From: Mytilus edulis
Taxonomy: Eukaryota
Direction of reading: 5' to 3'
NCBI RefSeq assembly: GCF_963676685.1
Contig: NC_092344.1
Span: 45,446,001-45,510,000 of the forward strand
Length of the DNA: 64,000 nt
The position numbers and the translations under genes were made by a program. Positions 1-64,000 of the stretch are shown here, piece after piece. The notes beneath the pieces are model-generated. The model was not told the origin of the DNA. It was given only the letters and a program-made list of their open reading frames with translations, and made no database searches. Each line of letters opens with the position of its first letter. Within the stretch, counting starts at the first letter, position 1.

Positions 1-341
1 AGAGTTTCTACCCAAGGAATATTACTACCGTAACTGTTTCTCGAAAATTATTTCGGAATTTCAGGTCCTAAATGCTCTTCAACTTTGTACTTTATTTTGC
101 CTTTAAACTTGTGTTGCAATAACTGCAAAATATATAGCATTTCCCTTGATAAGGAAAGTCAGATTTTTTGTTTTATAAATAGGTCTATAAAATTAGCCGA
201 AAAATATTAGATCTGATTTTTTTTCTAACTTTTTCTCTTACTTCGTAGGAGGGTTTTTTGTCCAAATCACAACATTTAAGTTAAACTATAATGTAATAAC
301 TTCTGAAACATGTCATTATATCAACTTTATATTATACTTAC

Positions 342-3300
342 CAAAACCTCTCCGCCATCAAATTTTCTTTCAACGTCATATTCAATCACAAAGAGCCCGG
401 ATATTCCTTGGTCGGATTGTTGTTTTTGGTCATCAGTAGTAGGTGCATAGTGAATCATCGCTGATTTTGTTGTTGGCCTATTAATCGTCACCAAAGCATT
501 CTTGCCTTCTAAAACATTAAAAACACAATGACTTACCATATCCCATCATGATTATATATTTTATTAGATGTCTTAGAAACTGTTAATATCCTTGGTTTTT
601 TTTCTTCAAACATTTCAGAATGATTTATCATAGTTTAGCTGTATATAAACAGAAATGTATACGCAAACATAATCTTTTAAAAACCGCTACACTTACGTAT
701 CAGCATTGTATGCAACATGTATTCCCTTAGTTACATTATTTATTTGACTTGTGTGTGTGTGTGTGTGTGTGTTTGACAATTTGTGTGTGTGAAAAGACAG
801 TATCAAATGGTGGTATATTAATCCTATAATAATAATTGATTTTTTTGGTAAAATGATGTACCTCATACCAAAAATTCTTTTGATGACATATATTTGATTG
901 GAAATGCACAAAAATGTCTCAAAATGATAACGCTTTAAAAAAATGAATAAAGTTTTGAAATTAATTTTGAACTTAGGTACTAACAAGTGTTTGCTTAACA
1001 GAAAACAGACACATTTAAGCACCATTTTTTCGGTGCAAACATGCAAACTTTGATTTTAGGACCAACACAGTAAAGTGAAACTTTATTTTGCCGTTTTAAA
1101 ATCTTGCCTTGTAATAACTTTTTGATTTTTAAGAATGTCTACATTGCTGGAGTATAGATCTCGTATTGTTTTTCAATGATTTCCATTTAATAGGGTTAGC
1201 TCTTACAAGGAAGGTTTTGCTCCTATTGAATGAATTAAAATTTTACGAACACCATCAGTTGGTTGACAATTATAGAATATACTTGACCACGGGTATGTTC
1301 CAATTATTGTATGCACATTTCTGTCCAGTTGTATTTGATTGTGACTTCCTAAATTAATACTGATAACCGGATGTATACGTTTATGAGCAACACAGCGATT
1401 GTTATATGTGATGCAAGATCTTCTTAATCTTTAAAAATCACCCCGTTTATTTGGAGAGGTTTATTTGCAAAACATTTTTATGCCCCACCTACGATAGTAG
1501 AGGGGCATTATGTTTTCTGGTCTGTGCGTCTTTCCGTCTGTCCGTCCTTCTGTTCGACCGTCCGTTCCATTTCAGGTTAAAGTTTTTGGTCAAGGTAGTT
1601 TTTGAAGAAGCTAAAGTCCAATCAACTTGAAACTTAGTACACATGTTCCTTATGATATGATCTTTCTTATTTTAAAACAAAATTAATCTTTTGACCCCAT
1701 TTTCATGGTCCACTGAACATAGAAATTAAAAGTGTGAGTTTCAGGTTAAAGTTTTTGGTCAAGATAGTTTTCAATGAAGTTTAAGTCCAATCAACTTGAA
1801 ACTTAGTACACATGTTCCCTTTTGATTGATCAATTTACTTTTAAGGCCAAATTAGATTTTTAACCTAATTTCACGGTCCATTGAACATGGAAAATGATAA
1901 TGCGAGTGGGGCATCCGTGTACTTTGGACACATTCTTGTTTGTTATGAATAGCACTGGTTATGTCGGTCTTTTATTACCTTATGAGTATTGGTCGTTCCT
2001 TATCTTATTAAACTTTGTTTTTGGTTATTTCATGCACCACTGTGGTTTGCGGATGGTTCAGAACAAGGAATATCTTATAATTGCTTACATCCATGCATGT
2101 AAACTATGTAAATATTGTTTTCTTACCATCAATACTACTGTCAGAAAGTATGTCATTTCTAATCGGTGGCACAGAGACTTTAGTGATATCCCTCGACTCG
2201 TGTATAGCTACGTCTATTTTGAAATCTTCTACTATCTGACCGGGGTCAATATATATGATGTGCTCATATTCCCCGTAAACTCGCTCCAATAATTCTTGGT
2301 AGGTCAGATTGAATGTTACTGAACTCTCGGCTGCAACGTTAACATCAACACTGAACCGGTTGGTATGCCTAGGTCTGTAAAGAGATAGCTTAATGTTTGT
2401 AAAACCATGGAAATACACTTCCATAATACTTCCATGCTAAAACAGAATCAAAGGCTGTTAACACTGGCGGATCTATAAATTTTCATAAGTGGGGACCCAC
2501 TGACTGCCCGCTCCAGTCACGCTTCAGTGATTCCCTATTGAAGCAACCAAATTTTTTCACCCTGCCACCCCCGCCCCTTCTTAATCCGCCTCTGCGTCAA
2601 CAATGATGAAGGATTGTCAATTCAATTTAGATTTGATACGTGTGGCTACCGTTAAGAATTACTAGTAATCAAATAAGGCAACTACTCCTTCAAACAAAAG
2701 TGTTACGCTTTCTGTACGCTACAGCACATTTACAACAACACTTTAAGGGGTCTATTTGGGGAACAAAATCCAGCTTATCCTTATTTCTTATGACGACAAT
2801 CAAATATTTCACGCTCTTAAATCTTCTAATTCTGTAGACCTAAATTATATTACAAGAGGAATTGTTTACATGCGCTGGCTCTGAATGTGCTTCAACTGTA
2901 ATCTGCCTTAGGCCGTTTTGTTATTAAATAACTGTGTAATTAAAATGCTGAATCTTGACTCTTGTATTGGATTTCCTGTCACAAAAGGAATGCCAAGAAA
3001 CACGAACGTGCGTTTCAGAGAAGATCATGACCTAGAACTCCATGAAAACTGGTACCCACAGAAATTGAACACAATGTCACTAAAACATATACGGGAATTG
3101 AAAAGAAAATTCTGCATATTGCACAAAAAAGGATGATAATAACCAGCGACGCTCAGATGAAAAAAGTTTGAAAGCCAAAACAAGTACAAAGTTGAAGATT
3201 ACCGAGGACAAAAAGTTCCAAAAAGTTGTGACCAATACGGCCAGGGTAATCCGCCTGGGACACGAACATCCTTATTATTTAGAATAATTCATACTTAAAA

Positions 3301-6300
3301 TTGCAACGATTGCATTGTCTAAAAACACGAATAAATCATAAATAACAAGAAAAACTGTTCAGTCAGTTTTGTTTACAATAGCGAGCGTAGCGTATCGGAA
3401 TTTACGATTTTAAGCCCGTCTACTTTTGTGGACAACACAATCAAATATAGACACGATTCCAAAAGGAAACGGTTATGTGTCTTTTATAAATCATAAGTAT
3501 TTCTAAAAATACATCTATGTATTACTTATAAATAATTGAGTCAGGTATCTTCATTTGTTACAATGTACCACAAGTTACTTAATATTAAAACCTTTACTAA
3601 ATTCTTTCATGGATACACAGATGTGGTTTGCAAGTTTATTCTAAAAACAGTTGTTGGCATGACACGGGTTATGTTCTTCTCATATATGTTATGATGGTAT
3701 GATACTAAACCCCTAACGGGAAGGATTGTGCCTGATGTTCATATGATGAAATCATAATCTTTCAGTCAGTTTAGTTGAAGTCTGGAGCTGGCATGTCAGT
3801 TAACTGCTAGTAGTCTGTTGTTATTTATGTATTATTGTCATTTTGTTTATTTTCTTTGGTTACATCTTCTGACATCAGACTCGGATTTCTCTTGAACTGA
3901 ATTTTAATGTGCGTATTGTTATGCGTTTACTTTACTACATTGGTTAGAGGTATAGGAGGAGGGTTGAGATCTCACAAACATGTTTAACCCCGCCGCATTT
4001 TTGCGCCTGTCCCAAGTCAGGAGCCTCTGGCCTTTGTTAGTCTTGTATTATTTTAATTTTAGTTTCTTGTGTACAATTTGGAAATTAGTATGGCGTTCAT
4101 TATCACTTGACTAGTATATATTTGTTTAGGGGCCAGCTGAAGGACGCCTCCGGGTGCGGGAATTTCTCGCTACATTGAAGACCTGTTGGTGACCCTCTGC
4201 TGTTGTTTTTTATTTGGGCGGGTTGTTGTCTCTTTGACACATTCCCCATTTTCATTCTCAATTTTATTGAATGTTCCTGTAGAAAACTTAGTTCTAAGGT
4301 AAGGAAGCACAAAAGTCATCTTAATGTTTACACTGGTGGGGTCTACCAAATCCTGAAATTTATTTGAGTTTTGGTGACTAGTGGTCTCATTGGCAATCAT
4401 ACCAGATCTCCTTATTCTCTTATAGTTGTGTACATACTTTTGTGAAACGATTCCAGCTGTTTGTCCCTTTTTCTTTGCTGTTTCGTACTTTTTCTTTGCT
4501 TTCTCCTTCTCATTGATTTCTCCTGGATATAGTTTGCCATCAATCTCCCTGTTTATTTAATGATAATATTATTCAATAAAAAGGACAAAAGGGATATTAT
4601 ATGAAATGTAAGATATAATAAAACATAAATTGAGTATACCGGATCATGCATAGACAACATTTCTTATGACGAAACATTAAAACGCATATTACAGGAACAG
4701 TGTAGATTTATCATATAGGGCATAAAATCGCAAAACAACTTTGACCAACCCAGAAGCAACTAATCCGAGTTTGTATTACATTTTTGTCTGCATAGTATAT
4801 TGATTCATAGTAAACGAAGTCAAAGACGGCCCATAGTAGAACTGTTAACTACTGCTTTCGTTTCATTCAAAATTTTGAAAAATGCTTTGTTCAAAACAAG
4901 ACGTATTGAAAATTATTGTTTTTCAAATTTTATATTTATTTGTTGTTTTAGTAACTTACATGACAAACTCGGTGATGAATGCGGCATCTGGAAGAGTAAC
5001 ATCGAATTTAGCTTCTACAGACTTGTTATCGCTATTGGCTACAGTACTTGTAACAAGTGTTGTGGCAAACCTATATCTGATATCAGATTGAACATGGAGA
5101 GAGGTAATTTCTAGGTTCTGAAATGAAAAAAGTATAAGCTTTTGAAAAGCTTGCATACCAAAAAAACAACCCAATTATCACAAAATTGGTTAGTTTCTTC
5201 TGAAAGAAGTATAGTTTGAACATGGGAATAAAAAATAAGTTATAATACATCACAAGTATTCAAAGATTTGCCTGTGTTTCCTTTTGTGTCAATGGCAAAA
5301 ATAGTGCATGCATATTTAGGATGAAACATAAGAAAACTATGTATGTGAGAGCTGTAAAAAACGGATATAAACCCTTTTTGTGTGACATTTATCACATCTA
5401 AGATGTATAAAATAAAGCGAATGGCAAAATAGTTATAGTGTGTTTGACCTAAAATTGTATCCGAAGAAAAACTGAAGTAAGTTCGATCCTTGAGGCATAA
5501 CCCTTGAGCAGTTAGAGTTGCTTTGTAGAGAATAGTATCATTGCAAACTAATACATGTTACATCATGAACATTTTTTTAATTTTGTGGATTTTAATATCC
5601 TAAGTTTTGGTATGAAATAGTCTTAGTAAAGGTTTGATACTGAATAATGGTATCTGTTGTTTCGATGTAATAAAATATTAAAGCTGACTCGAGAAAAGTG
5701 TTGATGAAACGATAAGGAATGATACAAAATTGTGCATAACAAATACCAAAAGCGTTCCTATTCACAACGAGACCTTCCACATTAAACAAAATATCACACA
5801 AGCGCCTCACTGCAAATGTAAGACAATTTAGCAATATTCTTTTCTAAAAAGTATAAATTTATAAATTATATAAGACATGATTATCTAACAAGAACTGTTA
5901 TAAAGTGCCCGAAAATCCCTGAACACAATAAAAAAAAAACAGTTGTTGTTCTTCTTCTTTGGGTCAACAAGGCTTCAATACTACATGCTGTTGATGTAAG
6001 CATTTAAAAATCAACGGACATAACAAATTTAAAAGTAATGTATGAATAAGTGAGATGACTTGTCAAAGTGCACAAAAAAAGTCAATAAAAAAAAACGTGT
6101 CTGAAGTTTTTTCGCGTTAACAGTCTTATTGTCAATGAGGTCCTTTACATAGCGTGAAGTTGAGTATGGTTGAACCCTTAGGCGATCGCGCTAAATCAAC
6201 GCATTGAGATACAGCTGTGTGGTGATATCATCAAATTAACAAAATTAAAATAAATGTATAAATCTAAAATGCGGTGAAATAATAATACTTCATATTAACT

Positions 6301-8455
6301 TCAACAGGATTAAATTGAAGTAGGTTTAGTGGACACTTGAACAACTCTGGACCAGAGATATTATCGGCTTGTATATCGGAAAGAAATAATTATTCCTTGC
6401 CACTTGATTGAAACCTATTCAATAAATGTAAGTGTCATTGACTGTTAATAAAAATGTCAAGTGCATAGTGCTTATTAATTCATAAACTTGCAAACATATA
6501 AATAATTGAAAAATGAGTCATCCTACTTTTCAAACTAAAAAAGGAAAAAAGTACTCATATTTTATGTGAATGAATTAATGTTTGTAGTGGTAAACAGTAC
6601 TGTTGCATGATTGTTTCCTTTCAATATATGTGTTTTTAAGCATACCAAAAGTAGGCAGGACTATTCGTTTAGTAATATTCTGCGTGGAAATAATGAAAAT
6701 GATAGTTTTTTTTACTCGATTTAGGTTTTCAAATACATTATCGTTATTAATCTGTGCGGTAGAGGGCGCAAAGGTCGCCTGAAATAATGTCACACGAAGG
6801 TCATTTTATTAATAATAAGTTTTTCAAAATAAATTTTACTTCACTTCACATTATCACAGCTTCTTTTATTAGTGCACTTTTAAATTCTTTAAAAACTTGG
6901 CTGATTTTAGTATATTTAATATACTCAAGCTAAAAAAAGTGAATCATATAGAATAAGGATCTAAATAGAAATCTCAAAACTATCACAAATTCCATAAATT
7001 AAACATGAATAAAGGCGTCAGTTCGAAAAGGATAAGGACGATTTCAGTTAAGGGGGCTCCTGGGTATAAATCAATTTTTTTTCTAATATATATATATAGG
7101 ATTTCGCTAAATTTTTTTATAAATGAACTTTATCATATACTTAAAAGAAAAATGAAATAAAAAGATGGGGTCACCGTTCATTTAAGCTCACAATCTGCCT
7201 CTGGAAGAAGCATACATTTTTGTTAATGTCCTTTTATTCTGTTGAACTAATAGGAGAAATAGATGTAATATCGAAATAAGAAAATAACCTTATTACAGAA
7301 ATCGCTTAAATTTTACAATTATTTAGTTTATGTACAGCTTATTTGAAAACAATAATAAAAAATATAGGTCACCGATGAGTTAAAAAAGATATTTCAAATT
7401 TAATGCCTTAAATAGACATTAGAAAAATAATGGAAAAGAAAATATAAAAATAGAGTAATGAAGTCTTTTGTGCAAAATATACAAGAGTAGGTCCCTTTGA
7501 AAAAAAATTAGTTTAGTTTTGTAACCAAACTCTGTTCATTTCAATTAATATCTAAACGAATGTAGTAACAAATGAAGCACTGATCAACTGTAATCATATT
7601 CATGGTACCTATTTATCTGCAATAGATGCGCATTTTGATAACAAATATCTCTGTACAGAGTGATGCTCGAGTCCACAAAATATTTGGACATCCAAAACTT
7701 ATTAAAAAAGTGAAAGGATTGTAAACCAAGAACGAATGAAAGTTTAGCCAAAGACGCGTATGGAATCTGATCTTTACATGTACATCTAGGAGATGTATAA
7801 TTCCTTGATTTAAACAAATTTAACAGCAAATTTTAAAAACATCAATGTCCGCATTTTCATGCCTGTACCGAATTCTACTTAGATAAAACTCATATATTTA
7901 TTTAATAATTTACCATCTGCTTGTTAATTGAAAAAAAGGAACGTTTCCATTGTGAACATCATTGATAAAATTCAGAATGGAAAAGAGAAATATGTCAAAG
8001 AGACAACAACCCGACCAAAGAGCAGACAACAGCAGAATGATATACTTGATATTCTTTAGATGTGTTTCTTATCTTCATGTTTTACTTTGGAACGTTTCCA
8101 TCGGTGGATCATAGAGAGGGGGCCCGGGGATATTCCCCCCCTTTTTTTCCCGATTTTTCCCCTTCATAATGTGAACGTTTCAAAATGACTGGATCCACAC
8201 CTGGTATCAGAAATTCGAAAATATTGTTACCCCTCTTTTTTGTGAAAAAACATGCTTATTCTGCATTTGTACATATTTCTGCATATATAAATGTCTGACA
8301 ATAGCATACTATGTATTTACAAATCAACAGGCAATAATAAATTACTAACATTATTATATTATTAAATGAAAACAACAACATTAAAAACTTACATTACTTT
8401 TGGAATATACAACTGTAAACAACAGAAAAACTAAACATGTAAATCTTGCATCCAT
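342..8455 (-). CDS. ITIH: Inter-alpha-trypsin inhibitor heavy chain-like protein (VIT domain), 5' part; gene continues off the left edge
   Basis: Phase-compatible GT-AG exons (minus): 8455-8393 (MDARFTCLVFLLFTVVYSKSN, signal peptide), 5117-4960 (NLEITSLHVQSDIRYRFATTLVTS...LPDAAFITEFVM), 4548-4438 (EIDGKLYPGEINEKEKAKKKYETAKKKGQTAGIVSQK), 2374-2127 (PRHTNRFSVDVNVAAESSVTFNLTYQELL...), 508-342 (EGKNALV...GLFVIEYDVERKFDGGEVL). These are typical ITIH VIT-domain motifs; 249 codons lie in the window. The specific paralogue is not assignable. Confidence 0.92.
750..772. repeat. (TG)n microsatellite
   Basis: Direct observation. Confidence 0.95.
1476..1940. mobile_element. HINE/pearl-like element in ITIH intron
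   Basis: Hairpin atgcccc...ggggcat, (CCGT)n tract, two ~170-bp tandem units, 3' ggggcatccgtgtac...ttcttgtt. A reverse fragment of the same end lies at ~9198-9270. Confidence 0.72.
3646..4266 (+). repeat. Interspersed SINE-like retroposon family 1, long copy
   Basis: 3812-4265 is almost identical to 34151-34605. Degenerate reverse copies at ~9813-11220, 17385-17760, 50217-50510. Confidence 0.85.
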
Positions 8456-8545
8456 GTTGTTGCCTTGAGAAATTACGATTCACATAAACATCTATTTGTA
8501 TCTCAAGTCTTTAAGATTGAATGACAATGATGTAAGAAGTAAGTA

Positions 8546-8555
8546 GGGTTTTCCC
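8546..8555 (-). promoter_or_regulatory. Candidate NF-kB/Rel site upstream of ITIH
   Basis: GGGTTTTCCC, 91 bp upstream of the ITIH ATG. Confidence 0.35.
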
Positions 8556-9997
8556 TTACTTCTGACTACGCAGCCGTGTGTACTTAGACAAAGTACATCT
8601 TTAAGTGTTGATACGAATGAAGATCTAGGCATAATATCTATCAAATTTGTTTGTAGTTTAAGTATTTTAATAAATCGGATTATAAGCTAAAATTATATAA
8701 CAAGTCATTTCTATTTCTGAAGTATATTGAATAATACGAGATAATATTCAGTCTCGTAAAAGTTGAACGTTACGTAAATTTAATTTTAATATAATTGATT
8801 ACATTATAATTGTTGAGTTAGCAAATAAAACGTTTGATTAACTTTGGGGAACACAATTACGCTAACAGCGGGAAGTATTTAAGATGTTGCCATCTACAAA
8901 TGTATCTACGAGATGAAAATTAGATATTGGTGAATATCCTAAATATAAACTGACCGGATTTGTAATAAAAATAGATAACTCAGAGATTCATAATGGGGGA
9001 AAACCTCATTGTGCATCATCAATACAAAATAATTGGATTTTTATGAGTATTGGCTCCCCTGTTTAGGAATGTGGTTTTTGTGCTTTAAAACGATTATCAT
9101 TATAGACTTTTGTGACAGTCGTTCCATAACCACGCCTTTTACAAACAAGAAAAATATTTTGTTCTTACTTCTCTAATACAAGTTCTAGCATATGAAAAAC
9201 AAGAATGTGGCCATAGTACATGGATGCCCCAGTCGCACTATCATGTTTATGTTCAGAAGACCGTGAAATGAGAATTTACCTAACCTAATAATGACTTCAC
9301 GGTTCAGCAAACAAACAAGCTAACCAAGGCTTCTACCTTTCCCTACACACTCAATGAAATCGGCTGTAATAACATTTTAATTTTCATTTAGGTTAATTTT
9401 CATGTGTTTAACAAATACTGACATATCCCAGAAAAAATTTGTGTATTATTTTGATACACTATTATATTTATTTCATATTTCTCTATTAAGAAAGTGTCTC
9501 CCTTTAATGTAAGCATCAAATATACTTATATTATTCTTAGATAGACATTTTTATTTGTTTTACTTTAAAAAAAAAAAAAAAAAAAGTGTTACTTTGATAA
9601 TTATTTTTGATGATGTCGATACGGGGACGTTAAATCCGATGCTTCATGACGACAGATTATCGCATATTCTATATGTTATGGAACAACTGCAGCAAATGAT
9701 TGAGGGTTCCGTAAGCGATCTTCATGCAGAAAGACACAAAATATCCATATTTATGATTGCCTGTTTGAAATGTTCGGCTTTTATCCCATTTGATTCACTT
9801 TGCGAAACTTTAAATTGAGAATGGAAAGGGGAATGTGTCAAAGACCAGTAAACCGCACAAGGCAATCTATCGGTCTTCATACAGCGAGAAAAACCCGCAC
9901 CTGTAGGCGAACTTCAGCTCTTCCCTCAACCAAAAATAATATATTATACATAGATGAATTCTCACCCCCAAATACCAGAAAAAAACATTAAAAAAGT

Positions 9998-10962
9998 AGA
10001 GGCTCGAATCTGTGTCGCTCACCTAATATTTTTTTGTAATCTGCATTTTAACCCTATTTTCTATTTTTAGCCATGTCGGCCATGTTTGTTGACAAGCGGG
10101 GTCATCCGACAAATTTTTAAACTAGATACCCTTATGATTGTTGTGGCAAAATTTTTCAGAGGAGAGGATTAACAAAATTTTACGAAAAGTTGTTTAAACT
10201 AGACTTTAAACTCCTTAAAGGGTCAGTTGACAATTTTGGCCTTGTTTAACTTATTTGTAGATCTTAATACTTTGTTGAACATTATTGCTGTTTACATTTT
10301 ATCTCTATCTATAACATATTCAAGATAATATCCGAAAATCAACGGGTTGTCCGATTCATCTGAAAATTTCAGAACAGATAGATCTCAACCTAATGAACAT
10401 TTTATCTCTATCTATAACAATATTCAATATAATATCCAAAAACTGCAAAATTTCCTGAAAATTACTCGGAAAATCAACGGGTCTAAGTCTGATTCATCTG
10501 AAAATTTCAGAACAGATAGATTTTAACCTAATGAACATTTTATCTCTATCTATAACAATATTCAAGATAATATCCAAAAACTGCAAAATTTCCTGAAAAT
10601 TACTCGGAAAATCAACGGGTTGTCTGATTCATCTGAAAATTTCAAAACAGATAGAACTCACTGACAGCCTAATGAACATTTTTACCCCAGTCAGATTTAC
10701 TCGTTATGCTTAAGTTTCAGAGATATAAGCCAAACACTGCATTTTACCCCTTTGTTCTATTTTTAGCCATGGCGGCCATCTTGGTTGTCGGGCCAGATCA
10801 TCTAACAATATTTTTAACTAGATACCCCAATGATGATTATGAACAAGTTTGATTAAATTTTGCCCAGTAGTTTCAGAGGAGAAGATTTTTGTAAAAGTTA
10901 ACAGACGATGACGGACGACGGACGCCAAGTGATGAGAAAAGCTCATTTGGCCTTTTAGGTTC
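9998..10962. mobile_element. HINE/pearl-like element with internal ~125-bp tandem repeats, inserted in a SINE-like repeat
   Basis: Shares both termini with the 13.3-kb element (tcgctcacct; gacggacgccaagtgatgagaaaagctca). The flanking repeat at 9813-9995 resumes at ~10962. Confidence 0.7.
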
Positions 10963-11225
10963 AACAAAGGCCAGAGGCTCATGACATGGGACAGGATTAA
11001 ATATGATTTACGGGATCTCAATTCTCCCCTATTCATCTACCCAAAGTAGAATAAACAAACACACAGCAACAAGCACAATAAATCTCAGTTTAAAGAAACC
11101 CCAGTTAGATGGTAGAAAAGGTGTCGGAAGAAACTGGACAAAATGACAATGATATAGAGATAAACAAAGGACTACTAAGTCTAATAGTTTCTGACATGCT
11201 AGCTCCAGACCTCAATTATAATTAT

Positions 11226-12500
11226 TAAGGTCTTTCCTTTTTCAAGAGGGAAAGACCTTACTGTATTTCTTCTGTTTATTATTATTCTTCCGCCAAACTT
11301 TGACGAAGTTAGCAGCCTTAACCGTAAGACGTGTCGCTTTCATGTTCACACTTTGTATCGGTGTCATGAATACCTATCCGGAACTCACCCTGTGAGTCGA
11401 AATATTTTGTCGGTTCGGAGTAATCCTTCCGAAACCCAAAACCCCTGTTATCGTTCCAACACCGTAACCGTAATAGGTAGAAAAAAAAAACAAAGGGTGA
11501 AATTTGTTCAGGACCAGACCCCGGTTCTTCGTCACATTTGGATCGAAAGGATTCAACGACTCATTGGTAGGGTTAGGCCCCTATGAAAATTAACCGTTGT
11601 CGGTTGGCCACCAAAACTCAGAAACCGTAAGTCGTAGACACCTAGGATCTTCACCATTCATCATCAATTCATGTGACTTTAAAAAATACCTCAAGGTCAA
11701 ATGTGTATGTTGACCTTGACCTTTGACCTAACACCTTGTTATGGGATAATCTCAGAAACCATTATACTTACAGAAGTTTTGAATAGTGGAAAATGTTTGG
11801 GTCATTAAGGCGCAACTTTGTTACATTTTGACCGAAGAGATTTGACCTTTCTGTAAGGGGCATAACCCCTGATTTAGGTTTCTGAAAAGACAAAATCAGC
11901 TTTTACTATATAACCAAAGATCCTAGAACCATGGGGTCTTCAGCAATGACATTGGGGACTAATGACCTTGATAAAGGTCACAAAGTCAAGGTCAAGGTCA
12001 TGTCCCAGATAGCGAATTATGTGTTTTTGACCTTATTTTAAGGATTTCTAAAGTGTTTTAAATGTTTTTAAGGTTGACCTTCACCTTTGACCTTTCAACT
12101 TTTTAGTCGATATCTCAAAAACGGTTAATCTTACAGAAATAGTAAACAATGAAAAATGTTTAGGTGACTGAGGCACAACTTTTTTACATTTTGACCGAAA
12201 GGATTTGACATATTCTTAAGGGGCATAACCCCCGTTAACGGTTTCTGAAAAGGTAAAATTAGCCTTAACTCTTGAACGAAAAGTCATAGACCCAGGGGTC
12301 TTTTACAATGACATTGTGGACCAATGACCTTCACAAAGGTTACAAGGTCAAAAGTCAAGGTCATGTCCAAATTATCGAATTTGTTGTTTTTGTCATTTTT
12401 TAACGGTTTTCAATGCATTCTACGTCTATTGGAACATGTACTTTACATTTCGAAAAGGAAAGACCTCTCAATTGTTCAAGAACAATTGACATTTTAATTA
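11226..12500. mobile_element. Helentron/DINE-type non-autonomous element (HINE)
   Basis: 5' hairpin AAGGTCTTTCC...GGAAAGACCTT, two ~365-bp tandem units (~11700-12420), 3' subTIR GGAAAGACCT followed by hairpin CAATTGTTCAAGAACAATTG. Confidence 0.75.
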
Positions 12501-13319
12501 TGTTTATTATTATGAAAAGAAGGATATATGATTACCAATCATACAACTGTCCACCAAAGTATAAATGAACTTGATGTAAGCAACCGTACGGCATTCAATG
12601 AAAAACAAATATGACAGATACGAACCAATGACGATCACTGAACTACAGGCGTCCAACTTGAAACAGACACATACAGAATGTGGCCTTGGTGAAACATGCT
12701 ATTGATTGATCCCCAAAACTGGAACAGTAGTGTCACAGCACAACATAAGAACAATCTATAAAAATCAGCTGGGAAAATGCGGAAAAGGCAAAAAAAACAT
12801 TAAACAAAAACAGATCGGACGTTACAATGTATTTATACATCCCAAACAACAACAAAAAAAGCACAAAATTACAGATCTGAGAGTATGCGCATTTACTGAT
12901 AGCTAGTTCAAAGCCACTCATAACTCATAAATCATCATGGATCTAAGAGTAAAATATCAATTATTACACAGACAACATCTAAAAGATTTAGTGTAAAGAC
13001 GTCATTAACAGTCTATAAAAAATGACCTTGTGCCCTGTACCTATAGGTACTTTTAAGTATCGACAGATTGTAGTACCGTGTAAGTGCATAATTGTGTGTA
13101 TAACAATAATATTTAGTATTGTCAACGGTTAACCGGTTAACCGTTACCGAATACCAAAAAAGCTAACCGGTTAACCGGACATTTTTTCAATTCAAATAGA
13201 TTTCATATAAATTTGTATTGAAATCATTAAATAGTTGTGTTTTCTTTAAAAAAATGTTGTCGTGGTAATTAATTTGACGAATCAATTGTCCAGTATACTG
13301 ATTGGTATTGTGAATCCAC

Positions 13320-14588
13320 CTAGAGTCTCTCAAGAGCCTGTATCGCTCATCTGACTCTACTTGGGTTTTTGAAATCATATAAAAAAGATAAAATTTGGCG
13401 ACAAAGTAACAACACGTGGCCAGCACCTCATAAGGAAAGGAACATTCATGATTTCATTCAATTCAGTGGTTCTCTAGAAGGAGACTTTTGTATCCTATAT
13501 TAAACTAAGCCCCCCGCTGGCGGCCATCTTTGATGATGGATCGGCTACAAAGTATCGACACTTGGTCAGCATCTCATAAGGAACATTTATGCTATGTTTG
13601 GTTTCATTCCATTCAGTCGTTCTTTAAAAGAAGAAATTTGTATGTATTTCCCATAGGGACCTTTGTTAAACTATTAAGTCCCCCCACTGGTGGCCATATT
13701 GGATGTTGGATCGACAACAATGTAACAACAATTGGTCAGCATCTCATAAGGAACATTCATGCTATGTTTGGTTTCATTCCGGTCAGTGGTTCTCTAAAAG
13801 AAGACATTTGTATGTATTTCCCATAGGGTCCTATGTTGAACTAAGTCCCCCGCTGGCGGCCATCTTGGATGATGCGTTGGCTACGAAGTACTAGTAACAA
13901 CACTTGGTCAGCACCTCATAAGAAACATTCATTCTATGTTTGGTTTTATTCCATTCAGTTGTTCTCTAAAAGAAGTCATTTGTATGCATTTCCCATAGGG
14001 TCCTATGTTAAACTAAGTCCCATGCTGGCGGCCATATTGGATGATGGATCGGCTACAAAGTAACAACACTTGGTCAACACCTCATAAGGATCATTCATGC
14101 TATGTTTGGTTTCATTCCATTCAGTGGTTCTCTAAAAGAAGTCATTTGTATGCATTTCCCACAGAGTCCTATGTTAAACTAAGTCCCATGCTGGCGGCCA
14201 TCTTGGATGATGGATCAGCTACAAAGTAACAACACTTGGTCAGCACCTCATAAGGAACATTAATGCCATGTTTGGTTTCATCCCAATCAGCGGTTCTCTA
14301 AAAGAAGTCATTTGTATGCATTTTCCATAGGGTCCTATGTTAAACTAAGTCCCCCGCTGGCGGCCATCTTGGATGACGGATCGGCAACAAAGTAACAACA
14401 CTTGGTCAGCACCTCATAAGGAACATTCGTGCCATGTTTGGTTTCATTCCATTCAGTGGTTCTCTAGAAGAAGTTCAAAATGTAAAAAGTTAAAGACGAC
14501 GACGACGGACGACGACGACGGACGACAGACGACGGACGCCAAGTGATGAGAAAAGCTCACTTGTCCCTCCGGGCCAGGTAAGCTAAAA
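13320..14588. mobile_element. Helentron-associated (HINE/pearl-like) element carrying a satellite-like array
   Basis: About 6.5 tandem ~166-bp monomers, then a (GAC/GGAC)n microsatellite and terminal hairpin agctcac...gtaagct + A-run; the architecture established for bivalve pearl/HINE elements. Confidence 0.78.
13400..14475. repeat. Tandem repeat, ~166-bp monomer
   Basis: ctggcggccatcttgg-like anchors at 13517, 13687, 13853, 14025, 14191, 14357. Confidence 0.95.
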
Positions 14589-15751
14589 ATATAAAATTAA
14601 TTAAAACTTAAGATCTTAAGGAAACATAATTACTTTCATGTTTTTATAGCAGTAATTTTTAATCAGTAATACAATTAAATTTTACGATTTACTTCATTAT
14701 TTCACTTTTGATCTTATATTGTGTAGACCTACATCTGAATGTCCAATCTCCGTCGTGCAAGTCTTTGTCATAACTAAATGCTAAATCAAAAACTGTAAAA
14801 AGTAAACCAACGTGAATGTAATCAATGTATACTTGATGGTACGAGTATCAGGATTAATCAATTTTAATTGAAACACCTCAAATTATTTTTGGAGACAACA
14901 AGACAAAATGGAAGAAACATCGGTTTCAGACATATTCAATTCTACGAGATCAAGACGTTTTTTTCTTTATTTTTCAATTTGAAGTTAGTACAAACGCCAT
15001 AATTGATACCATGTATTTGATTATTAAAAGTCAAACTTCGACAGGAATCTTCACAGACAAGCCTTATAAAACCAAAGGCCAAACTTCAATTCATAAATTT
15101 ATAAAAACGTTAATGTATGACTTGGATGGAATTTAGTCACATTGACACTCATACCACATCTTCTTATAACGATGTGTAGGGTACTTTTGATCAGGCCTTC
15201 AAACATTAACTTAAACTACCGGTTAACCGGTTAATCGGTCGAACGATTAAACGAGTAACCGGTTAGGCAAAAGTATACGATTTGACAACACTAATAATAT
15301 TTATTTAGTTTTTTTACTAATAACAAAATGAATATCATACCAATAAATAAAGGCAACAGTAGTATACCGCTGTTCGAAATTCATAAATCGATTGAGAAAA
15401 AAAACAAATCCGGGTTGCAAACTAAAACAGAGGGAAACGCATAAAATATAAGAGAACTACGACACAACAGAAACCCATAATTGGAATGTAACACACACAT
15501 AGAAACGAACTATAATATAACAATGGCCATTTTCCTGACTTGGTACAGGACATTTTAAGAAAACAAATGATGGGTTGAACAAGGTTTGTGTGGCATGCCA
15601 AACCTCCCGCTTAAATTGCAATGTTAAATATAACATTAAAACGACAACATTACACGACAGGACTACAATACAAATAAATGGGAGAAAATATATAAGACAG
15701 AGAAACACACGAATAATAGCCAACAAAAGGTATCTGGTTTAAAATTTAATA

Positions 15752-15793
15752 CGACAGACGTACGTTTCGTCCACACAAGACCAACCAGTGACG
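15752..15793 (-). ncRNA. Degenerate hammerhead ribozyme copy
   Basis: CGUCA CUGGUUG GUCU-ugugu-GGAC GAAA CGUACG UC UGUCG; core mutated. Confidence 0.65.
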
Positions 15794-16141
15794 CTCAGAT
15801 GAAAAAAAAAATTGAAAGCCAAAACTAGCACAAAGTTCAAGAGCACTGAGGACCAAACGTTCAAAGATCTATTAGATTGTTTTCGTCCAGAACATTTATT
15901 TCATTTTAGTCTATTCGACGTTAGGCAAAGTTGGCATCAATCTGTCAACATAATGACAACTATTGCAAATTAAAAAGGTAGAACTTCACAACTTACTAAA
16001 AAAAATCACACGTTCTATATGCGATTGGAACTTTACCAATATAGCTCCAGACTATCCATTTGTAATGAAAACTAGATATTATGACTTTATGTTTATATGA
16101 CATTATGTAACAGATGGAGCGTATTTGGTTACATATGAATA

Positions 16142-16149
16142 TATATAAA
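16142..16149 (+). promoter_or_regulatory. Candidate TATA box of FReD gene A
   Basis: TATATAAA ~70 bp upstream of the ATG. Gene B has TATATAAA at ~29389, ~120 bp upstream of its ATG. The AT-rich background limits confidence. Confidence 0.4.
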
Positions 16150-16214
16150 TTCTTTCTATTTAACAAACTCAGGTGTGAATTATTTTTGAGGACACAGTTC
16201 ACTAAGATATCATA

Positions 16215-19200
16215 ATGGTTGTATGGTCTGTGCTGTTGTTAACTGTATTTGTTGTTAGTCATTCCTTTGCGGATAACTTCAATAATAAGAAATGCCAACC
16301 TGGTAAATATTTTTTTTTAAATTTTAATCAAGAAAATGAAAAAAGATGTCACCATCAATTACAATAATTCTAAATCGTATAAATCGTAAATATCAAGTAT
16401 TTCCTTTACTGATCTATACTTATGTTAAATTTGCCGTTCGTGTCGAATAAGTAGTCGAATTTTATTTAAAGGTGTGACCTTTCACGGCGATACAGCTGAC
16501 AAAATTTTAGAACTACTTTCCAATAGTGGTGGTAGTAAACAAAACAGGAAGTCCAATAACAGCAATGAAAAACCGGAAAAAGATAAAGGACCATGTTCAG
16601 GTAACACTATTTTTGGAAACTTCATGATACTTAAAAATAAACCAGAAAAAAATGAATTTACGACTGTTACGTGTAGTTTGACGTTTCACTCGACTGTAGG
16701 CGGTCCTCGGTGCATGCCGAGTGGTTTAGATACTCCAACTACTGTAGCACCAGCCAGTCAACACAGAGTTAGAATCCCGCTTAACTCCAATCTTAATTGA
16801 CTAGGATTGTCAGTTTTTCTACAGAAGGTTGGCTGTACTCCCCGGGCACTCCGGCATCCTCTATAAATAGAAACTGACCGCCACGACATAGTAAAATAGT
16901 GATAAAAGTACATTTTATCAGAGCCGGTTCTATTATCCGTATTTGTCGTAACTTACGTAACGATAGAGATACATGTGTATGTAAATGCAATACAATATGA
17001 CTAAGATAGTGGTAATTTCATTTTATCTGGGTAATGTTTCGTACACATGATCTTTCCTATAAATCTGAGACTACTTTGTGTTGTAGTAGTCTCAGTATAA
17101 ATACATAACCATAGCACTCATTTGGGTTGAACAATTAGTACCAATTGTAATACTCACTATATGACTCAAAGTAATTCTTTCCTGAGTAATATTATTCGTG
17201 ACTAAAAACAAAAACTATCATAGTTGTTTACCCATTTATAATTTGATACTTTTATTTTGTTTTTATGATTCTAAAATTTGTCAAAAAAAGCAGTGATGAA
17301 TGAGAATATGTAGTCAATCTTTCGATTTAACATTTTAATATTATAGCCAGTAGTATACGTAATATCATAATCATTTATACGCACCCGTAGGCGGGCTTCA
17401 CCTGTATCCTAAACAAAAAAAAGATTGACATCACACTAAACTCCGAAACATATTAAGATGAATCCCCATCCCCAAAATAAACAAGAAAAACATTAAAAAC
17501 TAACAAAGGTTTATGACTTGAGACAGTCTTAAAAATGCGACGTGAATAAACATGATTTATTGGATTCCTATTCTCCCCTTTATATCAACCCAATGTAGAA
17601 TAAACATTAAGCAATACGCACACTAAAACTAAACTTAAAGAAACACAAGTCCGATGATAGAATAGGTGTCGGAAGAAACTGGGCAAAATGACAATGATAT
17701 ATAGATACACAAAGGACTACTAGCAGTTTCTGATGTGCAAGCTTTAGACCTCAATTATACCTATTAATATTATGTATATATTATTATGAAAATAAGGAGA
17801 TTAATTGTCAATCAGACAACTATCCGTCATAGTTTAAATGAGCTTGCTTTAAGCAACCGTACGGCATTAAAAAAACAACCCATACCGTGTAGAAATATAT
17901 CTTAAAAAACTTAAAAAATCAAAGGCATCGTCATAAATAAAATTATATAAAACAATTCAATTTAGAAAACTTTCCTTTGCGGATAACTTCAATGATAAGA
18001 AATGCCAGTCTGGTTAACTATTTTTTCTAAACTTTAATCAAGAAAATGTATTTTATGTCGCGTTAAATTATAATTCGTTTTACTGAATGATAGGAATACA
18101 AACTTATTTAAAATATCGATAATATATTGTAAAAAAAATATTACATGATATTTGATATGTCCTAGAAATTTCAGTTTCATGGAAAATTCTTTTAATTCTG
18201 CGAACTATCTTGTATATAAAAAAAGAAGATGTGGCATGATTGCCAATGAGACAACTATCCACAAAAGACCAAAATGACACAAACATTAACAATTATAGGT
18301 CACCGTACGGCCTTCAACAATGAGCAAAGCCCATACCGCATATAGTCAGCTATAAAAGGCCCCGATAAGACAATGTAAAACAATTCAAGCGAGAAAACTA
18401 ACGGCCTTATTTATGTAAAAAAATGAAATTGTACCTGCTTGTAATAGAATTTAATAAAGATGTCACCATCAATTACAATAATTCTAAATCGTATAAATCG
18501 TAAATATCAAGTATTTCCTTTACTGATCTATACTTATGTTAAATTTGCCATTCGTGTCGAATAAGTAGTCGAATTTTATTTAAAGGTGTGACCTTTCACG
18601 GCGATACAGCTGACAAAATTTTAGAACTACTTTCCAATAGTGGTGGTAGTAAACAAAACAGGAAGTCCAATAACAGCAATGAAAAACCGGAAAAAGATAA
18701 AGGACCATGTTCAGGTAACACTATTTTTGGAAACTTCATGATACTTAAACAAAAACTAGAAAAAAATGAATTTACGACTGTTACGTGTAGTTTGACGTTT
18801 CACTCGGCTGTAGGAGGGGCTCGGTTGCCGAGTGGTCTAGGTAATCCAACTACTGTAGCACTGGCCAGAACACAGAGCTAGAATCCCTCTTTATAATTTG
18901 ATATTTTTATTTTGTTTGGTGATTTTAAAATTTGCAAAAAAAAACAGATGAGTGTTGAATGAGATTATGTAGACGATTTTTCGATTTTGCATTTTTAAAA
19001 TACTATAGCTAGTAGTATAGTTTTTTACGCAATATTATTATCATTTACATGTTTTGGAGTTTAGTGTGACGTTCATTTCCATTGCACTAGACGTATACAT
19101 TTTGTATAGTGTCCAGCTTATGGTCGCCTCCGGGTGCGAAAAACTATTAGAATATCGAAAAGATTTAAGATTGAATAGATAAATTGAAATTAAATTAATT

Positions 19201-22200
19201 ATATATCTGTTAAAATGTATTAAATGTATGGACAATTCAGCAAATTCTACATAGTACATTAATTGTAGTCAAAAGACCATCGGATTGTGGTGACTTGGAG
19301 AAATCTACGTGTAAAAGTGGAATTTACAAGATCTACCCTGAAAAAACTTCCACTTTCGACGTCTTCTGTGAAATGGAGAAGCATGGCGGGGGCTGGACAG
19401 TGAGTATTCATTAAATCAAACGTTTTGTTTTCAAAGCAAATCAACCTGGTTCCAAGTTCAAGATATACTGAATACCCTATGGAAATTTTGTTACGAATTT
19501 GACAAAAAAAGGTGCAAAAATACCAAGATCAACAGCATAAAAACAAATAAAAATCAAATGCAGTATAGAACTTTATTTGAATTTAAAAGTAGGAAATATG
19601 CAATTAGGAATGTTTATTAGAGAGGTTAAAGTGGTAAAGGGGGGCTGGGTTTGTGTGTGTTATAAAACGAACGTGATTGCTAATATCGAAAAAAAAAAAC
19701 GGAGTCAGCATTCGCTATAGATTAAAACAAAAAAACAATACAAAGGTGTTCAGTCAGGATTATTATAAACAACGGAAAGATAACAGATGAACACAAAGGC
19801 GAAGTCTGCAAATGGCAGGTAGAGTAATACCTTAGTCGTAATTAATAAACAAATTAAATATTATACATACGAAAGACCGATGGTCTGTTATGTGTACCAT
19901 GTGTAAATGCATCAATCAACAAGTCTTTCGAAAAGGTCATATAGATATGGAACTCTCAAAATATAAAATATTCGAAATACCGAACTCCAAAGAAAAATTC
20001 AAAACGGAAATTCTTTTAATTTCCATTTAAGTCAAACAGACTTAAAAGGAAATTTTGCTTTAAAAAATGATAACAGCAGTTTGTTTATTCAGGTTTCTCA
20101 TTAAATGAGAAAGTATAATATAATGATGAATCCACCGGTTTTAACTGAAGAAGTTCTTATTAAAAAGAGAATAACATGTGTCATAGGAGTGCAAACATAA
20201 TAATAATAAAATGTTCAAAGGTTCAGGAAAACACGGAAATTAATTTATTTTAAACATATTTTATTTCAAAAAATCATGTACGTGACATACACATATAAAT
20301 ACAGTGATACAATAATACTAAGGGATTCGGAAACAAGGTTTCCCTTATATTAATCCGTCTCCCTGTAAAAAAAAAGATAAAGGGAAATAACTGCAAATAA
20401 AAAAGTAGATTTTTTTTCGTCAGATCTTTCCCATAAATATATGTACCGGCGGCGGAGTGTGTTTACATGACTTTGTCAAGACTGTCTCACCCAATTACGA
20501 TTCTATTCATGCACGAAGGACGCTATAAGCCAAATCGCTTCGAATCTACCAAAAATTGTTGCACTTGTTTAAACACGAATAGATTTTCCTCTTGATTGAG
20601 GTTATTGCGGCCAAATAAGAGTGTTTCTATATTGTATGGAAATGGAAATTTTTCTATCGTACGTTTTCGGACACTCGAGAAGAAAATGCTTACTGCTCTC
20701 GAATCTACCACAGGTACAGTTTTTACTTTCTACAAGATTTCTCTTAAATAAATGTTCGTTCAGATTGCTACAATCCATCCGAAGTCTAGCATGAAGTATC
20801 TGACCTTTCCTGTCTCCATAAAAATAATAATTTGGTCTTTCCTTTACATTTTGATTAAGGTAACGTTTAAGTGTAAACTTAGATGGACGTAATCTGATAT
20901 CGTCCGGAATAGCATTCCAGGATCGAATAACTGAGGGAAGAAAAGATTTCTAGTAAAATGCAGTTCTACACTTTATATATTGGGTGTCATTCGTTCGTCT
21001 TGTGTCATAATTATGAATATTAAACAATTGTTGAGGGATAATATCGCTTAAATAATCAGGGGTCTTATTATGAAACATTTCATGAAATTTTACTATTTTG
21101 TGTTTTTCACGTCTTTCTGATAGTAACTCCCATCCAGTTTCGTCGTATAATTTATTTATGGACGATAACTTAGTACCACCAGTAACTATCCTAGCCGCTT
21201 CAAGTTGCATATTTTCTAGTTTATCACTTAAATAGTCTGGAATGTTGTCCCAAATAATATCTGTATATTCAAATAAAGGCCGGATAAAACTTAAATATAT
21301 AGTTTGTAAATACTTTCTTTTCAATTTGAATTTCAAGGCACGATATAAAATAAATCTAGGTGTTATCTTTTCAATTATTGTATTGACATGAGAATGCCAT
21401 GAACCATCCTCATGAAAAATTAAACCAAGGTGTTTAAGGCTTTCTACTTCTGAAATCATATCATCATTTATATAAAGAGGTGGTTGATGGGGTTTTACTG
21501 ATTTCTTGGAAATTGTCATAGCTTCTGTCTTTTTTGCATTAAAGTTTACTAGCCATTGAACTGACCAATTGTTGATAGTCTCTATGTCAGAATTAAGTTT
21601 GCTCGCTGCTGCATATTCATCTTCAACTACTATGAAAAGGGAAGTATCGTCAGCATATATTTTTATATTACAGTCTATGTCGTTTACAATGTCATTTATA
21701 TATTATACTAAAAAAAGTAAGGAGCCTAATATTGATCCTTGAGGGACGCCAGCATATACACCAAAAGTATTCGAGGATTGACCTGAAATAACAACTTTTT
21801 GTTTTCGATTTGATAAATAGCTCATAAACCACTTTAATAGGTTTCCTCTTATACCAATATTTTTAAGTTTATAAATTAGACCTTCATGCCAGACTCGATC
21901 GAAAGCACGACTTATATCAAAAAAGACAATACGAATCTCTTTTCCTGCGTCAAGAGCTTTGCCAAATAAATCTGTTATGTGTAAGAGTTGGTTAATTGTA
22001 GAATCTCCAGGCATGAAACCTGACTGGGCACTTGTTTTTATAACCTGACTGGGCACTTATTATTATATTATGTTTTGTTAAAAAGTTAAAGAAATGCTTA
22101 AAAACACAACGTTCCATACTCTTACCAATGATCGACAAAAGTGTCCACTCTTGCTGGAAATTAATTTCAACCAAAATGCTGTAAAATAATGGAAAAAATA

Positions 22201-25200
22201 TATAAATAACCTTCAGTTATTTTTGTTTCACGACCTTTCGTTTAATTTGATTTGTAGGTATTCCAGCGAAGGATGAATGGTAAAATCAATTTCTTTAGAA
22301 AATGGGAATCGTATAAAACTGGATTTGGAAATTTGAATGGAGAACATTGGTTAGGTAATAACAATATTGCAAAATAATTTTGCTTTTTTGAATGTTCAAT
22401 ATTTTTTTCTTCCTCTTTCATCACTCACCAAAGAATTTGATAAAATATCAAGTCTTACAATACATAATAAATTAAGATAATTTCACCGAAGTCTGTTTAA
22501 TTTCTTTCATTTACGATACGAAGGTTTGAAAAATATAGCTGTACCTTAAGAATTCGTATTACTAACAGGATAGCATATATTTTTTGACGGTAATGTTGTT
22601 AATAGATGTAGAGCTCGGCAATTAAGAAACGATCCATTTACACTTATTTGTTCTTTACATAAATAGATTTTTAGGGAATAGGGATACTATTTGATTAAAC
22701 ATTATAGTAAGATATTTGAAATTTTTGAGTTTTGTCAGTGGGTGTAAGACGACATCTTTATCCAAAATTGGAGGTTAACTAGATTGATATTATTTTTCCA
22801 TCTATTAAGCTCTTAAAAGCTTATACTAATGTGTGGTGTTTGTTTTGCTCGGCTCTGAAAGGCACATTTTTAGTATCTTTGGTGGAAAATTGTCTTATTT
22901 GTAATAATATTCCTTATTCTAATTCAATTTTATTTTTCAAGCTAATTTGATTAAAACACCTTATTTCATTCCAATCTTTTAAAACCTTGAATTTACAGTG
23001 AAAAATGAATTATTTTACAGGAAATGAACACTTGCATAAGCTGACTTCACACGGAAAGTACTCGCTTCGGATAGACATGTCAGACTTCAAAAACAACCAC
23101 AGACATGCTGTATATAACAAATTCTTTGTTGGAAGTGAAAGCGCAGGATATAAATTAGACGTCACTGGCTACTCGGGTGATGCAGGTGAGATAAACCTAT
23201 CAAATTGAATATTAATACTACTAAAACACAAACTCTAGACTTTGACCGTTCTTCCGTTTCGTTCCGTCTAACAAGTATATTCCTTCAGGGAATTTTTCAG
23301 TCCAACAAGTATATTCCGTCACGGATTTGTTCAGTATTACAGGACAGAATGACTTCATATTTGACGAACAGCTTGGCAGTTGCGAAAGTTCTGGTAAAAC
23401 ACATGTGCAAGTGCCTGTGGTTATCTCTTTGTTCTTGAGAATTCGGTCTTGATGACATATTTTTTATAGTCGCAGTTAATCGCGTTTAAAACTTTTAAAG
23501 TGTTGGTGATTAAACGCTTGGTCTAGTGTATAAACACTTGTATTTTGTTAAAATTTGTAGATACTATTTAAAAAAAACCTTTAAAATATTTGAATCATTT
23601 GTCTCTCTCTATGGCGTTCACGTCATATATCCTTTTATCCACGAAAAACCCGGTCGTATAACTGTGAGTTAGGGAGGTCGTGTGCCAAATACAAGTCCGA
23701 GTCTGTAGTATTGTTATTTTTTAACATAACAATATCTTTATTGCATATTTGCTGTTACGTCTTAATTATTGGTATTTGCTGCTACTCCGCTATGATAGTT
23801 ATCAAAGGTACCAGGATTATAATTTAATACGCCAGACGCGCGTTTCGTCTACTTAAGACTCATCAGTGACGCTCATGTCAAAATATTTAAAATGCCAAAC
23901 AAATACAAAGTTGAAGAGCATTGAGGACCCAAAAATTCCTAAAAGTTGTGCCAAATACTGCTAAGGTAATCTACTCCTGGGCATAAGTCATTTAAGTACG
24001 AAGTTGAAGAGCATTGAGGATCCAAAATTTCAAAAAGTTGTGCCAAATACGGCTAAGGTAATCTATTCCTGGGATAAAAAAAATCCTTAGTTTTTCGAAA
24101 AAGGAGTAGGTTCAGTAAGACCCCTTTTTGGCCCCAAAATATAGCAGTTTTACAAAATTGTTAAAATGTAAACCTTTAGTTATTTATTGGACAGTAGAAT
24201 GCTTCTGCTACATAAATATGGGCTGTTTTTGACAATACAATGCACATATATCCGGTACTAGCACCATTAAGTCATGCCAAATTACTGAAATCCTCATAAT
24301 TCTAGCATTTTAGTTAAATTTTAGACGGTTTTCGTGTAAAACGAAAGTGGCCGCATTCGTGTTCATCCTTAATATTGAAATGTAAGTTGTATTTTATGAT
24401 AATACATAACATATATAAAGATTGAGGATGAACACGGATGCGGCCACTTTCATTTTTACCAAAAACCATCTGAAAAGTGACATTTTCCGGCATATTAGGT
24501 AGAATTTTCATATTTGAGCTTGAATCGGATCGTTTTTAATGACCAAATCTGTTAAAATCTTTCACATAAACTAATTAATTCAAATAGAATAGACACTTAA
24601 GTGTTTAAAAAGTGGTCAAAATCATTCGTCAGATGAACCTGAAATTTGAGGCCAAAATCGGTCCTTACCGGACCTACTCCTTTAAAGTTTTGTAAACAGG
24701 AAATTTATAAAAAAAAAAAAATACCACATAATTGATATTCATGTAAACACCGAAGTGCTGACTACTGGGCTGGTGATACCCTCGGGGACGAAACGTCCAC
24801 CAGCAGTGGCATCGACCCAGTGGTGTAAATAGTTATCAAAGGTACCAGGATTATAATTTAATACGCCAGACGCGCGTTTCGTCTACATAATGAACGTGAT
24901 ATTAAGAATGAAAATAAAAATAACCTCATTTCTGTGTCAGAATAATGTGTCCACCTTTACGATAACATGTCTTCCTGCAGACTGTTTCCTTTGTTTCAAA
25001 CAAGTTGAAAATCAGGCTAAGATGTTGATCAAGTTCAAAACAGGGTTCATGGCTAATATAACAGTATCGTCTTAATAATCATGTAATATTTGTCACTGGA
25101 AGTTAAACATCATGTGATCTTTATCGTAATCTATTTATCCCGTAGATATAACAATATTATTCAATTTTATATATCAATTTACTAAACCACAGTTGGTATA

Positions 25201-25460
25201 TTAAACTTCTAGGTGATTCTATGGCGGTGCATCAAAATGGAAAGAAATTTACAACGATTGATAAAGATCAAGACGCACATGGCGAAAACTGCGCTAAATA
25301 TTATAAGGGTGGCTGGTGGTATGGCGCCTGTCACCAATGCAACTTGAATGGCCTTTATCTGAAAGGAAGCAGCACGTATGGTGAAGGGATTAACTGGTAT
25401 ACATGGAAGGGTCTTAAATACTCACTAAAGACAACAACTATGATGATTCGAAGATCATAA
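16215..25460 (+). CDS. Fibrinogen-related domain protein (FReD/FREP, ficolin/tachylectin-5-like), gene A, secreted
   Basis: Exons 16215-16302 ([19 protein letters not shown] signal peptide), 16472-16600 and/or its identical copy 18586-18714, 19269-19399 (KRPSDC...[12 protein letters not shown]), 22258-22354 (VFQRR...[12 protein letters not shown]), 23021-23185 (NEHLHKLT...GYSGDAG), 25213-25460 ([15 protein letters not shown]...NCA...[15 protein letters not shown]...MMIRRS*). All phases fit: 285 aa, or 328 aa with both exon-2 copies. AATAAA at 25484. Confidence 0.93.
16700..16910 (+). mobile_element. tRNA-derived SINE (V-SINE-like core)
   Basis: A-box-like tgccgagtggt, B-box-like gttagaatcc, core tactccccgggcactccggcatcctc...aaactgaccgccacgacatag. 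A truncated duplicate lies at ~18815-18890. Confidence 0.65.
18220..18425. repeat. Interspersed repeat family 2
   Basis: aagaagatgtggcatgattgccaatgagacaact...gtcagctataaaaggccc; also at ~12515-12740, 41225-41410, 42230-42585 (rev), 46955-47270, 60678-61008 (rev). Longer copies share the cctgtcccaagtcaggag core with family 1. Confidence 0.8.
20247..22155 (-). mobile_element. 5'-truncated non-LTR retrotransposon (CR1/L2/Crack group), RT pseudogene, in intron 3 of FReD gene A
   Basis: RT motifs [36 protein letters not shown], with stops and frameshifts; C-terminal [15 protein letters not shown]; 3' AATAAA tail. 12-bp TSD GGAAATTAATTT at 20235-20246 and 22156-22167. Confidence 0.9.
23830..23871 (-). 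ncRNA. Type I hammerhead ribozyme (minimal, palindromic helix III), retrozyme/Penelope type
   Basis: Minus strand: CGUCA CUGAUGA GUCU-uaagu-AGAC GAAA C-GCGC-G UC^ UGGCG. Complete core with helix I and II pairing. Confidence 0.9.
24102..24681. mobile_element. Non-autonomous DNA transposon (Kolobok-like MITE) with internal palindrome
   Basis: Imperfect TIRs AGGAGTAGGTTCAGTAAGACC / GGTCCTTACCGGACCTACTCCT followed by TTAA; internal IR ~24337-24370 / 24425-24457; empty site visible in the copy at ~35585. Confidence 0.8.
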
Positions 25461-25824
25461 ACTGATATACCTAATTCAAGAAAAATAAAGAGAACATATG
25501 ATGATCGAAGTTTTTGTTGTAATTAATTAGATAAATTTGAAGTCATTCAAGCATACATTTTAGCAGTTGAAAAGGTCTTCGTACTTAGTTAGATCAACAT
25601 TGTTGTCCTCTTAAACCGTTATAACTGTTTATCGCCATTTATGTTTTGTGATTATGACTTTATTGTTATTGGCATAGATCTAATACAATATTCCATCATG
25701 TATCTATTGATATTACGGAATCTTCATTTGGACGGTTATCTCAAACCCTACACTTATTCATGTTGCGCGTACAAATACCACATATAATGGTTGCATACGT
25801 TAATTAGGTTAATTTGTAATCACC

Positions 25825-26063
25825 TAAGCAACACGACGGGTGCCACATGTGGAGCAGGATCTGCTTACCCTTCCCGAGCACCTGAGATCCCCCCTAGTTT
25901 TTGGTGGGGTTCGTGTTGTTTATTGTCTAGTTTTCTAGGTTGTGTCATGTGTATTAGTAATTGTTTGTCTGTTTGTCTTTTTCATTTTTAGCCATGGCGT
26001 TGTCAGTTTATTTTCGATTTATGAGTTTGACTGTCCCTCTGGTATCTTTCGTCCCTCTTTTTT
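25825..26063 (+). repeat. Interspersed repeat family 3 (SINE-like)
   Basis: ggagcaggatctgcttaccctt...gcacctgagatc...ccctctggtatctttcgtccctc; copies at 28702-28950 (rev), 41437-41636, degenerate 1390-1470. Confidence 0.8.
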
Positions 26064-26649
26064 AAGCTTGTATGCTTTAGAATTTCTTTTGTCTTTTATT
26101 CTTTCCATATCTAAATCTTGTTAATCCTTTTTCATTATAAAAGAAACCCGATTAAGTTATTATGAAAATAAGAAGATGTGGTATGATAGCCAAAGACGTT
26201 AATTTCTGTGTCATTTGGTCTCTTGTGTCCTGTCCTTTTTCCTTTATTGTGACATTATTGAATGCGACTTATCACAGAACTTGCACTTATCATGCATGAA
26301 ATACACGAATAAATTGGAAGTACAGAAGAACAAACTGATGGTGATTATGGGAGAGAGAGAAAACAAAACAAAACATACACAAAGAACAGCATATAAACAC
26401 AAAAAGTGTGTCGCGTTTATGGAAAAGGATAAAAAAAATGCTTATAAGGACAATTATATGAAAGCTTTTCGGAGATCGATACATGTGATATACGTCATTT
26501 TGCTTCTGGTGTATAGTTGTCTAATTTACAATCTTATCACCTTTTTTTATTTTAATGCTGTAGAGTAGCTTAGATAACAAAATGCTTTAGTTTATAAATT
26601 TTGGCAGAAATATGAATGTGGAAAGTCCAATAACTGTGGAACGACGAAT

Positions 26650-28200
26650 TTCAATGTGGACAATTTAATATAAATACAAGTTTTGAAAGTGACAATGAAT
26701 ATTATCCTAGTAAAAGATTATTTTCAATGTCTAAAGAATCGTCGTTGAAAAATCGGAGAAATTAAGACTTTACTCTGGTGTAGGTAAAAGTTTATTTTCT
26801 TCTTCTGAAGAATCAGATGCAGATGTCCCTGATGTAAACATCAATGATGTAGAATTTGTGCCTGACATTTGTTGGTGACCTTAGAAATAATAATATTGAA
26901 AATATTATAGATGGTGGTGAAAATGTTAATACGAGATCTAATAAAAACGAGGTAAATATAAAACTTTGAATTTATTTGGATTAGAAAAAATTCTAACAGA
27001 TGATGAACTATAGAATTTTGTTAAAATTCAGGTTTATTGCCTAAAACTGTAAAATGTGATCAATGTGGAGATACTCTAAGTTAAGTATACAAAATTATTC
27101 GTAGTGGAAGAAAAAGACAACAGTTTAGATTCCAGTATAATAAAAGAAAGTGTAAACGGACAAAAAAATCCATATTCCTTTGCGTAAAAATACATGGTTT
27201 GAAAATGCATTTATGATTCTTTACGTAAAAGCTTATTACTTGTATACTGTTTTGTTCACAAATTTCCATATTATTTAGCTATCGGCGAAACTTCTATTTT
27301 TTCACAACTGACTCAGACAACGAAGTACAAAGTAATTTGAAAAAAAGAAAATTAGAAAGTTCAAAAGAAACTGTAAATGACTATTTAAATTATTGTCGAG
27401 AAATTTGTTGCTATGTAGTTGACAATATCAAGCCACAGAAAATTGGAGGACCCAGTTTAATGGTTGAAATAGATGAAGCTAAATTTGGAAAAAGAAAGTA
27501 CAATAGAGGGAGAGTTGTGGACAGAAATTGGGTTCTAGGTGGAATTTGTAGAAAGACCAAAGAAATGTTTCTTATGAAAGTGGAAAAGAGAGATAAAGAT
27601 ACTCTAATTCCAATCATAGAACAACATGTTGAAAAGGGAAGTACAATAATAACTGAATGTTGGGCGTCTTATAAATGTTTAGGAAAACTAGGATATCAAC
27701 ACCAAACAGTTAACCACTCTGAAAACTTTGTTGATCCAACTAGTGGTGCATGCACTAACTTAAGTTGAGAATAGGTGGTGGTGCATCAAACGACAACTGC
27801 CAACCACACATACAAGATCTAAAACTTTTGATAAACATTTGATGGAATATATGTGGAGAACATTATATTCGGATAAAACATCACTTTTTGACAGTTTCAT
27901 TCAGGACATGTGTAAAGTTGTAAAGTTCGTTGATTTGAGATCAATTATTGCACAATATAAATGAATTAATAATAAATTATAGTTCTAATTTTGTTTCATT
28001 TTTTCATATTAAATGTTATGACACATATACCTGTTCCAAGAAGTGACGCCCCCTATATCTGTTTGACACCCCCATTTTTCTTAAATCTTACTTAATACCT
28101 TGAAAAATAAATATACTAGTATTATTGTTGCACATTAAATATATATCAATTTAATTATATTTTTACAAAGTTTTGGGTGGGGTAGCCATATGGAACTCTT
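26650..28200 (+). mobile_element. Decayed Merlin / IS1595-ISXO2-like DNA transposon (transposase remnant ~27030-27964)
   Basis: ORF 27337-27768: IGGP...VEIDEAKFGKRKYNRGR...WVLGGI...IITECWASY...HQTVNHSENFVDP...CTN, continuing after a frameshift as VENRWWCIKR...HLMEYMWR. Degenerate CxxC upstream. Absent from the paralogous B-C spacer. TIRs not found, so boundaries are approximate. Confidence 0.85.
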
Positions 28201-29514
28201 ACCGGTTTTTTTTTATCTTACCATTCAGGTAGAATTCACTTCGTTTTTGTTGGTATCTGGATTAACCATTGCAGAATTTTTCAAATCAGAAGTTTTCTTT
28301 AAATTTATACAATAATTTGAAATGGTTTGACTTCTTCATCAGTCGATATAAACATTGTCAGGGTATTTTTGTTTACTTTTATCGGACCGATAACACCCCG
28401 TAGACTATGAAACAAAAATTCAGAAAACAAACAAAATTTCAAAGCTTTTGCATTAGTCTCAGCAAAGGTGAATGGTTTCGGAAGTAAAAGTCTCAGAGTA
28501 TATTGAAAAATAATCATTGATCTGTTGATTAAAGTTCCATAACTCTTGTTCAACAATTTTTTTTTCATCGAAAGTGAACTTTCTTTCACACTTTCTCAAT
28601 ACAAGTTTCATGATAATTAATCAAAGCATTTTGTAATTTCTAACGTCAGTTGAACGGACGTACATTGGGACAACGGCAATACTCTACCGTACTTCGTCAT
28701 GAAAGAGGGGTAAACAATACCAGAGGGACATTCAAACTCATAGATCGAAAATAAACTGACAACGCCATAGCTAAAAAGACAAAGACAAAAACAAACAGAC
28801 AAATAATAATAGAACATAAGACATAACTTATAGAAAAAAAAAGACTAAGCAAGACTAAAGACACGAACCCAACAAAAATCAAAGGTTCATCTCAGGTATT
28901 CAGGAAAGGTAAGCAGATCCTGCTCTACATATGGCATCCGTCATGTTGCTCATGCTATATAAACCCGGTAAATATTCCTCAGAAATATTCTAATACGATA
29001 GGTCACATTCGTGAAAAGGGAACGGATTATAGTTACGACATTAGGAACATGTCCGATATTTGTGAAACAGATACTCCATAACGATCAATGTATTTTAAAA
29101 AATATCGAATTAGTTATGGTATTCATCAAGGGTCATATAAAATTACAATACAGCCTCCACACCTTCCTTTACCTTAATAGTTACAGAAGAGTACAAATAG
29201 TTACCATAATACAGTTATTTAAATCGATAATTTTAAGATATACTAGTATATCAGATACCTTGTAAAGTCTTTGTTATAATTTTTCATCGGTTCACCTTGT
29301 AAAGTCTTTATTATTATTTTTCATCGGTTCAAACAAGGTTTAATTGTAGAATGGACATTTACCGTCTTACCTGACTGACTCTTTGTTGTATATAAATTAT
29401 CTCCTTTTGTCCTATGTTGTGCATAGTAGTATACAACAACAAAAAAGCAAGAAGGTGTGGAATATATCTCAACGCGACAAACAATTTAATGACAAAATCA
29501 CTTTTAAATAAGGC

Positions 29515-32500
29515 ATGAGCTACGTATCAATATTCACTAATGCTATTGTTGTAGCACTGATGGCCATGTATATATACGAAAATGAAAGAAGAATGGGGGA
29601 AATGTCAGTCAAGCTAAATCGAACAGGTAATGAGAAGTAAATTAAATCAAGGACAAACAATAATTTGTGAATGTATTCGACCTTCTTTTTTAAATCATGT
29701 TTGAATTTATATAAATAAAGTAAAATAACAAAAATACTGAACTCCATCGAGGAAAATTAAAAACGGAAAGTCTTTAATTTTATCAAAAGACAAAATCAAA
29801 AAACGAATGGAAAACAACAATCATATTTCCTTATGTAGAAAATATTATAGATTAACTATTGCTTTATATTCTTAGTCATGGTCCATATTCAGTTCAATCT
29901 AATAATCGATATGTATACTTCCTCGTTATAAAAAAAGTAATCAGTATTTACCTCGATGAAACGATCCATTCACACTATGCCTTTCATGTCGAGTTTATAC
30001 AAATTAAAAAATCCTGGTTATATTTAGCTGGGACACCCACTAAATATTGGGACTATTATACTAGTATACTAGTCCCAGTATTTAGTGAGTTTTGGCCCCA
30101 GTCACACTGTCACGTTTCAAAAGCTACGTTTTACTACGTTTTGAAAGCGTAGCGAAACGGCAATATACGTAACGAAGCGAATCGAAACGTAGTGATCCTT
30201 TCTTCAAAACGGGACCTGCCCCGTATGTTTTGAAAATTCCACAACAAACGTAGCGAAAATTGAAACGAAGTAGAAACCTATTAAATGCATATCAAAGCCT
30301 AGCGGAACGTAACAAAACGTGCTTACTACGGATCGAAACGTATCAATGCGTGGTTGAAACGTGGGTCTAGACGTACTAATACGTAGCAAAGTGGGATAAG
30401 AACGTAGCACAAACCTAGTAAAATCTAGCTTTCAAAATAACGGCACACTTTTATTCAAAACGTAGTTGAAACGTAGCATTTAATAGTTATCAAAGGTACC
30501 AGGTTATAATTTAGTACGCCAGACGCGCGTTTCGTCTACATAAGACTCATCAGTGACGCTCAAATCAAAAATATTTATAAACCCAAACAAGTACAAAGTT
30601 GAAGAGCATTGAGTATCCAAAATTCTTAAAAACGGAATAAAACGTGACAGTGTGATTGGGGCTTAAAACCTTAAACCAGAGCAAAACTCGCCTTCTAAAG
30701 TGGAGTTATTGTGAGGTTCTTTACGGCTGGTAATCTACAGAAGTAGAACAATCGGTTCTGCAATAAAAATCGTGCTTTCCAGTTACGCTTGAGTGAATTC
30801 ATTGACGCCGCTTCGCAAGGTATGCAGATTTCTGAAATCGCAATATTTAATCAGAATTGATCACAGTTGTTGTGTCGAAAAAAGTCACAAAGTAAAAGAC
30901 TTGAAAAGAATATAACACTTCCCCTCACGCATTCATGATGTCTTCAATCGGAACCGATCCCATTTTGCATCAAATGATTAACATTTACAGTTTTTAGATT
31001 TCTTAAGACGTTTATCAACTTCTGACAGCGTGTAAAATGGTCAGTCAGTCCCATGGACAGAAAAATAAGCGCAACTAGAACTAGCAGGTCCATCTAAAGA
31101 AATATTTCAAAAGTTTAATGTCACATTTTTTTTTTAATTTCTCGTTGGATGATTTATTTTGCAGGAGTATAACTCCATGCACACTAGTAAACAATACATG
31201 TCTTTTAATGAAATCATTAATCACAGATAAGCATTCTTCTATTTGTAATATGTGATCTGTTGGATTATAAAAATTGTAATTTTAGAAATTTACATACCTT
31301 GCGAAGTGGCGACAATGACTCAAATCAAGCATAACTGGAAAACCCTCTCGCGATTTTCATTGCAGAACCGATTGTTCTGTTTTTGTAGATTATCAGGGGT
31401 GAATTAATTTAATGACACCTATTTGCTTACGTTAGAAATAACAAGGCTCAAGCTAGCAGCCACTCTTTCCTTTACTGTTGATAAATATGTCATTATTGTC
31501 GAAGAACACATTTCGAGGTTTCTTTGTAGGTGTAACCGTTCATGGTGAAACAGTAGACAAATTTGTAGAATTACTTTCGAATAGTTGTGGATGCAAACAA
31601 AACAAGGAGTTAGTTAACGATATTGAAGACTTGTATGAAGAGAAAGGACCGTGTAAAGGTAAAATGTATACTTCGTTATATACATTTATCAAATAGAAAT
31701 GAATTTTTACATAAAAAATTATAACGTATTTTGTGACATTTTATTAGTAACACTAGAGTGCAAGTGATATGATACGACAAATACTGGTCAGGAAATTCAT
31801 ATAGGGTTCGAACTTTTCTCTCACCCATAAGAAATATACTGACGTCGTATACATTGTTTTAGGTCACTTGCACTATGTGTAACTAATATGTCACAAAATA
31901 AGATTGTACTGAGGGTAGATATATTACTAATAAGATAGAACAAGTTAACAATGGGAAAACCAATATCGTCATATTTTCAGTACGATTATTTTTTCAAGTT
32001 CACATATGTCAATTTCAAGAAAATGATCCAGGTATTATTTTAAGAGACTTTTCAGTTTATTTCAAGTTCACGTTGATATTTTCAATCCAAGCACTCGTTA
32101 AGACATATGTGAGTTAATGACAGGGCATCAACAATATATATCAACAAGAAAAAGGTAGGACCAATGTCACCTATATTTGTTCAAGCCACATAGTCAAGAT
32201 TAAAGAGTGGTCAAATCTTTTCGGACTTCGAATATTCAAAAGTCTATTTGAAATACTTACAACATTTTTTCACAGTTTACAATTTCCATGAAATCAATAT
32301 GTCATCCAACATTAGATATTGCCGTTGTAAATCGAAATTTGACGAATGTTGTAAAATTTACAGTTTTGCACTATATGTAGACCCATTGGTCACCTCTTTA
32401 TAAATAAGCAACAGCACTGTTAGAATCAAAGAATACAAACATGGAGTTGAAAAACTAGAACATTCAAGTAGAGAATTTCGGAAACAGGTCAGGTGTAAAA

Positions 32501-35500
32501 TGAATTCATAAGAAATTGCCCTACCTCATTTTCCCTTCCTTTTTTTAATTGTTTTTTAAGAGTTGTGCTTCAAATGTAACGCAACGAAGTCGACCAGTAA
32601 GGATGCATAATAAATAGCCCTTGGAATATCCACTGTAAGTTGACAGATTAGTTCTCCAAATATATTACACGAGTTTGGGATTTCGAAATATATTTTCAGA
32701 TGTTGTATTTTTTTTTAAATTGGTATCATGTTTACGAAATGAATGAAATAGGAATTGTTCATAGTCGATATCTGAGTAACACAACTGGTTTTGAAGGCTC
32801 ATCTTTTACTCTAGAAAGGATAGAAATTCTAAAATTATATGAGTCCTAGCTATAGATAAACTCTTCATAGATACCAGGAATAAATTTAGTATATACGCCA
32901 GACGCGCGTTTCGTCTACAAAAGACTCATCAGTGACGCTCGCTCCCAAATAGTTGAAAATGCCAAACAAAGTACGAAGTTGAAGAGCATTGAGGACCAAA
33001 ATTACTAAAAGTTTTGCCAAATAGAAAGACATCTACTTGTGAATTATTTTTATTCTTTCATTGCTGTTAAAATTTATCAATTAACTGATCATTTGCGCTA
33101 TAATCTGCAAATACTAAATACATTTATTATAGTCAAAAGACCATCTGACTGTATGGACTTAGATAAATCTACCTGTAAAAGTGGAATCTACACGATTTAC
33201 CCTGAAAACACGTCCGGTTTCAACGTTTTCTGTGAAATGTGGGAGCATGGTGGGGGCTGGACAGTGAGTATAGATAAAATCAAATATTGCAATTTTTCTT
33301 TATTAATGTATTTTATGTTTTAAACCAAACCGATATGTTTCCGAGTTTAAGAGATATCATACATTTGCTGTATACCATTGTAACAAATAAAAAAGATAAC
33401 AAAAATGATAACAAAATGCCAACAATAACCAAATAATTCAAATAAAAACTAGTACGATATGGACCTCAATTTCACATCATAAAATTAGTAGTTAGAAGAT
33501 TTTTCTTAACAATTGCCAGGTAAATGGTGGTTGTTATCTAATAGTTCGTTTCTGTGTGTGTTGCATTGTCTTTTGTTTTTTTTTGTTCTGTAGTGTTTCT
33601 GTTCTTTTCCTCTTACATGTATTGTTTATGTGTTTCCCTTTGGATTTAGTTAGTAACACGAATTTGTTTTCTCTCAATCGGTTTCATGACTTTTAAACAG
33701 CGGTATACAACTGTTGCATTTATTAGGCACAATAAAATCGCAACACCGAAGTTTGAAAAATAATCGAACATAAAAATTGCACAAACTATTGATCGGATGG
33801 TGTGTCAGGTACAAAATGTGAATGCATTTACCTACAAGTATTCTAAAATGTCATGAAATTATGAAACTATTTAAACTGTTTTATAATGCATGAAAAAAAG
33901 TATTTACAAAAATGTCGAACTTTGAAGTTGATTCCATAAAACGTTATACTGTATCAATCATAGGCACGACTTGACAACAACTGTCATATTCCTGACTTGA
34001 TACAGGCATTTTACGAAGAAAATGATGAGGGTACATGTAAACATGGTTTTATAGTTGGCCAATTCAATAAACAGTTGTTTATAGTGCCTTTATATTTACA
34101 AAATTTGGCGAGCAATGCAAACAGAAATATTAATTAAGGTGGTATCAAGCAGTCTGTTGTTATTTATGTATTATTGTCATTTTGTTTATTTTCTTTGGTT
34201 ACATCTTCTGACATCAGACTCGGACTTCTCTTGAACTGAATTTTAATGTGCGTATTGTTATGCGTTTACTTTTCTACATTGGTTAGAGGTATAGGGGGAG
34301 GGTTGAGATCTCACAAACATGTTTAACCCCGCCGCATTTTTGCGCCTGTCCCAAGTCAGGAGCCTCTGGCCTTTGTTAGTCTTGTATTATTTTAATTTTA
34401 GTTTCTTGTGTTCAATTTGGAAATTAGTATGGCGTTCATTATCACTGGACTAGTATATATTTGTTTAGGGGCCAGCTGAAGGACGCTTTCGGGTGCGGGA
34501 ATTTCTCGCTACATTGAAGACCTGTTGGTGACCCTCTGCTGTTGTTTTTTATTTGGTCGGGTTGTTGTCACTTTGACACATTCCCCATTTCCATTCTCAA
34601 TTTTACCTTGACTTAAATTAATGAGGTTCGTTTAATTTTTATAAAATTTTGAAAAAAAACATTTTACTTTGACCCTTTGATAGATTTTTGTATTTTATAG
34701 TATATACGTTTTATCAAAGGATAATGCCGTACTAGTATACATTATCCCATTAAAGGACACATCTGGTAAAATATAAATGCATGGGGTAATTTACTTGACA
34801 AATGAAAGGGTAAAATGAAATGAGAAGTATATTGGCTTATACTGTGGAAGTTCATAAAATAAGGTACTAATAATATATAATTCATATGAATGCAAACAAA
34901 TTTGTTTTATCAGATTTATCAGTTTTCAGGATAACCCGGAAATTAATTTCAACCAATCTTCTGTAACAGTATAGACAAAATATTATAACCAGTATATTTG
35001 AGATGACGTTGAGATGGTCAATTCAAATATTTCTTATATTTCAGGATTAGTTAAAGCAGTAGCTTAAAAAATAATTTGATGTCCATTCGTTTGATATGTT
35101 TTATCATTTGATTTTGCCATTTGGATTAGGGACTTTCCGTTTTGAATTTTCCTCGGAGTTCAGTATTTTTGTTTATTTTTTACTTGATAAAAAATTAATA
35201 TAAATCTTCACAATTTTAGAAAAGTGTAAAGCAAATTATTACGTTATCCCATGAGGGTGACATGACAATTGAGAATTAGGGATTAGAGAGGTGTTATATA
35301 CAAAAGGGATTTCTTCCTTTTTAAGATAATTTAGGTAATGTCACAAAGAATTGGTATTTGGGAAAACAACTAGTAAGTAGTTATCAAAGGTACCAGGATT
35401 ATAATTTAGTACGCCAGACGCGCGTTTCGTCTACACAAGACTCATCAGTGACGCTCATATTAAAATATTTATTAAGCCAAACAAGTAAAAAGTTGAAAAG

Positions 35501-38500
35501 CATTGAGAATCTAAAATTCCAAAAATGTTGTGCCAAATACGGCTAAGGTAATCTTTGCCTTGGATAAGAAAATCCTTAGTTTTTCGAAAATTCAAAGTTT
35601 TGTAAACAGGAAAGATAAGTAACCAGGTCAGGAATCAGCACTGGCCTTGGGTATACGACATATGGCAAAATTGGGGTACTTTGCTAATTTGCATAGTGGC
35701 CATTTTGCCTTATCATGACGGCAGCCATTACAATAGGATTATAAAAAAATGCCAATATGCCAATTCTTATATCGAATCAACAATTTTCCGCATATAGGTG
35801 AATTGTACATATTTTGAGGATTCTGTCCGTGTACAAATGAACATTGTGTACTTTGAAAACTTTCGGCCTTTCTAGTTTGAAAATCGGAAGCGAAACCGTA
35901 GTAGATCGTAGTATAACTGCTATATAATGCCTAGGTCACACATTCACTGATCACCTCGCCGGATCCGCTACGGATTAAATATCACGGATGATCTCGAAAA
36001 TGCAGTTTCCGTAGTCTGATACGGATCCGATACAGATGTACAACGGTATGACAACGGGTTTTGACGTTACTATCACGGATATTGAAGGACGGAGTTCATT
36101 TTGGCGACATGAGTGATAAGGGTTCTTACGGTAAGATACGGTTAAATACGGAAATGATACGGTATAGTACGCAACGACACGTGTCGTGACGTATGCACTG
36201 CTGATAAACAGCGGTTTGCTACGGTATAAGTAAGTACGAATGAGAACGGTCTTAAACGGAATAGTACGAACGGTCACATTTCTATAATTTACTTGTTATT
36301 TATCATTCCTATATGGCAGTTAATCGTAGATTATTTTTCGTTGTTGTTAAATAAATTATTTATCTGTCTGTATGTACTATAATGTGTTATTCGTAATCCT
36401 CGGACTAACAACATGTAGCAATTCTTGAAACATATTTAGGACTATTCTTTCAAGGTTCTTAAATGTAGCTGATTTTTCCGCACACAATTGAGTCATGAGG
36501 GGCGCAAACTAGCCATGGATAGGGAAATCAATACATAGACCACCATATACTCTGCGTATGTCATCAAGTATCTCGACCCTGCCCTGTCATTTTGTGCCAT
36601 ATCAATATCCAGTTCCAGCCAATTCATTGCAAGCACCAGTTGTTGGTTATTCATGTTGGATAATCATTATGTTTACCACAACGTCAAGAAACCGAATTAG
36701 TAGGACCCTATAGGTATGAAGTATTTATACAGAATCTAGCTTTATGTCAGTTTGTCGTCGTTACAGACGTAATACTGTGGATTCGTTATTATTCGTTGGA
36801 TACAAATATTTGTGGGTTTTATGGGTTTCGTGGGTCTCGTGGGTCTCGTGGGTACAGGTGAACCACGAATTTAAATGTTCAATGAAAAACAATTGTATCC
36901 AGACTTTGGCATAACCACGAAATCAAATATCCACGAAAAGTCAAGGATTTCGCAATGCACGAAAATTGGTAACAACGAAAATAAAAAAAAAATCCACAGT
37001 ATTCCGTATTTTGTCGTGTTGAAACGTAATAAACCGTAATAGACTTTCTGAACTCTGGCTGATACCTAGACTGTTTCTCTGTCCTTTATCTGTTTGGCTT
37101 TGGTACCCGTATGTTGCAAGGGAGAGGACCAGCCTAGGCTGATACCTAGCTATCCGTATTGCAACGTAATAAAATCTTGCCGTTACGTGACACATTCGTA
37201 ACAAATCGTATTGTATCCTTACCAATACGTGGTGTAACCGTACTAGTACGTAGTTCTCCGAAACTAGCCGTAGAAATCATTCTGGTCTACGAATAAGTAC
37301 GGATTAATACGCCGGGTTTTAATAGGGACTACAACGGATTAGTACGGTCTTGCTAAGGATATACAAGTACTACTACGAATACGTATGACTACGGCAACTA
37401 TACGGATATCTACTGACTTATACAGATTGCCACGAATGATGCCGACTTGTATCCTTAGCTAATCTGGCGTCAAATACGTGAATGTGTGACCTAGGCATAA
37501 AATAACGAAAAATGGTGAAAAGGCAATATTCAAAACATAAATAAAGATGCAAGAATATATTGTTCATGATTAGTCCGCATATAGAGAAACATCTTGGAGT
37601 TAAATACCATTTAGCTTACCTGCATTCTTAAGTTTTCGGCCAAATTCTTTTAAAAAGATAATGATTTCAACCTTCTCATTTCGTAAAAAGACAAATTTGA
37701 AGCAAGTTGCCTTAGAGTTTGACAACATTTTTGTAAATATTCGCCTTTTTTCAAGACCACTTTAGTTTTAGATTCATGTCGAAAAAGGGCTGGATTATCC
37801 GCAAATTTTAAAAAATTTATATTTTCAATCTGAAACTAAGCGAGGTAATATAATCAAAATGGCCAAAGACACATGGTGCAAATCATATGAATAAAGTACC
37901 CTTGATTTTGACATATGATAACATTTGTTATAATTGTTTTACCTTTTGTTTAATTTGATTGATAGGTATTCCAGCGCAGGATGAATGGTAAAATTAATTT
38001 CTATAGAGACTGGGAATCGTATAAAAGTGGATTTGGTAATATGAACGAAGAACATTGGTTAGGTAACGATATGGATTGCAAATTATATGATTGTCGCATA
38101 TCACATTTTCTAAACTCTCATTATTTTCCTCTCCCTTTTGATGTTTTCCGTATATCATTTTGATAGATATTTCATATTATTTTTTTTTAATAGAACTAAA
38201 ATCTAATCTCACAATAAATCACATTTCATGATATTAACCTTTGCCGTTATGATATTTTTCATTAGGTATGAAAGGTCGGAAAAATGTTGAAGTGTCTGTA
38301 TAAATCTTATCACAAACAACATAACATACCCAAATTGTTTTAACGGTGTTGTTTTTTAGCAGTGCTAGGATACTATCCATTTAAAACTTATTCGGTAATT
38401 TAACAAACAAGTTCTTTAAGGATATTAACTTGCAATTGTCGTAAGATCTATAAGTAATGAGGTACCTGTAAACAATTGAATATTTTTGTAAAAGAACACA

Positions 38501-40837
38501 ACCAAACATGTGTTATACAATTGCTTTCGAGCTTTTTTACACATAAGCTAGCTCTTACTTAAGCTTCCTTTCGATACTTATATCTGGAATTTATTTCAGT
38601 CCTCTAGCTTGGATAAACATTAATACGTCTTTACTTTTGCAGGCAACGAGAACTTGCATCAGCTGACTTCACAAGGAAAGTACATGCTTCGGATAGACAT
38701 GTCCGACTTCGAAAACAATCACAGACATGCTATATATAGCCAATTCTCTGTGGGTAGCGAACGCCCAGGATATAGTTTAGACGTCACTGGTTACTCGGGG
38801 GATGCAGGTGAGAAAAGCCTCGTATTACTGATCGTATTATATTTATGAATTCAATGTGCATGTAGTTTCAATGCGCTTCATAATACATTGTGCGCAATTT
38901 CAATACTTTTATAAACCTATAAACATTTGTATCTTTATGATTACAGTTACAAGCTAAAACAAGTAATCGCGTATTGAAACACGTTTATGATATATAGCTC
39001 TTCAATGGTTTCAGTACTTATACATCTTCGGATGTTTGGCTTTGAGCGTTCCTGATAAAGGTAAATCCAGAAAAGCGCTTCAGACGCAGGAAATTTTTAA
39101 ACGTGTTTTTTTTCAATTTTTTGATAATGTTTATTTCAAAATATTGGTACACATCGTTATAAGGATTCGAGGACATAATGTTCTGTTATATAAAAGAGGT
39201 TGCCTTAACTTTAATTGCGACATTAAACATAACTTTTAACACCACGTGATGAAATGTTCTAGTATGATTATATGTCATCATGCTATGACACAATTTGTGT
39301 TTTATCAATAACATAAACGGTACCAATCTTAGTGCACTAAATAAACATTTTGACAATACAACGGGAATGTTCGAGGCCAAAATATTTCAAAATCCTAAAT
39401 TTATTTACAAATTTAGTAGCCTATCAAGCAAAACAAAATAAGACAAAAAGTGTAGCCAAATCTGAGAAAAGCATTAGAAGTTTGATAGGAGAAATATATA
39501 ATTCCATAATGTAAATTAAAAAGTGTGTTATTCTTTATCACGTGCGTGAGACATTTTATTTTAAAAACAAACAACAAAAACAACAATGGATTAAAATTAA
39601 TGAATCAGGTTTTCTCGTTTAGAATTTATATGCATTTTCGCCTCTGTTGTACAATCGTCATCATTTTTTGCCTTGTTTGAAGGCCGAATGATATTCTGTG
39701 GATTGTAAGGTCTGTCTTTTACTATTTGATTGATAGCTTCTCTTTGCGAATTTTACATCATCTCCTTACTTTCATTTGAAAAAAAAATTAAACAAACTAA
39801 AAATAGCGGGTTGGGTCTATTAGTGTGCAATAAAGGGAGCTACATCGAACTAATTATGTCGAAATCAAGGGAAAAAATAGTGTAGACAGCAGATGAACTG
39901 TGATAAAAAAAATGCTGGAAATTTTAAATCGGATCGAAAATCGATTGCAATCTGATTTATACCTATCTTTGTATTTTCAGACCGTATTTAAAACCATGTT
40001 TATTACACTATTACGATAAAAGATCCTTTCACTTTATATGTGTAAAACAAAATCGTGTTCGACTTTTTGAAAAATAATCAAATTATAAAAAAGACAAATA
40101 ATAGTTTTGTCAGTAAATGCATCATCATGTGGCTGAAAAGCCTATATACTGTACGACGAACGATAGATTATGTAGAATATAACGGCATGTTATTTTCTAG
40201 ATCATGCTAGTTTAAACCCTATTTTACAACCTGAACATATGACAATTTCCAGAGTTCATAAACAGTGTCAGTGTTGCTAGGTTGTCATATGGTCAAATAG
40301 ATAGTTCAGTGGTGATGTAAATTATGATAGTCTCGGTTAATTTCATCCACTACCGTATATACTTGGCTGAGTAATGAGCTTGATTTTCTAGATACCTGTA
40401 TGTTGCAAGTATAATTAAAAATATAGGTGGTGTTGTTATTTGTGTCAATACAAGGCTCTCTCAATCATGAACGTATACCTCACATTTATCATTTTAGACA
40501 GTATATAGTACAATGTTGTTCAGCTTTATACTAAAATATAATCCATTCTCGCTATTGCTTTGTTAAAAAAGTATATGCTTAATATGTAGGAGATGCTATG
40601 AATACCCATAATGGACACAAATTTACAACGATGGATAAGGATAATGACATGTATACAGATAACTGCGCTGTATTGTATAAAGGTGCATGGTGGTATAATT
40701 CATGTCATCATAGCAACTTAAATGGCCTCTATCTAAAAGGAAGCAACACAACGTATGGTGAAGGTATTAACTGGTATCAATGGCGGAATCAGAAATACTC
40801 ACTAAAGACAACAACTATGATGATCCGCAGAACATAA
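29515..40837 (+). CDS. Fibrinogen-related domain protein (FReD/FREP), gene B
   Basis: Exons 29515-29626 ([37 protein letters not shown]), 31530-31658, 33133-33263, 37966-38062, 38643-38807, 40590-40837. Exons 2-6 have the same lengths and phases as gene A; 293 aa; FBG motifs GGGWTVFQRR, EHWLGNE and [15 protein letters not shown] are intact. Confidence 0.92.
30095..30662. mobile_element. Non-autonomous Harbinger derivative (MITE) in intron 1 of gene B
   Basis: TIRs GCCCCAGTCACACTGTCACGTTT / AAACGTGACAGTGTGATTGGGGC; the first ~100 bp align with the left end of the element at 58507; contains a retrozyme fragment. Confidence 0.85.
30517..30558 (-). ncRNA. Type I hammerhead ribozyme copy
   Basis: Same core; loop II uaugu. 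Confidence 0.9.
30721..31403. mobile_element. MITE/foldback element with ~145-bp diverged terminal inverted repeats
   Basis: 30721-30865 (taatctacagaagtagaacaatcggttctgcaat...cttcgcaaggtatg) is the reverse complement, with mismatches, of ~31251-31403. Confidence 0.75.
32896..32937 (-). ncRNA. Type I hammerhead ribozyme copy (variant flank)
   Basis: Same core; loop II uuugu. The flank (ctcttcatagataccagg) differs from the other copies. Confidence 0.9.
34150..34605 (+). repeat. Family 1 copy, 5'-truncated
   Basis: Same 3' end (ttccattctcaatttta) as the 3646-4266 copy. Confidence 0.85.
35412..35453 (-). ncRNA. Type I hammerhead ribozyme copy
   Basis: Same core; loop II ugugu. Confidence 0.9.
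35928..37497 (-). mobile_element. Internally deleted Harbinger element in intron 3 of gene B
   Basis: 20-bp TIRs TGCCTAGGTCACACATTCAC, TAA TSD on both sides, and a minus-strand transposase relic ~36380-36520 ([35 protein letters not shown]) similar to LLDELRCEDTVSFKNFLRVDPTMFQEIVNRLTPRL of the 59 kb transposase. Confidence 0.88.
36775..36999. mobile_element. Small MITE with TA flanks nested in the Harbinger derivative
   Basis: ta|CTGTGGATT...AATCCACAG|ta, with internal cgtgggt/ccacgaa repeats. Confidence 0.65.
39046..39087 (+). ncRNA. Degenerate minimal hammerhead of a second (Penelope-like) family
   Basis: GCGUUC CUGAUAA AGGUAAAUCCA GAAA AGCGCU UC AGACGC: hammerhead topology with palindromic helix III; the conserved G8 is A. 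Confidence 0.6.
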
Positions 40838-43800
40838 CACAACATACCTTATTCCTGAAAAATAAAATAATAGTTAATGATCTATGTCTTTATTGTAATT
40901 AATCAAATATATTCAGTCATTAAAACATACATTTTAGCAGTAAAGAAATTGTTAAAAATGCCTTCGTGACATCAACATTTCTATTCTCTTATATAACTTT
41001 TTATTGCTTTTATTCAATTTAAAAGTATTCCATCATATATCTATTAATATTACTGAATTTATATTTGAACCCTACATCTCACATATAACATACAATGTTT
41101 GCATCCCTTAAGATTGTATGCTTTGGTTTACAATTTTGTTTCTTTTGTCTTTTTTCATATCTATGTAGTGTCTTACGCATCCTTTATCCCTAAAAAAGAA
41201 ACCCGATCACGTTGTAGGGTTATGATAAACAGAAGATGTGTTATGTTTGCCAATGTGACAACTATCTACCAGAAATCAAATGAAATAGAAGTTTACATTA
41301 TAGGTTGTCGTACGGCCTTCAACAATGATCAAAACCCATAATACCGCATAATCGGGTATAAAAAGCCCTGAAATGCCAAATGTAAAACAAATCAAATAAG
41401 ACATATAACGGTATATTTTATAAAATGCAACATATGGGGATCTGATTATCCTTACGGTGCACCTGAGATCATCCCCAGTTTTGTTGGGGTTCGTGTTGCT
41501 TAGTCTTTAGTTTTCTATGTTGTGTCTTGTGTTATACCATTTGTCTGTTTGTCTTTTTCTTTGTTAGCCATGGCGTTGTCAGATTATTTTCGATCTATGA
41601 GTTTCACTATCCCTCTGGTATCTTTGCGCCTCTTTTAAATACAAACAATGAAACAAAAATAAATATGATCTACAGAAACAAACAACAACAATAATTTGAG
41701 GCTCTGAATTTGGACAAGCACATACTGAATGCGAGTTGTTTAAACTAGTTTGTTGGAACATTAAATGACCGATGCTTCACTAAATTATATTTGTATACTT
41801 GTATGTCAGAGTCGGCTATTCTGTGATGTCTGATCAATACATTCACAGGATTAGCACGTCGGCATTCGAGTCGAATTAATATTGAATTCATGTACACAAT
41901 TATCGCCGGGTATTTAGAAAAATTGACATTGCCCTTGGACATATAAAATATGTGAAACTCAGGTACATTTAAAATCAGTTCTTTTATTCTTCTCAAAATC
42001 AATGTGAACAAAAGTTTGTATCCATACGGAGCTCCTTACGCCATTCACCAGGTTGTAGTTGATGTGCTCATCCTAATAGTCAATTGCCTAGTGTACGATT
42101 AAAGGATCCGTATTTTGGAGAGATTATGCAATGTTATTCCCACAAGAAAAGATGAAATCAATGGTCTCTGGATACTTGATGACAATAACTTTGCCGATCT
42201 CATCCTTTGTTCATATGAGACGGACTGTCCCTGGTAAGGGTATCGAGGGTTGGGATCCCGCTAACATGCTTAACCCCGACACATTCTGTATGTATGTGTC
42301 TGACCCAAGTCAGGAGACTGTTATTCAGTTGTTCATGTTGTTGTTGTTTGTTGCTTTGGTGCATTTTTTTTCGTTCATTTTTTTTGGGGGGGGGGAACAT
42401 TAATTTGTCCGTAATTTTCTCGTTTGAATTGTTTTACATTCGTGATTCTGGGGTCTTTTATAGCTGACTATGCGGTATGCTATTTGTTCGTTTTTAAATG
42501 CCGCATTGTGATCTATAGCTGTTAATTTCTGTATCATTTTGGTGAGTTGTCTCATTGACAATCATACCACATCTTCTTTTTTTATATTTAAACAAGGCTT
42601 CTATTGAACCAATACTTCCTAGCGGTATATATGTGTCCTTAATGACAAAGGATACAATGAGTTCCAATTGTAGCCACAATCCTGTCCTCTTTTCCTTTAC
42701 TGTGACATTATCGAATGCGACTTATTACATAATGTGTACTTACCATGCATGAAATTCACGATAGATGCTATATTTGGGAAGGATATGTTTGCCTTAGAGC
42801 ATATATAATCACCCCGGATTTGATGGGGCTCGTCTGCCGGTCTGGTCTTATGTTTTTCTATGTAGTGTTTTGTCGACAATTTGTTATCATTGAGTCGTTC
42901 TTCTGATTTTTTCATGGTTTGATGAGTTCCATTTAGACTTCTGAACTTTAATGTATATTTGGTGACTTCTGCCTCTATTTTAATATCTATAATGTTTGAT
43001 AGTTTAATGCAAAAACCTGGCCTGACAATGCCGAATAAATCATTGTCCTATATATGCATGAAATATTTACCACTAGAAGTTAATCAAAATCCAATCTTTC
43101 AACCAATCCAATTTTTTTTCTTCAAAAACAGATTACACTGTTCATTCGTGTAATCTTTTTTTTTTGTCTCATTGGAAGTACAAAAGAACAATATGAGGAT
43201 GATTTTGTGGAGAAAAAAAAAACATACACTGACAACAGCTTATAAATACTAAAAGGGTGTAGCGTTTGTGCAAAAGGATATACCCGCTTATAATGAATAA
43301 TTTGAAGGCTTTTAAGAAGATGGATAATTGCTTGAATATGATATACGTCATTTTGTCTCTGGTGTATAGTTGTCTAATTTACAATCATATCCCTTTTAAT
43401 TTTGTTTCTGTAGAGTAGCTTAGATAACGAAATAATTTATCTCAAAAACATTAGCAGCAATATGACCGTTAAAGTCCAATAAATTTGGAACGACAAATAG
43501 AAAAACATTCCAAATTGGCAGAAATATTACTGTTAAAACATGTAAAAGGCCATAACTCTTGTACACCCAAAAAAAAATTAACGAAAGTGGGCTTACTTTC
43601 ATACATTTTCGATACAAGTTTCATGGTGGTTGATCAAGAAATTGTGTTGGTTTTATACGTCAAGTGAATGGACGGACTACGGCAATATGCTACCTCGATA
43701 CATCGCGCAGATGAAGAGTCTTGGAAAAATTACAACAAAATCTCGACAGCTTCCATTACACGGCTATTCAATATTTCTAAATTTCAAATCGATAGTTTTT

Positions 43801-44044
43801 TGCATATCGTTGATCATTATGAACTGTTTACAGTCTTTTTTTTTCTTTTGACACACACAAGGTTTAAATGTAGAATGATCGTTTTCTGTGTTTACCGTTT
43901 TACCTGACTGCTTATTGGTTATATGTTTAAATTATCTCCCTCTAATCTGTGTTGTGCCTAATTGTATACAACAACTAAAAACGCACAAAAGTCTATATAT
44001 CAACACCATATTGAGCAGTTTATTGAAGAAATCGCTTGAAAGAT

Positions 44045-47000
44045 ATGAGCTATGTATACGTATTCACCAGTGCTATTGTTGTGGCATTGATGGCCATGTA
44101 CATTTACGAAAATGAAAGAAGAATGGGAGAAATTTTAGCCAAGCTTGATCGAACAGGTAATGAGAAGTAAAATAAATCAAGGACAAACAAAAATTTATAA
44201 ATAAAATTAACTTATTTTTTAGAAATCCTTTTTTTTTTATACAAAATACAATTTGACACGAAACAATCATCTTAGAATTCCACTAAACTATTTGAAAATC
44301 GGTGATAATAAAAATCAAAATACATCTTTACATCTTTTTAATTGTAACTAATTAACTCCATGAAAAACGTCACACAATTCTTTAATGTGCTTTATACAAT
44401 TATTTGACTTAGGCACACATGTTTTCTATTAAAGGACACACATTTTATTTGGTTTTGTGGCGTTGGGTTGCAATCTCAATGTAATGTATACCCTACTGTA
44501 CACTTTTATTTATAGGCTTTCATCGTGTATTTCGCAGCTGCGAATTCAGTTCATAAACATTAACGGTATGCATATATACTTGTGATTCTCTGGGGAAAAA
44601 ACACCGGTAGTTTGGGACAGGACAATTTTGTTTTTACTCCCCTTTATTTCCAAAATATACTGACGAACCTTAATAATACAACACTAGATTATTCTGTTTT
44701 ATTCCCATTTCAAAATAAGCAATTTTTATGAAATATATCTTATTCATTTCGTAATTGTCCGAAAAAAGTTGGAGTTCAAGAGTTAAAATGATGCAATTCG
44801 TGTAACCAACGAAGGCAAAGACTGCCAGCAACCAACGCCAAAATGATTCTGAGAAAGATCACCAATTCTTTTTGGTATGTTTTAAGATCTGTTTTGTACA
44901 TTCTGAGTTTACCTCTGTCTCGTGCATTACAGTGTGTTTTAGCAATAAATTGTTTTAAACTTTAGTGCTTCAAATGTTTTTTTGCAGTCGTTTCTTTGGC
45001 ATTTAAAACAATTTTGGCTTTAATCTGTCTACCATGGCATTCGTCGACTTGATGAAGCCGTAAAAATTACGTTGTGTTGTCACTACATATTGATCTGGTC
45101 ATGAATGGTCATCAACAAATACTGTTTCCCTGTACTGTTGTTGTAAGCAAAATAAAACGTGAAATTGTCTGAAAACTCACGTTAACGTATTTTTGCATGC
45201 AATATTTTTATGGCTTGATTCAGATTTTTATTTTTTAGTCTCGGCAATATGGACTATCAATTCCAAGTTTACTATCCACGGCGGTCACAAAAATATTCAA
45301 AGATAATTGAAATCAATAGAAAAAAAAGAGAATTTGGTAAAGGGGGAGGGCTTAAAAAATGTACTGTCCCAAGTACCTCTGGAAGTGACAACCCGTTCAC
45401 ACTATGCCTGTTTGATTCAAGTTAACCCGAAATAGTAAATCCTGTTTTGAATTTTTTGTCTAATATATATGATAGTCAAAGTAATTCAACTAGCACGAGG
45501 GAACACAGCTTAAAAGGTTCTCCCTGTTTTCATAGTGTAGGAATGTATCCCTGGCTAATTTACTATACAGTTAATTTTGAACCCATACGAAATGATAAAA
45601 GAGATTTAAACCAACCTCCCAATGAACCAACATTAAGTTATAAATTGCATACATGTATGTTTAAAGTTAGATGCGGACCGTAACTCTTGCGGACCGTAAC
45701 TCTTATGTCAATATGATATTTTTTTAATAGGACAAAAACTCTCTGAGTAGTCATTCAATGGTTTTGGTCATGTTGACATTTTCAGAGAAATTGTATTGTG
45801 GATCAGTTTTGCTATTTACTGTATTTTTACCTATCTTGATAGTTTCTGCTAAATATCAATATCTTTTTTCAGACAAACAATATACCTTAACACAATTAGG
45901 AAATCTTCGACAGTTGACCCGAGAATCTTCGCCGCTTGAACTATTAACGTCATACAACCAACACTTTTCCATTGTATCGTCAGATATTTTGTTTTTTTGA
46001 CTGCAAAATCTTACTGGAAGCTTTGCGATGTCCAGTAATGTCGGACAAATAGCAATAATGTGTATTACTTTATAGATACCCAATTACATTTTTTACACTC
46101 TGTAGATATATAAAGGATCAAAATTATAAATGTTCCTCTACTGTATTAGTTGTTAAGTTGCATCTGCAGAAACACAAAATGTGTTAGAGAAGTACATATT
46201 CAGATGTTTTGTATGTTTAAGGATGATCAGTTTGATTTCACTACAATTAAACATGTTAAAGCAGATTTTAAAGTTTGGTAAATACATCACTTTCCATTTA
46301 TGTTTTCAGGAAATACATCTACATGTGCAGACAAAACTACGCCTGTGGGAGGTATATTAACTTTGCATTATATTTCATCTCGAGTCTGCAGGTATGACTT
46401 TCCAATAATAGGGGTCCATTAAAAAAATACCCTTTCTAAAATTATGACTACAGTACGATATAGTCTTGTGTATTAAGTAACTGTAGTTATAAAAAACATC
46501 ATACTATTTTCTAAACAAGAAAATGTATACATAAAGTCAGGAATATGACATTTTTGTTCGTTAGCTGTGTTTGAGCATTTGTTTTTGCCATTTTATGGAG
46601 TTCGGTATCATTTTTTTTATTTGATAACTTTTTCCAATACATTTTTGATTATAGACAATACGAATATTTGCATATATTGATCTTTTTAAAAAGCTTTTGC
46701 TAATTCAACTCAATCCAGTACTTATATGATTTACAGTATCTTATTAATCTGGAACACTATACCCGAAAATAAATAATTTCATTTGCTATATCTATTGCCC
46801 GTTTCTTACAAAGGAGATACACTAGTATTGTAAGGTTTACAATTCGAATTTATCCTTTCAATCATTGGACGGTTTGGCATGCCGAGAGCATGTAGGAGTT
46901 TGACTGTAAAATAAGTTTTATGAGTAGTTTAAGAGATTTCATGATTGAAACTGCGATAAGCCCATACCACATAGTCAGCTATAAAAGGCCCCATAATGAC

Positions 47001-50000
47001 AAAAGTAACACAATTCAAACGGGAAAACTATAAACGGCCTAACTGATGTACTAAAAATGAACAAAAAAACATATAACACAGAAACAAACGACAACCACTG
47101 AATAACAGGATCCTGACTTGGGACAGGCACATACATACTGAATGTGGCGGGGTTAAACATGTAAGCGCGATCCAAACCCTCTCCTAACCTTGGACAGTTG
47201 TGTAACAGTACAACATAGAAACGAACGATACAAATTCACTTGAAAAATATTAAGACTAAACTCATCACATGGATACAATTAGAGTTTTTGGTTACTATAG
47301 TTTATTATAAATCACATCTATATTTTGCTTTGTTTACTCATAATAAAGATGCCATCATTGTTGAAAAACACTTTTAAACTTTTTTTGAAGGTGTGACCTT
47401 TCACGGTGCGACAGCGGACAAAGTTGTAGAATTACTTTCCAATAGATGTGGTTGTAAACAAGACAAGAAGTGCAATAACGACAATGAAGACTCGGATGAA
47501 GAACAAGGACCATGTAAAGGTAACACTTTTAGACTGCAACATATTTAAACATTACAAATACAAATCAAACTTTTACATTTGCATTTGTCACGTACAGTTA
47601 GTCTTTCAATCGAACATCCAGGTTCTATTGTTAAAATGTGTCTGGCTGATTTTCTCCCCAGTTTGATTTACCTGCAATCTCTGTTAACATTTATAATTAA
47701 TACAATACAATTAATGAATGACATTAAATGCATATAGGTTTTTAGGGTGTTTTTTTAATGTTTTGTTCATTTGTGCAATTTTTTGGTATACAAACTCTTG
47801 TAGAATAGCTAATCTGAAATTTTATGTAGAGTTTTTGTCTCACATTCAAACTTTAAAAGGAACATTAGCTAAGAGATAAAAAAAAAATCATTAATGTAAG
47901 TGAAAAAGAGAGATAATAAACCAGTTGGGTTGAGTATTGTCAAAACAAGCAAGTTAATTATTCGACCTCATAAAATCCTTTTTTAAGTGAACTTAAATTG
48001 AACCCTTCAGCTAGAGATGGGTTACGCCTGAACAAGGCGTGTTCAGCAATCAAAAAAACAAGATTGTCAACATTGGAAGATAAAAAGTGGTAAAGCATTT
48101 GGTTGACTGATTCGATCTACAAAATCCCATTCTTATACAGGTAAAAATGATTATTAACATATTTTTCAAACTTATTAATATGAAATCAAACAGACCTAGA
48201 AAAATCCAATTACACGTGTTCGCTATCTATTTATATCTATGTTTATGTTACATCGGGTCGTATGACCGTTGGCAGTTTTCGGAGGTCACCTGGATGGTTA
48301 TTAAAATGGCGTCTAGACTAAAGTTCACACGAAAGGGTGACACATTATAACAAAGTCATGCACTTTTAATTGTTTCTTTTGGACTTTTTGTAATTTGAAT
48401 TTACGTTTTATTAAATTATGAATCAAAGATCATGCCCCTTTAATTTTTATTGATCTCTCCTTGGTTTCGGTTTTGGCTACTCGCTGTAGTTAGGAATTGG
48501 TTTACCTTATGAATTTTTATTAAGACCACCTGTGGTAGCAATACACAGTTAGAAGTTTAGTTACGCATTATGGTCATGGCGAATTCTTTAAATATGAAAG
48601 TTTTTGTACAATACAAGTGATTTTTTAGATAGTTGAAGAATAAAATAGCCTCCCTAGTGGGTTTATATGAACATTTAGATTGTTTTCAGCATAATTTATA
48701 GGCCATTTTTCTGTTTGAAAGTCCGTAAGATTTGAAATGTTTGACGCTCGATCTTTTCAATTCAATTTTATTTTTTACCTCTTTTCAGATACATGTCTAT
48801 GTTTGCAGGAAAAGTATCACTCTAATTGATTGAAATTGTCTTTTTTTGAAAATGCACCAAAAAACGTCACCAACCAAAATGAAATAATGTGTATAGCCGA
48901 GAGACAATACATATAGCTTTGTTTCTAACAGGACATTGGTTCATGTAAATACGCTTCAGTAACGATCAACCAAAAAAAAAAAGTTTGATTGAAAAATAGA
49001 ATTATACAGAATCTACATCGGATTGACAACGCTGGTTAAGTAGACATTATCGCAGTATTTGTGAAGGTAAAAAAATAAATTATATGCTTGCCAATGAGAC
49101 AACTCTCCACAAGATACCAAAATGACACAGAAATTAACAATGCAAATCATGTACTGTTGAAAGAATAATTGTTTAAATTCTAGAAAAATTTGCAGCTGAA
49201 CATCTGAATGGGATTTTTTTTTTATATTTTACTTATGTTTTAATCTATCTATTAAATCGATCCTTCTACAAATACTACATAGTACATAAATTATAGTCAA
49301 GAGACCATCTGACTGTAAGGACTTGGATAGATCTACGTGTAAAAGTGGAATCTATAAGATTTACCCTGAAAAGACTGACAGTTTTAGCGTTTACTGTGAA
49401 ATGGAGAAGCATGGTGGGGGTTGGACAGTGAGTTGAACTCTATCGGAAATAACCAACATTTGTGTTAATATACTAGTATGCCGTTTTGAGCTAAAATTTC
49501 CACACAAATTGAATCAATTGTGAATTTCAATATGATATAGTGCAAATATTAACAACACCTCAATAAGTTTAAATAGAAACAAAACAATAAAAATGAAAAT
49601 AAGGTAAAGAACTTAGTTCGTAGACATGAAATTAGAAGTGGGAATCGGCTGTTAGGAATACTTAGTCCATTGCTACAATCGGAAATACGAAGGAAACACA
49701 CTCGATGAATAAAAATAAGTAAAAGCGTTAAAAACAAGATTAATATTAACAACAACAATAAAACAAAGGAACACAGGCTTAAATTGATGGGTTGCACAGA
49801 TTGTTTCTTAAACAATGGAGAATTGTCTTTACTGAACATTTAATGCGATATATTAAGTTCCAAAGCCTGGAAAAATGTTCAAACAATTTGAAAATACTAT
49901 AGTAGCAGGCGCATAATTTCAGTATTTGTGCTATTCAAGGATATTGATAATGGGTAAAATTGAGAATGGAAATAGGTAATGTGTAAAAGAGAATATAAGA

Positions 50001-53000
50001 TTTATATTAACCACAACAATAAAACAAAGGAACACAGGCTTAAATTGATGGGTTGCACAGATTGTTTCTTAAACAATGGAGAATTGACTTTACTGAACAT
50101 TTAATACGGTATATTAAGTTCCAAAGTCTGGAAAATTTTTCAAACAATTTGATAATACTATAGTAGCAGGCGCATAATTTCAGTATTTGTGCTATTCAAA
50201 GATATTGATAATGGGTAAAATTGAGAATGGAAATGGGTAATGTGTAAAAGAGACAACAACCCGATCAAATAGCAGAAAACAGCCAAGTCCGCAAAAGAAA
50301 AATGTGTACTAGTTCTGTGAAAATGGACGTCAAACTAAACTCCTAAACACATAAATAAACTAAAGTTGAAATAAGATAAAAGACTAACAAAGTCCAGAGG
50401 TTCCTGACTTGGGACAGGCACAAAACGGGGTTTAACATTATGTTAGATCTCAACCCTCGCCCTACAACTTAAGCCAACTAAGAATAAACAAACACACGGC
50501 AATACGTCCAGCCAAACAAATATATAGTGATAGTTAAACAGTTACAGTATTGTTACGAAATTGATTATTTAAGATATAACCTGATGTATAAATGCTTCAC
50601 GACTGTTTGTTCAATTCTATGTTTAGATATTCCAGCGCAGGATAAATGGGGAAATCAATTTCTTTAGAGACTGGGAATCGTATAAGCGTGGATTTGGTAA
50701 AATGAGTGGAGAACATTGGTTAGGTAATGACTATGAAACTGTATGAGATTGTAAATTTGAAATTATTCCCATGCCACTTTTTCAAACTTTCGTTAATCTT
50801 TTCTTTTATTTTGGTATTTTGGGGAGGTATACCCCATACCCTTGATAACTGATATTTATGGTTTTTCTTACAAATTTAAGAATTTATTGTATTATGAACA
50901 AATTTTAAAAAATGTGTACTTTTACCTCAACAATAATAAATTCTTTTATTAAATACAAAGATTTGGTCCTACCTGTATCAATCCTACAACACACAGACAG
51001 GCATATTATTCTATTTTACGGTGATGATATTTAAAACATGATGAATGTCAGCGTATTGTTTTTTTGCATATAAACTTATTTTTCAAAAACCATTGTATAA
51101 AGGATATTACTTCCAGTTATATAGTACATACAATATATAAACCAAACATGTATAATACAGTTGCTATCCAATTGTTAACACTGATGAGGTCAAACAAAAA
51201 ATACGTGTGTTTTGGATTGATTCCTTAACGATGATAGGGTAAGTTGGTAGGTAAGATTTCTAGGGGCTTATTTCAATACACGGTTAGTTGTGATGTTACG
51301 TCCCTTTATAAAAACAAAATGGTACTGAGAAAAATCTTAAAAGTTGAAAGATTGAAATAAATTCATAAAACACATTTAAATCTAACAAGTTGTTACTGGT
51401 TGGCGTTTGTTTTTGAATAACCAATGACATATAGTTTCTTAATGCTAACGATATTGAAGACTTGCTCACTGTGATAAAAGACTAGTTTATGGCCATATGT
51501 TAAGTTAGTCGGTAAGATAAATTCGTGACATAGTGTACTAGTGATGTAATACGGTAGATATTGGGTCAGTTAAATCAATATTGGCACTCGAGCTTCGCTC
51601 TCACCCAATCATAATTTACTGACCCCATATATACCGTATTAGGTCACTAGCACACTATGCCTATATTCCTTTAATGAATTGTTGAATAGCTTGGATGCAC
51701 GATGATATATCATTTTCTTACAGGTAATGAACATTTGCATCAGCTGACTTCCCACGAAACGTACATGCTTAGGATAGACATGACAGACTTTGAGAACAGT
51801 AAGGATAGTAAAAGACATGCTGTTTATAGCACATTCTCTGTTAGTAGTGAACACTCAGGATATAAACTAGATGTCACTGGCTACTCTGGAGATGCAGGTG
51901 AGAAAAAGTTCTTTAATTATTATAACCACACTCTAGGTTAGAGGTGGGATTTATTTCATTTACCTTGCCCTAAAAATGTATTACGTCACATTACATTTGA
52001 GCGTCTTCTGGATCAGTCAGGCAATCTCTACCTGTTTTCCAATACTTTGTAATACGAGTAGTGTATGCTACATACAACAACGCTTACCCTTTTGTTATAT
52101 TTAGGAATGTATAGGCACTTAACTTGATAGTTTTGTAGTTTCTCTATTCTTTAATATCGACCACCAACAAAGGATGATATTTATATTTATATGAAACTCT
52201 TGTGCAAAAAAAGCTAGGTCACAATATTCATTTGGGTATCTAGTTTACAATATGTGCCCAATGACCTCGCCTGTCATTCAACTTAGCCGACATGGCCAAA
52301 GATAGAACATTCAGGTATTAAGCAAATTTTGTCTATTTTGAAACAGTATGAAGGATAAATTCTTTTTTTTAAATTATGTATTTATACAAAGTCATTTGTT
52401 TTACAAAATCGGCCATACCGATTTTTGGACAAAATTGCAACTGTTTACAAATATAAAATACAAAATAATAAACATGTATTTAGTCTATGAGGTACTAAAT
52501 GGTTAATGATGTTGGCCCCTAAGGTGTACTATGGTTTTGATCATGGGTACGAAATGTTGAGTGTTGAGTACGAAACTGTAATTTTGGCCTTTCATCTTGA
52601 AACTTGAAAAGCTAGACATGAACTTAATCAGAAACAACGACTAGCTTGTCGACGTGATGTACTATAAAGACTGCATGGCCAGAATCTCAGTCGGTCTCTT
52701 ATTGAATAAGTTGATATTGATAACGAATTGTATCATCAATATTTTGCGTTAGTGCCTTTATCTTAGCTTTAATGCAAAAATAATCATTATCATCATCCTC
52801 ATCATAATCATATTTTACTACTTTATAGTCCTATATCGCGTTTGTATTCTATTAATTTGTAGGTGATGCTATGAAGAAGCACCAAAATGGAAGCACATTT
52901 TCGACGTTCGATAAAGATAATATAGGAAACTGCGCTGTAGATCATAAGGGTGGATGGTGGTATGGTGCATGTCACGAAAGCAACTTAAATGGCCTCTATC

Positions 53001-53110
53001 TAAAAGGAAGCCACAAAATCGACAAGTATGCTTTTAGTGTTGTCTGGTATCAATGGAAGGGTTTCATGTATTCACTGAAGACAACAATCATGATGATCCG
53101 AAGAATATAA
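44045..53110 (+). CDS. Fibrinogen-related domain protein (FReD/FREP), gene C
   Basis: Exons 44045-44156 ([37 protein letters not shown]), possible micro-exon 46310-46351, 47391-47519, 49297-49427, 50627-50723, 51724-51897 (9-nt in-frame insertion), 52863-53110. 296 aa (310 with the micro-exon); FBG motifs intact. Confidence 0.92.
46310..46351 (+). CDS. Putative 42-nt phase 1-1 micro-exon of FReD gene C ([14 protein letters not shown])
   Basis: Pyrimidine-rich acceptor tgttttcag, open frame, donor G|gtatat, length a multiple of 3, phase matching exons 1 and 2. No transcript support is available. Confidence 0.45.
49736..50256. repeat. Two-copy ~260-bp direct tandem duplication in intron 3 of gene C
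   Basis: aacaataaaacaaaggaacacaggc...ttgagaatggaaat occurs twice, nearly identical. Confidence 0.9.
51529..51659. repeat. ~130-bp imperfect palindrome (foldback MITE-like)
   Basis: catagtgtactagtgatgtaatacggtagatattgggtcagt pairs with actgaccccatatataccgtattaggtcactagcacactatg. Confidence 0.8.
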
Positions 53111-55002
53111 AATAACGGACATAATTCCTGGAAAATAACAAATTTTGATATTAGTCTTTGAAAATTATTTATTATTTATATGCTGGCATTCATGAATATT
53201 CGTTAACAATATAACAAAGTGCTGAAAATGTCTTCGTAAGCTATTAACGTGTATGTCTTCATAAAGTTACTTTTATTGCCATTAATAATATAAATTTATA
53301 TTATGGAATGTATATCAGAATGGTGGCTATCCTTGGAACTTAATACAATAATGGCCCGTAGAAAAATTGAATATCCAAAATTGTAAACTCGGGATGTTTA
53401 CCTCCACTGATGGCGCAGCCTGAAGTGAATTAATTTGTTAGGGTTGGCAATTTTGGATATTATTGCTTCTAAAAGGCCACAATTGATTTATCATACCGAA
53501 GTCACAGTTGAACCATTTGAAGCACGTACCTTACTGTATAGTAACGAACACAGGTAACGCTCTTGCACTTGGAAAGCAGGTCACGGTTTGACCCCAAATT
53601 TATCAGCAACAATAGAGTCACGTGACCGTGAAAATTCAGTAAAAAAACAACCTCATTTTAACTCACTAAATACTATTGTCGTAATAAAAACTTATTGACC
53701 TAACTAATCTTGAGTATCCATAGTTTATTCTCGTCAAAGCTCATTCATCAAATCAAAGTCCTTTATTCTTTATTTTATCTGCAAACTTGGAGTTTGGGTG
53801 AAAATTGTCAAGTCTCCTGATCGAAAAATCTAAATATCTACGAGGAAACTAAAAATGATGGGCTGAATTTAAATTTAATAAAGCATCTCATTAAGACAAA
53901 CACTCGATATGAATATCTCGGCAATAGAATGTTGGATACGCAAACGTCAAATTGATTTCAAAACGAAGCGGTGGTTTTTATGCCGATTTGTGCAAGTGGT
54001 TATCTCCCCTTAATATCACCAGTCAAAAATAAAAAAAACCCAGCAAAATGCATAAAAATTAAAAAAGGAGTTTACTTTACAAAAATTAGAAAGAAAATAA
54101 ACGAAACTCGATTTATAACTATGTTATGATAATATAAAGAAGAGATGCCGCCCTATTTTTCAGAGAAGGACTAAATGTAAAAAATTAAATGACAAAATAT
54201 TACTGTACTGTAGATCTAGTAAAAAAAAAACAATTCAGAAAATGTGGATGATGACACCTACATGTAAAATTAAAAACCTAGCTATATTGAAAGAAATTAG
54301 ACCTGGCGGATGAATACATGTAATTTTTATATGTGGGATCATTCCTAGCAGAATTTTTTTAAACACTTCTGATTATATTTAATGCAATAAAACATAGTTT
54401 ATACAATTTCAATAATCTTTCTGAAAATTGATATAATTATTAAATAAATAGTACTGATCATATATATTTTATATTCTATAAAGTGTGACCAAGAGTCACA
54501 ACAAATTTCTTCAAATTAAGAGAGCCTTTAAACTCAAGCCTATGTTTCTTAGTTGAACAGTAACATACAAAAAAGGGATTAATAAGATTTATACCAAAAA
54601 TATTGACAGAAATTCTGTAAAAAAAATATGCTTTAAATTATAAGTGAAAGTGACACAGTTTTGAATTTCAGAATCATTATTATTGTAAAATTAAACTATT
54701 AGATTAGCTTGCACAGTAGCCCTTTGTCTTATTTCTCAGGGTATTTTATAGATTATGAAAGTAAACTTTTTGGAAAAATTGGGCTTCTTCTCTTGAACAG
54801 GTTGCTGTATCAGCTGCTTTAATTACATATTAACAAACAAAGTATATATTGTATATATACTTTACCTGAATACTAGTAATAGGAAATGAAATGAAACTGG
54901 TGGGACAAATTTTGTGCATTTTACTTCAATAATGATCAATGATGCTTAAATTTGACAAGAATTTGCCATTTGAATAAATTCAATTTTGTAAGAACACACC
55001 TC

Positions 55003-55169
55003 CAGTGGCGGATCCAGGGGGGGGGGGGGTTCCGGGGGTGTGCGCACCCCCCTTTATTTTTGCCGATCAATGCATTTGTATCGGGACATATGTTTTGCAC
55101 CCCCCCCCTTTTGCCCTGGGTGCCCTGGGTTAGCACCCCCCCTTTCGAAAATTCCTGCATCCGCCCCTG
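55003..55169. mobile_element. Short G/C-run MITE (CAGTGGCGGATC termini)
   Basis: CAGTGGCGGATCCAGG...CCTGCATCCGCCCCTG; relatives at ~2463-2594, 8100-8203, 61666-61829. Confidence 0.7.
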
Positions 55170-56559
55170 ACCTCTATGTTTGGCTGACTTGGCTTGATAA
55201 GCTAGTTTTTGCTCTTATTACTATAAAATTGAGAATGGAAATATAGCTTACTAAGTAAAGAGATAATAATATAAACAAGATTTTATTAACTGACCTTCAT
55301 TTACTTTTTTCATATGTTTTTTTTCCTACAGAATTTTCTTTGCAATGCATTTTCTATTGCTACTTTTGTGCCTTTGTCCATCCAGTAGGCTATCAATAAT
55401 TTGTCAGATCTGTCAGAATTTTCCAAGACGTTTAGCTTTAACACAATAAAGAGGATCTTTGTTTGTCGTTTCACTTTAATTTCGAATGTGTAAATTTTTA
55501 CTATGCACATGACCCTGACACATATTTTGTTATAAACGTTTCATGACGTATGTTGAAAAAAGATAACATTGTCACCGTCAATTTGTGTAGGGGATCAAAA
55601 GGGGTTTTAGTTACTTTAAAATACAAGTATCGTATGGAATTGTAAAAATCCACAACTTTTAATCAAAATTTCATTCATGTTTTCAATAAAATCAGTATTT
55701 TAGAGCACTTTGAAACAGGTACAATTATAAAGAAGCTAAATTTCACTGTTTTGAAGTAGAAACGTAGCTAAAACCAGATACAAATTGACAAGGCTGGTGG
55801 TCACTAAAATTGATGTATAAAAGTAAAAAATGATGGCTTCAAAACAGTGTATGAATTTGAAATAGGTTTCCCGGTTCCATTTAAGATTATAAACGTTCTT
55901 TTCTGTATTTGGATACGCAAACGTCAAATTAGGAAAAATCGATTTTTTTTGGCGAACTAAAAAGATGCTATTTTTTTTAGAACGGACAGGATAAAGGAAT
56001 AGCATTCACAAGCTATTTTTTGTAATGTTTGTATGTCGTAAAGAAATTATATTGGTCACAAAACCTACATATTTTAAAATTTAACTATAATAAAAGCATG
56101 ACAAGTTGCAAAAAATACTTTAAACGTCAATCTTTTAGCCGATTGATTTGGCGGACTTTTTGACGTTACGGACGACTGTAGCGCCACCTAATTAATTCCC
56201 CCTGCTATTGTTGCTGATAGAGCTTGACGACAACGGCCGTATCGAAGGACTTGCTTTCCAACTGTTGCTGCCAGAAAATATCCAAGGTTGCATTTTGTGT
56301 GACGTTACATGCCAAACAATTACGTCATTCGATATATGACGTCACACCATAATAACCTTTATATGTGAAACCCATTGAAGAAAGATGTTACTCTGTTTAA
56401 CCTTGGGGCAGCAATGATGAGAAGCTTGCGAAGATTAAAACATGGACATATATGTTCCCCCGGCACCAAGAGGGTTAACGTTCGGAAATAAATTTGTGTC
56501 TTTGAATTTCTCATAGGAATAACAAATACATTTTTTCCATACCTTGTATGTTTTAGTTC

Positions 56560-56727
56560 ACCTGCACAACATACAAGAAAACAACTGCCACAAAACCCAA
56601 ATGCTTATGAATGATCTCGTCTAGAAGGCCCTTTCTTCATGGTGTAGCATTTTTTATGATGCGTTTCAAAGTACTCGTCCAAGCATTTGGGTTTTGTGGC
56701 AGTTGTTTTCTTGTATGTTGTGCAGGT
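56560..56727. repeat. Perfect 47-bp inverted repeat with 74-bp spacer
   Basis: 56560-56606 is the exact reverse complement of 56681-56727. Confidence 0.92.
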
Positions 56728-59140
56728 TTTCTCACTGTAGATCTGGAATCTGACACAGTCACAGATCTGTTCTCATTTGAATTTTTGAGCTGTTTTTTTT
56801 CGATTCTAAGTCCTTATTCAACCCAACTTTTTTGTCATCTTTCTTCCATTTTTCTACTGTTTCTCTACCACTGCCTTTGTTTTTCTTTATATTGTTTATA
56901 AAATTTGGAATTCAAAGTTCTTCTTTCTTTAAGCCTTTTTTTGTTAGCTTGGTTTTGTAGGTTTGTTTTTTTTTTTTTTAAGATTGTCCAACTTCCTCTG
57001 ATCATTTTTCAATTTTATATTCAGCCAGTATTAGCGGGTTCTCTCTTTCCAAGTCTTTTTCTTGAATCATTTCTTCTAGAGAATTTTGCCTGGCTTATGT
57101 CAGCAAGTTTAGTGGATGTTTAAGGGAATGGAAGTTTTACCAAAAGTTTCTTCATTTTACTAGCTGTCTTTCAATTATCTGTCCTAAAAATAAAGCTAAT
57201 TTTCATATTTTTCTTAAATTGTTAAATTCATGTCAGGAGTGTGACGAATTACATCTGAATGGTTAATCCTTGAAACATCTTTAAATATACCATTTTAAAT
57301 CAAAATAATTGTTCTATTTTGTACAAAATTCATTTCCTCACTTTCCTATATGATATTATAGTTGTACACACTTATTTCCTTTGATAAATTTGCATTACTG
57401 TGCACAAAAAATAGAAAAATAACTAATTAAAACTCATTGTGCCAAAACAATCATGATAAATAACACATTGTAAATGATAGGAATATAACTTGGTTTTAAC
57501 ATTTCTAACACAAAGAAACTTGTGGGACTTGTCCTTGTGAAATTATGAATTGACAGAAAATGTCTTAAAAAAAGCGTCACACTCCTGACATATATAATGC
57601 ACTCCCACATCTATGATATAAACATATCACAGTTGTAATAAATTTTTGTCTTCTCTTTGAAATAGCCACTTCTTAAAAATAAAGAAGAAGAAAACATTTA
57701 AGTCCTATCTATTTTTTGGTAGATGTTTAAAGACAGTTGTCACACTCCTGACATTTTTGGGTGCCTCTCTTTGTATATTTTGTAAATGGCCCTTAAAAGA
57801 AAGTCCTGTTCTATGGCAAATGATATCAGTAATTGAAATCAATGATAAAGCAATGTGTTAAGTGAATTTTTGTGAAAGTTTAAAGCATTTTTCAATCTTT
57901 GTAACATATGTCAGGAGTGTGACAAAATACTGAAAATAGAAGGCTTTTTCTACATACAATTACATAAAAATGGTACAATGAAATGACATTTTTTTTTGCA
58001 AATGATCACAAAAACTCAGGGCTTTCAAAGTTTACTATTTTAACTGAAATATATTAAGATTCTTTTTTTATTGGCAAAAACTTCAATCACTAGTTGTTAT
58101 TATTTTTTTTCAAATTAAGCTATTCAATTTGATTGTTATTATATGAAAAGATGGAAATTTTGGTTTTAAAATTTTTCTTTTTCTATTGACTTTCATTTGG
58201 AAAAGGTTTGAGCAATGTTTTTTTAACTGTTTAATAACCAAACTTGTTTATAAGTAGTATGGTTTCTGTTCAAATTTTTTGAGATGTATGTTATTAAAAT
58301 TTAAGATTATTCAATGTATCTGCTTCATTCTGCCTAAAACTTTGGAATTATAAAATTTAAAGTATCGGTAATAGGGTAAGACAAAAAGAAATACAAAATA
58401 TTGAGTTTGAAATTGGACCCCACATGTCACACTTTTGCCTCATTTTTTTTAAAAATGGCCCATATGCATGTATCTGGGATCTAATCCTTCTTGCCCGTTT
58501 ACATAAGCCCCAGTAACACTGTCACGTTTCGGCTATCCCGTTTTGCTACGTTTTCAAAACGTAGCGAAACGGCAATATCCGTAGTGAATCGTATCGATCC
58601 GTACTTAAAACGGCTATATACGTAGTTATGCGTAGATTGATCATGTAAAGAAGAATTCACATCATGTAAAGAAGAATTCACATCATGTAAGCAACATTTG
58701 CATCATGTCATAGTATTTTCTTATTATAAGGCAGTGATGGCGTTCCATATTGATACGTGATCGGTGCCGTTTGTATTGGTCTGCACAATACAAACGTGAC
58801 TAAAAATGAAAACGTAGTACTAACGTAGAAAAGCGCAGTAAAACGTAGAAGGAACGTAGAAATGCGTATTAGAAACGTACCTGATACGTTCTAAAACGTA
58901 TTTGATTATAATCACTAGGTGTTATTACGTTTAAGTACGTATCTGCCACGTTGCATTAGGTTTTTGTACGGTATATTACGCTTCATGGTACGCATTAATA
59001 GGTTTCATCACGTTATTCTAGGCATTATTACGTATCGATGCGTATTACTACGCATGATTACATTCTTCTACGTATAATCAAACCACGTGTATCTATATTT
59101 CTCGCCATTTGCTAAAATAGTTTGTCAGTCTTACAGCAAG

Positions 59141-60420
59141 ATGGACAGACAACGGATGGAAATGACAAATTATGGATTATTGATACACAATCATATTTTG
59201 AAATTGAGAATGTTGTTAAACAGACACAGACATAAACGAATAGATCGCAGAGTGCGCACGGTATGGGTAAGGGATTGTATAGGTAGAAGATCTCAGTTTG
59301 GTTTTTATGCACAGCTGTTGGATGAATTGAGATGTGAAGACACCGTTTCTTTCAAAAACTTTTTGAGAGTTGATCCAACCATGTTTCAGGAAATTGTTAA
59401 TAGATTAACACCAAGGCTACAAAAGAAAGACACGTGGTACCGAAAGGCATTGCCAGTTGGTCTTAAAGTAGCAATAACCCTTCGATATCTAGCCACAGGA
59501 GACAGTTATCATTCACTTATGTATTTATTTAGAGTGCCGCACAACACGATATCCAATCTTGTAGTACAAGTCTGTGAAGCAATTATTTCCGAGTCTGCTG
59601 AAGATGTTATCAACACACCTACGGAAGAAGCTGAATGGCTAGCCATTTCGCAAGAATTTAGTGATATGTGGCAGTTTCATCATGTGCTAGGTGCACTAGA
59701 TGGGAAACACGTTGCTATCAAATGTCCGGCTGGTGGTGGTTCTAAATACTATAATTATAAAGGATTCCATTCTATAGTTCTAATGGGCTTAGTAGACGCT
59801 AATTATAAATTCAAATGGGTTAACGTTGGCGCACCAGGTGCTTGCTCTGATGCACAAATTTGGAATCAGTCAGACTTAAAAAATCATATAATTGATGAGA
59901 ATATGCACATACCAAAAGCAGAGCCTCTTCCGAATGATGACAAAGACATTCCGTACTTCATCGTTGGTGACGACGCGTTCGCCCTCAGAGTTGGCTAATG
60001 AAGCCCTTTTCTAGGAGGAACATGACCCTTGAAGAGAGAGTTTTTAACTACAGGCTATCGCGATCACGAAGAGTTGTTGAAAACGCATTTGGGATACTTG
60101 CAAATCGATTTCAATGCTTACTTTCAACTTTAAAGCAAGAGCCTAACAATGTCGTATCCATTATTCTGGCCTGTGTTTGTCTGCACAATATAATGAGGAT
60201 AAGATATCCAGGTGATCAGAACATTTTGTTAGACAGAGAAGACGAGAACCACCATCTTTTACCTGGAGCTTGGCGAGACGAAACAAACCTGAAGGACATT
60301 GATGATGTGCAAGATCGCAACTATCCTAACAAGGCAGCAAAACAACAAAGACTGTATCTTAAACACTATTATTCGTCACCTGCAGGAAAAGTTCCATGGC
60401 AAGAACGGATGGTTCAATAA
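59141..60420 (+). pseudogene. Harbinger (HARBI1-like, DDE_Tnp_4) transposase with a single 1-nt frameshift
   Basis: Motifs LRYLATGDSY, GALDGKH, YYNYKGFHSIVL, IVGDDAF, FNYRLSRSRRVVENAFG, CLHN. ORFs 59087-59998 and 59998-60420 join at AGA GT TGG CTA ATG AAG CCC (~59990), one base short of R-x-W-L-M-K-P. Confidence 0.9.
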
Positions 60421-60677
60421 CGTTTTTTAACTGTCTTATCGTAGTATATTTGAATGATAAGTATATGATTTGTACTTTTGTTTATTTAACTTTGAATGTA
60501 TCAAAAAATATTATCATGATACATGTAATTAAACTTTAAGAAATTCTTCTATCAATACCAGTTTTCTGGTCTTTTAAAAACAATGGCACGCATGGGTCAG
60601 CATACTTAGGATAAATTGAAAATTTCATTATTATAACACTAAAACAACAAGACAAATCAAAATCAAAAAAAAAACTT

Positions 60678-61008
60678 TGGGATCCCGCTAACATATTTAA
60701 CCCCGCCGCATCATGTATGCATGTGCCTGTCCCAAGTCAAGAGCCTGTAACTCAGTGGTTGTCGTTTGTTGCTGTGTTACATATTGTTTTTCGTTCATTT
60801 ATTTGTACATTAATAAGGCCGTTAGTTTTTTTTTCGTTCGAATTGTTTTACATTTGTCATTTCGGGTCCTCTTATAGCTGACTATGCGGTATGGACTTTG
60901 CTCAATGTTGAAGGCCATACGATGACCCATAGTTGTTAATTTCTGTGTCATTTGGTCTCTTGTGTAGAGTTGTCTCATTGGCAATTACACCACATCTTCT
61001 TTTTTTAT
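60678..61008. repeat. Family 2 copy inserted between the Harbinger ORFs
   Basis: Reverse complement of the family 2 sequence at 18220-18425 and 46955-47170. Confidence 0.8.
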
Positions 61009-61168
61009 ATTAACCAACAAAATAATCACTCAAACAAAAAAACTTTTAATTTTACAGACAACTGTCATAATACATGAAATAAACAAACTGTCTACATAAT
61101 AGAGTCGTCTTTTAATGTCATTCATATAAAACTTTAAAACACCTGTACGGTTCCTGGTATGAATAAGT

Positions 61169-64000
61169 TTATAATGAGAAAAGTGACGATGAGGGTGAAT
61201 CAACGTTCATTGAATCCGATTGCATTATTACACTGGCAATACTTGATGTTGTAATATCTTGTGCGCATGTAACAGGTGGAGCAGAATGTGCTCTTATAGG
61301 TTCAATGTCTGCTTGAGTTTTAGACCGGTTTTGCAGAAAGGCGACGTCCTGTCCAGGTAGCTGATATTGCTGCTGCCATGCAGGTAGGTACCCAACATTA
61401 CTTGATTGATTACAGAAGCTGCCCATGGGAACATCCAATGCAGATTGTTGACCAGTGAATCCCTGCAACAACAAAAAACATGACCATATAAACAAGTTTG
61501 ATCAACTGTGTATCATCGGCGTTGGAATTAGGTACTAGAACTGGGGTTATGCGGGGTTTCAAGGAAGGATAATTAACATAACTGTACGGGGTACTGTTGC
61601 CTTGTTCGGTAATGCCGATTTCTTAAAGATAAATAAATCCCAGTTCCTAAGTCAAGGATACACAGCAGTGGCGGATTCAGGGGGGGCATAGAGGGCGTAC
61701 GCCTCCTTTATTTGTACTTTTTCCCCCCTTTTTACGTGATTTTAGCCACAAAAAAAACAATTTCGCCTCGCTCCGCTCGCCAACAAAATATAGTCTACGC
61801 CCCTTTCTAAATTCCTGGATCCAATTCTGTAACCATATCGTTTTAATATACGTAGTATATATAAATATATATATATATATGACCGGACGCATGACAATTT
61901 CAAAATGCAGCAATTACCTGAGAGTAATTACAACACGAGGCATCCAAAATAGCAGGTGAACTAAAGAAATGTGTATTTCGAAACATGTTCTGACCTTGCA
62001 GTCTTAACACAATACTAGTACTAGTAAATAATATGTGAATAATATACCTGCAGTTGCTGAAGACGTTGTTTATCACGGCTGCGTAGCTCCTTACTTTCCT
62101 TTTGAAATCTGTCCAATAGATCCATACTCTCTCTTTTAAACCTGAAAGCAAAAATTTGATATAAATTCATTTAAAAAGTGAGAATCAATATCATATTAAT
62201 GTAAAATATAGCTATAATGGATTATTTTTGATACATCTCATTCTTTTGAGAAAGTGTGAGGAAAATAATTGAAAACGAATCATACTGAAGTTTGATAAAC
62301 ACCAATCTTTACATATAATATTTTTGCAAAGTTTCATGAAAATCTCTCAATCAATAACTTCAAAGTTTCATTTCAAAACGGCTTAACTTAAAAACGAAGT
62401 TTTCGATATATCTTAACATTACACTAACTGTCTTGTAAAAGCTCTCTGTTTAGTACTCAACAATTGAGCAAAGTTTCAATAAAAATTATGGATTCGTTTT
62501 TAAATGACTACTTGGTAACAGTCGATGACGGACGGACAGATGGACAAGCGGACGAAAGAGCACACAGACAGGCAATACGCAGACGAACGGACACTCAACC
62601 AAACGTTTTTTACGAAGGGTATTACACAATGCCTTGCGACTTCGTGTGGCGGGGTATAAAAACTAATGTCATTACCATAGCGTATCATCGGACACAGGAT
62701 GTTGGTACCAGGCTTAAACGATTTGTATGGTGTTCAATTTTAAAGCTGCTACAGTACATCAAAAAGTTGTTGCACTGCACCGTGGAGTTATGTTTTTCCT
62801 CCTAAAAAATCAGAATAGACCCTCTGCTCGATGATACACGATTTTTATATAGCGTATTCGGTCGTGTATAATACACATTCATCAAGTAACAAAACATTAA
62901 CATACAAAAGCATAGCATACCTCCCCCACAATCTGTCGTCAATACCTGGAAGAATGCTGACCATCCAATGTCCCCAGTTCTGCCTTTCGGGTGTCATGTC
63001 CGCGTGACTAGCCAGCTTAGCCTGCACTTGTTTCTGTAATTCAGAAGACTGTTTTATTGCTTCCTGGGTGTCTTTTTCAACTGGAGATTGCATCTTCTGG
63101 TATTTCTTTTTCGTTTTTGTTGTAACTATAGGAGAGGGAATATCTATTGTGCTGGACGTCTCCTCAAGATTACATTGCGATCTAAAGAAAAAAAAACCGA
63201 TGAAAGTTGTATTTTTTGTTCTAAACAATACAAAAAGACACCCTATCTCTACTACTACGGTGGGTTTTGAACGACCTTGACTGGCTTGACACCCTATCTC
63301 ATAACAAGAAAACAAGAAATTCTGGAAGCACAATCAATCCGATACAATTACTTTTAACTGAAAAGTATTTACAAATGTAAGTGTGATGGACGGACGGACG
63401 GACGGACGGACCAAAACATTATAATAAGTCCTGATGTGAAGATATAGTTTCAATTTAACTAATTATACAAAGAAGTAAATGGTTACTGACCTTCTTTCAT
63501 CGTCTTCTTGACTTTCCTCTTCGTCCTCATGTTCACTGGGAGAATCGACGCAAGCATCTGTTCCGTATTTTGCCTTGAGTTTCTCTTTCAGCTGAAATAT
63601 TCAGACATAATCGGAACATAATTTATGTATTCGTACAAGATATATCGAGATAAAGTCAAACGTTTGAAATGAAACAGCTGTAAAATGAATTTCGTAGAAT
63701 CAGAACATTAAGTATCATTTAGAAAAAGAAAAAAGGTACGGGAATTCAACAAAGGAAATAACAATAAAAGGTAAAAAAAGTGAACTGAAATATTAAGTAA
63801 TAGAAAACTGTATTGCACACGTTTATTCCTCCTCTGGTTTCTATTCTGGCAATATGTGGACCCAAGAAGCCAAATTTTTCTTTGATCCATTTGTCTCTTT
63901 GAGTATCATCTTTTCTGCCTGAACCAGATTTATTGCCTTCTCGTGTCAGTCTTCCGAGCTGAGATCTCATTGACTCAACCCATGTCCTGAGAGTCTTCCA
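61169..64000 (-). CDS. Harbinger ORF2, spliced MADF/Myb-SANT-like DNA-binding protein (3' part)
   Basis: Phase-compatible exons: >64000-63821 (WKTLRTWVESMRSQLGRLTREGNKSGSG...KWIKEKFGFLGPHI), 63591-63491 (acidic), 63181-62921, 62141-62048, 61462-61169 (Q/S/P-rich, stop). The KSGSG...W...F.FL motif is typical of the end of MADF-type domains. An extra exon near 61918-61989 is possible. Confidence 0.72.
62325..62662. repeat. Degenerate HINE/pearl-like fragment in a Harbinger ORF2 intron
   Basis: gcaaagtttca repeats, (GGAC)n tract, terminal gcggggtataaaaa. A second (GGAC)n tract is at 63387-63411. Confidence 0.55.

What the first reader, a model, noticed from the sequence alone, without database searches (positions are those of the whole stretch)
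29515..40837. FReD gene B appears to be a chimera (C-type 5' half, A-type 3' half) with the crossover in exon 3
Seen: B shares with C exon 1, the upstream region, the CGC and GPCK motifs of exon 2, and the start of exon 3 (ccatctgactgta). From mid-exon 3 on it mostly matches A: TSxFxVFCE, the intron 3 start, the intron 3 acceptor (tttaatttgatt..taggta), [25 protein letters not shown]...TTTMMIRR and the 3' UTR. The A-B spacer (25460-29515) is homologous to the B-C spacer (40837-44045), e.g. 26250~42700, 26560~43410, 28540~43550. Inference: unequal crossing-over between ancestral A and C duplicated the spacer and joined the C promoter and N-terminus to an A-like recognition domain. Some B residues in exons 4-6 match C, so later divergence or conversion also occurred.
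Basis: partly seen in the sequence, partly recalled or inferred. Interest (0 to 1): 0.7.

Follow-up and report, generated by a model that had tools for sequence, protein, structure and literature searches.

The report
Mosaic mussel fibrinogen-lectin gene in array
The middle gene of three neighbouring mussel fibrinogen-domain genes is a patchwork whose front half is joined to a different predicted binding head in a sister species, likely through repeated DNA exchange in a variable gene cluster rather than one crossover between its two neighbours.

Summary
Three intact six-exon fibrinogen-domain genes (A, B, C) are confirmed. B has a C-like exon 1 and promoter and an A-like 3' flank, and the two spacers are true paralogous copies. 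The claim 'C 5' half + A 3' half, crossover in exon 3' is only partly supported. With outgroups, 0-1 of 22 B=C residues in exons 2-6 are derived; 7 of 29 B=A residues are, none in exons 3-4. Rooted DNA trees give the same weak topology for both halves. Other Mytilus assemblies hold further array members, and B's exons 4-6 are closest to one of these (84%), not A (76%). The clearest chimera signal is different: the M. galloprovincialis B matches this B at 100 of 100 residues up to mid-exon 3, then differs at 39 of 189 (p 2e-8), including predicted calcium-loop and acetyl-pocket residues. The shared 'C-type' exon 1 plus promoter recurs at 26 places in the genome, upstream of fibrinogen, C1q, WSC and C-type lectin exons. 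Verdict: ordinary birth-and-death mosaicism, with an interesting shared-leader lead. The scan noted similar stalk/head swapping on other DNA of this genome.

The parts
16215..25460 (+). Gene A: exons 16215-16302, 16472-16600, 18586-18714 (second copy of exon 2), 19269-19399, 22258-22354, 23021-23185, 25213-25460; ancestral-type hydrophobic leader
   Evidence: P0001; leader type shared with P0007, P0008, P0009
25461..29514 (.). A-B spacer, paralogous to the B-C spacer (70-88% at anchors)
29330..29715 (+). Leader cassette of B: about 190 bp upstream with conserved motifs and a TATA-like box, 112-nt exon 1 (29515-29626), splice donor
   Evidence: promoter function inferred
31530..31658 (+). B exon 2 (linker); 43 of 43 residues identical to M. 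galloprovincialis B
33133..33263 (+). B exon 3; identity to M. galloprovincialis B ends after residue 100; earliest possible place of the head swap
37966..38062 (+). B exon 4; closest to paralogue E (31 of 32)
38643..38807 (+). B exon 5; closest to paralogue F (49 of 55; A 43 of 55)
40590..40837 (+). B exon 6; 5' part closest to E (36 of 43), 3' part closest to F and the M. coruscus A-like gene (34 of 39); holds the predicted calcium loop and acetyl-pocket residues
40838..44044 (.). B-C spacer, with A-like 3' flank to about 41070
43854..44245 (+). Leader cassette of C (exon 1 44045-44156)
44045..53110 (+). Gene C: exons 44045-44156, 46310-46351 (extra 42-nt exon), 47391-47519, 49297-49427, 50627-50723, 51724-51897, 52863-53110; body closest to paralogue Z
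   Evidence: (P0017)

Best explanation
B is an intact fibrinogen-domain gene whose front module (leader, exon 2, start of exon 3) is joined to different fibrinogen heads in different Mytilus assemblies, likely because of repeated unequal crossing-over and gene conversion in a tandem array that has more members in other mussels than the three kept here. Shown: spacer duplication, the sharp fall in identity between the two B forms, different nearest paralogues for successive parts of B's head, and a leader cassette shared by B, C, E, F, G and distant loci. Inferred: an old crossover among leader-bearing genes duplicated spacer and leader; conversion tracts later moved pieces of exons 4-6 among A, B, E and F; a more recent exchange between mid-exon 3 and exon 4 gave one B front two heads. 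Predicted effect: secreted or anchored lectins with the same expression control but different calcium-loop and acetyl-pocket residues.
For: This B versus P0018: 0 of 100 differences over residues 1-100, 39 of 189 after (p 2e-8). The same split in A (edulis/trossulus) and C (edulis/galloprovincialis) gives p 0.80 and 1.0. P0091, from a second assembly, has the same structure as P0018. The window form is not an assembly error: about 99% identical contigs cover parts of its 3' half in 4 of 4 DNA runs from 4 studies. Nearest paralogue changes along the head: E, F, E, then F or H. Exons 2-3 group B with E and F (94/94) and reject this B + A (p 0.0007). Five derived residues in exons 5-6 are shared by A and B, each also in F or the M. 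coruscus gene. Conversion is active here: A's two exon-2 copies differ at 0, 2 and 8 residues in three species. Array membership differs among assemblies.
Against: Comparisons with other assemblies are at protein level only, from predicted gene models, some plainly faulty. P0018 and the window's B could be two tandem paralogues with a converted front, not two forms of one locus. No contig bridges the 5' and 3' halves of B. Holding the three B forms together in exons 4-6 is only barely rejected (p 0.047). Most exon 4-6 branches are unstarred. Gene order in other species was not seen. The direction of each exchange is unknown.
Confidence: 0.6

Rival explanations
1. One reading: one unequal crossover between ancestral A and C, in exon 3, made B from a C front and an A head.
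For: Both spacers are homologous to each other and not to A's upstream or C's downstream DNA beyond short repeats. The ends of intron 3 and a 51-bp anchor inside it are A-like. MaxChi break in exon 3, p 0.011. Exon 3 has 5 derived BC and 0 derived AB DNA sites; exons 4-6 have 19 AB and 13 BC. Exon 4-6 protein tree has B+A at 87/73 and rejects B+C (p 0.004); the exon 2-3 tree does not reject all B + C (p 0.085).
Against: 0 of 22 (1 of 22 with unlinked outgroups only) B=C residues are derived, and none of the 7 derived B=A residues lies in exons 3-4; 2 lie in exon 2. A=C derived sites are the largest class in both halves. Exon 2-3 of C is Z-like (38 of 43 in exon 2), while B groups with E and F. 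B's head is closer to F, Z and E than to A.
Confidence: 0.15
2. A is the hybrid: a deletion crossover joined a Z-type front (exons 1-3) to the head, 3' flank and spacer of a leader-bearing B/F-type gene, which makes B look half A-like.
For: A groups with Z in exons 1-3 (24 of 29 in exon 1; 81/89) but with F and B in exons 4-6 (87/90). A+B+F is rejected for exons 2-3 (p 0.004). It explains A's B-type 3' flank and spacer equally well.
Against: A+Z is not rejected for exons 4-6 (p 0.10 and 0.13). A keeps the longer exon-6 start shared with Z and C. Compatible with, and not needed by, the best explanation.
Confidence: 0.25
3. No meaningful recombination inside the coding region: A, B and C split close together in time, and unequal rates plus diversifying selection on the head create the pattern.
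For: All three pairwise identities lie within 2-9 points per exon in exons 2-6. DNA trees resolve nothing. Most shared sites are ancestral.
Against: It does not explain a derived leader on otherwise Z-like C, the 0 of 100 versus 39 of 189 split, or the 10-residue identical stretch between B and E in exon 6.
Confidence: 0.12

Closest known systems
Bivalve tandem lectin-like families expanded by unequal crossing-over, e.g. oyster C1qDC (PMC6835236, passages read)
   Same: Tandem paralogues with conserved exon layout; expansion ascribed to unequal crossing-over.
   Different: The passages read do not describe intragenic mosaics, and 'gene conversion' does not occur in the main text; here one front module carries different heads.
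Mytilus gene presence-absence variation (PMC7653742, passages read)
   Same: Array members Z, E, F, G are in other assemblies and absent from the 364 kb examined here.
   Different: That paper treats whole dispensable genes; here half-genes differ. Its supplement was not read.
Myticin C recombination in Mytilus galloprovincialis (PMC3164099, passages read)
   Same: Mosaic immune-gene sequences ascribed to recombination or conversion.
   Different: Partly proposed as somatic and seen in cDNA; the B mosaic is genomic and shared by several individuals.
Fibrinogen-like recognition domain lectins: tachylectin-5A (1jc9), FIBCD1 (4m7f), ficolins, MFAP4
   Same: PF00147 domain; exon 6 aligns with the calcium loop and the Cys-His and Tyr-Ala pocket motifs (PMC3908420 passages).
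   Different: No collagen stalk; short linker; Gly in place of the pocket-floor Ala in A and this B; loop shortened in C, F and the other B form. Binding not tested.

Membership tests
Fibrinogen-related domain (FReD) proteins | C-terminal fibrinogen domain PF00147 | tested here: met
   precomputed for P0001, P0010, P0017; hmmscan of P0017 E 4e-67
Fibrinogen-related domain (FReD) proteins | Secretion signal or anchor at the N-terminus | tested here: inconclusive
   hydrophobic stretch in both leaders by hydropathy only; cleavage not predicted
Acetyl-binding FReD lectins (TL5A, FIBCD1, ficolin) | Calcium site Asp393/Asp395 equivalents | tested here: met
   present in A and window B by alignment; the second Asp appears missing in C, F and M. 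galloprovincialis B
Acetyl-binding FReD lectins (TL5A, FIBCD1, ficolin) | S1 pocket Tyr405, Cys414-His415, Tyr431, Ala432, aromatic 443 | tested here: not met
   window B keeps the Tyr, Cys-His and Tyr but has Gly for Ala432 and Gln for Trp443 by alignment; it may still work like one
Acetyl-binding FReD lectins (TL5A, FIBCD1, ficolin) | Binding of acetylated sugars | not testable with these tools
   needs a binding assay
Gastropod FREPs (IgSF + fibrinogen) | N-terminal immunoglobulin domains (definition from abstract start of PMC7588048) | tested here: not met
   only PF00147 in P0017 and in the precomputed domains of P0001 and P0010
Two-parent chimeric gene from one unequal crossover | Duplicated spacer; 5' flank of the downstream gene, 3' flank of the upstream gene | tested here: met
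Two-parent chimeric gene from one unequal crossover | 5' coding part sister to C by derived characters | tested here: not met
   0-1 of 22 B=C residues derived; B groups with E and F in exons 2-3; 8 BC versus 10 AC derived DNA sites
Two-parent chimeric gene from one unequal crossover | 3' coding part sister to A | tested here: inconclusive
   87/73 in protein tree, B+F equally allowed (p 0.48), DNA tree unresolved
Two-parent chimeric gene from one unequal crossover | A two-gene A-C haplotype exists | tested here: inconclusive
   the listed joints that skip B in 4 DNA runs lie at repeat ends; only 15 of over 10,000 joints were shown

The most novel reading that the evidence does not exclude
Mussels use one portable promoter-plus-leader cassette (about 300 bp) that has been captured by unrelated recognition-domain genes (fibrinogen, C1q, WSC, C-type lectin) on several chromosomes, and in this array the cassette-bearing front module swaps binding heads between haplotypes, giving a germline combinatorial receptor repertoire under shared expression control.
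Probability: 0.3. Interest if true: 0.7.

Novelty: new member of a known kind. Interest (0 to 1): 0.4.

Why it matters
Mosaic genes in tandem immune arrays are expected, so the finding as written is ordinary. Two points could matter to specialists. First, mussel diversity counted as presence or absence of whole genes may partly be half-gene exchange that changes predicted binding residues while keeping the promoter. Second, a leader and promoter shared by four unrelated domain families would offer a mechanism for the mix-and-match architectures of bivalve recognition proteins and can be tested with existing transcriptomes. I found no paper on this locus or this cassette in searches (listings only; subscription journals are not held).

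Tried and rejected
Three-gene identity and MaxChi looked supportive but are unpolarised; most of the signal vanished with outgroups. Reading the joints 26221-26228 to 42544-42559 as a two-gene A-C allele was rejected: many short-sided contigs at very high depth, at repeat ends. Raw RNA runs X22 and X23 gave almost no exon cover; this says nothing about expression in other tissues. The Atlas search with C's first 60 residues gave no usable hit by features and only generic helix matches by structure. No domain was found downstream of the leader copies at C11:14.0 Mb and C2:24.8 Mb; the F-box hit 17 kb from the C6 copy is probably unrelated; 135 of 224 candidate frames were scanned, so short exons were missed. 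PMC13719153 (passages) has no mention of shuffling or WSC. No WSC exons lie in the 364 kb around the array. 11 of 33 aligned proteins were left out of the trees as partial, duplicate or mis-predicted; G and the truncated C_gal were each dropped from one tree. Outgroup exon-2 ends were estimated, not read from splice sites. No structure or complex prediction was run, as it would not decide the history.
Full report
Anatomy. The window holds three intact fibrinogen-domain genes on the + strand, A (16215-25460), B (29515-40837) and C (44045-53110), with six homologous exons and GT-AG introns. Stored proteins identical to them are labelled Mytilus edulis. A has a second copy of exon 2 and C an extra 42-nt exon. 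In 364 kb around the window the only other copy is a broken exon 5-6 fragment, D. RNA contigs of 2 of 4 runs show the exon 3-4 and 4-5 joints; at an 88% threshold these may include paralogues.

B and C share exon 1 and its upstream DNA (88% in the exon against 39% for A). The ends of intron 3 and the 3' flank are more A-like. The two spacers are collinear copies at 70-88% identity, and the longest anchor has only one full-length second copy in the genome. So B has the 5' flank of its downstream neighbour and the 3' flank of its upstream neighbour. Any array grown by unequal crossing-over shows this; it does not name the parents or place the crossover.

Inside the coding region the switch is weak. 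Identities of the three pairs lie within 2-9 points in exons 2-6, and in exon 2 A=C sites (16) match B=C sites (15). An unpolarised MaxChi test still gives a break in exon 3 (p 0.011). With outgroups most of this disappears. Of 22 residues where B=C and A differs, 0 are derived against 11 outgroup rows and 1 against the 7 unlinked rows. Of 29 where B=A and C differs, 7 are derived: 2 in exon 2, none in exons 3-4, 5 in exons 5-6. At DNA level with 4-5 outgroup genes of this genome, derived shared sites are AB 2, BC 8, AC 10 in exons 2-3 and AB 19, BC 13, AC 22 in exons 4-6.

The array is larger in other mussels. Searches returned further members, which I call Z (A-type leader), E, F and G (B/C-type leader); consecutive accession numbers and shared contig lengths suggest they are neighbours, but I did not see their DNA. 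The A-type leader is shared with unlinked outgroups, so the B/C leader is the derived one. Over exons 4-6 this B is 84% identical to F, 76-80% to Z, 78% to E, 76% to A and 70% to C, and its nearest paralogue changes along the head. Protein trees of 21 rows (22 of 33 aligned rows used) put B with E and F and A with Z in exons 2-3, and join F, this B and A in exons 4-6 without starred support. A therefore changes place too, and an A-hybrid history fits the spacer equally well; it is not proven either (A+Z not rejected in exons 4-6, p 0.10-0.13).

The clearest chimera signal is between forms of B. M. galloprovincialis P0018 is identical to the window's B over residues 1-100 and differs at 39 of the next 189 (p 2e-8), while A and C show no such split. 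P0091 from a second assembly has the same build, and P0013 is a third combination. The window's form is common: contigs about 99% identical cover its exon 4-5 region in 3 of 4 DNA runs and intron 5 in 4 of 4, though none bridges intron 3.

Likely consequence. Exon 6 aligns with the calcium loop and acetyl pocket of FIBCD1 and tachylectin-5A (PMC3908420, passages). The window's B keeps both loop aspartates and has Gly at the pocket floor, as A does; the other B form has a shortened loop and Ala. The derived patch shared by A, B and F lies on this pocket loop. A change in ligand preference is inferred, not tested.

The 'C-type' front is not specific to C. The leader has 26 matches in the genome (27 candidates scored), with conserved upstream motifs and splice donor in 10 aligned copies. 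Of 8 regions examined downstream, 1 has fibrinogen exons, 2 have C1q exons (3 genes), 1 WSC and 1 C-type lectin exons; P0098 joins the leader to a WSC domain. Splicing of these copies to those exons was not shown.

Comparison and verdict. Unequal crossing-over in bivalve lectin-like arrays (PMC6835236), gene presence-absence variation (PMC7653742) and recombinant myticins (PMC3164099) are published; I read passages of each, not the supplements, which may bear on this family. Six searches (listings only) showed nothing on this locus or the cassette. Earlier scan notes describe stalk-head swapping in another cluster of this genome; these are unchecked leads. The finding is a real mosaic of a known kind, with the parents and mechanism misassigned. 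Interest 0.4, carried mainly by the head swap and the shared leader.

Noticed in passing
window 29330-29715 and 43854-44245; G000 C11:58.23-58.24 Mb, C4:28.56 Mb, C8:65.15 Mb, C8:33.86 Mb, C4:13.44 Mb: The B/C leader has 26 matches in the genome. DNA homology extends about 175-205 bp upstream at the C8:65.15, C11:58.24 and C4:13.44 copies (69-71%). Same-strand exons downstream encode C1q (3 places), WSC (1), C-type lectin (1, 15.5 kb away) and fibrinogen (1). Linkage is by position, except stored P0098, which joins the leader to a coiled coil and WSC domain.
   Followed up: partly
window 16339-16782 and 17972-18891: Gene A has a tandem copy of exon 2 and part of exon 1. The exon-2 copies are identical here, and differ at 2 and 8 residues in two sister species; isoforms with one or two copies are on record. 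Suggests recent conversion.
   Followed up: partly
L042 (G000:C1:45626247-45627434; 128 kb beyond gene C): Fragment D: exons 5-6 only, frameshifted, C-like in exon 5, intron 5 and 3' flank, but with the ancestral state where C has indels in exon 6.
   Followed up: partly
window 46310-46351: Extra 42-nt exon in C, with counterparts in paralogues E and F; I did not find it in the B model.
   Followed up: partly
window 27229-27768 (+), 59078-59998 (+), 20950-21702 (-): Transposon remnants: ISXO2-like transposase in the A-B spacer, DDE_Tnp_4 nuclease downstream of C, weak reverse transcriptase match in A intron 3. Models P0005 and P0006 appear to fuse A's head to unrelated sequence.
   Followed up: no
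P0090, P0012: Paralogue G has the B/C leader and a long repeated coiled coil in place of exon 2; absent from the 364 kb examined.
   Followed up: no
window 11709-12411, 13397-14474, 49719-50253: Tandem repeat arrays and a 264-bp tandem duplication in C intron 3.
   Followed up: no
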